Below, in pieces: positions 1 to 60,195 of a stretch of 60,195 nucleotides of DNA. Both the position numbers and the translations under genes were made by a program. The notes beneath the pieces are model-generated. The model saw only the letters and a program-made list of their open reading frames with translations, searched no databases and was not told where the DNA came from. Source of the stretch: Armatimonadota bacterium. Its GTDB lineage: Bacteria; Sysuimicrobiota; Sysuimicrobiia; Sysuimicrobiales; Humicultoraceae. Location of the stretch: positions 1 through 60,195 of the forward strand of contig JBQTJP010000107.1 of assembly GCA_052386995.1 (NCBI GenBank), in the 5' to 3' direction. The first letter of the stretch is position 1; the number at the start of each line of letters is the position of its first letter.

Positions 1-726
1 GGCCCGGGCCGTCAGGTCATTCAGCGTCGTCTCCAATTGACGGGAAAGGGCGGTCAGCTCGGGCTCCGTGGCCTCCTCGGGGACCGAAATCACCTCCCCG
101 ATGGCCAGCACCGCCGCCGAGAACGGCAGCGGGATCTCAAAGTGGTCCCACGAGTCCAGGATGATCGTCCGCCGCATTGCCGCGCCGACGGGAATGAGCG
201 ACACGCCGGCGCGTTTCGCGACGAACGCGGCGCCGGGCTTGGCGCGATAGGACGGCCCGGCCGGCCCGTCGGCCGCGATGATACCGCCCGCACCCGTTTC
301 CAGCATGTGGAGAAACCGAATCACTCCGCGCGACTCGCTCGCAAAGGTCGCGGCGTCGAGCACCTGGTAGCCCATGTGCCGCAGCGAGGCGAGGGTGAAT
401 CGCCGCACCTGCTTCGACAGACCGCCGACCCGGCCGTCGCGCGGCTGGCTCGTGTAGATCACCAGCGGCGCCCCCTGAAAGAAGAGGACGGGGATCAGGC
501 CTTTCCCGTGCCAGACGACGAAGAGCAGCCGCCGACCGCTGCGGCGGGCCGCGGCCAGATACTCGTGGCCGTAAATACGGATATCGAGTGTGCTGTCGAC
601 CACGCGGAAGATTGCCAGCGCCGCCAGGGCAGCGGCCGACATGACGGCATCGCTGATCCGCTGGCTCCAGCCCGGCACGCCGGATTGACGGCCCGGCGCC
701 CTGCCCGCGTCAGCGGCGTGCGGCAC
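1..726 (-). CDS. DUF374-family (lysophospholipid-acyltransferase-like) protein; 3' end runs off the window
   Basis: Absent from the ORF track because no stop lies in the window. Reverse-strand translation (codons ending at base 1) reads ...FVVWHGKGLIPVLFF...IYTSQPRDGRVGG...IIAADGPAGPSYRAKPGAAFVAKRAGVSLIPVG...LDSWDHFEIPLPFS..., matching the DUF374 hallmarks as I recall them (WHG, DGPrGP, SWDrf.iPkPF). An in-frame stop at 733-735 bounds the 5' end. Candidate starts are GTG 726, GTG 678 and ATG 642. Confidence 0.7.
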   Translation of the reverse strand, partial: MPHAADAGRAPGRQSGVPGWSQRISDAVMSAAALAALAIFRVVDSTLDIRIYGHEYLAAARRSGRRLLFVVWHGKGLIPVLFFQGAPLVIYTSQPRDGRVGGLSKQVRRFTLASLRHMGYQVLDAATFASESRGVIRFLHMLETGAGGIIAADGPAGPSYRAKPGAAFVAKRAGVSLIPVGAAMRRTIILDSWDHFEIPLPFSAAVLAIGEVISVPEEATEPELTALSRQLETTLNDLTARA

Positions 727-749
727 CTGCGCTCAAGCGGTCGCCTTCC

Positions 750-1658
750 CTAGCCCTTCGAGCCTCCGCGATCGCCGCCGCCGAGCGCCTGTGAGGTCAT
801 GTCACCCAGCGGCCCGAGGAGCTTCGTAAACTCGAGCGGGAAGATGAACTTCGTCGCGGGGCTGGCGCCCAGGGCCTTGAGCGTCTCCAGATACTGCAGC
901 GCCATCGTCTTGCTGTCCACCGTCTTGGCCACGCTGAAGATCCTGTCGAGGGCCAGCGAGAAACCCTCGGCCCGCAAGACGGCCGCCTGCCGGTCGCCTT
1001 CGGCCCGGAGGATGGCCGACTGCTTGTCGCCTTCGGCGACGGTGATCGTGGCCTGCTTCTTGCCGTCGGCCTCGGTGACCACCGCGCGGCGCGTGCGCTC
1101 GGCCGACATCTGCCGCGTCATCGCCTCCTGCACGTCCTTGGGCGGCAGGATCTCGCGGATTTCGACGGTGGTGACCTTGACGCCCCACCGCTCTGTGACC
1201 TCGTCGAGCTTTGCGCGGAGCACGCTGTTGATCTGCTCGCGGCGGGCGAGCACGTCGTCGAGGACGATGTCGCCGATGACCGCGCGCAGCGTCGTGGTCG
1301 CAATGCCCCGCGCGGCGCCCGCGAAGTCCCCGACCGCGATAACCGTATGTTCGGGATCGACGACCTTCCAGTAAATGAGGAAGTCGATGTTGATCGGCGC
1401 GTTGTCGCGCGTGATACACGTCTGGGACGGGATCTCTAAGAACACTTCACGGAGATCGACCCACACGGCCCGGTCGATGACCGGCCACAGCCAGACGATC
1501 CCAGGTCCCCGCTGTCCCTGGCTCCGCCCGAGCCGGAACACGACGAGCCGCTGGTAATCTCGGACGATCTTGACCGCCGCGTTGAAGAGAATGATAACCG
1601 CAATGACGATGGCGACGCCGTAGGTCAACGTCGACACGATATCAGGCATGTAAGGCAC
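750..1658 (-). CDS. SPFH/band-7 (stomatin/prohibitin-like) membrane protein
   Basis: 302-aa ORF. N-terminal TM helix (LTYGVAIVIAVIILFNAAV), then an SPFH core (VVFRLGR...GPGIVWLWPVIDR...NIDFLIYWKVVDP) and an Ala/Glu/Arg-rich coiled-coil tail. Confidence 0.9.
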   Translation of the reverse strand: MPYMPDIVSTLTYGVAIVIAVIILFNAAVKIVRDYQRLVVFRLGRSQGQRGPGIVWLWPVIDRAVWVDLREVFLEIPSQTCITRDNAPINIDFLIYWKVVDPEHTVIAVGDFAGAARGIATTTLRAVIGDIVLDDVLARREQINSVLRAKLDEVTERWGVKVTTVEIREILPPKDVQEAMTRQMSAERTRRAVVTEADGKKQATITVAEGDKQSAILRAEGDRQAAVLRAEGFSLALDRIFSVAKTVDSKTMALQYLETLKALGASPATKFIFPLEFTKLLGPLGDMTSQALGGGDRGGSKG

Positions 1659-1776
1659 CCCCTAGGTGGCGCACAGTACTTCTGGCCTCCCCGCAGGGCC
1701 TCCTCCGGAGTGTCTTGAAAGTGGGTGCGGACACCGCGCGGCCGGGACGCGCGACTCCAGACGGAGGTGGGCTGGC

Positions 1777-2733
1777 ATGGCGGACTACGTCGTCGGGGTG
1801 GATCTGGGAGGCACGAAGATCCTGACCGCCCTGGTGGATGTCCACGGCAGGGTCGCCGGGCGCGTCCGGGAGAAGACGCCCCAGAGTGGCCCCGACGCCG
1901 TCATCGAGACCATCGCCGGCACGGTCCGGCGGGTCCTGGGGGACGCGGGCGTCGATGCCGGTGCGATCCGCAGCGTCGGTGTCGGCGCGCCGGGCCCGGC
2001 CGACCCCACATCCGGTGTGGTGTTCGAGGTACCGAACCTCCCTGGGTGGCACGATGTGCCGCTGGCGGCGATGCTCACCTCGCGCCTGGGCGTCACGACG
2101 TGCGTCGAGAACGATGCCAACGCCGCGGCCATGGGCGAGCGGTGGGCCGGCGCGGGTCGCGGGATTGACGATCTCATTTACATGACGATCAGCACGGGCA
2201 TCGGCGGCGGCTTGATCTTCAACGGCCGGATCTACCGGGGGGTCTCGGGGACGGCAGGCGAAGTCGGCCACATGGTTATCGACCCCGCCGGTCCGCGGTG
2301 CCCCTGCGGACGAATGGGATGTCTGGAGGCTCTGGCGTCGGGCACGTCGATCGCCCGCGATGCCCGGGCCGCCGTCGCGGCGGGGCGGTCCACCACGCTC
2401 TCCACGCTTGCGCCAGAGGCGCTGACCGCCGCCGAGGTGGCACGCGCGGCGCGTGAGGACGATCCGCTGGCCAGGGAGCTCTTCGCCCGCGCGGCCCGCT
2501 ATGTGGGGATCGGCGTCGCGAATCTGGTCAATCTCTTGAACCCCGCGATGGTCATCATCGGCGGCGGCGTCGCCAAGGCCGGCGACCTGCTCTTCGCGCC
2601 CGTACGGCGCATCGTCCTCGAGGAGGCGTTCAAACGTCCGGCGGCGGCCGTGCGGATCGTGCCGGCGGCGCTGGGGGACGATGTCGGCGCGGTCGGTGCG
2701 GCGGCCGTGGCGATCGAGCGGGACCGCGCCTAG
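1777..2733 (+). CDS. ROK-family glucokinase
   Basis: [16 protein letters not shown]-terminus (ATPase phosphate-1 motif), ENDANAAA, and the ROK zinc motif [24 protein letters not shown] 1777 follows a GGAGGTGG SD at 1763-1770. The track ORF start at 1666 adds non-homologous sequence. Confidence 0.9.
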
Positions 2734-4082
2734 GGTGTCTCGGGGTCGATGCGCCGCTGCACGAAATTCGTGTAGACTTCGCCGCGCCGGAAGAAGGCAT
2801 TGTCCACGACGCGGAGATGGAAGGGGATCGTCGTGCGAATCCCACCGATCTCGAACTCGCCCAGCGCACGGCGCATCCGTGCGATGGCTTCGCTACGGTC
2901 GCGCCCCCATGTGATGAGCTTGGCGATGAGCGAGTCGTAGTGCGGGGGGATCGTATACCCTGTGTAGCAGTGGGTGTCGACGCGCACGCCCGGACCGCCC
3001 GGTGCATGGAAGGCCGTGATCACGCCGGGTGAAGGCCGGAAGTCGTGCCGGGGATCTTCGGCATTGATGCGGCATTCGAGGGCGTGCCCGCGCAGTTCGA
3101 CATCCCGCTGCCCGAACGGCAGCCGCTCGCCCGCGGCGATGCGGATCTGTTCTTTGACCAGATCGAGCCCGGTCACCATCTCGGTCACCGGATGTTCGAC
3201 CTGGATGCGCGTGTTCATCTCCATGAAGTAGAAGTTCTCGTGGGCGTCCACCAGGAATTCAACGGTCCCGGCGTTCACGTAGCCGATCGTGTGGGCGGCG
3301 CGGACCGCGGCGCGCGTGAGCCCGGCCAGCGTGCGCTCGCGCAGCCGGGGCGGCGGCGATTCCTCGATCAATTTCTGGTGGCGGCGTTGAATGGAGCAGT
3401 CGCGGGCGCCCAGGTGCACGATGCTCCCGTGGCGGTCCGCGAGTATCTGGACCTCGACGTGGCGGGGTTCGGTGATGTACTTCTCGATGTAGACTTGACC
3501 GTCGCCGAAGGCGGCTTCCGACTCGCCGCGCGCGGTCTGCAGCGCCACGTCCAGGTCCTGGGGCGTGTGCACGACGCGCATACCGCGCCCACCGCCTCCG
3601 GCCGCCGCCTTGATGATGAGCGGGAAGCCCACGATTCGCGCGATCTCACGCGCATCGCGCTCGCCGGTGACCGCTCCGTTGCTGCCCGGGATCACCGGGA
3701 CGCCGGCCTTCTGCATCCGGTCGCGCGCGGCCGATTTGTTCCCCATGGCCTCGATGGCCCGCGGCGGGGGGCCGACGAACGCGATCTTGCAGTCGGCCAC
3801 GATCTCGGCGAAGTGCGCGTTCTCCGCGAGAAAGCCGTATCCCGGATGGATCGCATCGACACCAAGGAGCTCGGCGGTGCTCATGATGTTTGGGATGTTC
3901 AGGTAGGAGGTGGCCGGGGCGGCGGGGCCGATGCAGAAGGCTTCATCGGCCAGCCTGACGTGCAGCGAAGACCGATCGGCCTCCGAGTAGACGGCCACGG
4001 TGCGGATGCCCATCTCCTGGCACGCCTGGATCACGCGGACGGCGATTTCCCCGCGGTTGGCAACCAGCATCTTGCGGAACAC
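2730..4082 (-). CDS. accC: acetyl-CoA carboxylase, biotin carboxylase subunit
   Basis: 450 aa, [21 protein letters not shown]..., ATP-grasp [10 protein letters not shown]. Full-length similarity to AccC. The GTG start lies 3 nt after the accB stop. Confidence 0.96.
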
Positions 4083-4085
4083 GGC

Positions 4086-4562
4086 TTAACTCCGCGCGGC
4101 GGAGGTATCCAGGAGGAAGAGCGGCTGCCCGAATTCGACGGGCGCGGCGTTCTCGACGAGCACTTTGGCAATCCGGCCGGGCACCTCGGCCTGAATTTCG
4201 TTGAACAGTTTCATCGCTTCGATGATGCAGATCACTTGACCTTCGTCAACGAGGTCACCCTCTTTGACGAACGGCGCGGCATCTGGCGATGCCGCGCGGT
4301 AAAACGTGCCGACCATCGGCGCGACCGCAGGCACCAGGTGGTCCTCGTTGGCGGTCGTGGCGGCCGGCGCGCTCGAGGGCGATGCGTGCGTGGGATTGTC
4401 ATGGGCCCCTGACGGGGGGATCTGGACGTGGACGGGACCGCCACTCGCTTTGCGGACGCGGACCTTCAAGCTGGGCGTCTCAATCTCGAGCTCGGTGACG
4501 TCCGACTCGGCGGCGATGCGCACAACCTCGCGGACCTGATCAAAGTCGATGCGATCGGTCAT
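4086..4562 (-). CDS. accB: acetyl-CoA carboxylase biotin carboxyl carrier protein
   Basis: 158 aa from ATG 4562 (MTDRIDFDQVREV...). Pro/Ala linker and biotinylation motif EAMKLFNEI. The ATG overlaps the accA stop (ATGA). The upstream part of the 244-aa track ORF is Arg/Gly-rich non-coding-like sequence. Confidence 0.93.
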   Translation of the reverse strand: MTDRIDFDQVREVVRIAAESDVTELEIETPSLKVRVRKASGGPVHVQIPPSGAHDNPTHASPSSAPAATTANEDHLVPAVAPMVGTFYRAASPDAAPFVKEGDLVDEGQVICIIEAMKLFNEIQAEVPGRIAKVLVENAAPVEFGQPLFLLDTSAARS

Positions 4563-5554
4563 GCCTGTTCCTCGTAGTATCCCATGCGCCGGTATTTGGC
4601 GTAGCGGCGTTCCAGGAGCGCATCGACGGGCAATGCATCCAGCGCCGTCAGATGCCGGCGCAGGGTCTCCCGCACGGCGCCAACGGTGGCCTCGGCGTCG
4701 AGATGCGCCCCCCCGCGCGGCTCCGGAATGACTTCGTCGATGACGCCCAGCGTGACCAGATCCATTGCTGTGAGGCGGAGCGCCGCTGCGGCCTCGCGGG
4801 CCCGCAGCGCGTCGTGCCACAGGATGGCCGCGCAGCCTTCCGGTGGAATCACGGTGTAGATGGCATTCTCGAGCATCAAGACCGCGTCGCCGACCGCGAT
4901 GGCCAGCGCCCCGCCGCTGCCGCCCTCGCCGGTGATGACGACCAGGACGGGTACGCGCAGGCGCGTCATCTCCTCGATGTTCCGGGCAATCGCCTCGGCC
5001 TGTCCGCGCTCCTCGGCGGCGTCCCCGGGATAGGCTGCGGGTGTGTCGATGATGCTGATGATGGGGTAGCCGAACTTTTCGGCGAGCTTCATGACGCGCA
5101 ACGCTTTGCGGTAGCCTTCGGGATAGGGCATGCCGAAGTTATGGGCGATGTTCTCGCGCGTGTCCTTGCCCTTATACGGCGCGATCGCGGCCACAGGCCG
5201 CCCATCGAACCATCCCAATCCGGCCATCAACGCCGGGTCGTCGCGGAACGCGCGATCGCCGTGGAGCTCGGTGAAATCGGTCAGCAGGGCGCCGACAAAC
5301 TCCTGAGCCTTTGGACGCTGCAGGTGCCGTGCCAGGGCCACGGCCTGCCACGCCGTGCGGGTGTCCGCCAGCGTCCGGCGCAGCCGGTCGGCGCGGGCCT
5401 CGAGCGTGCGCCGCACCCCGCCGCCGTCATGCGGGTCTTTCTCTCCCCGGCGCCGCAGCCCATCCAGGTCGCGCACAACCCCGGCCAGCTCGGCCTCGAG
5501 TGCGACGGCTCTCGCCTCGGCTTCTCGATCATATTCGGGGAGCACGGTTCCCAT
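4559..5554 (-). CDS. accA: acetyl-CoA carboxylase carboxyltransferase alpha subunit
   Basis: 331 aa from ATG 5554 (MGTVLPEYDREAE...). Contains RHLQRPKAQEFV, FDGRPVAAIAPYKG, IIDTPAAYPG and GEGGSGGALA. The start lies 2 nt after the accD stop. Confidence 0.93.
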   Translation of the reverse strand: MGTVLPEYDREAEARAVALEAELAGVVRDLDGLRRRGEKDPHDGGGVRRTLEARADRLRRTLADTRTAWQAVALARHLQRPKAQEFVGALLTDFTELHGDRAFRDDPALMAGLGWFDGRPVAAIAPYKGKDTRENIAHNFGMPYPEGYRKALRVMKLAEKFGYPIISIIDTPAAYPGDAAEERGQAEAIARNIEEMTRLRVPVLVVITGEGGSGGALAIAVGDAVLMLENAIYTVIPPEGCAAILWHDALRAREAAAALRLTAMDLVTLGVIDEVIPEPRGGAHLDAEATVGAVRETLRRHLTALDALPVDALLERRYAKYRRMGYYEEQA

Positions 5555-5556
5555 GA

Positions 5557-6483
5557 CTACGGGTCCGTGGACGCCTCGGAGTCCGAGGCCCCAACAGGCG
5601 CGGGTGCCGCGTCGGCGTGCGCTTCGTCCGACGCCGGAGGCGCCGGCGTCACGTGGGGTGCGCCGAAGAAGCGCAGCAATCGGGCCAGCGTCGGTCGCAA
5701 CTGGGCGCGCGGGACGACCATGTCGATCAACCCGTGCTCCAGGCAGAACTCGGCGGTTTGAAAATTCTCGGGAAGCGTGCGCCGGATCGTCTGCTCGATG
5801 ACGCGCCGTCCCGCAAAGCCGATCAGCGCGCCGGGCTCCGCCAGGATCACGTCGCCTAAGAACGCAAAGCTCGCCGTGACCCCGCCCGTGGTGGGGTCGC
5901 ACATCACCGACAGGTACGGCAGCCGCGCGTCGTGGAGTCGCGCGATGCCGGCGCTCGTCTTTGCCAGCTGCATCAGCGACAGCGCGCCTTCCTGCATCCG
6001 CGCGCCGCCGGACGCCGAGAAGATGACGAGCGGCAGACGCGTCGCCACGGCGCGCTCGGCGATCCGTGTGACCTTCTCGCCCACGACCGAGCCCATCGAT
6101 CCGCCCATGAACGGAAAGTCCAGCGCCCCGACCGCGGTGCGATATCCCTCGATCGCCCCGGTCCCGATGATCGCGGCATCGGCGTTTCCGGTCTTGGCCC
6201 TGGCCTCGGCGAGCTTCTCACGGTACCCGTCGAAGCGAAGCGGATCACCCGAGGTCAGCGTCGCGTCCAGTTCGACAAAGGAGTTCTCGTCGAGCGTGAT
6301 GGCCAGCCGCTCCTCCGCCGACAGGCGGTTGTGGAGCCCGCACTTTGGGCAGACGCGAAGGTTGCGCTCGAGCTCCCGGTGGTAGATGACCGCCGCGCAG
6401 CGGGCGCATTTCGCCCACAGGCCGGCGGGGATATCGCGGCGCTGGATCGACGTGTACTTCGGACGGCGCAGCCAGTTCAGCAT
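5557..6483 (-). CDS. accD: acetyl-CoA carboxylase carboxyltransferase beta subunit
   Basis: 308 aa. N-terminal Cys4 zinc finger (CARCAAVIY...CPKCGLH), followed by FPFMGGSMGSVVGEK and SASGGARMQEG. Confidence 0.95.
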   Translation of the reverse strand: MLNWLRRPKYTSIQRRDIPAGLWAKCARCAAVIYHRELERNLRVCPKCGLHNRLSAEERLAITLDENSFVELDATLTSGDPLRFDGYREKLAEARAKTGNADAAIIGTGAIEGYRTAVGALDFPFMGGSMGSVVGEKVTRIAERAVATRLPLVIFSASGGARMQEGALSLMQLAKTSAGIARLHDARLPYLSVMCDPTTGGVTASFAFLGDVILAEPGALIGFAGRRVIEQTIRRTLPENFQTAEFCLEHGLIDMVVPRAQLRPTLARLLRFFGAPHVTPAPPASDEAHADAAPAPVGASDSEASTDP

Positions 6484-6506
6484 GTGCGCCTCGCAAACAG
6501 CAGATC

Positions 6507-6526
6507 GGCGGGCGCAGCCGCCCGCC
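6507..6526 (-). terminator. GC hairpin between the cyclase gene stop and the accD start (terminator of the cyclase gene and/or accD leader structure)
   Basis: ggcgggcg-cagc-cgcccgcc, a perfect 8-bp stem with a 4-nt loop. On the coding (minus) strand it is followed by gatctgctgtttgcg, which is only moderately U-rich. Confidence 0.4.
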
Positions 6527-6538
6527 AGTCTTCCCCGG

Positions 6539-6544
6539 ATTATA
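6539..6544 (-). promoter_or_regulatory. candidate -10 hexamer (TATAAT) for the acc operon, overlapping the cyclase stop codon
   Basis: The minus strand reads ctgcggTATAATcc. The hexamer contains the TAA stop (6542-6540) and sits about 55 nt upstream of the accD ATG. The -35 is weak (TGGCGG). Confidence 0.3.
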
Positions 6545-9500
6545 CCGCAGGCTGGGCGACGCCGCCAGCGGAGGCCAGACGGGCCTCGGTCTCGCGCACC
6601 AGGTGTGCGGCGCCGATCCCGGCAAAGAGGTCGCGGGCGCGCGCCAAGACCGGGCGCGCCCGCTCGGGCTGATTGAGCAGCAGCAGCGCTTCCCCGTACT
6701 TGAGAAGCGTGGTTGCCAGATCGATCCGGTATTCCTTGCGCTCCAGAATCTCGATGCTCTCACGGAACAGGGCTTCGGCGTCGTCGGCCCTGCCCTGCGC
6801 GGCGCGGACCTTGCCCAGCGTTGCCGCCACGGTCTCCCTGCTGATTTCGTCCTGATCGGCCAGGCCGGCCAGGGCCTGCTCAGCGTACTCTGCCGCGGCG
6901 AGCACGTCGCCGCGGGCCAGGGAGACCTCCGCGAGCCCGCGGAGGAGCATGGTGTTCTCGAACTTCGCGCCGTGCTCCCAGCGCAGGGCCCGTGCCGTCT
7001 GAAATTCCTGTTCCGCCTCGTCCAGCCTGCCCCATCGCAGGTGATGCATCCCGAGATTGCGGCGCACATTGGCCTCCATCATCGGGTCGCCGAGCGCCTG
7101 ACGAAGGGCGATTGCCTCATGATACAGGCGGACGGCCTCCTCGGAGTCGCCGGCCAGGTGCGCCAGTTTAGCGAGACCGAGCACGCTCGAGGCCTCGCTG
7201 ATCCGCTCGTGGTGCGTTTTGGCCGTCTGGGCTGCGAGCGTGAACAAGGCTCTCGCTTCGGTCAGGTTGCCGCTATTCAGCAGCGAGTGACCGCGCCACG
7301 CCATCGTGCGGGCCATCCCCTGGCCATCGCCCAACTCGCGGTAGAGGTCTTGGGCCTGCATGTACGCGTCCTGCGCGCGGGAGAGCTTCCCCCGGAGTTC
7401 GTCGGTAATCGACGCCAGGACCTCCAACGCTTCGGCCTGACCGTGCCGGTCGTTCAACTTTCCGAACAACTCCAAGGCTCGATGCAGGGCCTCTTCGGCC
7501 GGCTGAAGCCGGGCGCGATCCCACTCGGCGATGGCGCGGTTCAGCCAGGCCCGGGCCAGCAGATCGTCCCTCCCGATCGTCGGCGCGAGCCGGAGCACCG
7601 TGTCCGTATCCTTGAAGATCAGGTCGGGGAGGGACATCCACTTCACGACCTCGGTCCGCTCTGTCAACACCTCCAGGAGCAGCGCGGTATCGTCAACGAG
7701 TCCAGCGTTCTTCACGATCGAGAGCGAACGGTCGAACATGCGGCGCGCCTCGGGAAAGGTCCTCAGCGCAGCCGCCCGCGCTCCGGCCTGGCGCAGCGCC
7801 GCGATCGCCGATCGGGCGAGCACGGGCGCCCGGTCGCCTGTCTCGACCCTGTATCGCCAGGCATGCTCCCGATGGGCCGCGAGCGCCGCAAGAAACTCGC
7901 CTTCCCTCCCGCCGACCGTGCGGGAGAGCCAGTCGGCGAAGCGGATGTGCCGTTCGCTCCTCGCGGCCTTGGGGACGCTCGCATACGCCACCTCGCGGAT
8001 GAGCGCATGCGTGAACGCAAACTCGCGCTCCTCGGCCACCGACGATGTCGCCCGTTCTTCCACCAGGTCCCGCTCCTGCAACCTGCGCAGGGCGGCCGCC
8101 GCCTCGGCCGCGGTCAACTCGCTTGTGGCGACGAGCGAGCCGAGCCAGAACACGCGGCCCGCGATCGACGCGTCCTGAATGGCGCGTTTTTCCAGCGCGG
8201 ACAGCAGGTCGAGCCGTGAGGCCAGAATGCCGTGAATCGTGTCCGGGATGCGGATCTCCAGTGGAGGCGCCGTCCAGCGCCACCCGTCTCCCTCGCTCGC
8301 CAGCGCTCCCGTCTCGACCAGCATGTGGAGGATCTCCTGAATGAAAAACGGATTGCCCTCCGCCTTGGCGAGGATGACGTCGTAGATGTTGGCCGGCGCG
8401 GCCCGATGCTTCAGCAACTCGGCGATCAGCCGGCGGCTGATCCCGTGGTCGAGCGGCGCCAGGGAGACAGCCGTGTAGTTCCGGATACCGGCCCCCCAAT
8501 CGGGGTGCTGCTCGAGCATCTCCGGCCGCGCCAGACAGAGGATGAGGATCGGACCATCGCCACCGCGCATCGCCAGGTGCGTCAGCAGTTCGAGGAGGCT
8601 CTCCTCGGCCCAGTGCAGATCCTCGAACGCGAGAAGCAGTGGCCCGCGCTGAGCCTTGGCCATGAGGAACGCGTGCAGCGACAGCAGCAGGGCATCGGCG
8701 GCCGACCGGCGGTCGTGCGCGCCGCTGGAGGATCGCGCCGGGATCGTCACCCCGAGCAGGGGCGCCAGGTCAGCAACGATGCGCTCGCTTTCGAGGGCGC
8801 CGAGTGCCGGCTCACAGACGGCTGAGATCTGCGCCCGAAGTTTCTCGCTCATCACGTCCGAGGGATCACTATCCTTGATGCCGCACTCGTCCCTCAGCAT
8901 CTCGGCGAGCGGCCGGTACGTCAGGCCCTCCCCGTAGGCGGGACACCGGCCGCGCAGCACCTGAGGGGGCGACTGGCCCTCCCAAAGGCGTTCGAGCACA
9001 TCATCCACCAGGCGGGTCTTTCCGACGCCCGCCGCCCCGAGGATCGTCGCCAGATGCGGCTTCCGGCCTTCGACCACGCGCCGGTACAGCGCCAGCAGGA
9101 ACCGCAACTCATCCTCACGTCCAACGAGCGACGCGCGCAGCCGCCGTCCGGATGCCGAGGCCTCCGCCAGGCCCGCGACCTGCCAGCGGGGCCGGCCTTC
9201 GAAATCACCGTCGCCGGCCGGAGGGAGCGGCCGGTAGTCCACGCGGTGGCGGGTCGTCCCGCGCGTCCGTTCATCGACAACGATACCGTCGGGAGGCGCC
9301 TGTTGCTGAAACCGGGCAGCCAGGTTCACCACGTCACCGGTGACCATGAACTCGCCCGCGGCGACAGCGCGGGGATCGGCGATCACTTCGCCGGTGCTGA
9401 TGCCGATGCGGATGTGCAGGTCGGCGTGCAGGCGCGCATTGAGCGCCGGCATCCGCCCCTGCATCGCCACGGCCGCCCGGACCGCCCGCTCGGGGTCGTC

Positions 9501-9872
9501 CTCGTGCGCGACGGGGAGACCGAACACCGACATTACGGCGTCGCCGATGAACTTCTCCACGACGCCGCCGTGGCGCACGACTTCCTCCCGCATCGCGCCA
9601 AAGTACTCGCCCTGAATCACCCGTGTCTCTTCCGGATCGAGGCGCGCGGCCAGCGGGGTGGAGGCGACCAGATCCGCAAACAGGACGCTCAGCACCCGTC
9701 GCTCAACCTGGACTGCCTCCCCCAGCGGCGTTCCGCACCGCAGGCAGAACTGTGCGTCCAGGGGGTTGTTGGTCTTGCAATTGGGGCACGCCCGAAAGAG
9801 GGCCGTCCCGCAGCGCATGCAGAACTGCGCCTCGGGCGGATTTTCTTTTCCACACCGCGGGCACGTGATCAT
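6540..9872 (-). CDS. multidomain signalling protein: double zinc ribbon + class III adenylate/guanylate cyclase + STAND/AAA ATPase + TPR array
   Basis: 1110 aa. Two CxxC...CxxC ribbons (CPRCG...CMRCG; CPNCK...CLRCG). Cyclase core (VLFADLVASTPL...KFIGDAVMSVFG...IRIGISTGEV). Walker A GAAGVGKTRLV, then a long TPR-like helical repeat region. No HTH is visible at the C-terminus. Confidence 0.9.
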   Translation of the reverse strand: MITCPRCGKENPPEAQFCMRCGTALFRACPNCKTNNPLDAQFCLRCGTPLGEAVQVERRVLSVLFADLVASTPLAARLDPEETRVIQGEYFGAMREEVVRHGGVVEKFIGDAVMSVFGLPVAHEDDPERAVRAAVAMQGRMPALNARLHADLHIRIGISTGEVIADPRAVAAGEFMVTGDVVNLAARFQQQAPPDGIVVDERTRGTTRHRVDYRPLPPAGDGDFEGRPRWQVAGLAEASASGRRLRASLVGREDELRFLLALYRRVVEGRKPHLATILGAAGVGKTRLVDDVLERLWEGQSPPQVLRGRCPAYGEGLTYRPLAEMLRDECGIKDSDPSDVMSEKLRAQISAVCEPALGALESERIVADLAPLLGVTIPARSSSGAHDRRSAADALLLSLHAFLMAKAQRGPLLLAFEDLHWAEESLLELLTHLAMRGGDGPILILCLARPEMLEQHPDWGAGIRNYTAVSLAPLDHGISRRLIAELLKHRAAPANIYDVILAKAEGNPFFIQEILHMLVETGALASEGDGWRWTAPPLEIRIPDTIHGILASRLDLLSALEKRAIQDASIAGRVFWLGSLVATSELTAAEAAAALRRLQERDLVEERATSSVAEEREFAFTHALIREVAYASVPKAARSERHIRFADWLSRTVGGREGEFLAALAAHREHAWRYRVETGDRAPVLARSAIAALRQAGARAAALRTFPEARRMFDRSLSIVKNAGLVDDTALLLEVLTERTEVVKWMSLPDLIFKDTDTVLRLAPTIGRDDLLARAWLNRAIAEWDRARLQPAEEALHRALELFGKLNDRHGQAEALEVLASITDELRGKLSRAQDAYMQAQDLYRELGDGQGMARTMAWRGHSLLNSGNLTEARALFTLAAQTAKTHHERISEASSVLGLAKLAHLAGDSEEAVRLYHEAIALRQALGDPMMEANVRRNLGMHHLRWGRLDEAEQEFQTARALRWEHGAKFENTMLLRGLAEVSLARGDVLAAAEYAEQALAGLADQDEISRETVAATLGKVRAAQGRADDAEALFRESIEILERKEYRIDLATTLLKYGEALLLLNQPERARPVLARARDLFAGIGAAHLVRETEARLASAGGVAQPAV

Positions 9873-9979
9873 GAGGGGTCTCTCCGCCGATGACCTACTG
9901 CGATTGAGGTGGACACGCTACCCGACCACATCGCGGAAGATACGCAGGAAGTTTGTGCCCAACAATCCTGTGATCTCGC

Positions 9980-10233
9980 CATCACATCAACGCCGCTCGC
10001 GTCCCACCATTCCCAGTATTCGGGCAGCTCCCCGCGCACCAGGGCGTCGGTGGCCATACGGCCATCTCCGCCAGGATGTCCGCGGGCGGGGCCGCCCGTC
10101 CGGTGAGTTCGTCGAGGCGGGCGAGCATTGCGGGGGAGAACACCGTGGGTTCTCCCGAGAGCGAATCGATGATCAGCGCGTCGCGATGCAGCATACTCGC
10201 GCGTGTCTCTTGCGGAGCCGAGAGTGTGGTCAT
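9980..10233 (-). pseudogene. remnant of the 5' end of an M19-like (membrane dipeptidase family) gene, frameshifted and truncated
   Basis: ATG 10233 opens MTTLSAPQETRASMLHRDALIIDSLSGEPTVFSPAMLARLDELTGRAAPPADILAEMAV. Similarity then continues in another frame (from about 10057) as MATDALVRGELPEYWEWWDASGVDV, and is lost. Only about 80 of an expected 330+ codons remain. The family assignment is from memory of similar N-termini. Confidence 0.45.
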
Positions 10234-10397
10234 CGCACCGTGTCCTCCGGCAGTATACCTCGGTGTCAGGGTGGCCAGCATGCCGGGATGACCGGAGCAC
10301 CTCGTGTAGCTCCCCTGTCCAAGGGGCTCCCTGCCGGTCGTAGTCACCAGGCCGCCGCAAGAGTACACTGAGTTTCGACGCCGCGGCGTGAGGGGAT

Positions 10398-10406
10398 TGT
10401 TATAAT
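10398..10406 (+). promoter_or_regulatory. extended -10 promoter element (TGtTATAAT) upstream of the HtrA-like gene
   Basis: TGTTATAAT lies about 90 nt upstream of the GTG 10495 start, in a 260-nt non-coding gap. Confidence 0.4.
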
Positions 10407-10494
10407 GAAGGCCGTTGAGCCTGGCGCGAGTTGCTGCGGTCTCCTCGACAGCGGGCTGGCGCAGAACGGCGCATGATCTAAGGAGGCATCCGGC

Positions 10495-11700
10495 GTGTCG
10501 AACGATCCTCAGGGACCGAAGGGAATAGGCCCACGAGGTCTGGCGATTTTGGGCATCTTGCTCGTCGGCGCCGCCATCGGAGCGTCTCTCGGGCCCGTCT
10601 ACGATCAAGTGGTCGGCCCGAGGATCGCCGCCGAGCCACCGACGGCCGCTGCTCCCGCCACGCCCCCGTCCGGCGCCGGTCCTGGCACGGCACCTCCGGC
10701 GATCGTGAGCCCCGCTCCACCGGCCGGCGCCGCGCCGCGTACCCTCGAGCGTGAGGAGAATGTGGTTGTCAGAGTCGTTCAGAACACCCGGCCGGCTGTT
10801 GTGAACATCAGTGTGCGTGCGCAAGTCGCGACCCCGTTCGGCGTCTTTCCTCAGGAGGGGCAGGGCTCAGGCGTCATCGTGCGGTCCGACGGGTTGATCC
10901 TGACCAACAATCACGTGGTCCAGGCCGCGCAGGAGATCAACGTGACCCTGCTGTCCGGCCGTTCGCTGCGCGGTCGCGTGCTGGGCGCCGATCGCTTCTC
11001 GGACGTAGCGGTCGTGAAGGTCGATAGCTCCACACCGCTTCCCGTGGTCGAGATGGGAGCGTCGAGCGCACTTCAAGTTGGACAGATGGCGATCGCGATC
11101 GGCAACCCGTTTGGTCTGACCAGCACCGTGACCGTAGGGGTTGTCAGCGCGCTCAACCGGACCATCCAGGCGGGACCGGACTTCGTGGTCGAGAACCTCA
11201 TTCAGACCGACGCCGCGATCAACCCCGGGAACAGCGGCGGCGCGCTGCTCGATTCGTCAGGACACCTCATCGGCATCAACACCGCGATCATTCGGGACGC
11301 GCAAGGCATTGGGTTTGCGATCCCCATCGACTTCGCCCGTGTGATCATGGACCAGCTCGTCGCCCGCGGGAAGGTCGTCCGGCCGGCACTCGGCGTGGAG
11401 ATTCGCGGGGAGATCGATCCGAATACCGCGCGCGCCTACAACCTGCCGGTCGACCACGGCGTCGTCGTGGTCCCGCAGCCGGGCGGTCCCGCAGAGAAAG
11501 CCGGCCTCCGCGCGCAGGACATTGTTGTCGCAATCGACGGCCAGAAGATCAGGAATATCAGCGAGCTGCGCCGCGAGCTCTTCAAGCGGAAACCCGGCGA
11601 CAACGTGCGCGTCGAGGTCGTCCGAGACGGGAAGCGATTGACCTTGACCGTGCCCCTGACCGAACTGCGCACCGGCATGCTGCGATGGCTGACCGCGTGA
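10495..11700 (+). CDS. HtrA/DegP-family serine protease (S1C) with PDZ domain
   Basis: The GTG start is preceded by an AAGGAGG SD. TM anchor (LAILGILLVGAAIGASL), Pro/Ala linker, TNNHVV (His), GNSGGAL (Ser), and a C-terminal PDZ (GVVVVPQPGGPAEKAGLRAQDIVVAIDG). Confidence 0.93.
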   Translation: MSNDPQGPKGIGPRGLAILGILLVGAAIGASLGPVYDQVVGPRIAAEPPTAAAPATPPSGAGPGTAPPAIVSPAPPAGAAPRTLEREENVVVRVVQNTRPAVVNISVRAQVATPFGVFPQEGQGSGVIVRSDGLILTNNHVVQAAQEINVTLLSGRSLRGRVLGADRFSDVAVVKVDSSTPLPVVEMGASSALQVGQMAIAIGNPFGLTSTVTVGVVSALNRTIQAGPDFVVENLIQTDAAINPGNSGGALLDSSGHLIGINTAIIRDAQGIGFAIPIDFARVIMDQLVARGKVVRPALGVEIRGEIDPNTARAYNLPVDHGVVVVPQPGGPAEKAGLRAQDIVVAIDGQKIRNISELRRELFKRKPGDNVRVEVVRDGKRLTLTVPLTELRTGMLRWLTA

Positions 11701-11701
11701 G

Positions 11702-13336
11702 GTGAGTCCGACACGTCCCGGCCGTGACGCCCGCCGCGCGGCCGGCCGCCTGTGCGTCGTAGATTTCTCCGATCCCACGCCGACGTCGGCGCTGGAACGC
11801 CGCATCAGCGATGATCACGTCGGCGGCGTCATGCTCTTCCGCAAGAACGTGGTGGCCCCGCAGCAGGTCGCCGCTCTGACCGCGGCACTGCAGACGATTG
11901 CGGCGAATGCGCACGCGGCGCCCGTGTGGGTGTCCATCGACCATGAGGGCGGCGCCGTGACCCGCTTTCCGGCGCGAGGCGCCAGGCACGGCACGGCCCC
12001 CGCGGGACCACGAGCGACGCCGCTGCCGTCCGCTATGGCCCTCGGCGCGACGCGGAACCCTGCCCTGGCCCGTGAGGCCGGGAGAGTGGCCGCCCGCGAG
12101 TTGCGCGCCATGGGCATCACACTCAATTGCGCTCCGGTGCTGGACGTCAACAGCAATCCGGCGAATCCGATCATCGGCAGCCGCTCGTTCGGCGAGGATC
12201 CCGCGCTGGTTGAAGCCATGGGCTCGGCGTACATCGCCGGGCTGCAGGATGCCGGCGTCGCCGCCACGGCAAAGCACTTCCCGGGCCACGGCGACGTGGC
12301 CGTCGATTCGCATGTGGGGCTCCCCCGGGTGGATCACGGCCTCGACCGGCTCTCGGCTGTGGAGCTCCCGCCGTTTGCCGGCGCGGTTCGCGCCGGCGCC
12401 GCGGGCATCATGACCGCCCACATCGTCCATCCGGGTCTCGATCCCTCCGGCGCGCCGGCGACGATGTCAGAGCCGATTCTCACCGGCGTCCTGCGGACCC
12501 GGCTGGGGTTTGACGGCCTGATTTTCACCGATTCGATGGGTATGCGCGCGATCGTGGATCACTTCGGCGTTGGGAACGCGTCCGTCGCCGCGATCCGCGC
12601 GGGCTGTGACGTCGTCCTGGCGTTAGGGCCGGACGCGCTGCAGGACGAAGTGTTGGAGCACCTCGCGCGGGCCATCGAGAGTGGCGCGATCCCCGGAAGC
12701 CGCGTGGCCGAAGCGCACGGGCGGATCGAGGCCGCACTCGCGCGGTGGGCGGGAAACTCCCTCGGGACGATGGCACCGCCTTCCCGGGGCAGCGCGGGCG
12801 ATCTCTCGTCGGCCGTCGGCACCGAGCAGCACGCCGACGTCGCGGCGCGGATCGCGGCCGCGGCCGTCACCCGTGTGCGAGACCGGGCCCGCGCGGTGCC
12901 TCTGAGGGGAGCAATCGGCGTCATCACCGTGGCTGGCGCCACTGAGGAGTGGGGACCTCCGGATCTGGTGCCTGCGCTCACATATCATGGTGCGGACGCT
13001 CGTGACCGTGCGGCATCCGACGATCTGTCTGATCTCGACCGCGTTGTCGTGGTCACGCGCAGCCAGGGCACGCTGCCCCCTGCACAGGTCACCGCCGTCC
13101 GCGAGCTCTACAGAAGGCTTGGCGATCGTGTCGTTGTCGTCGCCACCGGCGACCCGTACGACCTCATGACATTCCCAGAGATCCCGGCGTATGTCGTCAC
13201 GTACGGATGGGACGAACCGAGTCTCAGCGCCGGCGCGCAGGTTCTGCTCGGGCTCGCCTCGCCCCGTGGGCGCCTGCCCGTGTCGCTTCCGGGCGCCGAA
13301 CTCGCGGACCGCGGACCGACGCAAGGGGCTCATTGA
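11702..13336 (+). CDS. nagZ: glycoside hydrolase family 3 beta-N-acetylhexosaminidase, two-domain (B. subtilis NagZ/YbbD-like), no signal peptide
   Basis: 544 aa. GH3 N-domain motifs: GGVMLF, VWVSIDHEGG, VNSNPANPIIGSRSFGEDP, KHFPGHGD and IMTAH...FTDSMGM. An additional C-terminal alpha/beta domain is present. Confidence 0.85.
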   Translation: MSPTRPGRDARRAAGRLCVVDFSDPTPTSALERRISDDHVGGVMLFRKNVVAPQQVAALTAALQTIAANAHAAPVWVSIDHEGGAVTRFPARGARHGTAPAGPRATPLPSAMALGATRNPALAREAGRVAARELRAMGITLNCAPVLDVNSNPANPIIGSRSFGEDPALVEAMGSAYIAGLQDAGVAATAKHFPGHGDVAVDSHVGLPRVDHGLDRLSAVELPPFAGAVRAGAAGIMTAHIVHPGLDPSGAPATMSEPILTGVLRTRLGFDGLIFTDSMGMRAIVDHFGVGNASVAAIRAGCDVVLALGPDALQDEVLEHLARAIESGAIPGSRVAEAHGRIEAALARWAGNSLGTMAPPSRGSAGDLSSAVGTEQHADVAARIAAAAVTRVRDRARAVPLRGAIGVITVAGATEEWGPPDLVPALTYHGADARDRAASDDLSDLDRVVVVTRSQGTLPPAQVTAVRELYRRLGDRVVVVATGDPYDLMTFPEIPAYVVTYGWDEPSLSAGAQVLLGLASPRGRLPVSLPGAELADRGPTQGAH

Positions 13337-13353
13337 CCTCGTCTGGACGCCTG

Positions 13354-14478
13354 GTGATTCAGGCTGAGGACGTGATGGTCCCCGGCAGACCGGCGGGCTT
13401 TGTGGTCATCGAGGGCGACCGCATAGAGAGGGTGGAAGAGGGGTCGCATCCTCATCCCGATCTCGACGGCGCCGACGGGTCGGTGGCGGCGGCGGGCTTC
13501 ATTGATCTGCAGATCAACGGGGCGGCGGGGTGCGACTTTCTCTCTCCGATGCCAGACGGGCTCGCAGCCGCCCACGCCTATCTGCTGCGCACCGGTACCG
13601 TGGCCTACCTTCCGACGTTGATCTCGGCTCCCGAAGAGCGCACGCGTGCCGCGCTCGCATTCTTCGCAGAGCATGCCCGACGCCCGGGGGCTCCGCGCAT
13701 ACTCGGCGTGCACCTCGAAGGGCCCTTTCTGTCTCCCGCCCGCCCTGGAGCGCACAATCCACGCTATCTCCGCACCCCCTCTGTAGAATGGATCGGCAGG
13801 CTGCTCGACGATTTTCCGGGGTTGATTCGCCTGGTCACGCTCGCGCCCGAGCTCGACGGCGCGCTTGAGGTCATTGACATGCTCGCCTCACGCGGCATCG
13901 TTGTCGCCCTCGGACACTCCGATGCCACCTACGCGCAGGCGATGGCGGCCTTCGACCGGGGAGCGCGACTGGCCACACATCTGTTCAATGCCATGCGGCC
14001 GTATCATCATCGCGAGCCCGGACTTGTTGGCGCAGCGCTGGCGCATGGCGACACCTTCTGCTCGCTGATCGCAGATTTCGTGCACGTCCACCCGGCGGTC
14101 GTTCTGCACGTTATCGCCCTCAAGCCGTTCCACACGGTTCTTGTCACCGATGCCATCGCCGCCGCTGGAGTGGGAGCCGCCACGAGCACACTGGGCGATC
14201 AGACGGTCAGCGTGCGGAACGGTGCCCCGCGTCTCGCCGACGGCACACTCGCGGGCAGCATCCTGGCGATGGATCAGGCGGTTCGGAATGCGGCGGCCCC
14301 TGACGGCACACATGCCCGCACCGCGGTGGTCATGGCGACCACCACTCCGGCGGAAGTGCTGGGGCTCAAAGAGGGCGCTATTGCGCCGGGGAACCGGGCG
14401 GATCTGGTCATCCTCGACCGCAACCTGGAGGTCCTCGCGACGATCGTCTCAGGCCAGATCGTCTACCAGCGCCGCTAG
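13354..14478 (+). CDS. nagA: N-acetylglucosamine-6-phosphate deacetylase
   Basis: GFIDLQINGAAGCDF, GVHLEGPFLS, THLFNAM and HVHPA motifs. The N-terminal LVIQAEDVMVPG...VVIEGDRI aligns with the usual NagA beta-sandwich start. Alternative starts are TTG 13333 and ATG 13375 (the latter has a GAGG SD). Confidence 0.9.
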   Translation: MIQAEDVMVPGRPAGFVVIEGDRIERVEEGSHPHPDLDGADGSVAAAGFIDLQINGAAGCDFLSPMPDGLAAAHAYLLRTGTVAYLPTLISAPEERTRAALAFFAEHARRPGAPRILGVHLEGPFLSPARPGAHNPRYLRTPSVEWIGRLLDDFPGLIRLVTLAPELDGALEVIDMLASRGIVVALGHSDATYAQAMAAFDRGARLATHLFNAMRPYHHREPGLVGAALAHGDTFCSLIADFVHVHPAVVLHVIALKPFHTVLVTDAIAAAGVGAATSTLGDQTVSVRNGAPRLADGTLAGSILAMDQAVRNAAAPDGTHARTAVVMATTTPAEVLGLKEGAIAPGNRADLVILDRNLEVLATIVSGQIVYQRR

Positions 14479-14495
14479 TCGAGAGGAGCCACCAG

Positions 14496-15080
14496 ATGGA
14501 CGCGCTCAAGCGACGCATCGTGGCCGAGGGACGGAACCTCGGTCACGGTATCTTGAAGGTGGATAGCTTCCTCAACCATCAGGTGGATCCCCGGTTGATG
14601 GACGCGTGCGGTCGCGAGCTCGCCCGGCGGTTCGCACCCGCGCGCGCCACGAAGGTGCTCACCGCCGAAATCTCCGGGATCGCGCCAGCGTTCTGCACGT
14701 CGCTGGCCATGGGCGTCCCGCTCGTCTACGCCCGCAAGCAGAAACCGATCACGATGCCCGATCAGATCTACCTGACGCTCGCGCCGTCGCACACCAAGGG
14801 GTTGAACGTCGAGCTGATCGTCTCGCCGGAGTATCTGGGCGCGGCCGAGCGCGTGGTGATCATCGATGATTTTCTGGCGACGGGCCAGACGATTCTCGCG
14901 CTCGCGCGTCTGGCGAAGGCCGCGGGCGCAACGATTGTGGGCATCGGCGTTGTCATCGAGAAGGCCTTTGAGGGCGGCCGCGACGCGCTCGGTTCGCTCG
15001 GCGTTCCCATTGAGGCGCTGGCGACGATCTCCGACATGCGTGATGGCAAGATCGTGCTTGCCGGGGGGAGAGAGTCATGA
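14496..15080 (+). CDS. xpt: xanthine phosphoribosyltransferase
   Basis: 194 aa, collinear with B. subtilis Xpt: MDALKRRIVAEGRNLGHGILKVDSFLNHQVDP..., PRPP loop VVIIDDFLATGQT. GAGAGGAG SD. Confidence 0.95.
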   Translation: MDALKRRIVAEGRNLGHGILKVDSFLNHQVDPRLMDACGRELARRFAPARATKVLTAEISGIAPAFCTSLAMGVPLVYARKQKPITMPDQIYLTLAPSHTKGLNVELIVSPEYLGAAERVVIIDDFLATGQTILALARLAKAAGATIVGIGVVIEKAFEGGRDALGSLGVPIEALATISDMRDGKIVLAGGRES

Positions 15081-15271
15081 AGAGCACTTTCGAATCGCGG
15101 GAAGCCGAGCGAGACTATCTCGCGAATGTCAAAGTCGAACTCGATCGCTCCCAGACGAAGGCCGAGGTCATCGAGGTGTGGAAGCGCCACTATCTCGTGA
15201 TCGGCCACCGGAAGCTCGGCCGCCTGCTGCTCGGCCGGCCCGTCGAGGAGATGCTGAAAGCCAGGGAGTGA
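15077..15271 (+). CDS. small hypothetical protein (64 aa), translationally coupled to xpt
   Basis: The ATG overlaps the xpt stop (ATGA) and is preceded by a GGGGGGAGAGAG SD. Third-position GC is high and the composition is balanced and charged (KSTFESREAERDYLANVKVELDRSQTKAEVIEVWKRHY...). I recognise no family. Confidence 0.55.
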   Translation: MKSTFESREAERDYLANVKVELDRSQTKAEVIEVWKRHYLVIGHRKLGRLLLGRPVEEMLKARE

Positions 15272-15941
15272 CCGCCCGCGCGAGCGCTTCCAGCCCGTTC
15301 TGGTCGTCCAATTCCAGCCACTGAAGCATCACGCGCTGCACGCCCGACTCTGCCAGCTGTCCCAGGGCGTCGTCGGCGTACCGGGCCGCCAGCGGAAGGG
15401 TACGCCGCATCCCATTGCCGCCGACCAGGAGCGGCGGGCCCCCGGGCCGGTTCGGTTTGGGCAGGAGGACGGCCTCTCGCAGGCGATACTGCGAGCCCTC
15501 GAATGAGACCGGTCCATCGCTTCGAAGCAATCTGGTGATGACTTCCAGCGATTCCGAGAACCGGGTGAACCGGCCCCGCATGTCCAGCAGATCGAAGCCG
15601 TAATTCGAGTGCTCTCGCGCCTGCCAGCCCGCGCCGACCCCGAGGGTGAAGCGGCCGCCCGACAGATCATCCACGGCGATCCCCATGCGCGCGGTCATCA
15701 CCGGATGGCGGAACGATGCCGGGGTCACCAGCGGGCCGAAGGCGATCCGCTGTGTGTGACTGGCCAGCCAGGTCAGTGAGGTCCACAGCTCGAGTGAATC
15801 GAGATCCGGCGGGCTGGCATTCGTGAAATGATCGGACCGGTAGAGTCCGGCGCACCCCAGGCCCTCTACGGCGCTCGCGATGCGTTGCCAGCGGGACCAG
15901 TTCAACCCATTCTGTCCTTCTATCATGATGGCGATGTCCAT
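15168..15941 (-). CDS. LLM-class (luciferase-like) F420/flavin-dependent oxidoreductase, apparently internally shortened
   Basis: MDIAIMIEGQNGLNWSRWQRIASAVEGLGCAGLYRSDHF...GRFTLGVGAGWQAREHSNYG...LLVGGNGMRRTLPLAARYADD matches the Rv1855c-type LLM family. ATG 15941 has a GGAG SD. The region after ARYAD is much shorter than in homologues. The low-complexity tail overlaps the convergent small ORF. Confidence 0.75.
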   Translation of the reverse strand: MDIAIMIEGQNGLNWSRWQRIASAVEGLGCAGLYRSDHFTNASPPDLDSLELWTSLTWLASHTQRIAFGPLVTPASFRHPVMTARMGIAVDDLSGGRFTLGVGAGWQAREHSNYGFDLLDMRGRFTRFSESLEVITRLLRSDGPVSFEGSQYRLREAVLLPKPNRPGGPPLLVGGNGMRRTLPLAARYADDALGQLAESGVQRVMLQWLELDDQNGLEALARAVTPWLSASPRRAGRAAGGRASGGRSRDSGASTPR

Positions 15942-16039
15942 GGCGCTCCACATACAAATGCGCGTCGGGTCGACGCGTTCCCTCCAGGAAATCTCTCAGT
16001 CTATGTGGAAGCGACGCATGCGATCGGGGGGTGAATGAT

Positions 16040-16174
16040 CGGATGCGCCGTCATCAGCCGATGCTGAGTTTCGTGCGTGCGATGCACGAGGCCGGCAAGC
16101 CGGTCGCCTTCATCTGTCACGCGGGCTGGGTGCCGATCTCCGCGGGTATCGTGCGCGGCCGCACCGTGACAAGC
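16040..16174 (+). pseudogene. internal fragment of a DJ-1/PfpI-family gene
   Basis: Translation RRHQPMLSFVRAMHEAGKPVAFICHAGWVPISAGIVRGRTVTS matches the nucleophile-elbow region of PfpI/DJ-1 (..FVR....GKPVAAICHGP..L..AG...GR..TS). Homologous sequence is missing on both sides, so about 45 of roughly 170-190 codons remain. Confidence 0.55.
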
Positions 16175-16244
16175 ATTCTGCCGCGAGCTGATCGGGCTGC
16201 TGGCCCGCGTCAAAGTGAGCTGAGCGGGACGAGCGCACTGCCCT

Positions 16245-16724
16245 TCAGGGCGTCTGGTAGCTGATACCTCCCGACGCGTTGACCGTGGTCGTGCCGGATC
16301 CCATGTAGTTCTGGACCGTCACTGTGTACGCGGCCCCCGGCCGGCCGAAGGCGGAAAAGGTCAGCACCTGGCTGGTGGTCGCGGTGACCTGATCGGGCAG
16401 CTGGGTGTTTTCCACGAACCCTCCACCAGTCCGGGCGATCGTGTAGGCGGACGACCCCGCCGTGAAGGTGACGGTGTACGCGATCCGTTCCGACTTGGCT
16501 CGCTCCTGAGCCTGTCTCAGGTCAGATGCCACTTGGGTCGCCCCGAATCGCAGGCGCTGTTGGGCTGAGTATCCTTGCCAGCGCGAGAGGGCCAGCGTCG
16601 TCGCGACGACCAGGATGAAGCCGACGATCAACACTTCCAGCAGGCTGAAGCCATCGCCCCGCGCCACTGGCCGGCGCCGCTCGGAGGCGGGCCGCGGGTC
16701 TCTCACGGGGTGCCCTCGCGCCAC
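16245..16724 (-). CDS. prepilin-type minor pilin (GspH/FimT-like)
   Basis: Class III signal: ...ARGDG|FSLLEVLIVGFILVVATTLAL, then QVASDLRQAQERAKSE typical of GspH/FimT. GTG 16724 gives a 25-aa leader. In-frame GTG 16667 gives a classical 6-aa leader (MARGDG). Confidence 0.8.
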   Translation of the reverse strand: MARGHPVRDPRPASERRRPVARGDGFSLLEVLIVGFILVVATTLALSRWQGYSAQQRLRFGATQVASDLRQAQERAKSERIAYTVTFTAGSSAYTIARTGGGFVENTQLPDQVTATTSQVLTFSAFGRPGAAYTVTVQNYMGSGTTTVNASGGISYQTP

Positions 16725-18733
16725 ACGGGCCGGACGCCGGCGAGCGCCTGGTTGCCCTGCACGACCTCATACAGGTTCGTGGTGGGGAAATACGGCGGCG
16801 TGAATCCGCGGCTCATCCGTCGGTCATACCGGAAGTCGCGGCCGTACCCCGTGACCGGGTTACCGGTGTTCGGATCGAAGGTCCCGAAAGCCCCGTAGTA
16901 CTCTTCGATGATCCCGCCAATCAGGCGCACCGTACCCCGCGGGGATCCGACGTTGTAATTCTGGACGTTCACCGAGCTGTTGAAGCCATCTCCCACGACG
17001 CCCGCCATCAAGACGGCATGAAGGTCCAGATCGTTGGGCGCGGCGGTCGTGATCCTGATCTCGTTGCCGGCCGAGTACAGGCCCAGCACGTTGAGCGGGT
17101 TGTCATTGGGGTCGGTGACGACGGGCGGCCGCTCGTAGCGTAGATGGTTTGTGATGTCGATCCTGCCTGCGGTGACGATCGACGTCTGCTCGTTCTCCTC
17201 GAGCGTCCCGCCCAGCGACAGGACGTTCCCCTGAACGTAGATGATGGCGGCGTTGGCGTTTCCGGGGCCCTGCCAGCCCTTCGGGACGCCCGTAAACGTT
17301 CGCGTGGATGGTGAAGACCACGCCGAGTTCGTGACGGTTGTCGTCCCGGCCGCCCGGTTGACGGTCACCGTGACGGTCTGACCTCCCTGAACGAGCGTGT
17401 ACACGGCCAGATTGTTTGTGGGCCCGGAGACGCTCAACGTCAGGCTGTCCAGGTTTCCCTGGACGTAGATCCCACCCGCGAGGGCTTCGCCGGCATCAGA
17501 GATGCTGTTGCTGTTGCCATCGGCCACGGGGACGTAGATCCCTGTGGGCACGGAGCTGCTGCTGTCCGGCAGCTCGGGGATCACCTGCCGGATCTGCGAA
17601 TTGGTCACGGGAGACGTATCGGTGGGATCTCGCCCGACCGCGACGCCCTGCTGCACATACGGGTTGGTCGGCATCGCGATGGCGGACACGCCGCGCGTGA
17701 AGTTGGCCGGCGAGTTGTCGTTGTCGTCGGTGTAGGTCGTCGGCGTGCAGTCGGGGAGCACGGGCGCGTCACGGCGCACGCCGCTCACGACGTTTTCATT
17801 GGCAGCGAGCTGGATCGGGTTGTTGTTGTTGTTGTACCACGCGGTGGTACTGACACTGGTCAGCAGGGTCGAGGCGATCCTGGTGGGATCGCAGGGAGTG
17901 CCGCTGTCAGGAGTCCCGTACTTCGGAAAGAACGCGAACCTGTACTGGCCGTTGGTATGCACCGGGCCGTCGAAGCTCGTGCGGCTCGTAAACCAGATCG
18001 CCCCGCCTGCCGGCGTCGTGTGCACGTGCGTGAAGAGCGCGTAGCGGGCGAAGTTCTGCCTCCGCACGCGCAGGCTGAAGTCGCGCGAGAACGTCACGCG
18101 CCGGCGCGACTGGGCAGGCACCCAGGAATCGCTGGTGATGTTGTAGGTGTAGTAGTACTCGTACTCCTCAGCCGGCATCAGCTCCTGAATGTAGCGCTGC
18201 GGTGCGGCGGGGTTGGTGGGATGGGGCGCCAGCCGTCGTGAGATCACGACGGTGGCCGCGTACGTGCCGACCCCGAGCGGGTTGGCGGGCGCCGGTCCGG
18301 CCACCTGAAGCTTGCGATGGGGTTGGGCCAGGCTCCAGTTGACGTAGAACGTCGCGGAGCTCGTGGCCGGAGTCGCGCCCAACGTGTAGCGCATCCCATC
18401 AAGGACGAGGTAGTCGAACATTGCGAACGCGTTCTGGTTGGCCGCGACCCCATTGGCATACCAGCCCTGCATCGTCGCGCCGCCGAGTGACGGGTCGACG
18501 GTCGTGACGCCGCTCGGGTCGGCGTTCATCAGGGCCATCAGCGACGAGCGCGCTCTGACGGCCCCGGCCTCGGCGATGTACATGCTCTGGGCGCCGAGCG
18601 TCCTCATCGTGGTCAACCCGACTTCCTTGCCGGCCAGGTAGAGGACGAGGCCGCTGAGAATGGCCAGGATCAGAATGGCCGTGAGCGCAGAGATCAGGGC
18701 CAGTCCTCGCTGATCACTCCTGTGCCGCCACAT
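16703..18733 (-). CDS. large PilX-N-domain pilus-associated protein (676 aa)
   Basis: ATG with a GGAGG SD. The N-terminus QRGLALISALTAILILAILSGLVLYLAGKEVGLTTMRTLGAQSMYIAEAG matches the PilX N-terminal domain pattern. The remainder is Gly/Thr/Asn/Val-rich, beta-rich sequence ending ...GGIIEEYYGAFGTF...GYGRDFRYDRRM..PPYFPTT. Confidence 0.75.
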   Translation of the reverse strand: MWRHRSDQRGLALISALTAILILAILSGLVLYLAGKEVGLTTMRTLGAQSMYIAEAGAVRARSSLMALMNADPSGVTTVDPSLGGATMQGWYANGVAANQNAFAMFDYLVLDGMRYTLGATPATSSATFYVNWSLAQPHRKLQVAGPAPANPLGVGTYAATVVISRRLAPHPTNPAAPQRYIQELMPAEEYEYYYTYNITSDSWVPAQSRRRVTFSRDFSLRVRRQNFARYALFTHVHTTPAGGAIWFTSRTSFDGPVHTNGQYRFAFFPKYGTPDSGTPCDPTRIASTLLTSVSTTAWYNNNNNPIQLAANENVVSGVRRDAPVLPDCTPTTYTDDNDNSPANFTRGVSAIAMPTNPYVQQGVAVGRDPTDTSPVTNSQIRQVIPELPDSSSSVPTGIYVPVADGNSNSISDAGEALAGGIYVQGNLDSLTLSVSGPTNNLAVYTLVQGGQTVTVTVNRAAGTTTVTNSAWSSPSTRTFTGVPKGWQGPGNANAAIIYVQGNVLSLGGTLEENEQTSIVTAGRIDITNHLRYERPPVVTDPNDNPLNVLGLYSAGNEIRITTAAPNDLDLHAVLMAGVVGDGFNSSVNVQNYNVGSPRGTVRLIGGIIEEYYGAFGTFDPNTGNPVTGYGRDFRYDRRMSRGFTPPYFPTTNLYEVVQGNQALAGVRPVWREGTP

Positions 18734-18751
18734 AAGAATCCCTCCGGAGCC

Positions 18752-19354
18752 CTAACGGGCGCGCAGTGCTGCGTCTCCCGCGAACGTGCGGCTGACCTGG
18801 TTCCTCGTGGTCGCCACAATCATACGCACGCGGGCGATGATGCTGACGTCCGCCGGAGTAGACCCCAGTGAGGTACCGGCGGAGTCGAAGTACTCGAAGC
18901 TCAGACCGTTCGTGCCATCGGGCCGCACGACCGAGAAGGCGATCGCTTCCCCCGTCCCTCCCGGTGGGCACCCTGCACCGACGGCGTTCTCCCTCCGCGT
19001 GACGGTATCCGCGGCCGCGTCGTAATCGAAGGTGACGAGGTAGGTGGGGCCCACAGTGGAAAACGGCGCGCCTTGCGGTATCAAGAGTGTGACGGAGGTG
19101 GCGCTGGCGCACGTGACGGATTGCGCCCACCGGATCTCGTCAACGGCGGTATCGAGCGCCGCCCGTACCTGCGGCTGGGCCTGCAAAAAGTCGTTCGCCA
19201 AGCGGGCAGACCGCCCACCGATGCCAACAAAGGCGAAGATGCCCCCGATGACCAGGGCGAACATAGAGAGCGCTATCAGCAGCTCGAGGAGAGTGACGCC
19301 GCGCGGGTCGCGCAGCGCGGCCGCGGCCGATCGAGCCAGGCCGTTATTGGTCAT
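18752..19354 (-). CDS. prepilin-type minor pilin (PilW/GspJ-like)
   Basis: 200 aa. Leader ...LRDPRG|VTLLELLIALSMFALVIGGIFAFV (N-terminal cleavage/methylation domain with Glu at +5). Confidence 0.8.
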   Translation of the reverse strand: MTNNGLARSAAAALRDPRGVTLLELLIALSMFALVIGGIFAFVGIGGRSARLANDFLQAQPQVRAALDTAVDEIRWAQSVTCASATSVTLLIPQGAPFSTVGPTYLVTFDYDAAADTVTRRENAVGAGCPPGGTGEAIAFSVVRPDGTNGLSFEYFDSAGTSLGSTPADVSIIARVRMIVATTRNQVSRTFAGDAALRAR

Positions 19355-19787
19355 CGAGGACCGTTATAAGCTCGATAAACGGCGTAACGTCGGCAGGTCG
19401 AAAGATTTGCACCGACGCTGTCGTCAATGTCAGGTCGGGGTTGAGGGCGACGTTGACGGCCACCTCGAAAGGGTGGGGGGTCGGGTTCGTGACGCCGCTG
19501 TATGGTGCCGGGAGGGGCAAGGCTGTTCGGGCCAGGCTGACGAACCCCACCATGGTGTACGGATTGACGCTCGCGCGGATCTGTTCCATGACCTGCATGC
19601 CAATCGTCGTCGCCGCAGCCCGCTCGTTGGATCGGCCCGTGTGGGTCATGCTCGAGACAAACGTCTGAAGGATGAAGATTGCGACCGTGGCCAAGAGCGT
19701 GAGTGCGACGAGGAGCTCGATGAACGTAAATCCCGCATCCCAGCGGGCGTGCCTGACGTTCTCTGCGCGCCGCGGTGTAGCAATCAT
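19344..19787 (-). CDS. prepilin-type minor pilin (PilV/GspI-like)
   Basis: 147 aa. ...HARWDAG|FTFIELLVALTLLATVAIFILQTF. First gene of the four-gene pilin operon; it overlaps the next gene by 11 nt. Confidence 0.8.
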   Translation of the reverse strand: MIATPRRAENVRHARWDAGFTFIELLVALTLLATVAIFILQTFVSSMTHTGRSNERAAATTIGMQVMEQIRASVNPYTMVGFVSLARTALPLPAPYSGVTNPTPHPFEVAVNVALNPDLTLTTASVQIFRPADVTPFIELITVLDDQ

Positions 19788-20054
19788 CCCGGCTTCCCCC
19801 GAGGAGAACCAGCGGGCGCTCGAAGCCCGGGCTTCGGCAACCCGGCTGACTGGACACGGCCAGCCCCGTGGCTTCGCGGACCGTCCTCGCGGACGGGGTG
19901 CCCTTTCGGCTCTCCGGATTCGCTTCGCGGTCCTGGGCGTACTAACTCAACTAGGTTCTGCCCCAGTTTTCTGCAGTCTAGACATCTCGGGGCCGCGGGT
20001 GGGTCGCTCCGGAACTCCGGGCTGAACGTGGAGGCGGAAGGGGGGTCGGGGGCG

Positions 20055-20600
20055 GTGAAGAAGAGCCTAGAAGCCACACAGGTGGCGATCCGTCCCCTGC
20101 GGACAGCCGACATCAAGGCCTGCGCGGACATTGTTGGAAGCGATCCGCTGTGGCGGCGATACGGGACGACGGTGGCCCGCGCCAGACGGGCGTTTCGCCT
20201 GGCGCTGGCAACGCGCCGAAGAGGCGGGGAGCGAGGGCGGGCCGCAGACAAACTCGCTGTTGCCCGGCAGGGGAAGCAGGTCCTCGGCTTCATCTGGTTC
20301 CGTCTGGAGGGAACGTTCCATCACAGCGGCTACGTACGATGGATTGCAGTTTCGCCGCACGCACGAGCCCGCGGCGTCGGGCGGCGGCTGATGCGGTACG
20401 CGGAGGACCGGATCTTCAGGAAAGGACCAAACGTTTTCCTGCTGGTTTCAGCCTTCAATCGAGGAGCACAGGCATTCTACAGACGGTTAGGATATGCTCA
20501 GGTGGGGGCGATTCCCGACTACCTCGTGCCGGGGATCACGGAACGCCTCTTCCGGAAGACTCGAAGACCGATCACTACTCAAAGGGGGAGAGCGCAGTGA
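20055..20600 (+). CDS. GNAT-family N-acetyltransferase
   Basis: VKKSLEATQVAIRPLRTADI...YVRWIAVSPHARARGVGRRLMRYAE...AFYRRLGY (acetyl-CoA motif A). Only the last third of the 518-aa track ORF is coding. GTG 20028 is an alternative start. Confidence 0.8.
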   Translation: MKKSLEATQVAIRPLRTADIKACADIVGSDPLWRRYGTTVARARRAFRLALATRRRGGERGRAADKLAVARQGKQVLGFIWFRLEGTFHHSGYVRWIAVSPHARARGVGRRLMRYAEDRIFRKGPNVFLLVSAFNRGAQAFYRRLGYAQVGAIPDYLVPGITERLFRKTRRPITTQRGRAQ

Positions 20601-22111
20601 GAAGACGCTGGTGGTTGTGGCTGGTGGTGGTGGCGCTGGTTCTGCCCGCCCTGCCGGTGCGGGCCGGCCCAGCCGGGGTGACGTTTACGATCGGCGTGGA
20701 CCAGGAGGTTGTGGGACTCGATCCCAACCTGGTGACCGCATTCTCCTCGTTCCGCCGGTTGGACTTCCTATATAACAAGCTGGTCCGGTATAACGACAAA
20801 CTCGAAATCGAACCCGATCTCGCCGAGTCGTGGGAATTCCCCGATCCCCGCACCGTCGTGTTCCGGCTGCGCCGCGGGGTGCGCTTCCACAGCGGCGCGG
20901 AGATGACTTCCGAGGACGTGAAGTTCACCCTTGAGCGCGTGCTCGATCCCGCCACGCGCTCGCCTGGCCGATCCTTCATCGATGTCATCACCGCGATCGA
21001 GACCCCCGATCGGTACACCGTGCGCGCGAGGATGCAGTTCCCGCTGGCTTCGCTGCTCTCGGGCCTCTCGTCGGCCAACCTCTCGATCGTCGAGAAGGCG
21101 GCCGTGCAGCGGTTCGGCAACCTGCAGCGCAACGTCGCCGGCACCGGGCCGTTCATGATGGCCGAATGGGTGCCCGACAACTTCATGCGTCTCGTGAAGC
21201 ACCCGAACTACTTCCGGCAGGGCATGCCGCGCTTCGACACGCTGATCATCCGGGTCATCCCCGATCAGGCGTCGCTGCTGGCCGGAGTTCGCACGCGATC
21301 GTTCGATATGGCCACAATCAATCAGGGTTCCGTCATTACCGCGGCGCGCCGCGAGGCGGGGATTGTGGTCATGCAGAAGGCGGGGCTCAACCTGCGTATC
21401 TTCGCCTTCAATACCACCCGGCCGCCGTACAACGACCCGAGGGTGCGGTACGCGTTCTCGTTTGCCATCGACCGGAGCGCGATCGTGAACACGGCGGAGT
21501 TTGGATACGCGACGATCTCCGGGCCGATCTCCGCCTCCACGCCCTGGGCGACCCCGACGGGGCAGTTCCCATCGTACAGGCAGAACCTCGAGCGGGCGCG
21601 CCAGTTGCTCGCCGAAGCCGGCCATCCCAGGGGCTTCACCACACGCATCGTGACTTCGCCGACCTATGAAGGGGGCATCGCGGTCGCGCAGGTGATCCAG
21701 GAGCAGCTGCGGGCGATCGGCGTCAACGCGACGCTCGAAAACATCGAGTGGGGGACCTACATCAACCGGTGGGTGGCCCGCGACTTCGATACGATGATCG
21801 AATTGCGCGGCGGTGACCCCGATCCCGATCGATTCCTCTATCGCACGTTCCACAGCACCGGCGCGGTGAACAACTTCCTCTTCAAGGACGGTACCATCGA
21901 CCGGCTGCTGGAGCGGGGGCGGGTGAATCTCGATCCCGACCGTCGCCGGCCCATCTACGATGAGCTTCAGAAGGCCCTGATCGAGGCGGCCCCGGCGCTC
22001 TTCCTCTACGTGCCGATGGAGACCCAGGTGGTCCAGGGCTACGTGCGCGGCTTCAGGATCATCGGCAACGGCGCGCTCTACTTCCTGGAAGAGGCGAGCG
22101 TCGAGCGCTAA
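20597..22111 (+). CDS. ABC transporter substrate-binding protein, family 5 (Opp/Dpp/Nik type)
   Basis: The GTG start overlaps the GNAT stop (GTGA) and follows an AAAGGGGGAG SD. Signal peptide RRRWWLWLVVVALVLPALPVRAG. Contains LAESWEFPDPRTVVFRLRRGVRFHSG..TSEDVKFTLERVLDP. Confidence 0.9.
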   Translation: MRRRWWLWLVVVALVLPALPVRAGPAGVTFTIGVDQEVVGLDPNLVTAFSSFRRLDFLYNKLVRYNDKLEIEPDLAESWEFPDPRTVVFRLRRGVRFHSGAEMTSEDVKFTLERVLDPATRSPGRSFIDVITAIETPDRYTVRARMQFPLASLLSGLSSANLSIVEKAAVQRFGNLQRNVAGTGPFMMAEWVPDNFMRLVKHPNYFRQGMPRFDTLIIRVIPDQASLLAGVRTRSFDMATINQGSVITAARREAGIVVMQKAGLNLRIFAFNTTRPPYNDPRVRYAFSFAIDRSAIVNTAEFGYATISGPISASTPWATPTGQFPSYRQNLERARQLLAEAGHPRGFTTRIVTSPTYEGGIAVAQVIQEQLRAIGVNATLENIEWGTYINRWVARDFDTMIELRGGDPDPDRFLYRTFHSTGAVNNFLFKDGTIDRLLERGRVNLDPDRRRPIYDELQKALIEAAPALFLYVPMETQVVQGYVRGFRIIGNGALYFLEEASVER

Positions 22112-22131
22112 TCAGTTGTCTTTGAGCCTTG

Positions 22132-22174
22132 CCGATCCCAGGGCGGAGTTTATCTCCGCCCTGACAGGATCGGA
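22132..22174 (+). promoter_or_regulatory. intercistronic stem-loop between the binding-protein and permease genes
   Basis: ccgatcc-CAGGGCGGAG-tttat-CTCCGCCCTG-aca-ggatcgg: a perfect 10-bp inner stem plus a 7-bp outer stem. There is no U-tract, so it is more likely an mRNA-stability or partial-attenuation element than a full terminator. Confidence 0.55.
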
Positions 22175-22194
22175 TTAGTAAATTAAGCTGACCC

Positions 22195-23142
22195 GTGCAG
22201 CGGTTTCTGGCGGCGCGCCTCCTCGCGCTCATCCCCGTTCTGCTTGGCATTCTGGCCGTCGTCTTTCTCCTGATTCGCCTGATCCCGGGCGATGCCGTGC
22301 AGCTCTTCCTTGGCACCCAGGTCGAGATGACCCCGGAGCAGATGGCCGAGCTCCGGCGGTTCTTCGGCGTGGATAAACCAATCCCGGCGCAATTCGTCGA
22401 TTATCTGGGTCGCATCATCCGCGGCGATCTGGGGGTGTCGCTGCGGACGTCGCGGCCCGTGCTCGGCGACATCCTGCAGCGCCTGCCGCTGTCGTTCCAG
22501 CTGGCGACGCTCGCATTGCTCGTCGCGATGCTGATCGCGTTGCCGCTGGGCATTGCGTCCGCGGTGACGCGCAACTCGGCGCTCGACGTGTTCGCGCGGA
22601 TCGGCGGGCTCCTCGGCCTGTCCATGCCAAACTTCTGGTTGGGGGCGATGCTGATCCTGATCTTCTCCCGCTACCTGCACGTGTCACTGGGCCAGTATGT
22701 GCCGATCACGCAGAACCCACTAGGGACGCTGCAGAGCCTCTACCTGCCGGCCGTGGCTCTGGGCGCAGCCATCGCGGCCATCCTGATGCGCTACATCCGG
22801 TCATCGCTGCTGGAGGTGCTGGGACAGGAGTACATTCGCACCGCGCGCGGCAAAGGGCTGCGGGACGTGGTCGTGATGCTCCGGCACGCGGTGCCCAACG
22901 CCCTCATTCCCGTCATCACCGTGCTCGGCTTTCAGATGGGCTATTTGCTCGGAGGGACCGTGGTCATCGAGGAGATCTTTGCGCTGCCCGGAATGGGCCG
23001 GCTCGCCCTGCAGGCGATCTTTCAGCGGGACTACCCGGTCGTGCAGGGCGTCGTGCTGATCATCGCGCTGCTGTTCGTCCTGACCAACCTGGTGGTGGAT
23101 CTGCTCTATGCCTGGATCGACCCGCGCATCCGTTACTCCTGA
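22195..23142 (+). CDS. ABC transporter permease (DppB/OppB type)
   Basis: 315 aa. MQRFLAARLLALIPVLLGILAVVFLLIRLIPGD..., EAA-loop region YIRTARGKGL, and a C-terminus of DPRIRYS. Confidence 0.92.
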   Translation: MQRFLAARLLALIPVLLGILAVVFLLIRLIPGDAVQLFLGTQVEMTPEQMAELRRFFGVDKPIPAQFVDYLGRIIRGDLGVSLRTSRPVLGDILQRLPLSFQLATLALLVAMLIALPLGIASAVTRNSALDVFARIGGLLGLSMPNFWLGAMLILIFSRYLHVSLGQYVPITQNPLGTLQSLYLPAVALGAAIAAILMRYIRSSLLEVLGQEYIRTARGKGLRDVVVMLRHAVPNALIPVITVLGFQMGYLLGGTVVIEEIFALPGMGRLALQAIFQRDYPVVQGVVLIIALLFVLTNLVVDLLYAWIDPRIRYS

Positions 23143-24001
23143 GCCGCCGGAGCCGCCGCGGCAGCGCGCGGGCTGGCGCTGGTGGGCGCGCCGGTTCGTG
23201 CGCAACCGCGTGGCGCCGATCGGTCTCGTGATCATCGCGGGCAGTATCATCGTCGCCGCGCTTGCGCCGGCCATCGTTCCGCACGACATCAGGAAGATGA
23301 GTCCTCAGCAGGCCCTCGTCCCGCCGGGCGGCGCCTACCTCTTTGGTACGGACGAGTTCGGGCGCGATGTCTTCAGCCGCGTCATCGTGGGGTCGCGGAT
23401 CTCGCTGGTCGTCGCGTTTCTGTCGGTGCTCGCCGCGCTCTCGCTGGGTACGACGGTGGGCCTGGCCGCCGGCTACTACGGCGGCTGGTGGGACGGTCTC
23501 TCGATGCGCGCCATGGACATCGTCTTCGCCTTTCCCGCCATCCTGCTGGCGATCGCCATCATGGCCGTTCTTGGGACCAGCCTGTTCAATCTGGTGATTG
23601 CCATCGGGATCGTCTACACGCCCCAGTTTGCGCGCGTGGCGCGCGCCGCGGCGCTGGGGGTCCGATCGCTGGAGTTTGTCGATGCCGCGAGGGCGCTGGG
23701 AATGGACAATCTGCGGATCGTAGGGCGGCACATCATCCCCAACGTGCTGGCGCCGATCATCGTCCAGGTATCGCTCAGCCTGTCGCTGGCCATCCTCTCG
23801 GAATCGGCGCTCTCGTTTCTGGGTCTCGGCACGCAGCCGCCCACGCCGTCGTGGGGCAACATGCTGAGCGAGGGACGCCAGTTTCTCGAGCTCGCGCCGT
23901 GGAACGCGGTGTTCCCCGGTCTGGCGATCATGGTTGTGGTTCTGGGATTCAATCTGCTCGGGGACGGCCTGCGCGATCTGCTCGATCCGAGGCTGCGGTA
24001 A
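23108..24001 (+). CDS. ABC transporter permease (DppC/OppC type)
   Basis: 297 aa. WARRFVRNRVAPIGLVII..., LFGTDEFGRDVFSRV, FVDAARALG. The start overlaps the upstream permease gene by 35 nt, exactly as in the paralogous operon at 26931-26965. Confidence 0.9.
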   Translation: MPGSTRASVTPEPPEPPRQRAGWRWWARRFVRNRVAPIGLVIIAGSIIVAALAPAIVPHDIRKMSPQQALVPPGGAYLFGTDEFGRDVFSRVIVGSRISLVVAFLSVLAALSLGTTVGLAAGYYGGWWDGLSMRAMDIVFAFPAILLAIAIMAVLGTSLFNLVIAIGIVYTPQFARVARAAALGVRSLEFVDAARALGMDNLRIVGRHIIPNVLAPIIVQVSLSLSLAILSESALSFLGLGTQPPTPSWGNMLSEGRQFLELAPWNAVFPGLAIMVVVLGFNLLGDGLRDLLDPRLR

Positions 24002-26018
24002 GCACCGATGGCCGCGCCGCGTCACGCACCACGCCATCCGCCGCCTCAGGCTCTGGAGTATACTCCAACCACCGCTGCAGCGCAGTCTCGATCTTGCGGA
24101 GAGCATCGCGCCACGTTGCCCGCTGCGTAAACAGGTGCGTTTCGTCGGGGTAGTAGTGCGTCTCAAAGCGCTTCCCGTGGCTCAGGCAATCCTTGACGAT
24201 GATGTCAAGCTGGTCAAAAGGCACGGCCTCATCCTTGGTCCCGTGAAGGTTTACCAGCGGCGCCCGCATCCCGGCCACCAGACGCCGCGGTGACGCGTCG
24301 TCCCAGACACCCGGCGACTGGTCCCGCGTGCCGCGCGCGCGTCCCAGGAAATAATCGTACGCTGGTCTGAAGGCGCCGTGGGCCCAAGCCATCCAGCGAT
24401 CGAAGTCCCAAATGCCGGCGATGTTGATGCCCAGCGCGAACGTCTGCGGTGAACGGACGAGCGACGCCAGGGTGAGCCAGCCGCCGTAACTGAGGCCCCA
24501 CGCGCCGACGCGCTTTGGATCCACGAACGGCTGCGACTTCAACCATTCGCCGGCGTACACGCAATCCTCGCACTCCAGGGTCGCCAGGCCCCCGGAATTT
24601 CCCTGCTCAAACGTCTTGCCGTAGCCGATCCCGCCGCGGTAGTTCACGAGCAGTGACACCACACCCCGTTCGGCGAGCCACAGTGAGACCGCGTAGAAGA
24701 ACGCGTAGGCTTCCAGCGGAGGGAAGCCATCGCGCATCTGCCGCATCCCGCCACCGTGAATGTAGACGAGGGCCGGGTAGCGCTGGCCCGGCGCGAGGTC
24801 CGGCGGAGTCAACAGGTAGCCCGGAATCTCCCACCCCAGCGCGCCTGGGGTCTTCACGAACTGGGGAGTGGCCAGACGCGCACCATCGACGGTCACCGGC
24901 ATCGAACGGGTGAGGCGCCGACGATTGCGGCCGTCGCGATCGACGACCCAGAGTTCGGGCGCGTGGGTCCTCGTGCTGTGCTTGAAGGCGATCATCGAGC
25001 CGTGCGGAGACCACGCAGCCTCTACGCTGGTGCCATCCGCGGCGACAACAGGCCGCAGCGTGCCGGTTTCCAAGTCCACGCTGAAGAGGTGCCGCATGCC
25101 CAGGTCGAGGCGGTTGGTCGAGAAGATCACTTCACGGCCGTCAGGACTGATGCGCGGAGAGTCGTAGGCATGGCCCACATCCTCGCCGCTGCCGCCGGTG
25201 AGCGCGCGCAGGTCGCCGGTGTCGGTGTCGATCAGATAGAGGTGCCACCAGCCTTCATGGCGGAGCACGAGCACCGCACGCCGGCCATCGGGATGCGGTT
25301 GGGGAGCGAACGAGGCTCCGAGACCGTCGGGCTCGTCCTCCCTGTGCAGGAGCCGTAGCGCGCCGGTGCGCACGTCGAGGACATGCCACTCGCGTACAGT
25401 GTAAGAAACCGAGGGGCGCGCGAAGAGCAGGCTGCCGGGGCTCAGCCACGCGAATGGCCCTTCGAGATTCTCGGTGCGCGAGTGCCACACCAGCTCACCG
25501 GCCGGCGTGGCCACGGCCAGATCCCACCACTCGTTCTCGACATGCGTCGCTGCAACCAGCGAGCCGTCCGGCGCCCAGGCGAGAGCGGGCTGATGATCCA
25601 GCGCGGCGGCCCGGCCGGGTAGTCGTACCTCGTGGAGCGATGCGTCTTGCAGGTCCACAGTCCACAGGCGTCCGCCCGCGGAAAACGCCAGCAAGCGTCC
25701 CTTTGGCGACCAGTGGACGGCCGTGGCGGGTTGCCTGCTGTCGTACACTACGTGGCGGGTTCCCCCGGCCGCAATCACAATGCGGCCGCCTTGGATGAAT
25801 GCGAGCCGGCCATCGGGCGCCCACGAGAATGCCGTCACGGGATCATCGCCGCTCGAGATTTCTGCCGTCTCGCCGGAGTCGACCTCAACGGCGCGCAGGG
25901 AAAACCGGCCGCCGTCGTCGTGGATCAAGCCGATGCGGCGGCCGTCCGGCGCCCAGGCATGCCCGGAGATGTAGGTGATGGCCAGGACATCGTCGAGCGT
26001 CATGGCCGGCCTCTTCAT
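23949..26018 (-). CDS. S9-family serine peptidase (prolyl oligopeptidase / acylaminoacyl-peptidase type) with N-terminal beta-propeller
   Basis: ATG 26018 has a GGAGG SD (spacing 5). WAPDG-type repeats form the propeller. The C-terminal alpha/beta hydrolase carries GAWGLSYGGWL (nucleophile), HGTKDEAVP and DETH. No signal peptide. The 3' tail overlaps the convergent permease gene by 53 nt. Confidence 0.88.
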   Translation of the reverse strand: MKRPAMTLDDVLAITYISGHAWAPDGRRIGLIHDDGGRFSLRAVEVDSGETAEISSGDDPVTAFSWAPDGRLAFIQGGRIVIAAGGTRHVVYDSRQPATAVHWSPKGRLLAFSAGGRLWTVDLQDASLHEVRLPGRAAALDHQPALAWAPDGSLVAATHVENEWWDLAVATPAGELVWHSRTENLEGPFAWLSPGSLLFARPSVSYTVREWHVLDVRTGALRLLHREDEPDGLGASFAPQPHPDGRRAVLVLRHEGWWHLYLIDTDTGDLRALTGGSGEDVGHAYDSPRISPDGREVIFSTNRLDLGMRHLFSVDLETGTLRPVVAADGTSVEAAWSPHGSMIAFKHSTRTHAPELWVVDRDGRNRRRLTRSMPVTVDGARLATPQFVKTPGALGWEIPGYLLTPPDLAPGQRYPALVYIHGGGMRQMRDGFPPLEAYAFFYAVSLWLAERGVVSLLVNYRGGIGYGKTFEQGNSGGLATLECEDCVYAGEWLKSQPFVDPKRVGAWGLSYGGWLTLASLVRSPQTFALGINIAGIWDFDRWMAWAHGAFRPAYDYFLGRARGTRDQSPGVWDDASPRRLVAGMRAPLVNLHGTKDEAVPFDQLDIIVKDCLSHGKRFETHYYPDETHLFTQRATWRDALRKIETALQRWLEYTPEPEAADGVVRDAARPSVLTAASDRADRAGRPRAD

Positions 26019-26056
26019 CTCAGCCTCCACTCAGGCTCCATCTGTCCGCGTTGATC

Positions 26057-26965
26057 TCACAAGCGCGGGTCGAGCGCATCGCGAAGCCCGTCACCCAGGA
26101 AATTGAACCCCAGCACCGTCAGCATGATGGCCAGCCCCGGGAAGGTCGAGATGTGCGGAGCCGTCCGCAGGAAGCCCCGCCCTTCATTCAACATCCCGCC
26201 CCACGACGGAGTCGGTGGCTGCACGCCGAGTCCAAGGAACGAGAGCGCCGCCTCGGCGATGATCGCGGTCGCCATGCCCACGGTGGCGAGCACGATGATC
26301 GGTGCCAATGTGTTGGGCAGGATGTGGCGCACAATGATGCGGGCGTCGTTCGTACCGAGGGCGCGCGCCGCGTGCACGAAGTCCAGCTCACGGACGACCA
26401 GGACCTGTCCGCGGACCACCCTCGCGTAGGTCGTCCAGGCGACCAGGCCCAGCGCGATCATGACGTTCACCAGGCTCGGCCCCAGCGCTGCGATGATGGC
26501 GATGGCGAGCACGATGACCGGAAAGGCCAGGAAGACGTCCACGATACGCATGAGCACGCTGTCGATCACGCCTCCACGGTACCCGGCGACCAGGCCGACG
26601 GTTGTGCCCAACGTGGCGGCGATGCCGACGGCGACGGCGCCGACCTGCAGCGAGATCCGCGTGCCGTAGATCAGCCGTGCTACGATGTCACGTCCAACGG
26701 CATCGGTGCCCAGGATGTGCCCGCCCGTCCCCGGCGGCGCCGCGGGATGCGCGTAGTCGATCGCCAGCGGGTCGGCCGGTGAGACGAACGGCGCGAAGAT
26801 CGCCAGCAGGATGATGATGGCGATGATGGCGAGCCCCAGCATCGCCAGGCGATGCCGGCGCAGCCGCCGCCAGGCCGCGACCCAATACCTTTCATGCGGT
26901 GCCGCGAGAACCGGGGCCGCGCGAGAGGCCTCAAGCGTAGCGGATGCGCGGATCGATGAACGCAT
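26057..26965 (-). CDS. ABC transporter permease (DppC/OppC type), second module
   Basis: 302 aa. WRRLRRHRLAMLGLAIIAII..., ILGTDAVGRDIVARL, FVHAARALG. Paralogue of 23108-24001. Confidence 0.9.
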   Translation of the reverse strand: MRSSIRASATLEASRAAPVLAAPHERYWVAAWRRLRRHRLAMLGLAIIAIIILLAIFAPFVSPADPLAIDYAHPAAPPGTGGHILGTDAVGRDIVARLIYGTRISLQVGAVAVGIAATLGTTVGLVAGYRGGVIDSVLMRIVDVFLAFPVIVLAIAIIAALGPSLVNVMIALGLVAWTTYARVVRGQVLVVRELDFVHAARALGTNDARIIVRHILPNTLAPIIVLATVGMATAIIAEAALSFLGLGVQPPTPSWGGMLNEGRGFLRTAPHISTFPGLAIMLTVLGFNFLGDGLRDALDPRL

Positions 26966-27917
26966 AGAGGACGTCTACGGCCAGATTCGCACAGATGCGC
27001 ACCACGGCGATCATCAGCACGACCCCCTGAACCACCGGGAAGTCGCGTTGGACGATCGACCGGATCGCCAGCCGCCCGATGCCCGGCCAGGCGAAAATGG
27101 TCTCCGTGATGACCGCGCCGCCGAGCAGCGCCCCGAACTCCAGGCCCACGACAGTCACGACGGGGATGAGTGCGTTCCGCAGCGCGTGATGAAACACGAC
27201 CCTCCGGGCATGCAGGCCTTTGGCGCGCGCGGTGCGCACGAAGTCCTGGCCGATGATCTCCAGCATACTGCTGCGGGTCAGGCGCGTGCCCACCGCGGCC
27301 AGCGCGGCTCCCAGCGTGACGGCCGGCAGGATGATGTGCGTCACGGCCGCGCTCAGGCGCGCCGCGCTGCCGGTGCTGAGCAAGGTCCACACGCTCGCCA
27401 GCAGCGGTTCCTCGCGACCCGACGCCGGCAGCCAACCCAGGCGCAGCGCGAACAGAAAGATGAGCATCACACCCAGCCAGAAATTGGGCATCGAGATGCC
27501 GAGCAGCGCCACCACGGTGCCGGCGGTGTCGAGGAGGGAGTACTTTCGTATGGCCGAAATGACGCCGACCGGGATGGCAATGGCGAGCGAGACCGTCATC
27601 GCGGCGAGGGTGAGCTCCACCGTCGCCGGCAGGCGTTCCCAGATCAGGCGGCTGACCGGCTCGTCGGAGCCGAGAGACCTCCCGAGGTCCCCGCGGACAA
27701 GCCGGCCCAGGAACTTCACGTATTGGACGTGGATACCCTGATCGAGGCCCAGCACGCGGCGCAGGCGTACCACCTCGTCGGGCGTGGCGTTCTCGGCGCC
27801 GATCATGATGACGACCGGATCGCCGGGGATCATCCTTAGAATAGTGAAGATGACCAGCGAGATCCCGAAGAGCAACGGGATCATCGCAAGCAGCCGGCGT
27901 GCGATGTACCGGCCCAT
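26931..27917 (-). CDS. ABC transporter permease (DppB/OppB type), second module
   Basis: 328 aa. MGRYIARRLLAMIPLLFGISLVIFTILRMIPGD..., FVRTARAKGL, and a C-terminus of DPRIRYA. Paralogue of 22195-23142. Confidence 0.92.
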   Translation of the reverse strand: MGRYIARRLLAMIPLLFGISLVIFTILRMIPGDPVVIMIGAENATPDEVVRLRRVLGLDQGIHVQYVKFLGRLVRGDLGRSLGSDEPVSRLIWERLPATVELTLAAMTVSLAIAIPVGVISAIRKYSLLDTAGTVVALLGISMPNFWLGVMLIFLFALRLGWLPASGREEPLLASVWTLLSTGSAARLSAAVTHIILPAVTLGAALAAVGTRLTRSSMLEIIGQDFVRTARAKGLHARRVVFHHALRNALIPVVTVVGLEFGALLGGAVITETIFAWPGIGRLAIRSIVQRDFPVVQGVVLMIAVVRICANLAVDVLYAFIDPRIRYA

Positions 27918-27938
27918 GGCCCCTATCGCGTGGCTCCG

Positions 27939-29477
27939 CTAACGGGTCAACCCACCCACCCTCACGTCGATGCCGTACGGTGTCTTGAGGACGATCCAGC
28001 CGCTGACGTGCGGCTTGAAGCCCGCGACGGCCTTCCGGGTCGCGTATGTGCGCTTCTCATGGAAAATGAACACCATCGGCGCGTCCTGCACGATCATCCG
28101 CTGGGCGTCACGATAGATCCGGATCCGATCGTTCTGGTTGGTGACGGTGCGCCCGCGATCGAGCAGCTCGTCCACCCGAGGATTGCGGTACTTTGTAAAG
28201 TTGAAGCCGCCAATCGCCGAGGTGTGAAATGGACTGTAGAGCAGCGCGTCGGGTTCGGGGTTGACCGTCCAGCCGACCCGCAGGACGTCGTAGTTTGCCT
28301 TCAGCAGGCGGTCGAGCAGGGTGGGAAACTCGACCGCCGTGACCTTGACGTTCACGTTGATCTGCTTCAATTGATCGATGATCAAGGCGACCTCCCGCTG
28401 GCTCTCCTCGCCGGCGGTGATCAAGTAGTTCATATCGAAGCCGCCGGCATGCCCGGCTTCGGCCATCAGCTGCTTCGCCCGGCTCAAGTTGAACCCGAGG
28501 CCCTTGAAGCGCTCGTCGTGGGCCCAGGATGTTGGAGGAATCGGCCCTTCCGCGATGACCCCGCGGCCCGGCCAGACGACGTCCACTATCTTCTGTTTGT
28601 CGACCGCGTGCGCAATGGCCTGACGTACCCGCACGTCGTCGAACGGCTTGACCGATGTATTGAAAGCCATGAGCCGGTAGTTGGTGCCAATGACCTCGTG
28701 CAGGTCCAACAGCAGGCTGACGCGCAGTCGTCGTAGGTCCTGCGCCGGCACACCGGCGATCAGGTCCGTTCCCCCCGACTCCAGCTCGGCAAGGCGGACG
28801 CTGGCTTCGGGAATGAAGCGGAGCTGCACCCGCTCCATCGCCGGGCGGCCCCCATAGTAGTCGGGGTTGGCCTCGAGCACGATGCGCTCATCGGCAACCC
28901 ATTCGACCCACTTGTAAGGGCCTGTGCCGACCGGCCGGCGAGCGAAATCCCGCCCAACGCGCGTATGGTAGGCTCGGGGTAGGATGTACGCGGCGGTAGC
29001 CAGGTTCGTCAGGATCGGGACGAACGGGGCTCGGGTCGTAATGCGCACCGTGGTGCGGTCCGCGGCGTCCACGGCGCTGATCTGTGACAGCAGGCCACGC
29101 TGCGGGGACCGCGTATCGGGGTTGAGGATGCGGTCGAGAGTGAATTTGACGTCCTCGGCGGTGAAGTCGCTGCCGTCATGAAACTTGACGTTCTGGCGGA
29201 GCCTGAACGTCCAGACGCGGCCATCGGCTGAAACCGTCCAGGACTCGGCGAGAGTTGGCTTCGGCACCCCGTCCGTGTCGAGTTGCAGCAACGGTTCCAG
29301 GACATGCGAATACACCTGCTGCGAGTACAGGTCGGTGGAAAGCCCAGGGTCCATCGTCGTGGGTTGAGCCTCCATCCCAACACGCAGCACGGCAGCGGGA
29401 GCGGGCGCCGGCGCGGCCGGCCCCATTACGGCGAGCACAACGAACACTGCGGCTGGTAGAGCGATCCAGCGCATCAT
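27939..29477 (-). CDS. ABC transporter substrate-binding protein, family 5, second module
   Basis: 512 aa. GGAGG SD. Signal peptide MMRWIALPAAVFVVLAVMGPAAPAPA. Contains LAESWTVSADGRVWTFRLRQNVKFHDG..TAEDVKFTLDRILNP. Confidence 0.9.
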   Translation of the reverse strand: MMRWIALPAAVFVVLAVMGPAAPAPAPAAVLRVGMEAQPTTMDPGLSTDLYSQQVYSHVLEPLLQLDTDGVPKPTLAESWTVSADGRVWTFRLRQNVKFHDGSDFTAEDVKFTLDRILNPDTRSPQRGLLSQISAVDAADRTTVRITTRAPFVPILTNLATAAYILPRAYHTRVGRDFARRPVGTGPYKWVEWVADERIVLEANPDYYGGRPAMERVQLRFIPEASVRLAELESGGTDLIAGVPAQDLRRLRVSLLLDLHEVIGTNYRLMAFNTSVKPFDDVRVRQAIAHAVDKQKIVDVVWPGRGVIAEGPIPPTSWAHDERFKGLGFNLSRAKQLMAEAGHAGGFDMNYLITAGEESQREVALIIDQLKQINVNVKVTAVEFPTLLDRLLKANYDVLRVGWTVNPEPDALLYSPFHTSAIGGFNFTKYRNPRVDELLDRGRTVTNQNDRIRIYRDAQRMIVQDAPMVFIFHEKRTYATRKAVAGFKPHVSGWIVLKTPYGIDVRVGGLTR

Positions 29478-29544
29478 GTGTGAACACCTCCGGCGTGCGG
29501 CTGGGTTGTCCAGCAGTCGTTCGCTGGATGAGGAGGGAGGTCCT

Positions 29545-30807
29545 GTGCGGCGGGGAACCCTCTCGCAGAGAGAGCCCTACGGGACCGCGCAGGCAGTTCC
29601 TCGACTTCATGTCGTGAAGCATCGTCTCCCAGAGCTGGCCGCTCGCGACAGCCGCGTGACGCGGCGGGTACGTGAGGCCGTACGCACGCAGGTCGCCGAC
29701 GGCATCTCACGCGGAGTGTTTCCAGGCGCCGTCGTGGCGGTCGCCCGGGGACGCCAGCGCCTGGTTCTGGACGCCTTCGGCCATGCGCAGGTGACACCGC
29801 GCCGCGTCGTGATGCGCGCCGATACCATATTCGATCTCGCCAGCCTGACGAAGCCCGTCGCGACCACGACGGCGATCCTGCGGCTGTGGGAGCAAGGCAA
29901 GATTGACCTCGACGCCCCGGTCGCGCGCTATCTCCCGGACTTCGCCCAGGAGGGAAAAGCCACCGCGACCATCCGCCATCTCCTGGCACACACCTCTGGT
30001 CTGCCGGCGTGGGAGATGCTGTATCTGCCCGGACCCGGACGCGCCGGCGGCCCACCGACACCGGCCTGCCGCTCGATCAGAGAAGCCGTCGCGCGGATCT
30101 GCGCGACACCTGCCGTAGCGCCACCGGCAACCAGAATTGAATACAGCGATCTCGGGTTCATTGTGCTGGGTGATCTGGTTGAACGCCTGAGCGCGCGACT
30201 CGACACTCATGCGCGCAGGCACATCTTCGAGCCGCTCGGAATGACGTGCACTCGTTTCGTGGCACCGCGATCGTGGCGCACGCGGTGCGCGGCAACGGAG
30301 ATCGGCAACGCTTATGAGCGGGGTAGGGCGGCCGCACAGGGGCTCGGCCGGCGATTCCGCTGGCGGTCGAACCTGCTGCGCGGGCAAGTCCACGACGGCA
30401 ACGCCTGGCATGTTGGTCGCGGCATCGCGGGCCACGCCGGCCTGTTCGGCACGGCGGCGGACCTGGCCCGGTTTGGAAGAGTGATGCTCGCGGGCGGCGT
30501 GCTGGAGGGCGCGCACATTCTGCGCCACGAGACCGTCGCGGAGGCGACGAAGACTCAAACACCGGGACTCGCCTCCGAGCCCCGCGGGCTGGGGTGGGCA
30601 CTGCGCGGATGGCCTTTCCTCGGCACGCGCGTGTCCACGACGGCGTTCGGACATACCGGCTTCACCGGCACCTCGCTCCTCGTCGATCCGCAGCGGGCTC
30701 TTGCGATCGTCCTGCTGACCAACCGCGTACATCCCCGCGTGGATGACGCGATCATCAAATTCCGTCCGGTGTTTCATGACGCGCTCATCGAGGCCTGCGA
30801 TGGTTGA
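29545..30807 (+). CDS. class-C beta-lactamase-fold serine hydrolase, candidate AmiE/YbbE-like MurNAc-L-Ala amidase
   Basis: SxxK (FDLASLTKPVATT), YSD (Y-x-N position) and HTGFTG (K/H-T-G) motifs. GTG 29545 follows a strong GGAGGGAGG SD. The amidase function is inferred from the family plus the murQ/anmK context, not proven. No signal peptide. Confidence 0.8.
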   Translation: MRRGTLSQREPYGTAQAVPRLHVVKHRLPELAARDSRVTRRVREAVRTQVADGISRGVFPGAVVAVARGRQRLVLDAFGHAQVTPRRVVMRADTIFDLASLTKPVATTTAILRLWEQGKIDLDAPVARYLPDFAQEGKATATIRHLLAHTSGLPAWEMLYLPGPGRAGGPPTPACRSIREAVARICATPAVAPPATRIEYSDLGFIVLGDLVERLSARLDTHARRHIFEPLGMTCTRFVAPRSWRTRCAATEIGNAYERGRAAAQGLGRRFRWRSNLLRGQVHDGNAWHVGRGIAGHAGLFGTAADLARFGRVMLAGGVLEGAHILRHETVAEATKTQTPGLASEPRGLGWALRGWPFLGTRVSTTAFGHTGFTGTSLLVDPQRALAIVLLTNRVHPRVDDAIIKFRPVFHDALIEACDG

Positions 30808-31774
30808 GCAACCGAGCCAGCGATTGCTGCTTGGAGTCGACGGCGGCGCGACGAAAACCCGGGCAGTCGTTATTTCGGAGAGGGGCGCGGTCCTCGGACG
30901 ATCGGAGGTGCGGTCGAGTAGCGCCTACCACCGCGAGCCGGAGGAAGCCGCCGGCATCGTTGTGAGTGCCGCGCGCGAGGCACTCGGCCACGCGGGCACA
31001 GCCGCGCCTGTCGCGGCGCTTGGCGCAGGGCTCGCCGGAGCGGATGATCCTACGGTGCATCAGCGGCTCACCCGCGCGCTCGGCGATGCCGGGCTTGCCC
31101 AGACTGTCGTCGTCGATCATGACGCGGCGGCCGCGCTGGCGGGTGGTACCGTGCTGCAACCGGGAATCGTCATCATTGCTGGTACCGGATCGATTGCGTT
31201 CGGGGTCGACCAGACGGGCCGCCGGGCGCGCGCGGGCGGATGGGGGCCGCTGCTCGACGACGAAGGCAGCGGGTACGCGGTCGGCCGCGGCGCGCTGCGG
31301 GCTGCAATGCGCGCCCACGACGGTCGCGGCGGCGAGACCACACTCACCGGCGCTCTCGCGCGGCGCTTTGGGCTGGGGTCGCTGGCGTCCCTGAAGATGA
31401 CGGTCAAGACGCTTAACATCGACGAGATCGCGTCGCTGGCGCCTCTTGTGGTCGCGGCGGCGCGCGATCGCGATACGGTGGCGCTCGCGATCCTCACCCG
31501 CGCCGGTGAGGGGCTGGCGGCCATGATTGCGGCGGTGGCGCGCACGCTCGGATGGGAGCGCGCCGGCTTTCCACTCGTACCCACCGGTGGGATGTTCAAG
31601 GCAGGGGAAGCGATCCGCGAGCCGATGGTGCGCGCGCTACGTGCCGGCCGCTCCACCGCGCAACTGGTGGAGGCGCGTTTTTCTCCCGACGTCGGAGCAG
31701 CGTTGCTCGCGGCTCAGGCTGCGGGTTGTGATATCGGTGCGCTCATCGGGCGCTTGGACACGGGAGGAGCATGA
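30800..31774 (+). CDS. BadF/BadG/BcrA/BcrD-type sugar kinase (GlcNAc / MurNAc kinase, MurK-like)
   Basis: MVEQPSQRLLLGVDGGATKTRAVV..., IIAGTGSIAFG, GGWGPLLDDEGSGYAVG. ATG 30800 overlaps the upstream stop by 8 nt. Substrate is inferred from the adjacent murQ. Confidence 0.8.
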   Translation: MVEQPSQRLLLGVDGGATKTRAVVISERGAVLGRSEVRSSSAYHREPEEAAGIVVSAAREALGHAGTAAPVAALGAGLAGADDPTVHQRLTRALGDAGLAQTVVVDHDAAAALAGGTVLQPGIVIIAGTGSIAFGVDQTGRRARAGGWGPLLDDEGSGYAVGRGALRAAMRAHDGRGGETTLTGALARRFGLGSLASLKMTVKTLNIDEIASLAPLVVAAARDRDTVALAILTRAGEGLAAMIAAVARTLGWERAGFPLVPTGGMFKAGEAIREPMVRALRAGRSTAQLVEARFSPDVGAALLAAQAAGCDIGALIGRLDTGGA

Positions 31775-32775
31775 AGAAGCGTCGCGCGAGCCAAAGACGG
31801 ACGCGTCACAGACGAGAGGTGCATACGCGACCGCCGGGGGACTATGGCGCGCTGGGGACCGAGCAGCGCAACCCCCGGTCACGGGCCCTGGACCGCATGT
31901 CGACGACGGCGATCCTGCGCCTTATGAACGATGAAGATCGCCGCGTGCCCGAGGCCGTTCGCAGGGAAATCCCCCGCATCGCCCGCGCCGTGGACGAGGT
32001 TGTCCGGGCGATCCGCGCCGGCGGTCGCGTCATCTACGTCGGCGCCGGGACGAGCGGCCGTATCGGCCTGCTGGATGCGCTCGAGTGGCCGCCGACGTTT
32101 GGGGTCAGTCCCGATCTGGTGAAGGCGATCGTAGCCGGCGGCACGCAGGCGACCATCGGGTCCGCGGCCGCTTCGGAAGACGACCGCGTCGAAGGGCGTG
32201 CCCAGGTCGCCGCGGCGATGGTGAGCCCGCGGGACGTCGTCGTCGGGATCGCAGCCAGCGGAATGACACCGTTTGTGCTGGGCGCGGCCGAGGAAGCCCG
32301 CGAGCGTGGCGCGCCGGTGATCGGTCTGAGCAACGTTCCCGGTTCACCGCTGGCGACGATGGCGGACGTCGTGATCACGCCCGCCGTCGGCGCGGAGGTG
32401 CTGACCGGATCGACGCGATTGAAAGCCGGCACGTCCCAGAAGCTTGTGCTCAACATGATCAGCACCGCCGCGATGGTGCGGCTGGGGAAGGTGTACTCCA
32501 ACCTGATGGTGGATATGACGCAGGGCAACCGGAAGCTCGCTGATCGCGCGCGCCGCATGGTGGCGGCTGCGACCGGGCTCGATCCGGAAGCGAGCGCCCG
32601 CATACTCGACGATGCCGGCGGCAACGCCAAGGTGGCGATCGTGATGGCGCTGCGCAGTATTAATCGCGGCGAAGCGGAGGAGCAGCTGAGGCAGGCGGGC
32701 GGACACGTGAGCGACGCGGTGGGGAAGAGGCCCGGTCCACGGCGCGTCGCACCGCGCCGGCGGCGTCCCGAATAA
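31771..32775 (+). CDS. murQ: N-acetylmuramic acid 6-phosphate etherase
   Basis: LGTEQRNPRSRALDRMSTTAILRLMNDEDRRV, the SIS domain YVGAGTSGRIG, and TGSTRLKAGTSQKLVLNMIST. ATG 31771 overlaps the kinase stop (ATGA) but adds a basic extension with rare codons. GTG 31819 is an alternative start. Confidence 0.93.
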   Translation: MKKRRASQRRTRHRREVHTRPPGDYGALGTEQRNPRSRALDRMSTTAILRLMNDEDRRVPEAVRREIPRIARAVDEVVRAIRAGGRVIYVGAGTSGRIGLLDALEWPPTFGVSPDLVKAIVAGGTQATIGSAAASEDDRVEGRAQVAAAMVSPRDVVVGIAASGMTPFVLGAAEEARERGAPVIGLSNVPGSPLATMADVVITPAVGAEVLTGSTRLKAGTSQKLVLNMISTAAMVRLGKVYSNLMVDMTQGNRKLADRARRMVAAATGLDPEASARILDDAGGNAKVAIVMALRSINRGEAEEQLRQAGGHVSDAVGKRPGPRRVAPRRRRPE

Positions 32776-32776
32776 C

Positions 32777-34006
32777 ATGCGTGCCACCGATGATCTGGCA
32801 CGGAAAGATCCCAAACTGGTCGTCGGCCTCATCTCAGGGACCTCGGCCGACGGCATCGATGCCGCGCTGGTCGAGATCGTTGGTGCTGGGGTTGACGCGC
32901 GACTGCGGCTGGTCGCCGGCCTGACAGCGCCGCTTCCCGCGGCCGATCGCGATGAGTTGTTCTTGATTTTCGATCCGCCGACCGGGACCGTCGACCGCAT
33001 CACCAGATTTCACTTTCGCCTGGGCGAGCTGTTCGCCGCCTCCGCCTTGGCCGTTATCGCGCAGGCGGGCCTGACGGCAGCGCAGGTCGACCTGATCGGC
33101 TCGGCCGGACAAACCGTCTGGCACATTCCCCCTCCCGGTGGTGCAACGCTCCAGATCGGGGAGGCGGCCGTCATCGCAGAACGCACGGGCGTGCCCGTCG
33201 TCGCGGATTTCCGCGTTGCCGACATGGCGGCCGGCGGGCATGGCGCGCCGCTGGTGCCGTACTTCGATTTCGTGGTGTTTCGCCATCCAGAGCGCACCCG
33301 GGCGGTGCAGAACATCGGCGGGATCGGCAACGTCGCGTATCTGCCCGCGGGCATCGGCTCGACGACCGACGCCCGCGCGATTCTGGCGTTCGACACGGGG
33401 CCCGGCAACATGATCATCGACGCTATGATGCAGATGGTGACCTCCGGTGCCGAGGCGTTTGATCGCGACGGCACGACCGCGTCGCGCGGCCGTGTGCATG
33501 CATCGTGGCTCGCGGAATTGCTCGACGATCCCTATCTCCGCATGCCGCCCCCCAAATCGACAGGGCGAGAGGTCTACGGACGGCGGTTCGCCGCTCGCCT
33601 GCTGGAGGAAGCGCGACGGCGGCGCCTGTCGTCTGAGGATACGATTGCCACCGTGTCGGCACTGACGGCCGATTCGATCGCGCGGGCCTATCGCGATTTC
33701 CTCATCCCCCGCGCCGGGCTCGACGAGGTGATCGTCAGCGGCGGTGGGGCGTACAACGGCTTCCTCCGCCGCAGGATCGCCGACGGACTGGGGGTGCCGG
33801 TGCGCCTGTGCGAGGAGTTCGGAGTCAACGGCAAGTTAAAGGAAGCGATGGCGTTTGCGTTGATGGCCTCGGACGCTGTCGCCGGCATGGCGACGAATGT
33901 GCCGAGCGCCACCGGTGCCGCCGGTCCGCGCGTCCTCGGAAAGTTCGTGCCCGCGCCTGAGCGTGAGCGGAGCAGATGGCAGCGAAAGCCGGTGGCAAAA
34001 TCGTGA
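32777..34006 (+). CDS. anmK: anhydro-N-acetylmuramic acid kinase
   Basis: 409 aa. VVGLISGTSADGIDAALVEI, QNIGGIGNV, FDTGPGNMIIDA, GGGAYN. Confidence 0.93.
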   Translation: MRATDDLARKDPKLVVGLISGTSADGIDAALVEIVGAGVDARLRLVAGLTAPLPAADRDELFLIFDPPTGTVDRITRFHFRLGELFAASALAVIAQAGLTAAQVDLIGSAGQTVWHIPPPGGATLQIGEAAVIAERTGVPVVADFRVADMAAGGHGAPLVPYFDFVVFRHPERTRAVQNIGGIGNVAYLPAGIGSTTDARAILAFDTGPGNMIIDAMMQMVTSGAEAFDRDGTTASRGRVHASWLAELLDDPYLRMPPPKSTGREVYGRRFAARLLEEARRRRLSSEDTIATVSALTADSIARAYRDFLIPRAGLDEVIVSGGGAYNGFLRRRIADGLGVPVRLCEEFGVNGKLKEAMAFALMASDAVAGMATNVPSATGAAGPRVLGKFVPAPERERSRWQRKPVAKS

Positions 34007-34134
34007 AGCCCGCGCACAAAACCAGCTGGGGTGGTTTCTCCGGGTACTTCGCCGATCCCGACGGCTACACGTGGGAAGTTGCCTTCGCCCCAATGTTCAC
34101 CGTCGGCGCGGACGGGCGTTTGCGGATTCCGTGA
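34003..34134 (+). pseudogene. 3'-terminal remnant of a VOC (glyoxalase/bleomycin-resistance) family gene
   Basis: The frame opening at GTG 34003 (overlapping the anmK stop) reads VKPAHKTSWGGFSGYFADPDGYTWEVAFAPMFTVGADGRLRIP*. This is the typical last beta-alpha-beta-beta-beta module of VOC proteins (..V.pa.dt.WGG.sGYFaDPDGh.WEva.nP.f). About 80 N-terminal codons are absent. Confidence 0.6.
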
Positions 34135-34143
34135 GAGATCGCA

Positions 34144-34149
34144 TATAGT
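34144..34149 (+). promoter_or_regulatory. candidate -10 box (TATAGT) positioned for a leaderless argS transcript
   Basis: gcaTATAGTgagataATG: the hexamer ends 6 nt before the argS ATG (34156) and no SD lies in between. Confidence 0.3.
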
Positions 34150-34155
34150 GAGATA

Positions 34156-35835
34156 ATGTTCCGCGATGCCTTGCGCGCACAGATTACACAGGCCATCTCG
34201 CGTGCAATCGCCTCGAGCGCCATCGCTGCTGGAGAAATCCCCGCCTTTGACGTTGAGATCCCTAAAGACCGGCGCTTCGGCGACTACGCCACGAACGCGG
34301 CGATGGTGCTCGCGAAGCACACCGGCGGTAAACCCCGCGACATCGCTCAGCGCCTCATCGATTCGTATGCTGCATCCCCAGACCGCATCGCCCGCCTGGA
34401 GGTCGCAGGGCCGGGGTTCATCAACATCAGGATTGCCTGGCCCTGGAAACGCGAACTCGTCGCGACGATTTGTCGATTAGGGGAAGACTACGGCCTCCAG
34501 ACCGTGGGGGCCGGCCGGCGCGTCAACGTCGAGTTCGTGAGCGCCAACCCCGCGGGCCCGCTGCATGTGGGCACCGGCCGCGGTGCCGTGGTCGGCGACG
34601 TGCTGTCGAATCTCCTGGCGGCTCTGGGATATCGTGTCTCACGCGAGTATTACATCAACGATGCCGGCGAGCAGGTGCGACATCTGGCGTTGTCCGTTGA
34701 GGCACGGTACTTCGAACTGCTTGGGCAACTCAAGGATCTCCCGGAGAATGGGTACCGTGGAGACTACGTCGTCGACCTGGCGCGGGGTATCGCGGCCAAG
34801 GACGGCGATGCCTGGCTTCGGGCTCCGGAGGATGCGCGGCTCGACCACTTCCGCGATGTCAGCGTCGAGGCCATGGTCGCCGATGCCCACGAGGTCCTGG
34901 AGCGGTTCGGGATACGCTTCGACATCTGGGTCAGCGAGCGCGCGCTGGTGCGGTCGGGGGCTGTCGATCGCGCGGTGGCGGCGCTGCGCGAGCGCGGTGT
35001 CCTCTATGAGGGCGATGGCAATCTCTGGTTTCGCTCGACCGCCTTTGGCGACGACAAGGATCGGGTGATCGTCCGGGGCAGCGGCGAGGCGACGTATTTT
35101 GGCCGCGACATCGCCTACCATCTCGACAAGCTGGCGCGGGGATCCGAGCAGTTGATCGACGTCTGGGGGATCGATCACATCGGCGCTGTCGAGCGGCTGA
35201 AAGGCGCACTGGCGGCGCTCGAGGTACCGCGCGATGCGTTTGAGATCCTCATCCACCAGCATGTCCGCCTCAAGAACGAAGGCGAGGCGCTTCGGATGTC
35301 GAGACGGCGGGGGGAGTTCGTCGCGCTGCGTGACCTCATCGAGGCCGTGGGGGTTGACGCGGCGCGGTACTTCTATGCGATGACCTCGTTCACTATCCCA
35401 ATGGATTTTGACGTCGGTCTGGCGTTGCAGCACTCGCAGGACAACCCGATCTACTACGTGCAGTACGCTCACGCGCGCATCGCCGGCATTCTCCGCGAAG
35501 CCGGACTGTTGAGCGCCGGGAACCCGACGGCCCGGACGGCCACAGCGGAGGCGCCGCTGGACCGTCTCGAGGATGAGCGCGAGGCCGCGCTCATCCATGT
35601 CCTCGCCGAGCTGCCCGAGGTCATCCGCGCGGCGGGGCTGCGACGCGAGCCGCACCGCCTCTGCGCCTACGCCCGCGAGGTGGCGGAAGCGTTCCATGTG
35701 TTCTATACGCACTGCCGGGTGCTGACCGACGATGCGTCCCTGACCGCCGCCCGCCTTGCCCTGGTCGACGCCACGCGAATCGTGCTCCGCCGCATCCTCG
35801 GGCTCTTGGGGGTCTCGGCCCCCGACCGCATGTAG
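34156..35835 (+). CDS. argS: arginine--tRNA ligase
   Basis: 559 aa. Class I HIGH variant (SANPAGPLHVGTGRG), MSRRRGEF (KMSK-like), and a DALR anticodon-binding C-terminus. Confidence 0.96.
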   Translation: MFRDALRAQITQAISRAIASSAIAAGEIPAFDVEIPKDRRFGDYATNAAMVLAKHTGGKPRDIAQRLIDSYAASPDRIARLEVAGPGFINIRIAWPWKRELVATICRLGEDYGLQTVGAGRRVNVEFVSANPAGPLHVGTGRGAVVGDVLSNLLAALGYRVSREYYINDAGEQVRHLALSVEARYFELLGQLKDLPENGYRGDYVVDLARGIAAKDGDAWLRAPEDARLDHFRDVSVEAMVADAHEVLERFGIRFDIWVSERALVRSGAVDRAVAALRERGVLYEGDGNLWFRSTAFGDDKDRVIVRGSGEATYFGRDIAYHLDKLARGSEQLIDVWGIDHIGAVERLKGALAALEVPRDAFEILIHQHVRLKNEGEALRMSRRRGEFVALRDLIEAVGVDAARYFYAMTSFTIPMDFDVGLALQHSQDNPIYYVQYAHARIAGILREAGLLSAGNPTARTATAEAPLDRLEDEREAALIHVLAELPEVIRAAGLRREPHRLCAYAREVAEAFHVFYTHCRVLTDDASLTAARLALVDATRIVLRRILGLLGVSAPDRM

Positions 35836-36072
35836 CGCGCCACGAGGCCGGCTCAGGCTCTTGCGCGGCTTGCCTATGTTATGATACGAATATCCGTGGA
35901 ACGCACATGGCGGCCGCTCGCAGAGGTGGCCTGCCGACCATCCTCGGGTCTGCTCAAAACGAAAAACATATCAGGGCCGCGTCCCAGGCGATGCATGACC
36001 CATATCGGCCATGACCTCAAATAAGAGTTCGTCCTGCACGCAGGCAACCAGGTTGAAGGAGGCGTTTCCAGC

Positions 36073-37566
36073 ATGAGCATTCGCGCGCGCGCAGCCGCGG
36101 TCATCGCGGTCGTATGCCTCGTGGCGGCGCCGGCCGCCGCGCAGATCTTCAACGACATGACCAATCATCCGGCCCGGCGAGCCGCGGAGCGTCTGGCGGC
36201 CAAGGGCATCGTCGTCCGCCTTCCCGACGGCCGGCTGGCACCGGACGAGCCGCTGACCCGGCTGGACATGGCGCAGTTCCTCGGCCGGATGGTCGGCATT
36301 CCGTCGGGCGGCAGGCAACCCGACTTCCGAGACATCGACCAAATTCCCCCGGCCGATCGCGCGGCCGTCGCCGCGGCTACAACGCTCGGCACGGTCTCGG
36401 CCCGGAAGGTAGAAATAAAGAAGGGCAGCGTCGTCTACACGCTGTCGACGAACAAAGCCTCCTACTCGCCAACTGAAGAGATCGAGCTTACCCTGACCAT
36501 TGCCAATGTGGGGCCCGGCCGCGAGACCGAGATGATGAGCGGGGAGCGGGGGCGCCACCGCATCAAGCTCAGCGAGCGCGATGGGCTCAAAGTCGGCTAT
36601 GAGGGCGAACTGTACGTCGAGAACCGGACGCAGCAGGGTGTCACACGCGATCTTGTCGCCCGGGTCCGGATCGTTGAAGTGAAGGCCGATGGTTCGACCG
36701 TCGAGGTCGTCGATGAGGGCAAGGTCGCGCCGAAGGCCGGTCTGAAGGTCTTCTGGCTGCAGGACGCCTGGTTCGAGTACGCGACGACCCAGTTCCACGA
36801 CTTCGTCATCCGGGACATAGAGGGCAACGAGATCGCCCGGTGGTCGCTGAACCGCCCGTTCCAGCCAAACGAACGCCCGCTCCCCCTGGCCGCCAACCAG
36901 ACGCTGTCGTATCAGACGCGGTGGAAGCAGCTCGATCAGAATGACCAGCCGGTGAAGCCCGGCCGGTACGAGCTCGTGGGCATGCACACGACAAAGGAGA
37001 ATCAGACGGTCGTGGTGATCGGGTTTCAGCGCGGGCTGATCCCGATCTTTCCCGACAACACGTTCCGGCCCCGCCAGCCGATCACACGGGGCGACCTCGC
37101 GGCGTTCGCCGTTCGCGGGCTCGGTCTGGAGGCCGACGCGCTTCGCAAAGCCAACGACCCGCTGCAAGTCGCCGACGCGCGCGACATCCCTGCGGAGATC
37201 CGGCCGCACATCGTGCTGGCCATCGAGCGGAAGCTGGTGGTTCCGCTGGCGGACAACACGTTCAGACCCGGGCGGACCGCGACCCGAGGCGAGGCCATCG
37301 TCACCCTCAACGCCATGATGGAGGCGCAGGGCCGCTACGATTACACGACGGCGACGCTGCGGGAGGTCCGCGGCGGGCCGCCTCCGGTGGTCGTGGTTGA
37401 AGACAGCAACAGGCAGATCCGTTCGCACCGCGTCGCGGTCGTCAGCGCCGTTTACCGCAATGACAACCCGGTCCTCCTGCTGCAGCTGCGGCCCGGCGAC
37501 CAGCTCAAGATGCTGAAGCCCACCGACGCCGGTGAGGCCATCTATATCGAAGCCACAGGGCGGTGA
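36073..37566 (+). CDS. secreted SLH-domain protein with a BsuPI-like (intracellular proteinase inhibitor fold) central domain
   Basis: GAAGGAGG SD. Signal peptide MSIRARAAAVIAVVCLVAAPAAA. SLH-like segments (FNDMTNHPARRAAERLAAKGIV; FPDNTFRPRQPITRGDLAAFAV; LADNTFRPGRTATRGEAIVTL). The central segment YSPTEEIELTLTIANVGP...FHDFVIRDIEGNEIARWS...LAANQTLSYQTRW...VKPGRYELVG resembles BsuPI. Confidence 0.8.
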   Translation: MSIRARAAAVIAVVCLVAAPAAAQIFNDMTNHPARRAAERLAAKGIVVRLPDGRLAPDEPLTRLDMAQFLGRMVGIPSGGRQPDFRDIDQIPPADRAAVAAATTLGTVSARKVEIKKGSVVYTLSTNKASYSPTEEIELTLTIANVGPGRETEMMSGERGRHRIKLSERDGLKVGYEGELYVENRTQQGVTRDLVARVRIVEVKADGSTVEVVDEGKVAPKAGLKVFWLQDAWFEYATTQFHDFVIRDIEGNEIARWSLNRPFQPNERPLPLAANQTLSYQTRWKQLDQNDQPVKPGRYELVGMHTTKENQTVVVIGFQRGLIPIFPDNTFRPRQPITRGDLAAFAVRGLGLEADALRKANDPLQVADARDIPAEIRPHIVLAIERKLVVPLADNTFRPGRTATRGEAIVTLNAMMEAQGRYDYTTATLREVRGGPPPVVVVEDSNRQIRSHRVAVVSAVYRNDNPVLLLQLRPGDQLKMLKPTDAGEAIYIEATGR

Positions 37567-37571
37567 GGACC

Positions 37572-38243
37572 ATGCAGTTCTTTCTTGATACGGGAAGCGT
37601 GGAAGAGATCCGCACGGCACATTCGTGGGGCATCCTCGACGGCGTGACGACGAACCCGACGCTCGTGAGCAAAGAAGGGAAGGACCACCGGGCCTTGATC
37701 GAAGAGATCACAAGTTTTGTCAAAGGGCCGGTCAGCGTCGAGACGACGACGGTAGACGCCGAGGGCATGATTCGCGAGGGCGAGCAGTTTGCCACCTGGG
37801 CGCCCAATGTGTTCGTGAAGGTGCCGATCACACCCGAGGGCCTCAAAGCGCTGAAGGCGCTCCGGGCCAAGAATATTCGGGTGAACGTCACCCTGGTATT
37901 CTCGCTGCCGCAGGCGCTGCTGGCCGCCAAGGGCGGCGCCTCGTTCGTCAGCCCCTTCGTCGGGCGCCTGGATGACGCCGGCATGGACGGCATGCAGGTG
38001 GTGCGCGACATCTGCGCGGCCTTCCGCAACTATTCGTTCGAGGCGAAGGTCCTGGCGTCCAGCCTGCGGCACCCGGTCCATGTGGTCGAGGCGGCGCTTG
38101 CCGGTGCCGACATTGTCACGATGCCGTTCAAGGTCATGGAGCAGCTCTTCAAGCACCCGCTCACCGACATCGGGTTGGACCGGTTCCTCGCCGACGCCCG
38201 CCGATTGAAAGCCGACCTCGAAGCCCGGAAATCTCGGGTCTAG
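37572..38243 (+). CDS. tal: short-type transaldolase / fructose-6-phosphate aldolase family protein
   Basis: MQFFLDTGSVEEIRTAHSWGILDGVTTNPTL..., Schiff-base lysine context FVKVPIT, and SPFVGRLDD. 223 aa from ATG 37572. Confidence 0.93.
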   Translation: MQFFLDTGSVEEIRTAHSWGILDGVTTNPTLVSKEGKDHRALIEEITSFVKGPVSVETTTVDAEGMIREGEQFATWAPNVFVKVPITPEGLKALKALRAKNIRVNVTLVFSLPQALLAAKGGASFVSPFVGRLDDAGMDGMQVVRDICAAFRNYSFEAKVLASSLRHPVHVVEAALAGADIVTMPFKVMEQLFKHPLTDIGLDRFLADARRLKADLEARKSRV

Positions 38244-38273
38244 TCGGGTATACACCAGAGAGGTGGATCTGCT

Positions 38274-39536
38274 GTGCCGATAGCTGAGTTAGAGTCCAAA
38301 ACCCTCAATGAGCTCCAGGACCTTGCCAAAGAGCTCAACATCGCCAACTTTCGCCGCTTCAGGAAGCAGGAGTTGATCATGCGGGTGCTCCAGAAGCAGA
38401 CCGAAGCCGCCGGCCTCGAGATCCGCGCCGGGATCCTCGAGATCATGCCGGAAGGCTACGGGTTCCTGCGCACCAACGGCTACCTGCCGGGGAGCGAGGA
38501 CATCTACGTTTCGCCCTCGCAGATCAAGCGCTTTGGTCTGCGGGTCGGGGACGAGGTGCTCGGCCAGGTCCGGCCCCCCAAAGACAACGAGAAATACTTC
38601 GCGCTGCTCCGGGTAGAGGCGGTCAACGGCCTCGATCCCGAGCAGGCGCGCACGCGCCCTGGGTTCGAGCAACTCACGCCGGTCTTCCCGCACGAACGGA
38701 TCAAACTCGAGCTTCCGGAGTCGGATCCGACCGTGCGAGTCATCGATCTCTTCTCGCCGATCGGCAAGGGCCAGCGGGGGATGATCGTGTCCCCGCCCAA
38801 GGCCGGGAAGACGACGATTCTCAAGAAGATCGGCCAGTCCATTGTCCAGAACCACACCGAGATCTACCTCATGGTATTGCTGCTCGACGAGCGCCCCGAA
38901 GAAGTCACCGATATGCGCCGCTCGGTCGAGGCGGAGGTCGTCGCCAGCACCTTCGACCGGGCGCCGGAAGAGCATATCCAGGTCGCGGATCTGGTGCTCG
39001 AGCGCGCCAAGCGTCTGGTCGAGGGAGGACGGGATGTCGTCATCCTGCTCGACAGCCTGACGCGTTTCTCGCGGGCCAACAACCTGGTCATCCCGCCATC
39101 TGGCCGCACGCTGTCCGGCGGTCTCGATCCCGCGGCCCTGCACCGCCCCAAGCGGTTCTTCGGCGCAGCCCGCAAGATCGAGGAGGGCGGCAGCCTCACC
39201 ATCATCGCCACCGCCCTGATCGATACAGGCAGCCGGATGGACGATGTGATCTATGAAGAGTTCAAGGGCACGGGCAACATGGAGATGCACCTGAACCGGA
39301 AGCTCCAGGAGCGCCGGACCTTCCCGGCCATCGACATCAAGATGTCCAGCACGCGACGGGAAGAGTTGCTGCTCACCGACGAGGAGTTGCGCAAGGTCTG
39401 GGTCCTGCGCAAGAGTCTGGAACAGCTCGACACAGTGGCCATGACCGAACTCATCCTGGATCGACTGCGCAAGACGGCCAATAACGTCGCATTCCTGCGC
39501 TCGATCGTCAAGAGTTCGGAGGAGAACGGGGCGTAG
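38274..39536 (+). CDS. rho: transcription termination factor Rho
   Basis: 420 aa. N-terminal [13 protein letters not shown], the RNA-binding domain [14 protein letters not shown], Walker A PPKAGKTT, and [13 protein letters not shown]. Confidence 0.97.
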
Positions 39537-39751
39537 TACAAATTTTCGTCGAGCAGAACGGACGATCGGCAGGAACGAACGTACTGGTGTCGAACCCGAC
39601 GATCGTCTCTCGACGCTGACGCTTTCAGGGATTCCGCATCGCACGGCACGCACGCAGCCCGCGCGTGTGTGAAAATATGCACGCTTGAAGCGACCGACCC
39701 TGCAGCCGACGCCGGTGGCTGTTGCCGACTCGGACCTGGACGGAGGTTCGT

Positions 39752-40888
39752 GTGCGCAGAGCGGCCGTACCAATCGCGTTTCTGGCGTCGTACACACTCA
39801 TTGCTCCCTTTGGGGCGGCCGTGATGTCGTCAGCATCAACGCCGGCGCCTCTGGCGCCGGCCGCGGCCCGGCCGGCACTTCGCATTGCCGCGATTGTCCC
39901 GTCCCCAGAGGTAGCCCTCCAGCAGATTGCCAGGAGTCGCCTGGGAGCGCGAGCGGCGCGGACTCACATGGCAACCAGCAAAAGTGCGGTGACGCAGCCC
40001 GCGGTCGCCGGGGACACCGCGTGGGGGGTTGCGCGCCAATACGGCGCGCTTTTGGAATCGCGGGCGGAGTCCAATCGGCTGAGCGTCCTTTCTTCTCTCC
40101 GCGTGCAATGGGTTGCGGCAGCACCGCCGCGCCAGGAGACCCCCGCTTCCGTCAAGACCGCGGCTACTCCGCCAGCCCTAGTCCCTCTCGCAAAGACGGC
40201 CGCGCAGCCTGGAGTGGCTGACGTACAGCCTGCAAAGACGTCGGTCCAGCCCGCCGGGCCCGCGTCCCGGCGGGCCGATCCGGCCGGCGCCACCGTGGCG
40301 CACGTCGTGGCTCCGGGCGAAACCCCCTGGAAGATTGCCGCGGCGTACGGCGTGCGGGTCGAGGACGTGCTCACGCACAATGGTCTGCGCGAGGGCGATG
40401 TGATCAAACCCGGCCGGCGCCTGATGATCCCAACGCGTCCGACCGCGCCTGTGCCTGAGCCGGGTAATGTGGAAGCCCGAAAGGGCGCGGTAAAGCCTCC
40501 GGCCCAGGTGGGGCCCGACCGCGTGTTCTTGTGGCCGACGCGCGGCATCATCACGTCCCGGTTCGGCTGGCGGCGGTACCGACGCCACCACGAAGGCATC
40601 GACCTGGCCTCGCCGCACGGTACGCCGATCTACGCGACGCGCGACGGGATCGTCGAGTACTCGGGAGTGAGGAACGGCTACGGTCAGGTCGTCTATGTCG
40701 ATCATGGCGGCGGCCTGGTGACAGTCTACGGCCACGCTTCTGAGCTTCTTGTTGCTGCCGGCCAGCGGGTCAAGCGGGGCCAGATGATCGCCCGCGTCGG
40801 CTGCACCGGAGTCTGCACCGGCGCGCACGTGCATTTCGAAGTCCGCATCAACGGCGTCGCCGTGAACCCGCTGCAGTACCTCCGCTAG
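39752..40888 (+). CDS. LysM-domain M23-family peptidoglycan metalloendopeptidase
   Basis: GTG 39752 follows a GGAGG SD (spacing 5). N-terminal hydrophobic segment. Two LysM-like modules (VAGDTAWGVARQYG...; VAPGETPWKIAAAYGVRVEDVLTHNGL). M23 motifs HEGIDLA and GCTGVCTGAHVHFEV. Confidence 0.88.
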   Translation: MRRAAVPIAFLASYTLIAPFGAAVMSSASTPAPLAPAAARPALRIAAIVPSPEVALQQIARSRLGARAARTHMATSKSAVTQPAVAGDTAWGVARQYGALLESRAESNRLSVLSSLRVQWVAAAPPRQETPASVKTAATPPALVPLAKTAAQPGVADVQPAKTSVQPAGPASRRADPAGATVAHVVAPGETPWKIAAAYGVRVEDVLTHNGLREGDVIKPGRRLMIPTRPTAPVPEPGNVEARKGAVKPPAQVGPDRVFLWPTRGIITSRFGWRRYRRHHEGIDLASPHGTPIYATRDGIVEYSGVRNGYGQVVYVDHGGGLVTVYGHASELLVAAGQRVKRGQMIARVGCTGVCTGAHVHFEVRINGVAVNPLQYLR

Positions 40889-40927
40889 AGGCCCGGGCAC
40901 CACACTCTACCGTCAGCGTCGCGGCTC

Positions 40928-40936
40928 TGCTATAAT
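40928..40936 (+). promoter_or_regulatory. extended -10 promoter element (TGcTATAAT) upstream of rpmE
   Basis: ctcTGCTATAATcgcg, about 50 nt upstream of the rpmE ATG 40987. Confidence 0.45.
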
Positions 40937-40986
40937 CGCGCTTGCTGTCGCATTGTCATTGTCCACGCATCGATGAGGAGAGGGTC

Positions 40987-41190
40987 ATGAAGTCGGGCAT
41001 TCACCCAGAGTACCACCAGGCGCGTGTCATCTGCGCATGCGGCGAGACGTTTGTGACCGGATCCACCAAAAAGGACATTCGCGTCGAGATCTGTTCCAAA
41101 TGCCATCCGTTCTACACGGGGCAGCGCAAGTTCGTCGACGCGGAGGGGCGCGTCCAGAAGTTCGCGCGCAAGTACGGCCTCAAAGTCTAG
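40987..41190 (+). CDS. rpmE: 50S ribosomal protein L31 (zinc-ribbon, Cys-containing type)
   Basis: 67 aa. [58 protein letters not shown]. Confidence 0.96.
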
Positions 41191-42365
41191 CCGTCGCCCG
41201 TTCGCTGGTCCGCCGTTCGACGATCCTCGTTGCCGTCGCCAGCGCCATCGCCGCCGGTACTCCGGCCGCGTACGCGGGGCAGTCCAGTGCGCCCACCGTG
41301 GCGCCCTGGCAGGCCCTCACAGGGTCTCGGACGGCCGTCTACGTCATCCCAGAGACTCGTGGGGCTGCGGACGCCGGGGCCGTGGTCGCGCGTCTCGATG
41401 AGTTCCTCATGCTCATCAACCGCGACAGCGGTCTGGACGCCCCCGGCCTGCTGATCTACCCGCTCTATCCATCGGCCGCGCAGTTTCGAGAGGACTGGTG
41501 GCGGTTCGCGACACTTCGTGACGTGGTCCACGGGTGGGGAACGATCTATACTGGGGACCCTGCTGCGATTTCACCGTATCAGATCGCGCGTGCCGTCGCG
41601 CTCCAGCGCCAGGGACAAGGGATTCCCATGCTCACCTGGGGTCTGGCGGATCTCATCGCCGACCGCCTGGCCGGCGTCGACAGCCATGTGCATGCGCGGT
41701 TGTTCATGGATCGCGGCGGGCTGCCGCCAATCGAGTCAATCGTCCATCAACTGGATTTCAGCCGTTCTCTGCCGGCATCGTACGTCCAGAGCGTGTCGTT
41801 CCTCGCGTTCCTCGCCGAGGCGCGCGATCTGCGGGTCGTTGTCACGTTCGCCGAGGCCGTCGGTCGCCGCTGGTATGATTTCGGCTCGATCTTCGAACGA
41901 CACTTCGGCATGCCGCTGCCTGAGGCCGAGAAACGCTGGCGGGCGCGCCTGGAGCACGTGGCTGCGCCGAGTGTGACGGACACAGAGTTCTCCGACTACC
42001 GCCGCGCGGCCGAGCTCATTTACCGGACGACGCTTGCCCGCACGCCCGGAGGCCTGGTCTCACGTCCCGGCGGCGCGGAGGCGTACGTGGAAGGGTTGCG
42101 GGCTGCCGACGCGCTGCGCAGGTTCGATCTGACCGCCGCGGTGCGCGCGGAGCGTGCCGCACGCCGGGCACACGAGGTGGTCGAGCGCGGGACCGCGCGG
42201 ACGCGCCTGGGGCTCCAGGCGGCGCTGTGGGGGCTCGCCGTCGTCCCCATCCTCCTTGCCGTGCTCCTGCTCGCGGGTCCCGCCCTTCGCAGCGCGCTGC
42301 ACGACCGCCGCGAGCGGCGCCGGCGCGCGGCGGAACGCGCGAGGAGAGTGCAGGGAGGCGCCTGA
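41100..42365 (+). CDS. hypothetical exported / C-terminally membrane-anchored protein; start uncertain
   Basis: Signal-peptide-like [23 protein letters not shown]|G, a C-terminal TM ([20 protein letters not shown]) and an Arg-rich tail. The only canonical in-frame start upstream of the signal peptide is ATG 41100, inside rpmE. CTG 41205 would give a textbook 24-aa signal peptide. Confidence 0.55.
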
Positions 42366-42408
42366 TGAATCGTCCTGGAACGGCGAGCGAAGGCCTCCGG
42401 GACGCCGG

Positions 42409-42417
42409 TGCTATAAT
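42409..42417 (+). promoter_or_regulatory. extended -10 promoter element (TGcTATAAT) upstream of prfA
   Basis: ccggTGCTATAATcgg, in the 70-nt gap before prfA. It shares the core GCTATAATCG with the rpmE element. Confidence 0.4.
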
Positions 42418-42434
42418 CGGGGCGGTGATTCTGC

Positions 42435-43514
42435 GTGGATCAGAGCATGCGCGCGCGGCTGGAGGCGATGGAGGCCCGTTATGAGGCCGTGGCGGCGGCG
42501 CTGGCCGACCCGGCGATCTTTGGGGACCAATCACGCTATCAACAGACCGCGCGCGAACACAGCGAGCTCGAGCTCCCGGTTTCGCGCTTCCGCGTCTACC
42601 GCGATACCGAGCGGCAGGCGGGCGAGGCCGAGGCGATGGCGCGCGACGAGTCCGATGTGGAGCTGCGCGCGCTCGCGCGCAGCGAAGCAACCCGGTTGCG
42701 CGAGCGCCTGAGCGAACTCGAGGCCGAGCTCCGCACGCTGCTGCTGCCGCGCGACCCGTTCGCCGACCGGAACATCATCGTCGAGATCCGGGCCGGCACT
42801 GGCGGCGATGAGGCCGGGTTGTTCGCCGGCGAGCTCTTCCGCATGTACGCGCGCTACGCCGAACGCCGCCGCTGGAAGTCCGAGGTGCTGTCCGCGAATC
42901 CCACCGGCATCGGCGGATTCAAAGAGATCATCTTTGGGATCAGCGGGCGCGGCGCGTACAGCCGCCTGAAGTATGAGAGCGGGGTCCATCGCGTCCAGCG
43001 TGTCCCGGTGACCGAATCGTCTGGGCGAATCCATACGTCCACCGCGACCGTCGCGGTGCTCCCTGAGGCGGAAGAGGTGGAGGTCGCGATCCGCCCCGAT
43101 GAGATCGAGATCGAGACATACCGTGCCGGCGGCGCCGGCGGCCAGAACGTCAACAAGGTCGAGACCGCGGTGCGTATCAGGCACACGCCGACCGGGATCG
43201 TCGTCGCCTGCCAGGACGAGCGCTCGCAGTTCCAGAACCGCGAGAAGGCGATGCGGATTCTCCGCGCGCACCTGCTGGAGCGGGCCGAGCGCGAGCAGGC
43301 CGAGGCGATCGCCAAGCAGCGCCGGGCGCAGGTGGGGACCGCCGAGCGCAGCGAGAAGATCCGCACGTACAACTTTCCACAGAACCGTGTCACCGATCAC
43401 CGCATCGGCCACAGCGTGCACCAGATCGCGACCGTCCTTGACGGAGACCTCGACGAGTTCATTGACGCGCTGACCGCGGCCGAACAGGCCGCCCAGCTCG
43501 CCGCGGTCGAGTGA
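42435..43514 (+). CDS. prfA: peptide chain release factor 1
   Basis: 359 aa. PxT-type recognition region and the GGQ motif ([18 protein letters not shown]). ATG 42447 is an alternative start. Confidence 0.96.
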
Positions 43515-44386
43515 CCGTCGCCGAGGCCTGGCACGCCGGGCGCGAGCACCTGGCGGCGGCGGGTATCGAAGAGGCGGCCATCTCCGCCGAGGTCCTCCTC
43601 CGGCACACTCTCGGATTGAACCGCACGGACCTGTATCTCGCCTGGGACCGTCCCGTCGCACCCGAGGCGTGGGCGCGATACCAGGCCCTTCTGGCCGACC
43701 GAGTGCGCGGCCGGCCCGTGGCCTACATCGTCGGTCACAGAGAGTTCATGGGGCTGGATTTCCTGGTCGACGAGCGGGTCTTGATCCCCAGGCCCGAGAC
43801 CGAGGTGCTCGTCGCTGCGGTGCTCGAAGCCGTGGCCGCCATCCCCTCGCCCGTCATCGCGGACGTCGGCACCGGCAGCGGCGCGATCGCCGTCAGCGTC
43901 GCGGTGCTGCGCGGGGACGCTACGGTCCTCGCGGTTGACATCTCCACCGATGCACTGGAGGTTGCCCGCGCCAATGCCACCCGCCACGCCGTGTCCGGCC
44001 GGTTGCGCTTCCTCAAAGGGGATCTTCTGGCGCCGGTCGCCGCGGCTGTCCACGCCGGTGGTTTTCACCTCGACGTGCTCGCCTGCAATCCGCCCTACGT
44101 CGCCGCCGAGTCGGCTGCCTCATTACCGGTGGAGATTCGCGACTTTGAGCCGTCGGTGGCCGTGCTCACCCGGGGCGGCGCCGAGCGGTTTCACGGCAGG
44201 CTGATCGATGGCGCGCCGGCGCTGCTGCGCCCCGGCGGGTGGCTCATGATGGAAGTCTCAGCAGGCCAGGCGCCGCGTGTGGTCGAACTCTTGCGCCGGG
44301 CGGACGTCTACGAGGCCGCGCACACCCGCAAAGATGGCCTGGGCTGGGACCGTGTTGTCGGGGCGCGATTGAAGAGCGCATCCTGA
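43511..44386 (+). CDS. prmC: release-factor glutamine N5-methyltransferase
   Basis: The GTG overlaps the prfA stop (GTGA). SAM motif [12 protein letters not shown] and catalytic NPPY (ACNPPYV). Confidence 0.93.
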
Positions 44387-44413
44387 AGGCCACTGGCGTC
44401 CGCAGGGGGACCG

Positions 44414-44848
44414 GTGAGTTACTATAGTCTTTCGTTCTATTCTGCGCCGCACGAACCGGCGCCGGTCTCGATCATCCGCGTCGATCCCGCGGAAACGACG
44501 GCGCCGCGCAAAGCCGTTGAGGTCTTGCGGTCCGGCGGGCTGCTGGCCTTTCCCACGACCGAGGGGTATGTGGTGGGTTGCTCGGCGATCGATCCCGAGG
44601 CCGTGAGGCGCCTCTGTGTGGCGACCGGTGCGGCGCCCGAAACGCTGCAGCGGCTCGACGACTCTCGCGACCCCATCCCCGTGACGCTCATGCGCGACGC
44701 CGACACGCCGATCGTGGCCACGCCGCCGCGGCCCGGAGCCCCGCCGGTCCCCACGGCGCAGCACGTGGTCTTTATCCTGGGCGACAAAGTTGACGTTGTG
44801 CTGGATGCCGGGCCCGTGCACCGCAGAGCGCCAGTGGCGGCGAGGTAG
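44414..44848 (+). CDS. short, degenerate YrdC/TsaC-like (threonylcarbamoyl-AMP synthase fold) protein, possibly non-functional
   Basis: 144 aa in the position held by ywlC/tsaC in Bacillus-type synteny. AVEVLRSGGLLAFPTTEGYVVGCSA matches the YrdC start. The K-x-R motif region reads VATGAAPETL, about 50-70 central residues are missing, and the C-terminus (VATPPRPG...DVVLDAGP) only loosely matches ATSAN.SG...D.ilDgG. Confidence 0.55.
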   Translation: MSYYSLSFYSAPHEPAPVSIIRVDPAETTAPRKAVEVLRSGGLLAFPTTEGYVVGCSAIDPEAVRRLCVATGAAPETLQRLDDSRDPIPVTLMRDADTPIVATPPRPGAPPVPTAQHVVFILGDKVDVVLDAGPVHRRAPVAAR

Positions 44849-44852
44849 AGCG

Positions 44853-45302
44853 ATGCGGATCTGCGTCGGAGGAGACCACGCGGGGGTAATCCTCAAGGCC
44901 GAGATTGCGCGCCTGCTCCTCGAGATGGGGCACGAGGTGCGCGACCTCGGCACGAACTCCCCTCAACCTGTAGACTACCCGGATTTCTGCATCGCCGTGG
45001 CCGAGGCAGTCTCACGCGGTGAGGCCGAGCGCGGCATGATCTTCGGCGGCACCGGCAACGGCGAGTCGATGGCGGCCAACAAAGTGCTCGGCATTCGCTG
45101 CGCCGTCGTGCACGACGTGACGACCGCCCGCCTGGCGCGGTATCACAACGACGCGAACATGATCGCGCTCGGCGCGCGGATCGTCGGCGCCGAGGTCGCC
45201 AAGGAGATCGTGCGGACGTTCCTCACGACGCCCTTTGAGGGCGGCCGGCATATCCCGCGGGTGGAGAAGATCTCAAAATACGAACGGGAGCATCGAAAGT
45301 AG
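44853..45302 (+). CDS. rpiB: ribose-5-phosphate isomerase B
   Basis: 149 aa. MRICVGGDHAGVILKAEI..., GMIFGGTGNGESMAANK, and NDANMIALGARIVG. Confidence 0.94.
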   Translation: MRICVGGDHAGVILKAEIARLLLEMGHEVRDLGTNSPQPVDYPDFCIAVAEAVSRGEAERGMIFGGTGNGESMAANKVLGIRCAVVHDVTTARLARYHNDANMIALGARIVGAEVAKEIVRTFLTTPFEGGRHIPRVEKISKYEREHRK

Positions 45303-45418
45303 CACGCGCGTTGATAGTGCGAGTGCCATATGAGGATTTGGGACCGCCTCCGAAAATGATTCGCTGAATAGAACCTGCCACTAGGCTTCTCCTCCTGACG
45401 TTGCGGCGCGAGAGGACT

Positions 45419-46756
45419 CTACGAAATCCCCGGCACCGGAAACCGACGACAGAGCACTCGCACTTCTTCGCGGATCCCCGTCAGGCGCCGGTTGTTCTTG
45501 ATCCACCCTCGGAACTGGCGCAGCACTTGATTCCGGGCCTCGCGATCTTCGCGATCTTCGGGAAGCTGAAACTCCTGCGCCTCCCCGCGCACCTGCGCCA
45601 TCCAGCCCGCCAGTTGCCGCATCTCCGGCTCGCGCATGCCGCGTGTCGTCGCCGCGGGCGTGCCCAGGCGGATTCCCGAGGGGTAGAACATCGACGATGG
45701 TTCACCAGGGATCGCGTTCTTGTTCACCGTGATGCCAACCGCATCCAGCGCCTCCTGCATGAACACGCCCCGGCCGATTCCGTCCGACGTGAGGTCAACC
45801 AGCAGCATGTGGTTGTCGGTCCCGCCGGTGACGAGTGTGAACCCGCCTTTGAGCAGTGCCGCGGCGAGCGCCTTCGCGTTGGTGACGATCTGCGCCGCGT
45901 AGACCTTGAACTCGGGCTTCGCGGCCTCACCCAGCGCAATCGCGATGGCCGCCGTCGTGTGATCGTGCGGTCCGCCCTGCAGGCCGGGAAAGATCGCCCG
46001 ATCGACCTTGTCGGGCAACTCGCGGTCCTTCGCCACCCCTCGCTCGCTCACCAGGATCATCGCGCCGCGGGGTCCGCGCAGTGTCTTGTGCGTGGTGGTC
46101 GTGATGATGTGCGCGTGCGGGACGGGGCTCGGGTGCGCGCCGCCGGCGACCAGTCCCGCGACGTGGGCGATGTCGGCCGCGAAGTAGGCGCCCACCTCGT
46201 CGGCGACCTTCGCAAACTCCGCGAATGGGAACTCTCGCACGTAGGCCGTCGCCCCGCACCAGATCAGCCGCGGCCGGTGCTCGCGCGCCAGACGCCAGAC
46301 ATCATCGAAGTCGATGTAACCGTCCGACCGAACGTGGTACGGGACGCTGCGGTAGTACGTGCCGGTAGCGCTCACCTTCCATCCGTGGGTCAGGTGTCCC
46401 CCATCCGGCAGGTTCTGCCCCATGATGGTGTCGCCGGGGTCGCACGTCGCCAGGTAGACCGCGAGGTTCGCCGGACTTCCCGAGTAAGGCTGGACATTGG
46501 CGTGCGGGACGCCGAACAGCGATTTGGCGCGGTTCTGGGCCAGACGCTCGACCTCATCGATATGCTCATTGCCTCCGTAATACCGTCGCCCCGGATATCC
46601 CTCGGAATATTTGTTGGTGAGAATGCTGCCCATGGCTTCGAGCACGGCAGCCGAGACGTAATTCTCGGACGGTATGAGCTCCACGCCATCGCGCTGTCGC
46701 GCGCGCTCGCGGCGCATGATGGCGGCCAGTTCCGGATCGTGTGTCTCCAGTGGCAT
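45419..46756 (-). CDS. glyA: serine hydroxymethyltransferase
   Basis: 445 aa. GGAGG SD. ELIPSENYVS and the PLP-lysine context TTTTHKTLRGPRG. Confidence 0.97.
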   Translation of the reverse strand: MPLETHDPELAAIMRRERARQRDGVELIPSENYVSAAVLEAMGSILTNKYSEGYPGRRYYGGNEHIDEVERLAQNRAKSLFGVPHANVQPYSGSPANLAVYLATCDPGDTIMGQNLPDGGHLTHGWKVSATGTYYRSVPYHVRSDGYIDFDDVWRLAREHRPRLIWCGATAYVREFPFAEFAKVADEVGAYFAADIAHVAGLVAGGAHPSPVPHAHIITTTTHKTLRGPRGAMILVSERGVAKDRELPDKVDRAIFPGLQGGPHDHTTAAIAIALGEAAKPEFKVYAAQIVTNAKALAAALLKGGFTLVTGGTDNHMLLVDLTSDGIGRGVFMQEALDAVGITVNKNAIPGEPSSMFYPSGIRLGTPAATTRGMREPEMRQLAGWMAQVRGEAQEFQLPEDREDREARNQVLRQFRGWIKNNRRLTGIREEVRVLCRRFPVPGIS

Positions 46757-46840
46757 CGAAGGACCTCCCGAAGGCCGGCGCCGGTGTGCTATCGTTGATC
46801 TTCGGTAAACGCGTCCGCCGCGCCTTCAGGGAGGCTCCAC

Positions 46841-47470
46841 ATGCCCAACGTGCACGTGTTCGACCACCCGTTGATACGCCACAAGCTCACGATCCTCCGG
46901 GATCAGCGCACGGGGCACAAAGAATTCCGTGAATTGACCCGTGAGCTTTCGATGCTCATGGCGTATGAGGCGACACGCAGCCATCCGGTGCGTCAGATCG
47001 AGGTCGAAACGCCCCTGGCGACGACGACCGGCTGGTCGATCGCCGGGCAGGAGATTGCCGTCGTCCCGATCCTGCGCGCAGGCCTGGTGATGGAGGAAGC
47101 CATCACGCGCCTGATCCCCACCGCGCGCGTGGGGCACATCGGGATCTACCGGGAGCACGATACCCTGCGGCCCGTCGGATACTACGCGAAACTTCCGCCC
47201 GACATTGCCGAACGCGAGGTGATGATCCTCGACCCGATGCTCGCCACAGGCGGATCCGCCGTGGCCGCGATCGAGACCCTCAAGAAGCTGGGATGCCGAA
47301 ACCTCAAGGTCATGGCCATCATCTCCGCTCCCGAAGGGATCGCGAAGGTGCACGAGAGCCATCCGGATGTCGATATCTATACGGGCGCCATCGACAGCCA
47401 CCTGAACGACAAAGGCTACATCGTGCCGGGGTTGGGCGATGCCGGAGACCGCCTTTTCGGGACGAAATAG
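46841..47470 (+). CDS. upp: uracil phosphoribosyltransferase
   Basis: 209 aa. [21 protein letters not shown] and the PRPP loop [22 protein letters not shown]. Confidence 0.96.
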
Positions 47471-47473
47471 GGT

Positions 47474-48325
47474 ATGATTCGGCCGAAGATGACCGTCGCG
47501 ATCGGCACGTCGGGCTTCGCCTACGATCACTGGCGCGGCGTGCTGTATCCCGAGGACCTGCGCCGCGACCAGTGGCTGAGCCATTACTCGGCCACGTTCC
47601 CGACGGTCGAGCTGAATGTCACCTTCTACCGCACGCCGCCCAAGGCCACCTGTGAGGCCTGGCGCCGCGCCACGCCGGCGCATTTCCGGTTCGTCGTGAA
47701 AGGCAGCCGCTTCATCACACATCTCAAGCGGCTGGAGGATGCCGCGGAGCCTCTCAAGACATTCTTTCAGGCGATCGGCCATCTGGGCGCCAAGCTGTCC
47801 GTCGTGCTCTGGCAGCTGCCCCCCGGCCAGCCCGCCGATCCGCCGCGGCTGGATAAGTTTCTGACGGTCATCAACAAGACCCTGTCTCCGCGCCTGCGAT
47901 GGGCGGGGCGCCTCAGGCACGCCCTGGAGTTCCGCGAGCGGTCGTGGTATTCGGATGCGGTCTACAAGGTGCTCCGGAGGCACGATGCCGCGATGGTGAT
48001 TGCCGACAGTCCGTTCAACCTGGTGACTGAGGGCATGGAGCTCGCGACCGGGCCCGCGGAGACCGAGACCATCGAGGTGCCGCTGGTGAGTTCCTGGACG
48101 TACCTGCGCCGTCATGGCCCGGACGGGCAGATTCGCCGCTCGTACCCTGAGGCGCTTCTGCGTCAGTACGCGGCGGCCATTGCGTCGTGGGCAAAGCGTG
48201 GCGACGTGTTTGTCTTCTTCAACAACGATCCTGGTGGCTGCGCGGTCAAGGATGCGTTGACCCTGAAGCGACTCGTGGAACCCGAAGCGGACGTTCGCGA
48301 GCCGACTCGCCGGCGGCGGGCGTGA
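47474..48325 (+). CDS. DUF72 (YecE-like) family protein
   Basis: 283 aa. IGTSGFAYDHWRGVLYPEDL...YSATFPTVELNVTFYRTP...FRFVVKGSRFITH is typical DUF72. Confidence 0.85.
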   Translation: MIRPKMTVAIGTSGFAYDHWRGVLYPEDLRRDQWLSHYSATFPTVELNVTFYRTPPKATCEAWRRATPAHFRFVVKGSRFITHLKRLEDAAEPLKTFFQAIGHLGAKLSVVLWQLPPGQPADPPRLDKFLTVINKTLSPRLRWAGRLRHALEFRERSWYSDAVYKVLRRHDAAMVIADSPFNLVTEGMELATGPAETETIEVPLVSSWTYLRRHGPDGQIRRSYPEALLRQYAAAIASWAKRGDVFVFFNNDPGGCAVKDALTLKRLVEPEADVREPTRRRRA

Positions 48326-50085
48326 CGACCGCCGGATCCCTCGCCGCGATGCTCGCTGTCCTGGCGGCCGCGGTGCTGGGCAGCATCCCCACAGGATATC
48401 TTGCGGGACGGTGGCTGCGCGGCATCGATGTGCGCCGCCTCTCCCCCCACAATCTGGGCATGGGCGCCGTGGTCGCCGCAGCCGGCCTCCCCGCGCTGGC
48501 GGCGGCGGTGTCGCTCGACGTTATTAAAGGAAGCCTCGCCGTCGTGATTGCCAGCCGGATCAGTCCCTCCGACATGTCGCTCGCCGCCTCCGCGGCCGCC
48601 GTGGTGATCGGGCACGCGTACTCACCGTTCTGGCTGGTGATCCCTCCGGCGTTCGCGCGCGTGATGGGCGTGGCCGCCTCCGTTGGTGCAGCCGCGGCGA
48701 TCGCGGCCCTTGGTGCGATTCCCTGGGCAGCGCTGGCTGTTCCCGCGGCCGTCGCGGTGGTCGTCCTCGCGGCCCCCCGGCTCCTGGGCCGTCGATGGGG
48801 GTACCTTTCGCTTGCAAATGTGCTCGCCGCCGTGAGCGCGCCGGTGGCGCTCTGGATGACGGGCGCCCGGATCCCGTATGTCCTTCTCGGCCTGGCATTC
48901 GCGGTTGCGACTCTGTGGAACCACAAAGAGCACCTGGCGCGCATCATCGATGGAACCGAACCGCGGCTGGGCGATCGGTTGCCGGTGCCGCATCTGGATG
49001 GAGAGGAGGTCGTGTGCGCGTTCCTCATCCACCCGATGACGATCGACGACGTCTGGGAAGCCAGGCGATTCCGCTGGCTCGCTCCGCTCCGACGCCGGGG
49101 TCTGGTCTCCGACCGCGCCATCCGCTGGCTGGCCCGCGTCGTGCGGCCGATGAAGGTGGACGATATCCATCCGGTGCGCACCGCCGACGGTCGCCGCGCC
49201 CGCGTCTACCTGATCGGCGTGCCGCTGCTGCCCGATCAGATTCGCGCCTTGCCGGCCCTGGCCGTGCACCGGGCGGTGCAGGCGGCCCACCTGGCCGCGA
49301 ACCTGGGCGCCACCGTGTTGGGATTGGGGGCATACTGGTCCGTGGTGGGGAACAAGGGGATCGATGTCCAGGCGCAGTCGTCGATTGCCATCACGAACGG
49401 CGGGGCCTATACCGCGGGCACCGTGAGGATGGCGGTCCCCTTGGTGCTCGATCGGCTTCGCGCGGGGGGCCGCGACCCGTCGCGGACGACGGCGGCGGTC
49501 GTCGGCGCAAACGGCGTCGTGGGCTTCGGGATCTGCCGTGCGGTCGTCGAGCACGTGGGGCGGCTCATCATGCTGGGGACGAGCCAGGAGCGACTGGATC
49601 AATCCCGCGATCTGCTCCGACGCCGCTACCCGAGCGCGGTCATTGACGCGACGACCAGCCTGAATACGCTGCGCGAGGCGGATATCATCTTCACAGCAAC
49701 CTCGGAGCCCGCGCCGGTCGTGTTTCCGGAGCACGTCCGGCCCGGCAGTATCATCTTCGATCTCGGACGGCCCTACGATGTTGATGCCTCGGTCGCCGCG
49801 ATGGACGGAGTGGACGTCATTCCCGGCGGGGTCGTCCGGCTGCCGGGCGATCCACGAGGACGGCTGGACATGGGCTACGGATCGGGCCTGGTGCCCGCGT
49901 GTCTGGCCGAGACCGTCATCATCGCGCTCGATCAGTGCTACGAGCGTGTCAGCCTGGGCGACCGCACGAAGAATGAGAATGTCGACTTCTTCGTGGCACG
50001 GGCCGCAGCCTTCGGCTTCGAAGTGCAGACCACCGGCCGGCGCACCGCGGTCCCCGAGGCGCCTTCGCCGGTCTACACGCGATAG
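48322..50085 (+). CDS. fusion protein: PlsY-like polytopic membrane domain (degenerate motifs) + acyl-ACP-reductase-like (COG5322) NAD(P)-binding domain
   Basis: One uninterrupted ORF. N-terminal half: MLAVLAAAVLGSIPTGYLAG...LDVIKGS...IGHAYSPF...WNHKEHLARIIDGTEP (PlsY layout). C-terminal half is collinear with cyanobacterial AAR as I recall it: FLIHPMTIDD, LGLGAYWSVV, VVGANGVVG, EADIIFTATS, PACLAETVI. GTG 48322 overlaps the DUF72 stop (GTGA). ATG 48349 is an alternative start. Confidence 0.8.
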   Translation: MTTAGSLAAMLAVLAAAVLGSIPTGYLAGRWLRGIDVRRLSPHNLGMGAVVAAAGLPALAAAVSLDVIKGSLAVVIASRISPSDMSLAASAAAVVIGHAYSPFWLVIPPAFARVMGVAASVGAAAAIAALGAIPWAALAVPAAVAVVVLAAPRLLGRRWGYLSLANVLAAVSAPVALWMTGARIPYVLLGLAFAVATLWNHKEHLARIIDGTEPRLGDRLPVPHLDGEEVVCAFLIHPMTIDDVWEARRFRWLAPLRRRGLVSDRAIRWLARVVRPMKVDDIHPVRTADGRRARVYLIGVPLLPDQIRALPALAVHRAVQAAHLAANLGATVLGLGAYWSVVGNKGIDVQAQSSIAITNGGAYTAGTVRMAVPLVLDRLRAGGRDPSRTTAAVVGANGVVGFGICRAVVEHVGRLIMLGTSQERLDQSRDLLRRRYPSAVIDATTSLNTLREADIIFTATSEPAPVVFPEHVRPGSIIFDLGRPYDVDASVAAMDGVDVIPGGVVRLPGDPRGRLDMGYGSGLVPACLAETVIIALDQCYERVSLGDRTKNENVDFFVARAAAFGFEVQTTGRRTAVPEAPSPVYTR

Positions 50086-50136
50086 AAATGGGGCGCGCAG
50101 GTTTTTGAATTTGCGCAGGCGAAGTCCGCGCTCAAC

Positions 50137-50598
50137 ATGAGCAGACCTCCGTGGGACCTCTACTTTATGAGAATGGCCCATTTAGCGGCCACACGATCGA
50201 CGTGTCTGCGGCGAAAAGTGGGCGCCGTGATTGTGAAGGATCAGATGGTGCTTGCGACCGGCTACAACGACACGCCCCGCGGCATCCCGAACTGCGGTGA
50301 AGGGGGATGCGCTCGGTGCGCGAGCGACGCGCCATCTGGAACGAGTCACGACACCTGTCTGTGTATTCATGCTGAAATGAATTGCGTGATTCAGGCGGCC
50401 TACCACGGTGTTTCGGTTGCCGGAGGGACGATCTACTGCACGTACCTCCCGTGTCTGAACTGCGCCAAGACTCTGCTCAACGTGGGCATTCGCCGGATCG
50501 TCTTTGAGGGCCACTACCCCGATCCGCTGTCCCTTGAATTGCTTACCAATGCCAATGTCGAGCTCGCGCGCCATGCCGCGGAGGAAGTTCCGACCTAG
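50137..50598 (+). CDS. deoxycytidylate (dCMP) deaminase, ComEB-like
   Basis: 153 aa. WDLYFMRMAHLAATRSTCLRRKVGAVIV and the zinc motifs HAEMNCV and PCLNCAK. Confidence 0.92.
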   Translation: MSRPPWDLYFMRMAHLAATRSTCLRRKVGAVIVKDQMVLATGYNDTPRGIPNCGEGGCARCASDAPSGTSHDTCLCIHAEMNCVIQAAYHGVSVAGGTIYCTYLPCLNCAKTLLNVGIRRIVFEGHYPDPLSLELLTNANVELARHAAEEVPT

Positions 50599-50688
50599 CG
50601 TGGGGTCTATGGCGGATGACTTGAATTAGTACGGCTATTATGTTACTCTTGCAATGGTCGTCATAGTTGCGTCTCAATCCAAGGCGGG

Positions 50689-50709
50689 CGATGTCGGCTA
50701 ACGACATCG
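50689..50709 (+). terminator. short hairpin downstream of the deaminase gene (weak intrinsic terminator or helicase 5'-region structure)
   Basis: cgatgtcg-gctaa-cgacatcg, a perfect 8-bp stem followed by tctcttcatgtgt. It lies in a comparatively AT-rich 235-nt gap. Confidence 0.3.
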
Positions 50710-50833
50710 TCTCTTCATGTGTCCGCAGTGTTCGTCCCTGACCAGGGGCTGGGTGAACCGGTGGGCACGCGCACGATGCCGGCTCAAAACCCGGCCCGGG
50801 TCATCCCCGGGTCCATACTGGAGGTAAGGTACA

Positions 50834-51967
50834 ATTTCTACCACCATACGCGAGACCGCGTTCGGCGGCCTCGCCTCTCGCCCGGAAGTGCTCCGGGCGG
50901 TATCGAAACTTGGGTGGACCGAACCCACCCCAATTCAAGTGAAGGTCATCCCCGCACTAAGGGCCGGTCATGATGTGGCCGGTCAAGCTCAGACAGGCTC
51001 GGGAAAGACAGGCGCGTTCGCAATTCCGATGCTCGAGCGTCTTGAGCGCAACGCGCGCGGCGTCCAGGCGCTGGTGCTCGCTCCCACGCGGGAGCTTGCC
51101 CTGCAGATCGCCGATGCGGTGCGCACCCTCGGCGGGCCCGGCCTGCGGGTTGCCACGCTATACGGCGGCGAGCCGATCGAGCGGCAGTTGAAGGTGCTGC
51201 GCGGCGGAGTCCAGATCGTTATGGCCACTCCCGGCAGACTGCTCGACCACTTGAACCGGCGCACCGTGGACCTCAGCGGGGTCCGTTTCCTCGTGCTCGA
51301 TGAAGCGGACCGGATGCTCGACATGGGCTTCCTGCCCGACGTCGAGCAGATTATCCGACAGACACCTCCGTCGCGGCAGACGGCGCTGTTCTCGGCCACT
51401 TTGCCGGATGCGGTGAGCGCGATCGCCATGCGCCACATGCGCAAACCGGTGTGGATCAAGATCGCATCGCCGATGCCCACCGTCGAGACCGTCACGCAGT
51501 CGTACCTGGAGGTCGCGGAGCAGGACAAGGTCCGGGCGCTGCGGCTGCTGCTGACCAGCGGCGAGGTTGCCTCGGCGCTGGTCTTCCGGCGGACGCGCCG
51601 CGGCGTGGACCGTTTGGCGAAGATGCTGCGCGACAGAGGCCAGGCCGCCGGGGTGCTTCACGGCGACATGACACAGAGCGCGAGGCTGCGCGCGCTGGAG
51701 GCCTTCGAACAGGGCAAGACCCGCGTGCTCATCGCGACCAACGTGGCCTCGCGGGGGCTCGATTTACCCGACGTGTCGCACGTAGTCAATTTCGACATGC
51801 CGGAGGACGTGGACACGTACGTGCACCGCATCGGCCGCACGGCCCGCGCGGGTCGCACCGGCGAGGCGATCACCTTCGTGGGACAGCACGATCTGGAGAT
51901 GTTCGACGCGCTGCGCCGCAGGCTCGGTGGCGCGCTCAAGCCGCATTCGCTGCCCCTGTACCGCTAA
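50834..51967 (+). CDS. DEAD-box ATP-dependent RNA helicase (proposed non-canonical ATT start)
   Basis: Q-motif through motif VI: F..L....PEVLRAV...GWTEPTPIQ, AQTGSGKT, PTRELA, DEAD (LDEADRM), SAT, and HRIGRTARAG. The first canonical start (GTG 50888) removes the Q-motif Phe. The frame is open only from 50828 and holds no ATG, GTG or TTG before 50888. ATT 50834 lies 9 nt after a GGAGG SD. Confidence 0.85.
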   Translation: MSTTIRETAFGGLASRPEVLRAVSKLGWTEPTPIQVKVIPALRAGHDVAGQAQTGSGKTGAFAIPMLERLERNARGVQALVLAPTRELALQIADAVRTLGGPGLRVATLYGGEPIERQLKVLRGGVQIVMATPGRLLDHLNRRTVDLSGVRFLVLDEADRMLDMGFLPDVEQIIRQTPPSRQTALFSATLPDAVSAIAMRHMRKPVWIKIASPMPTVETVTQSYLEVAEQDKVRALRLLLTSGEVASALVFRRTRRGVDRLAKMLRDRGQAAGVLHGDMTQSARLRALEAFEQGKTRVLIATNVASRGLDLPDVSHVVNFDMPEDVDTYVHRIGRTARAGRTGEAITFVGQHDLEMFDALRRRLGGALKPHSLPLYR

Positions 51968-51991
51968 ACCCACCTGACTGACGCAAGACTC

Positions 51992-52023
51992 TGCGCGCCC
52001 GGGCGAGCCCCCCCGGGCGCGCA
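51992..52023. terminator. bidirectional intrinsic-terminator-like hairpin between the convergent helicase and coaBC genes
   Basis: tgcgcgcccggg-cgagcccc-cccgggcgcgca, a perfect 12-bp GC-rich stem. It is followed on the plus strand by tccatttgcatgttctg. Confidence 0.6.
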
Positions 52024-52145
52024 TCCATTTGCATGTTCTGCGTCCGTTGCACATAGGGCGCGGGCCGTCGTACCCTGGCGCACCGGCAAACTCCAGCCGC
52101 CCCGCCTGGACCGCCATCGAACTTCGAGAGGGAAGGGAAGGGGAA

Positions 52146-53390
52146 TCAGGCCGGAGGAGTTGGCGTGCCCGCTGCCCCGGATCGGGTAAGGAGGTCCGCG
52201 ACCCGGTCCAGGATGCGCCGGGCCACCGCGCTTTTTGGTTGCAGCGGGAGTTCCTCGGCTGCACCGGCCCGATCGATGATCACGACCTTGTTCTCATCGG
52301 CGCCGAAAACTCCATCGGGCGCACTCACGTCGTTGGCAACAATCAGGTCGAGGCTTTTCTCAATCAGCTTCCGACGGGCGTTGGGGATGAGATCGTCTGT
52401 CTCGGCCGCAAACCCAACCTTCACACGCGGGCCGGTGACGTCGGTCAAAATGTCGGGGTTCTGAGTCAACTCCACAATCCAGTCGGCCGTGCCTTTCTTC
52501 ATCTTGTGCGTCGCCACGGTGACGGGCCGGTAGTCCGAGACCGCCGCGGCCATGATCAGGGCATCGGCGCTCTGGCTGGCCTTGAGCACGGCGTCCCGCA
52601 TTTCAGCAGCCGTGTGGACCTGCACGACCTCGACGCCCGCGGGATTGGGCAGACTCGTGGGCGCCGTCACCAGCACCGTGCGCGCGCCGCGGTCGCGGGC
52701 GGCCTCCGCGATCGCATAGCCCATCTTGCCCGACGATCGGTTCGTGATGACACGCACGGGATCCAGAGGCTCCTGCGTCCCACCCGCGGTGACGACCAGT
52801 GTACGGCCACGTAGATCGCCCGTGGTCTGACCGAGCACGTGGCGGAGGTGGTCCAGGATCTCCGCGACCTCGGTCATGCGGCCCTTCCCCACCAATCCTG
52901 AAGCCATCCTCCCTTCGACCGGGCCGACGATAGTCGCGCTGCGCGAGCGGAGGCGTTGCAGATGCTCCTGCACAGTCACATGTTGGAACATGTGCACGTC
53001 CATGGCCGGAACGATCACGAGCGGCGCGGTTGCGGCGAGCACGGTTGTTGTGAGGGCGTCGTCGGCGAGGCCCAGCGACAGGCGAGCGATGGTGTGCGCC
53101 GTGGCCGGGCAGATCACAATGAGGTCGGCCCGCAGCCCCAGCGCGACGTGATCCATAGCTGTTTCGGCCCGAGGATCAAACAGGTCGGTGATCACCGGCC
53201 GGTGCGTGAGGGCCTGAAACGTCAAGGGCGTGACGAAGCGGGCTGCCTCGTCGGTGAGGATCACGTCCACCGCGGCGCCCTGCTGGACCAGCTTACTCGC
53301 GAGGTCCGCGGCCTTGAAGCACGCGATGCTCCCCGTGACACCGAGGACGATGCGCCTGTCGTGCAACGCGTTTTCCACTGGCGGCACCAC
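52146..53390 (-). CDS. coaBC: bifunctional phosphopantothenoylcysteine decarboxylase / phosphopantothenate--cysteine ligase
   Basis: 414 aa. Flavoprotein N-domain (RIVLGVTGSIACFKAADL, PAMDVHM) and CoaB C-domain (TAGGTQEPLDPVRVITNRSSGKMG, AAVSDYRP). Confidence 0.95.
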   Translation of the reverse strand: MVPPVENALHDRRIVLGVTGSIACFKAADLASKLVQQGAAVDVILTDEAARFVTPLTFQALTHRPVITDLFDPRAETAMDHVALGLRADLIVICPATAHTIARLSLGLADDALTTTVLAATAPLVIVPAMDVHMFQHVTVQEHLQRLRSRSATIVGPVEGRMASGLVGKGRMTEVAEILDHLRHVLGQTTGDLRGRTLVVTAGGTQEPLDPVRVITNRSSGKMGYAIAEAARDRGARTVLVTAPTSLPNPAGVEVVQVHTAAEMRDAVLKASQSADALIMAAAVSDYRPVTVATHKMKKGTADWIVELTQNPDILTDVTGPRVKVGFAAETDDLIPNARRKLIEKSLDLIVANDVSAPDGVFGADENKVVIIDRAGAAEELPLQPKSAVARRILDRVADLLTRSGAAGTPTPPA

Positions 53391-53411
53391 TATTCCCGCC
53401 CCCGATGCATA

Positions 53412-54188
53412 TTAGGCGCGACCATCGCGGTTCATCTCCACGATCAGCCGCAGGCCCTGAAGGATGAGATTCTCGTTCACCGTCGTAAACACCCCGGTCT
53501 CCCCGGCCACCAGGTGCACCAGGCCACCGGTGCCGATCACCCGCGCGTCCTCCCCCAATTCCTCCTTGAAGCGTCTGACCATGCCTTCCACCAGGCCGAC
53601 GTGGCCAAGGACCACGCCCGACTGGATCGCCGCGATCGTGTTGCGACCAATCGCGGCCTCGGGTCGAGCCAGCGCGACCCTGCGCAGCTGTGATGTACTC
53701 GTGAACAGAGACTCTGCCACGACCTGCAGCCCGGGGTGGATCGCCCCGCCCGGATAATCTCCGTCGCGCGTAACGGCATCGAAGACCGTGGCGGTGCCGA
53801 ACTCGACGATAATCGCGGGTCCACCGTAAAACCGGTAGGCTGCCGCCGCAGCGACTATTCGGTCTGATCCAACGTCCCTGGGGCTGTCGTAGAGAATCCG
53901 GATGCCGGTCTTCGTGCCCTCGCCGACCACGAGCGGGGAAAGGCCGAAGTACGTTCCTATGGCTTCCTGGAAGACCGCCGTCAGCGGCGGCACGACACTA
54001 CACAGCGCCGCGTCGCGGATGGCTGACGGCTCTATGTCGCGGGCGCGCATAAGCCCCAGCATGAGAAGAGCGTATTCGTCGGGCATGCGGCGCGGGTCCG
54101 TCGCCACCCGCCACGACGCCACCAGTTCCTCTCCCTGGAAGGCTCCAATCTTGACGTTGGCGTTGCCGATGTCCAGCGCGAGCAGCAT
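53412..54188 (-). CDS. coaX: type III pantothenate kinase
   Basis: 258 aa. MLLALDIGNANVKIGAF, IVEFGTATVFD, and VIGTGG. Confidence 0.94.
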   Translation of the reverse strand: MLLALDIGNANVKIGAFQGEELVASWRVATDPRRMPDEYALLMLGLMRARDIEPSAIRDAALCSVVPPLTAVFQEAIGTYFGLSPLVVGEGTKTGIRILYDSPRDVGSDRIVAAAAAYRFYGGPAIIVEFGTATVFDAVTRDGDYPGGAIHPGLQVVAESLFTSTSQLRRVALARPEAAIGRNTIAAIQSGVVLGHVGLVEGMVRRFKEELGEDARVIGTGGLVHLVAGETGVFTTVNENLILQGLRLIVEMNRDGRA

Positions 54189-54249
54189 GCGCCACCCCCG
54201 GCCATGATGCTACGGCACGGGCCCAATCCTGTCACGCTGCCCGGGGGAT

Positions 54250-54266
54250 TTCACACGCTCTTCACA
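54250..54266 (+). promoter_or_regulatory. Pho-box-like tandem direct repeat upstream of pstS
   Basis: TTCACAcgctcTTCACA: two hexamers with 11-bp periodicity, matching the Bacillus PhoP-type TT(A/T/C)ACA-N5 pattern. A third degenerate copy, TTCATA, lies at 54278-54283. Confidence 0.5.
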
Positions 54267-54300
54267 TACCTCTAGCCTTCATATCACCTGAGTTTGACCT

Positions 54301-54319
54301 CTGGAATCTACGCTGGAAT
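54301..54319 (+). repeat. direct repeat CTGGAAT-N5-CTGGAAT in the pstS leader
   Basis: ctggaatctacgctggaat, 12 bp start-to-start. Function unknown. Confidence 0.4.
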
Positions 54320-54400
54320 TGCCCGAGGAGAAAACGAGATACGACTGGACCTCGCCTAGTCTCCTTCCGGCAGATACCAAGATATCTTAAGGAGGCTGTC

Positions 54401-55384
54401 ATGTTCAAAACACGCATGCTCGCCACAGGGGTCGCGGCCGCCCTTACGGTCATCGTCGCGTCCGCGGTGCTCCCGGCTGCCGCGCAGGTCAAGGTGGACT
54501 CACTGCTCACAACCTATCGGGCGGTCACGGGTATCAGCGGCAACCTGTCGAGCGTCGGCTCGGATACACTGAACAATTTGATGACCCTCTGGGCTGAGGG
54601 CTTCAACAAGTTCTACCCCAATGTCCGGATTCAGATCGAGGGCAAGGGCTCCAGCACCGCGCCGCCCGCGCTGATTGCCGGCACCGCCCAGCTCGGTCCG
54701 ATGTCGCGGCCGATGAGGGCCAGCGAGATCGACCAGTTCGAGCGTAAGTACGGCCACAAGCCGACGGAACTCAGGGTGGCTGTTGACGCCCTGGCGGTCT
54801 TCGTCAACAAGGACAACCCGATCAAGTGCCTCACGTTGGCGCAAACCGACGCCATCTTCTCAAAGTCGCGGCGCGCCGGCCACCGTGAGGACATCAGGAC
54901 ATGGGGCCAGATCGGGCTTACCGGCGAGTGGGCGAGCCGGCCGCTCAGCCTCTACGGCCGCAACTCGGCGTCGGGCACGTACGGGTTCTTCAAGGAGCAT
55001 GTCCTGAAGAACGGCGACTACAAGGACGAGGTGAAGGAACAGCCGGGGTCGGCCGCGGTCGTGCAGGGCGTCACCGTTGACCGCTTCGCCGTAGGCTACA
55101 GCGGGATTGGGTATGCTACCGCCGGCGTCCGGTCTGTGCCATTGGCCGAGAGGGAAGGCGACTGCGTCGAGGCTAACCAAGCGAACGCTTACTCCGGCAA
55201 GTATCCGCTGTCTCGATTCCTGCTGATCTACGTCAACCGGAGCCCCAGTCAGGCCGGCGATCCGCTGATCCGGGAGTTCGTCCGATACGCGCTCTCGAAG
55301 CAAGGGCAGGAAGTTGTCGTCAAGGATGGCTACTTCCCAATCCCGGCCATGATCGCGGCCGAGGAGATGAGGAAAATTCAGTAG
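54401..55384 (+). CDS. pstS: phosphate ABC transporter substrate-binding protein
   Basis: 327 aa. AAGGAGG SD. Signal peptide (LATGVAAALTVIVASAVLPAAAQ). GSDTLNNLMTLWAEGF, GKGSSTAPPALIAGTAQLGPMSRPM, and GYSGIGY. Confidence 0.93.
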   Translation: MFKTRMLATGVAAALTVIVASAVLPAAAQVKVDSLLTTYRAVTGISGNLSSVGSDTLNNLMTLWAEGFNKFYPNVRIQIEGKGSSTAPPALIAGTAQLGPMSRPMRASEIDQFERKYGHKPTELRVAVDALAVFVNKDNPIKCLTLAQTDAIFSKSRRAGHREDIRTWGQIGLTGEWASRPLSLYGRNSASGTYGFFKEHVLKNGDYKDEVKEQPGSAAVVQGVTVDRFAVGYSGIGYATAGVRSVPLAEREGDCVEANQANAYSGKYPLSRFLLIYVNRSPSQAGDPLIREFVRYALSKQGQEVVVKDGYFPIPAMIAAEEMRKIQ

Positions 55385-55398
55385 GCCTCGAGAAGCGC

Positions 55399-57660
55399 GT
55401 GGCACGTCGTTCACCGGAGTTCGCGCCCGCGGGCGGGCCGCCACTAGCGGACCGCCCGATCGGGATTTCCCGCGAGAGTGTCAATCGCCGTCTTCTGGCT
55501 GACCGGATCGGCCGGCGTATCGTCACTCTCGGCGGCGTCGCCATCATCATGTCCATACTGGCCATTCTCGTGGTGATCGTCGTGGAGGTGGCGCCGCTGT
55601 TCCGTGCTCCGAGCGTGCGGCCGCTAGCGACGCTGTCGGCCGCTGTCACGACGCCGCCGCTGGGCCTCGGCGTCGACGAGCACCGCCAGATCCTCTACCT
55701 GATCACGGAGTCGGGTGTGCAGCTCGTCCGCGCCGAGGACGGCACGCGCCTGCCAACCCCAGGTCTGCCCGGCTTGAACGTGGCGCGTGTCGTTGCCACT
55801 TCGGCGTTGGGCCGCGGAGTCTTTGCCCTGGGCCTTTCCGACGGCCGGGTCATCCCCGCAGACGTCAGGTTCACGGTGAGCTTCCCGGAAGGGCGGCGGC
55901 GGGTGAGCCCCGAGGTGGTCCCGCAGCCGCCGATCGTCGTCAACCCGGATGGCCGGCCGATTCGGCGTCTGGCGTACACCGTGACCCGCGACGGATCGGT
56001 GCTCGCGGCTGCGATCGGGGAACGGCATCTGGTCCTGATGTCCGTTAAGGAACAGAAAGCGCTGGTCGGTCCCACGACCCGCGAGGTCGTACGGCAGCGC
56101 GCAACCCTGCCGGCGGAGATCACGGCTCTTGCGACCGACAGCCGAGGCGACAGTGTTTTCGTCGGGACGTCGTCGGGCCAGATCGTCGTGCTGAGGCCCT
56201 CGGAGGGTGGTGCGCCCCGCGTCATCGCCACGGCGGCCGCAGCGCAGGGCGGCTCGGCGATCACGATGCTGGGCCTGTTGATCGGCGACCGCACGCTGGT
56301 GACCGGGGACGCTTCCGGAGCCGTAACGTCCTGGCAACTCCTCAGGGACGGTCAGGGGTCGATGCGCCTGACGAAGATGTACGAATTCGCCCACCACGAA
56401 GCCTCCGTCGTCGCCTTCTCGTCATCCCAGCGGGACAAAGGGTTTCTCACGGCGGACGCGGCCGGAAACGTGTTCCTTCACTATGGCACGAGCGGGCGGA
56501 CGCTCCTGCGCCTTCGGGCCGGGCAAGACTTGAGCGCGCTCACTTACGCCCCAAAGGTTGATGGGCTACTGGCCGTCGGGTCCACCGGCCGAATAGAGCA
56601 CTGGGCCGTGCGCAACCCGCATCCCGAGATTACCCTGCACACTCTCTTTGGCCGTGTCTGGTACGAGGGATATTCGGAGCCGGCATACGTGTGGCAGTCC
56701 ACCGGAGCCACAGACGACTTCGAAGCAAAGTTCAGCCTGACGCCGCTCATCTACGGCACGTTGAAAGGGACGTTCTACGCGCTACTTTTCGCCGTTCCGC
56801 TGGCGCTGTTCGGCGCGCTCTACGCATCGCAGTTCATGCACCCCACGCTGAGGGGCGTCGTGAAGCCGGTAGTCGAGATCATGGCCGCCCTGCCAAGCGT
56901 CGTGCTGGGGTTTCTGGCCGGGCTGTGGCTCGCTCCACGCGTCGAAAAGGTCGTGCCCGGCGTCTTTCTGATGCCGCTCGTGATCACGGCGCTGGTGCTG
57001 GCGGCGGCCGCGCTGTGGCGCTTGGCCCCGCCTGCACTGCGCAGGCGCGTACGGCCCGGGTCGGAGGTCTTCCTCCTGGTTCCGATTGTGCTTGGGGGGG
57101 GCTGGCTCGCGTTCCGTCTGGGTGGGCTGGTCGAGCTCGTCCTGCTCGGTGGAGATTACCGCGGATGGCTGTTGAGCGCGCTGGGACTCACCTACGACCA
57201 GCGGAACTCTCTGGTGGTCGGCCTGGCGATGGGCTTTGCCGTGGTCCCGATCATCTTCACGATTGCCGATGACGCGCTGTCGAACGTGCCCGGGCATCTC
57301 ACCGCAGGCTCGCTCGCGCTGGGCGCGACGCGGTGGCAGAGTGCTGTGCGGGTGGTCCTGCCCACGGCCAGCCCGGGGATCTTTTCGGCCGTCATGATTG
57401 GGTTCGGTCGAGCCGTGGGCGAGACCATGATCGTGCTCATGGCCACGGGCAACACGCCGGTGATGGACTGGTCCATTTTCAACGGTCTGCGGGCGTTGTC
57501 GGCCAATGTGGCGGTGGAACTCCCCGAGGCGCCGTACGGCGGCACACTCTATCGGGTGCTGTTCGTGGCGGCGCTGCTTCTGTTCGTCATGACGTTTACC
57601 GTGAACACGGCCGCCGAGATCGTGAGGCTGCGCCTGCGAAGGCGCTATCAGGCCCTATGA
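55399..57660 (+). CDS. pstC: phosphate ABC transporter permease PstC, long form with a large extracytoplasmic beta-propeller-like insert
   Basis: 753 aa. TM1 (VTLGGVAIIMSILAILVVIVVEV), then about 400 aa with WD40-like repeats (GTSSGQIVVLR; GDASGAVTSWQL; TADAAGNVFLHY; VGSTGRIEHWAV). The canonical PstC core follows (TPLIYGTLKGTFYALLFAVPLAL...GFGRAVGETMIVLMATGN). Confidence 0.88.
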   Translation: MARRSPEFAPAGGPPLADRPIGISRESVNRRLLADRIGRRIVTLGGVAIIMSILAILVVIVVEVAPLFRAPSVRPLATLSAAVTTPPLGLGVDEHRQILYLITESGVQLVRAEDGTRLPTPGLPGLNVARVVATSALGRGVFALGLSDGRVIPADVRFTVSFPEGRRRVSPEVVPQPPIVVNPDGRPIRRLAYTVTRDGSVLAAAIGERHLVLMSVKEQKALVGPTTREVVRQRATLPAEITALATDSRGDSVFVGTSSGQIVVLRPSEGGAPRVIATAAAAQGGSAITMLGLLIGDRTLVTGDASGAVTSWQLLRDGQGSMRLTKMYEFAHHEASVVAFSSSQRDKGFLTADAAGNVFLHYGTSGRTLLRLRAGQDLSALTYAPKVDGLLAVGSTGRIEHWAVRNPHPEITLHTLFGRVWYEGYSEPAYVWQSTGATDDFEAKFSLTPLIYGTLKGTFYALLFAVPLALFGALYASQFMHPTLRGVVKPVVEIMAALPSVVLGFLAGLWLAPRVEKVVPGVFLMPLVITALVLAAAALWRLAPPALRRRVRPGSEVFLLVPIVLGGGWLAFRLGGLVELVLLGGDYRGWLLSALGLTYDQRNSLVVGLAMGFAVVPIIFTIADDALSNVPGHLTAGSLALGATRWQSAVRVVLPTASPGIFSAVMIGFGRAVGETMIVLMATGNTPVMDWSIFNGLRALSANVAVELPEAPYGGTLYRVLFVAALLLFVMTFTVNTAAEIVRLRLRRRYQAL

Positions 57661-59267
57661 GGAGGACGTTCTGGCGCTCCGGCGATCCGCTGATCTGGCT
57701 GACCGGCGCGGCTCTCGCCTTCGCGCTCATCATGGTGGCCGGGCTGGTTCTGCTGATACTTATCAACGGCCTGGGGTTCTTCTGGCCCAAAGACGTCGCT
57801 CGCCTTATGCTCCGCGACGGCCGCTCGATACTGGGCGAGATCGTCGAGCGGGAGGTCATTCCCGGATCTACCGCCACTGCGCCGCGCTATCGGGTGAAGG
57901 TCAAGCAGGGGAATCGGGACGCGTTCGGGGCCGATTTCGTCTGGCTCGACGAGGACGAGATCACGGCGCGCGAGCGTCCGCGCGACGCCATTGTGGTGGA
58001 ACGGCGTGAGTGGGGCAACCTCTACGGGTTTCTCAAAGAAGTGCGCGGCGCTGGCGGTGGACCCGCGACAGGCGCCGACGCGTGGGCCGCGCTGCATACG
58101 CGGCTTCCAGAAGCACAGCACCTGGTCGAGCGCATCCGGCGGATTGAGCGGCGCGATGTCGGCGCAATCAATCGCGAACAGGAACGCCTCCGGCTCGGCC
58201 TGCGAACTCTTGAATTGCAGGGCATCAAGCAGGGCCCCGAGGTCGATCGCATTCGTGAAGAGATGGCGCGCTGGCAGGCGAGATACGACGAGCGTGCGGC
58301 CGAGCTCGCAGCGCTCCGGGAGCGTCAGACCGGCACCGCCGTCTTTGTCCTGGCCGATGGCAAGGAGATTGAGGTTCCTCTGACCCAGATCGTGCGACCC
58401 TACCGCCCGAACGCCACGGGTGCCGGTCCGAAGGCGGGCCTGTACGCCGCGAAGGTCTGGGAGTTTATCGCGGGAGAGCCCCGCGAGTCCAACACCGAGG
58501 GGGGCGTCTTCCCGGCGATTTTCGGCACGGTCATGATGGTCGTGATCATGAGCATTGTGGTGACCCCATTGGGCGTGCTCGCGGCGTTCTACCTGCGGGA
58601 GTATGCGAAGCAGGGTCCGTTCGTGAGCGCCGTCCGTATCGCCGTGAACAACCTAGCCGGCGTGCCGTCAATCGTCTTCGGGGTGTTCGGCGTCGGCTTC
58701 TTCATCTACTTCGTCGGCGGCGGCGTTGACCGCCTGTTTTATCCCGAGTCGCTGCCCGCACCGACGTTCGGCACCGGCGGCATCCTCTGGGCGTCGCTGA
58801 CGCTGGCCTTGCTTACCGTTCCCGTCGTCATCGTCGCCGCCGAGGAAGGCCTGGCGGCCGTCCCGCGCAGCATCCGTGAGGCGTCGTACGCGCTAGGGGC
58901 CACAAAGCTCGAGACCACCCTGCGCGTCGTGACGCCGGCGGTGCTCCCGTCGATCCTCACCGGGTTGATCCTGGCGATGGCGCGGGCCGCGGGGGAGGTC
59001 GCTCCACTCATGATCACCGGGGTGGTCAAGCTCGCGCCGACCCTGCCGGTAGACGGCATCTGGCCCTTTGTCCACCTGGAGCGCAAGTTCATGCACCTCG
59101 GCTTCCACATCTACGACGTCGGCTTTCAGTCGCCCAATGTGGACGCCGCACGCCCGATGGTGTTCGCGACCACTCTGCTGTTGCTGGGAATTGTGCTCGT
59201 CCTGAACCTGTTTGCGATCATGATGCGCAATCGGCTGCGACGCCGGTACGCGACGTCTGCGGTCTAG
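57657..59267 (+). CDS. pstA: phosphate ABC transporter permease PstA, long form with a coiled-coil-containing periplasmic insert
   Basis: The ATG overlaps the pstC stop (ATGA). MRRTFWRSGDPLIWLTGAALAFALIMVAGLVLL. About 250 aa of insert includes a charged coiled-coil region (ERIRRIERRDVGAINREQERLRL...ARWQARYDERAAELAALRE). The PstA core follows (GVFPAIFGT..., ASYALGATKLETTLRVV). Confidence 0.88.
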   Translation: MRRTFWRSGDPLIWLTGAALAFALIMVAGLVLLILINGLGFFWPKDVARLMLRDGRSILGEIVEREVIPGSTATAPRYRVKVKQGNRDAFGADFVWLDEDEITARERPRDAIVVERREWGNLYGFLKEVRGAGGGPATGADAWAALHTRLPEAQHLVERIRRIERRDVGAINREQERLRLGLRTLELQGIKQGPEVDRIREEMARWQARYDERAAELAALRERQTGTAVFVLADGKEIEVPLTQIVRPYRPNATGAGPKAGLYAAKVWEFIAGEPRESNTEGGVFPAIFGTVMMVVIMSIVVTPLGVLAAFYLREYAKQGPFVSAVRIAVNNLAGVPSIVFGVFGVGFFIYFVGGGVDRLFYPESLPAPTFGTGGILWASLTLALLTVPVVIVAAEEGLAAVPRSIREASYALGATKLETTLRVVTPAVLPSILTGLILAMARAAGEVAPLMITGVVKLAPTLPVDGIWPFVHLERKFMHLGFHIYDVGFQSPNVDAARPMVFATTLLLLGIVLVLNLFAIMMRNRLRRRYATSAV

Positions 59268-59276
59268 GAGGCACGC

Positions 59277-60098
59277 ATGGCGGGTTCTGCCCAGGTGAAC
59301 ATTCGCCCCGCGACGGGAGCGCACGCGGGAACGCCGGTGGCGGCCAAACCGGTGGTCGAGATCAATGGTCTCAGCCTCTGGTATGGCGAGAGTCGGGCGC
59401 TCAGGGACATCTCGATGGCCGTGCCGCAGCATCAGATCACCGCGTTGATCGGCCCCTCCGGTTGCGGCAAGAGCACGCTGCTGCGCTGTATGAACCGCCT
59501 CAACGACTTGATCGACGGCGTGCGCATCGAGGGAACGATCCGCATCGTCGGGGTGGACATCTACGATCCGGCGTTGGACGTCACCGAGCTGCGCAAGCGC
59601 GTGGGGATGGTGTTCCAGAAGTCCAACCCGTTCCCCAAGTCGATCTACGAGAACGCGGCCTTCGGGCCACGAATCCTGGGCGTCAAGGGGAAGGCGGAGT
59701 TGGACGCGATCGTGGAGCGCAGCCTGCGTGACGCCGCGCTGTGGGATGAGGTGTCCGACCGTCTGCACGAGAGCGCGCTGAGCCTGTCGGGCGGCCAGCA
59801 GCAGCGCCTGTGCATCGCCCGGGCCATTGCGGTTGAGCCAGAGGTCTTGCTGATGGACGAGCCGTGCTCGGCCCTCGATCCTGTGGCGACGGCCAAGATC
59901 GAGGACCTGATGACCGGACTGAAGACGCACTACACGATCGTGATCGTGACGCACAACATGCAGCAGGCGGCCCGCGTTTCTGATCAGACGGGGTTCCTCC
60001 TGCTCGGCGAGCTGATCGAGTTCGGGCCAACCCAGACGCTGTTCACCACGCCGCGCGATTCGCGGACGGAAGACTACATCACCGGCCGGTTCGGCTGA
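59277..60098 (+). CDS. pstB: phosphate ABC transporter ATP-binding protein
   Basis: 273 aa. Walker [10 protein letters not shown], signature [14 protein letters not shown], and Walker [12 protein letters not shown]. Confidence 0.96.
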
Positions 60099-60127
60099 TG
60101 CGGCGGCCCGGCCAGGAGGAGAAGACG

Positions 60128-60195
60128 ATGGGTGGCGACGGCCGACATCTCCGGCAAGGGTTCGATCAGGCCCTCCAGCAGGTCGAGGACGATCT
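60128..60195 (+). CDS. phoU: phosphate-signalling regulator PhoU, 5' end only (runs off the window)
   Basis: AGGAGGAGAAG SD, then ATG 60128. MGGDGRHLRQGFDQALQQVEDD fits the usual PhoU N-terminus (H....fd.eL..l). The position directly after pstB supports the call. Confidence 0.7.
   Translation, partial: MGGDGRHLRQGFDQALQQVEDD

What the first reader, a model, noticed from the sequence alone, without database searches (positions are those of the whole stretch)
48322..50085. Single-ORF fusion of a degenerate PlsY-like membrane domain to an acyl-ACP-reductase-like (COG5322) domain
Seen in sequence: one continuous ORF of about 587 aa.
- The first ~220 aa have the PlsY layout: LGSIPTGYLAG, DVIKG, an IGH..PF histidine, and C-terminal NHKEHLARIIDGTEP.
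- The signature phosphate/G3P-binding motifs are not conserved. GSGNxGATN reads SPHNLGMGA, and the GGKG-type motif reads ARVMG.
- After a short linker (about 48960-49020), the remaining ~360 aa are collinear with cyanobacterial long-chain acyl-ACP reductase as I recall it. Matches include FLIHPMTIDD vs LIGHLTSLEQ, LGLGAYWSVV vs ALGGFTSII, the GxxGxxG Rossmann VVGANGVVG vs VVGATGDIG, EADIIFTATS vs EADFIVWVAS, and PACLAE vs FACFAE.
- PACLAE vs FACFAE is the segment that, as I recall, carries the catalytic Cys of AAR.

Inference: this is a membrane-embedded, Cys-dependent fatty-acyl reductase. The PlsY-derived module probably no longer acylates glycerol-3-phosphate. It may instead bind or present acyl-phosphate or acyl-ACP at the membrane. 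Reduction of an acyl-phosphate through a thioester would parallel ASADH/ArgC chemistry. Products could be fatty aldehydes or alcohols feeding ether-lipid, wax or hydrocarbon synthesis. I do not know of a characterised protein with this architecture.
Basis: partly seen in the sequence, partly recalled or inferred. Interest (0 to 1): 0.78.

Follow-up and report, generated by a model that had tools for sequence, protein, structure and literature searches.

The report
Membrane PlsY-like domain fused to acyl reductase
This gene encodes a real, conserved but unstudied membrane enzyme that joins a worn-down copy of the bacterial phospholipid-starting enzyme PlsY to a cysteine-dependent fatty-acyl reductase, and it probably makes a reduced fatty product (an aldehyde) at the membrane rather than ordinary phospholipid.

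Summary
Window 48322-50085 (+) is one uninterrupted 587-aa ORF.

- **N-terminal domain (aa ~9-218):** PlsY fold (Pfam PF02660, E 4e-23; Foldseek TM 0.75-0.77 to PDB 5XJ5/5XJ8).
- **C-terminal domain (aa ~228-570):** AAR/PigE-N-type reductase (Foldseek E 1e-20 to 6JZU).
  - It has an intact GxGxxG loop.
  - Its invariant Cys527 aligns with AAR Cys294 and PigE Cys296.

More than 110 full-length homologues from independent assemblies share this architecture, mostly Armatimonadota MAGs, so it is not a frameshift artefact.

Against the aaPlsY structure-function data, this protein has lost all four G3P phosphate-clamp residues (S35P, R45A, K104M, N180H) and Thr41. It keeps Asn37, His92 and His177. 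The fusion family runs from fully canonical PlsY modules to degenerate ones like this. In this clade the PlsY module evolves faster than the reductase.

Related reductases are also fused to PlsC-type acyltransferases and to lipid-binding SRPBCC domains.

No conserved lipid operon and no publication on the fusion were found. The function is inferred. The most likely activity is formation of a fatty aldehyde through an acyl-Cys intermediate, with release into the PlsY-derived lipid groove. The product's fate and the acyl donor are unknown. I rate it a new variant of known kinds, of moderate to high interest.

The parts
48322..50085 (+). Whole fusion gene, 587 aa. The GTG start overlaps the stop of the upstream DUF72 gene. 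An alternative ATG lies at 48349.
   Evidence: The identical 587-aa protein is in the database as P0001.
48346..48975 (+). PlsY-fold integral-membrane domain (aa 9-218), predicted as a multi-helix membrane bundle
   Evidence: PF02660 E 3.9e-23. aaPlsY 5XJ5 E 1e-10 over aa 9-218. Foldseek TMt 0.75-0.77 to 5XJ5/5XJ8. AF2 helices 3-210 with pLDDT mostly above 90.
48442..48468 (+). Degenerate PlsY motif 1, SPHNLGMGA (canonical GSGNxGATN). Ser35->Pro42, Thr41->Gly48, Asn42->Ala49. Asn37 is kept as Asn44. Arg45->Ala52 lies just downstream.
   Evidence: Residue roles are from PMC5700162.
48613..48615 (+). His98, equivalent to aaPlsY His92 (binds the acyl-phosphate phosphate). Invariant in all fusion clades.
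48655..48669 (+). Loop-3 remnant ARVMG (canonical GGKG). Lys104->Met115. Most clade-A relatives keep Lys (56 of 62).
48922..48933 (+). Motif-3 remnant HKEH. His177 is kept (His201). Asn180->His204, a substitution reported to almost abolish aaPlsY activity.
48949..49002 (+). Conserved junction DGTEPRLGDRLPVPHLDG between the two domains. D210, G211, E213, P214, R215 and P221 are conserved in both clades.
   Evidence: Modelled with pLDDT 78-91, not as a floppy linker.
49003..50031 (+). AAR/PigE-N-type reductase domain (aa 228-570)
   Evidence: Foldseek E 1.2e-20, TMt 0.77 to 6JZU. HMMER hits to 4PPM and 6JZU. NF053554 and TIGR04058.
49504..49524 (+). Dinucleotide-binding loop GANGVVG (AAR 162-GATGDIG-168)
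   Evidence: (G395, A396, G398 and V400 invariant)
49894..49911 (+). PACLAE. Cys527 (codon 49900-49902) aligns with the catalytic Cys294 of AAR and Cys296 of PigE. P525, A526, C527 and E530 are invariant in 82 family members.

Best explanation
The gene encodes a two-domain inner-membrane enzyme.

**Reductase domain (cytoplasmic, C-terminal).** It works like cyanobacterial AAR and the PigE N-domain.
1. An activated fatty acyl group is transferred to Cys527 as a thioester. The donor is most likely acyl-ACP, since the contig encodes acetyl-CoA carboxylase subunits.
2. NAD(P)H bound at the GANGVVG loop reduces it to a fatty aldehyde.

**Handover to the membrane domain.** In every characterised relative the aldehyde leaves tail-first through a hydrophobic tunnel to a bound partner. 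Here the N-terminal end of the AAR fold carries that tunnel exit, and it follows directly on the C-terminus of the PlsY-fold domain. I infer that the PlsY-derived lipid groove and lateral gate receive the product and pass it into the bilayer.

**PlsY module in this lineage.** It has lost the G3P phosphate clamp and is not a glycerol-3-phosphate acyltransferase. It keeps His92, Asn37, the DxxKG motif and a conserved junction. It is therefore more than a passive anchor, but its chemistry, if any, is unknown.

**Shown versus inferred.**
- Shown: domain identities, residue states, family conservation and gene context.
- Inferred: substrate, direction of transfer, product and its downstream fate (fatty alcohol, ether or alkenyl lipid).
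For: - **Reductase fold and catalytic residues.** AAR fold with Cys527 on AAR Cys294 and PigE Cys296, plus an invariant Rossmann loop.
- **Mechanism in relatives.** AAR and GluTR act through an acyl-Cys intermediate and channel the aldehyde to ADO and GSAM respectively. The same is proposed, by homology modelling, for PigE and its aminotransferase domain. The AAR acyl tunnel exits at NTD residues 21-26.
- **Rigid two-domain model.** AF2 gives pLDDT 90.1 and pTM 0.88 for the whole protein, with an ordered junction. This argues for a fixed domain arrangement.
- **Loss of the G3P site.** S35P, R45A, K104M, N180H and T41G against measured aaPlsY mutant effects.
- **Relaxed constraint on the PlsY module in this clade.**
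  - Mean pairwise identity is 53% against 69% for the reductase.
  - Columns conserved at 95% or more number 35/205, against 75/205 in the near-canonical sister clade.
- **Residual conservation.** N44, H98, D66, K69, K202, E203 and the junction are conserved in both clades.
- **Lipid link.** The same reductase family is also fused to PlsC-type acyltransferases and SRPBCC lipid-binding domains.
- **Fatty acid synthesis on the contig.** accC and an accA/accD-like gene are present.
- **Conserved housekeeping position.** glyA-upp-[DUF72]-fusion-...-dCMP deaminase-DEAD recurs in 14 related loci.
Against: - No biochemical data exist for any member.
- I could not obtain model coordinates or PAE. The claim that the tunnel exit faces the PlsY groove rests on sequence adjacency and analogy only.
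- No partner that would use an aldehyde (ADO, AGPS, aminotransferase, aldehyde reductase) lies nearby.
- Retention of the acyl-phosphate-binding His92 and Asn37 could instead mean that acyl-phosphate is still a ligand.
- The TAD relatives show that this fold may resolve the Cys thioester without hydride transfer.
- Sister clades with canonical PlsY residues imply that the ancestral fusion coupled the reductase to genuine G3P acylation. A pure 'exit conduit' role does not explain that.
Confidence: 0.42

Rival explanations
1. Acyl-phosphate reductase. The PlsY-derived module still binds acyl-phosphate made by PlsX or Fak. With G3P binding gone, the acyl group passes to Cys527 of the reductase and is reduced to the aldehyde. 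The chemistry would parallel ASADH, ArgC and ProA.
For: - The residues that bind acyl-phosphate or stabilise the tetrahedral intermediate (His92, Asn37, and in most relatives Lys/Arg104-Gly) survive in all fusion clades. The G3P clamp is what erodes.
- There is a weak Semialdhyde_dh NAD-binding hit (E 8e-4) and an ArgC hit (E 0.008).
- Fusion to the only known membrane acyl-phosphate-binding fold.
Against: - Thr41, which binds the acyl-phosphate carbonyl, is Gly here, and Lys104 is Met.
- In AAR the Cys sits at the centre of the globular domain, reached through the NADPH cleft. The PlsY phosphate hole is deep in the membrane. Direct transfer looks sterically difficult.
- All characterised relatives use thioester or ester donors.
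- Related reductases are also fused to PlsC-type acyltransferases, which do not use acyl-phosphate.
Confidence: 0.2
2. Ether-lipid starter enzyme analogous to TtFARAT or ElbD. One polypeptide makes both an acylated glycerol-phosphate (or DHAP) backbone and a reduced fatty chain for later ether-bond formation.
For: - The AAR-type reductase is fused to two unrelated glycerolipid acyltransferase folds: PlsY, and PF01553 PlsC-type with intact NHxxxxD and FPEG motifs.
- Fusion members with fully canonical PlsY exist, and one is immediately followed by gpsA.
- There is precedent for reductase-acyltransferase fusions in ether-lipid pathways (TtFARAT, PMC4139215, cited there).
Against: - In the window's protein all four phosphate-clamp residues are replaced. 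It should not bind G3P or DHAP in the PlsY manner.
- No AGPS-like gene lies in any locus examined.
- I found no lipid data for these uncultured lineages.
Confidence: 0.12
3. The PlsY module is an acyltransferase with a new, non-phosphorylated lipid acceptor. It would acylate a fatty alcohol or long-chain diol supplied by the reductase, giving wax-ester-like or glycerol-free lipids.
For: - The loss is selective. The phosphate clamp is gone, while His92, Asn37, DxxKG and about 35 near-invariant positions are retained.
- On a crude tree the erosion of the clamp appears to have happened repeatedly.
Against: - As far as I know, AAR-type enzymes stop at the aldehyde, which cannot be acylated.
- Thr41 and Lys104 are also lost here.
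- The PlsY module evolves faster than the reductase. This looks more like decay than a new specificity.
Confidence: 0.1
4. Non-reductive acyl shuttle. The AAR-like domain takes the acyl group from acyl-ACP onto Cys527 and passes it to phosphate (a PlsX analogue) or another nucleophile. NAD(P) would be a structural cofactor.
For: - TAD domains share the fold, the invariant Cys and NAD binding, and are proposed to resolve the thioester with ammonia.
- The domain is fused to the acyl-phosphate consumer.
- gpsA is adjacent in a canonical member.
Against: - With the G3P site destroyed in this clade, the acyl-phosphate would have no acceptor.
- The closest characterised relatives by sequence are the reductive AAR and PigE.
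- There are no data on plsX absence.
Confidence: 0.08
5. Assembly or annotation artefact. Two adjacent genes (plsY-like and a COG5322 reductase) have been merged by a missed stop or frameshift.
For: One related locus (L018) has the PlsY part split over two frames.
Against: - 111 full-length single-ORF homologues come from independent assemblies (NCBI, JGI, ENA, Logan).
- The junction is conserved.
- The whole-protein model is confident.
Confidence: 0.01

Closest known systems
PlsY, acyl-phosphate:glycerol-3-phosphate acyltransferase (Aquifex aeolicus PlsY, PDB 5XJ5-5XJ9; PF02660, TIGR00023)
   Same: - Same membrane fold (Foldseek TMt 0.75-0.77).
- Keeps LGS-P-G-Y, DxxKG, GH (His92), Asn37 and His177.
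- Stand-alone housekeeping gene context.
   Different: - All four G3P phosphate-clamp residues are replaced (S35P, R45A, K104M, N180H), and so is Thr41.
- Score of 78 bits against the 137-bit equivalog cut-off.
- Carries a 360-aa reductase at its C-terminus.
Cyanobacterial long-chain acyl-ACP reductase AAR (Synechococcus elongatus, PDB 6JZQ/6JZU; TIGR04058)
   Same: - Three-subdomain fold (TMt 0.77, E 1e-20).
- GxGxxG loop.
- Catalytic Cys in the (P/F)AC(L/F)AE segment.
   Different: - About 23% identity, and 46 bits against the 450-bit cut-off.
- No ADO partner or hydrocarbon pathway nearby.
- Covalently tethered to a membrane domain, whereas AAR is soluble and docks onto ADO.
PigE / TamH N- or C-terminal thioester reductase domains (prodigiosin and tambjamine pathways; PDB 4PPM)
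   Same: - Best sequence match among named families (NF053554, E 6e-29).
- Same Cys (PigE Cys296).
- Same design principle: the reductase is fused to the enzyme that takes the aldehyde.
   Different: - The fusion partner there is a PLP aminotransferase in a secondary-metabolite cluster.
- Here the partner is a PlsY-fold membrane domain in a housekeeping context.
TAD, putative terminal amidation domain of the carmabin pathway (PDB 9E4S/9E56)
   Same: AAR-like fold with an invariant Cys next to bound NAD (Foldseek E 1e-14).
   Different: - 15-18% identity.
- Terminal domain of NRPS modules.
- Proposed non-reductive chemistry.
ElbD (Myxococcus xanthus) and TtFARAT (Tetrahymena): reductase-acyltransferase fusions of ether-lipid biosynthesis
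   Same: Same logic at the level of architecture: a fatty-acyl reductase and a glycerolipid acyltransferase in one polypeptide.
   Different: - Not homologous on either side, from my knowledge of those proteins: FAR-type reductase and PlsC/GNPAT-type acyltransferase.
- They work with AGPS, which was not found near this gene.
- Their acyltransferase domains are thought to be active.

Membership tests
PlsY (G3P acyltransferase, PF02660 / TIGR00023) | PlsY multi-helix membrane fold | tested here: met
   PF02660 E 3.9e-23, above the gathering score. Foldseek TMt 0.75-0.77 to 5XJ5/5XJ8.
PlsY (G3P acyltransferase, PF02660 / TIGR00023) | G3P phosphate clamp Ser35, Arg45, Lys104, Asn180 (PMC5700162) | tested here: not met
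   Pro42, Ala52, Met115 and His204 in the window protein. Clade A consensus is P, A, K, H. Mutating any of these residues cost over 90% of aaPlsY activity, and N180H almost abolished it.
PlsY (G3P acyltransferase, PF02660 / TIGR00023) | Acyl-phosphate site: His92, Thr41, loop-3 backbone (K104-A107), Asn37 | tested here: inconclusive
   His98 and Asn44 are kept and invariant. Thr41->Gly48, Gly103->Val and Lys104->Met.
PlsY (G3P acyltransferase, PF02660 / TIGR00023) | Equivalog-level score | tested here: not met
   TIGR00023 scores 78.4 bits against a cut-off of 137.2.
PlsY (G3P acyltransferase, PF02660 / TIGR00023) | Acyl-phosphate-dependent acylation of G3P | not testable with these tools
   Needs an enzyme assay or plsY complementation.
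Long-chain acyl-ACP reductase AAR (TIGR04058) | AAR fold with NTD, Rossmann mid-domain and CTD | tested here: met
   Foldseek 6JZU E 1.2e-20, TMt 0.77, 354 aligned columns.
Long-chain acyl-ACP reductase AAR (TIGR04058) | Catalytic Cys294 equivalent | tested here: met
   Cys527 aligns with Cys294. It is invariant in 82 family members.
Long-chain acyl-ACP reductase AAR (TIGR04058) | Dinucleotide loop GX(1-3)GX(1-2)G | tested here: met
   GANGVVG aligns with 162-GATGDIG-168.
Long-chain acyl-ACP reductase AAR (TIGR04058) | Equivalog-level score, and pairing with aldehyde-deformylating oxygenase | tested here: not met
   46.3 bits against a cut-off of 449.7. Pfam annotation found no ADO-like gene among the window's 45 predicted genes, nor among the genes called in the loci looked up with the look-up of encoding contigs.
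Long-chain acyl-ACP reductase AAR (TIGR04058) | NADPH-dependent reduction of acyl-ACP to aldehyde | not testable with these tools
   Needs an assay.
PigE (prodigiosin MAP aminotransferase/reductase, NF053554) | Reductase domain plus class-III aminotransferase domain in a pig-type cluster | tested here: not met
   Only profile positions 46-335 of 837 match, at 100.9 bits against a cut-off of 850. There is no aminotransferase domain.
Reductase-acyltransferase ether-lipid fusions (ElbD / TtFARAT type) | FAR-type reductase plus PlsC/GNPAT-type acyltransferase, acting with AGPS | tested here: not met
   The domains here are AAR-type and PlsY-type. No AGPS-like gene lies in the window or loci. The resemblance is one of architecture only.

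The most novel reading that the evidence does not exclude
The PlsY-AAR fusion family is a previously unrecognised membrane lipid pathway in which the PlsY scaffold handles a reduced, non-phosphorylated fatty species delivered by the fused reductase. Two possibilities:
- In members with a canonical PlsY site, the channelled fatty aldehyde condenses with the sn-1 hydroxyl of the glycerol backbone, giving 1-O-alk(en)yl lipids without AGPS, PlsAR or Ger.
- In clamp-less members such as this one, the product is a glycerol-free alcohol or diol-based lipid.

Either would be a new route to ether or non-glycerol lipids in Armatimonadota and other uncultured bacteria.
Probability: 0.13. Interest if true: 0.85.

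Novelty: new variant of a known kind. Interest (0 to 1): 0.62.

Why it matters
- **Paradigm.** PlsY is treated as a single-purpose, single-domain enzyme that commits acyl chains to phospholipid. AAR-type reductases are known from alkane and pigment pathways.
- **What the fusion implies.** A conserved covalent fusion of the two sits in housekeeping gene contexts across Armatimonadota and other uncultured lineages. These bacteria therefore couple fatty-acyl reduction to the membrane step of lipid assembly in a way nobody has examined.
- **A testable series.** The family offers natural variants from canonical to clamp-less PlsY modules. These can show what the PlsY scaffold does when it no longer binds G3P.
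- **Possible payoff.** It is a candidate source of the many orphan bacterial alkyl/alkenyl glycerol or fatty-alcohol-derived lipids seen in hot-spring and subsurface samples.
- **Annotation.** The current automatic name, 'glycerol-3-phosphate acyltransferase', is very probably wrong for this clade.

Tried and rejected
- **Frameshift or merged genes.** Rejected. 111 full-length single-ORF homologues and a conserved junction.
- **Conserved lipid operon.** Not found.
  - Clade-A loci share only housekeeping synteny (prmC-yrdC-rpiB-glyA-upp-fusion-dCMP deaminase-DEAD).
  - The variable inserts encode hydantoinases, peptide ABC transporters and glutamine synthetase.
  - Other clades have unrelated neighbours.
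- **Second PlsY copy or reductase paralogue.** None within the window or 31 loci, by hmmsearch of six-frame translations.
- **plsX/plsY/plsC census of the same genomes.** Not possible.
  - The window is the whole 60-kb contig and carries none of these genes.
- **Link to a cultured organism.** L017 is titled Thermaerobacter marianensis but is 42% G+C. I do not trust the label, and no polar-lipid data exist for that species anyway.
- **Geometry of the two active sites.** The AF2 model is confident, but neither coordinates nor PAE were available to me. No Cys527-to-His98 distance or tunnel orientation could be measured.
- **Literature.** Searches for PlsY + acyl-ACP reductase + fusion, COG5322, PlsY + ether lipids + fused, and Armatimonadota + ether lipids found nothing on this architecture.
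- **1-acyl-DHAP reductase idea** (acyltransferase plus ketone reductase). Considered and set aside, on two counts:
  - The family-wide invariant Cys sits at the AAR nucleophile position.
  - gpsA lies next to a canonical member.
- **Alkane pathway.** Rejected for lack of ADO.

Full report
**1. Observation**

Window 48322..50085 (+) is a single open reading frame of 587 codons. It starts at a GTG that overlaps the stop codon of the upstream DUF72 gene. The longest possible ORF starts at 48187, and an in-frame ATG lies at 48349.

Profile searches confirm both halves:
- PF02660 (G3P_acyltransf), aa 18-208, E 3.9e-23.
- PF01488 (Shikimate_DH-type Rossmann), aa 388-500, E 9e-8.
- TIGR00023 PlsY, E 5.9e-22.
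- TIGR04058 acyl-ACP reductase, E 3.5e-12.
- Best of all, the N-terminal 290 positions of the PigE model NF053554, E 6.2e-29.

All NCBIfam scores are far below the equivalog cut-offs, so this is a relative of those families and not a member.

**2. Residue-level check against solved structures**

A phmmer search of the PDB sequences hits PigE 4PPM (1e-15), S. elongatus AAR 6JZU/6JZQ (4e-11) and A. aeolicus PlsY 5XJ5 (1e-10). Counting along the printed alignments, query Cys527 (PACLAE) falls on AAR Cys294 and PigE Cys296. GANGVVG falls on the AAR dinucleotide loop 162-GATGDIG-168.

Cys294 is the acyl-accepting nucleophile of AAR (PMC7089970). PigE Cys296 was equated with it by others (PMC8341465).

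For the PlsY half I used the structure-function map of Li et al. 2017 (PMC5700162) and an alignment of aaPlsY to 111 family members.

| aaPlsY residue | Role | Window protein |
|---|---|---|
| Ser35 | G3P phosphate clamp | Pro42 |
| Arg45 | G3P phosphate clamp | Ala52 |
| Lys104 | G3P phosphate clamp / phosphate hole | Met115 |
| Asn180 | G3P phosphate clamp | His204 |
| Thr41 | binds acyl-phosphate carbonyl | Gly48 |
| Ser142 | binds G3P 2-OH | Asn166 |
| Asn37 | proposed oxyanion stabiliser | Asn44 (kept) |
| His92 | binds acyl-phosphate phosphate | His98 (kept) |
| His177 | binds G3P 2-OH | His201 (kept) |

In aaPlsY, alanine substitution of any clamp residue cost more than 92% of activity, and N180H almost abolished it. 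The G3P site is gone, and part of the acyl-phosphate site remains.

**3. Structure**

An AlphaFold2 model built on an 82-sequence family alignment has mean pLDDT 90.1 and pTM 0.88 for the whole chain. Only the last 13 residues are disordered. The inter-domain junction is modelled at pLDDT about 78-91.

Foldseek against the PDB returns:
- AAR: E 1.2e-20, TM 0.77 normalised to the target.
- The carmabin TAD domains: E 1e-14.
- PlsY: TM 0.75-0.77.

The high pTM suggests a fixed arrangement of the two domains. I had no access to coordinates or PAE and could not measure how the two active sites face each other.

**4. The family**

The word-indexed search found 435 proteins at E <= 1e-5. Of the best 120, 111 are 560-640 aa and carry both domains. 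They come from NCBI, JGI, ENA and Logan assemblies, which excludes a frameshift artefact.

Source names are mostly Armatimonadota/Armatimonadetes MAGs, with some Bacillota/Firmicutes MAGs. GTDB loci include Candidatus Fervidifonticultor spp. and Candidatus Nitrosymbiomonas.

Two clades are evident:
- **Clade A.** 62 sequences including the window, mostly 60% or more identical to it (the motif-based split also takes in a few more distant degenerate sequences at about 51-55%). It has motif 1 SPHNLG(L/V)G(T/A)V and N180H.
- **Clade B.** 49 sequences, about 50% identical. It keeps S35, N37, T41, N42, R45, H92, K104, S142, H177 and N180.

The window's Lys104->Met is unusual even within clade A (K 56, R 4, M 2).

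Within clade A the PlsY module is less constrained than the reductase. Mean pairwise identity is 53% against 69%, and 35/205 columns are conserved at 95% or more, against 119/342 for the reductase. In clade B the two halves are equally conserved: 64%/64%, with 75/205 and 108/342 columns.

Positions conserved in both clades include N44, H98, D66/K69 (DxxKG), K202/E203 and the junction D210-G-x-E-P-R215...P221. The membrane module has therefore decayed but is not free of selection.

**5. The wider reductase family**

A phmmer scan with the reductase domain alone (aa 228-587) against 1.84 billion cluster representatives gave 2248 hits at E <= 1e-3 and 91 at E <= 1e-30.

Among the best 150 representatives:
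- 18 are PlsY fusions.
- 28 carry an uncharacterised ~310-aa N-terminal domain.
- 10 carry an SRPBCC (Polyketide_cyc) lipid-binding domain.
- 2 carry a PF01553 PlsC-type acyltransferase with NHxxxxD and FPEG motifs.
- Some are PigE/TamH-like aminotransferase fusions.
- 78 are short (stand-alone or fragments).

Five distant PlsY fusions (P0145, P0184, P0192, P0195, P0221) have a fully canonical PlsY module: GSGNIGxTN, GGK and H..N, with PF02660 E 4e-45 for P0145. In one of them the next gene, overlapping the fusion, is gpsA.

A crude neighbour-joining tree of reductase domains was built with no support values.
- It puts all PlsY-fused domains but one (P0192) in one clade.
- The canonical-PlsY members form one subclade and the degenerate ones form the other.
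- The near-canonical clade B is nested among degenerate lineages.

The simplest reading is one old fusion to a working PlsY, followed by repeated erosion of the G3P clamp.

**6. Gene context**

In 14 clade-A loci the gene sits in the same housekeeping neighbourhood as in the window: prmC, yrdC-like, rpiB, glyA, upp, sometimes DUF72, then the fusion, then dCMP deaminase and a DEAD-box helicase. Unrelated inserts lie between the fusion and the deaminase. Other clades have different neighbours.

No second PlsY or reductase copy lies in the window or in any of the 31 loci.

The window's other genes, from Pfam on about 45 predicted genes, include accC and an accA/accD-like carboxyltransferase, rho, argS, prfA, coaBC, coaX and a pst phosphate transporter. 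There is no plsX, plsC, ADO or AGPS.

**7. Mechanism**

*Shown.* A PlsY-fold membrane module without the G3P clamp is covalently and apparently rigidly joined to an AAR-type domain that has every residue tested for thioester-reductase chemistry.

*Established for relatives.*
- AAR and GluTR first move the acyl group onto the Cys, then reduce it with NADPH, and channel the aldehyde to a bound partner enzyme through an exit distinct from the substrate entrance. The same is proposed for PigE on the basis of homology.
- In AAR the acyl tunnel runs from Cys294 to NTD residues 21-26 at the partner interface.

*Inferred.*
- In this protein the equivalent N-terminal stretch of the reductase (aa ~238-260, DDVWEARRFRWLAPLRRRG) follows directly on the C-terminal motif-3 helix of the PlsY fold. 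That helix lines the PlsY active site.
- The likeliest arrangement is therefore that the reduced product exits into the PlsY-derived lipid groove and reaches the bilayer through its lateral gate.
- I commit to this as the best explanation (confidence about 0.4). The acyl donor is probably acyl-ACP. The downstream fate of the aldehyde is unknown.

*Rivals.*
It is favoured by retention of His92 and Asn37. It is disfavoured by the loss of Thr41 and Lys104, by the buried position of the Cys, and by the PlsC-type fusions.
- (b) A TtFARAT/ElbD-like ether-lipid starter. This is attractive for canonical members but hard to reconcile with this clade's lost clamp.
- (c) A PlsY module retargeted to a non-phosphorylated acceptor.
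- (d) A non-reductive acyl shuttle. The TAD relatives give a precedent.

**8. Comparison and novelty**

The protein works like an AAR/PigE-type reductase. It is built on a PlsY scaffold but fails the membership tests of PlsY (clamp and equivalog score), AAR (score and ADO partner) and PigE (no aminotransferase).

At the level of architecture it resembles the reductase-acyltransferase fusions of ether-lipid synthesis, ElbD and TtFARAT. From my own knowledge of those proteins, both domains there are of unrelated families.

Nothing on this fusion turned up in 8 million full-text papers and 0.35 million preprints. Databases label it 'glycerol-3-phosphate acyltransferase' or 'predicted amino acid dehydrogenase'.

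I rate it a new variant of known kinds. The architecture is real, widespread in uncultured bacteria and unstudied. The finding is interesting mainly because it hints at an unrecognised link between acyl reduction and membrane lipid assembly. All functional statements beyond domain identity remain inference.

**9. Limits**

- No whole-genome census.
- No model coordinates.
- No biochemical data.
- The tree is crude.
- Taxonomic labels of MAGs are as deposited, and at least one (L017) is doubtful.

Noticed in passing
window 48664-48666 (codon 115): The window's protein has Met where aaPlsY has Lys104. 56 of 62 clade-A relatives keep Lys, 4 have Arg and only 2 have Met. This is either a further step of decay or a consensus or sequencing variant.
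   Followed up: partly
P0167 / L028 9792-11546; P0240: Relatives of the same reductase domain are fused to a PF01553 (PlsC/LPLAT-type) acyltransferase with intact NHGSEWD and FPEG motifs. P0167 sits just after dnaJ in a ribosomal/chaperone context. This is a second, independent reductase-acyltransferase architecture.
   Followed up: partly
P0143, P0146, P0151 and 25 other representatives: The commonest fusion partner of this reductase family among the top 150 cluster representatives is an N-terminal domain of about 310 aa with no Pfam match. It looks soluble and alpha/beta-like. It was not examined further.
   Followed up: no
P0142, P0152, P0168 and others: Ten representatives fuse the reductase to an SRPBCC/Polyketide_cyc lipid-binding domain. 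This is another hint that the family handles hydrophobic acyl substrates.
   Followed up: no
L027 10001-12710: A distant fusion with a fully canonical PlsY module (P0145) is followed, with overlapping ends, by gpsA (glycerol-3-phosphate dehydrogenase). There the PlsY half probably does the ordinary job.
   Followed up: partly
L018 6485-8848: In this MAG the PlsY part of the fusion gene is split over two reading frames. The database protein P0059 (467 aa) has only the reductase Pfam hit. This is either an assembly indel or a natural loss of the membrane module.
   Followed up: no
L017 (whole locus): The record is titled 'Thermaerobacter marianensis' MAG, but the locus is 42% G+C and its proteins are Lys/Ile-rich. 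The taxonomic label looks wrong, so the fusion cannot be tied to that cultured species.
   Followed up: partly
window 2730-5902 (-): Biotin carboxylase (accC) lies next to a 447-aa carboxyltransferase with both ACCA and Carboxyl_trans hits. The organism makes malonyl-CoA and presumably its own fatty acids.
   Followed up: partly
window 6540-9872 (-): A 1110-aa protein combines zinc ribbons, an adenylate/guanylate cyclase domain, an AAA_16 ATPase and TPR repeats. It looks like a large STAND-like signalling protein.
   Followed up: no
window 16245-19787 (-): A run of four co-directional ORFs (159, 676, 200 and 147 aa). Only one has a Pfam hit, DUF4900. Function unknown.
   Followed up: no
window 36073-37566 (+) and 54401-60098 (+): An SLH-domain protein with a BsuPI domain. 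Further along is a pst-type phosphate transporter cluster: a PBP-like binding protein, a 753-aa permease that may be fused, and an ABC ATPase.
   Followed up: no
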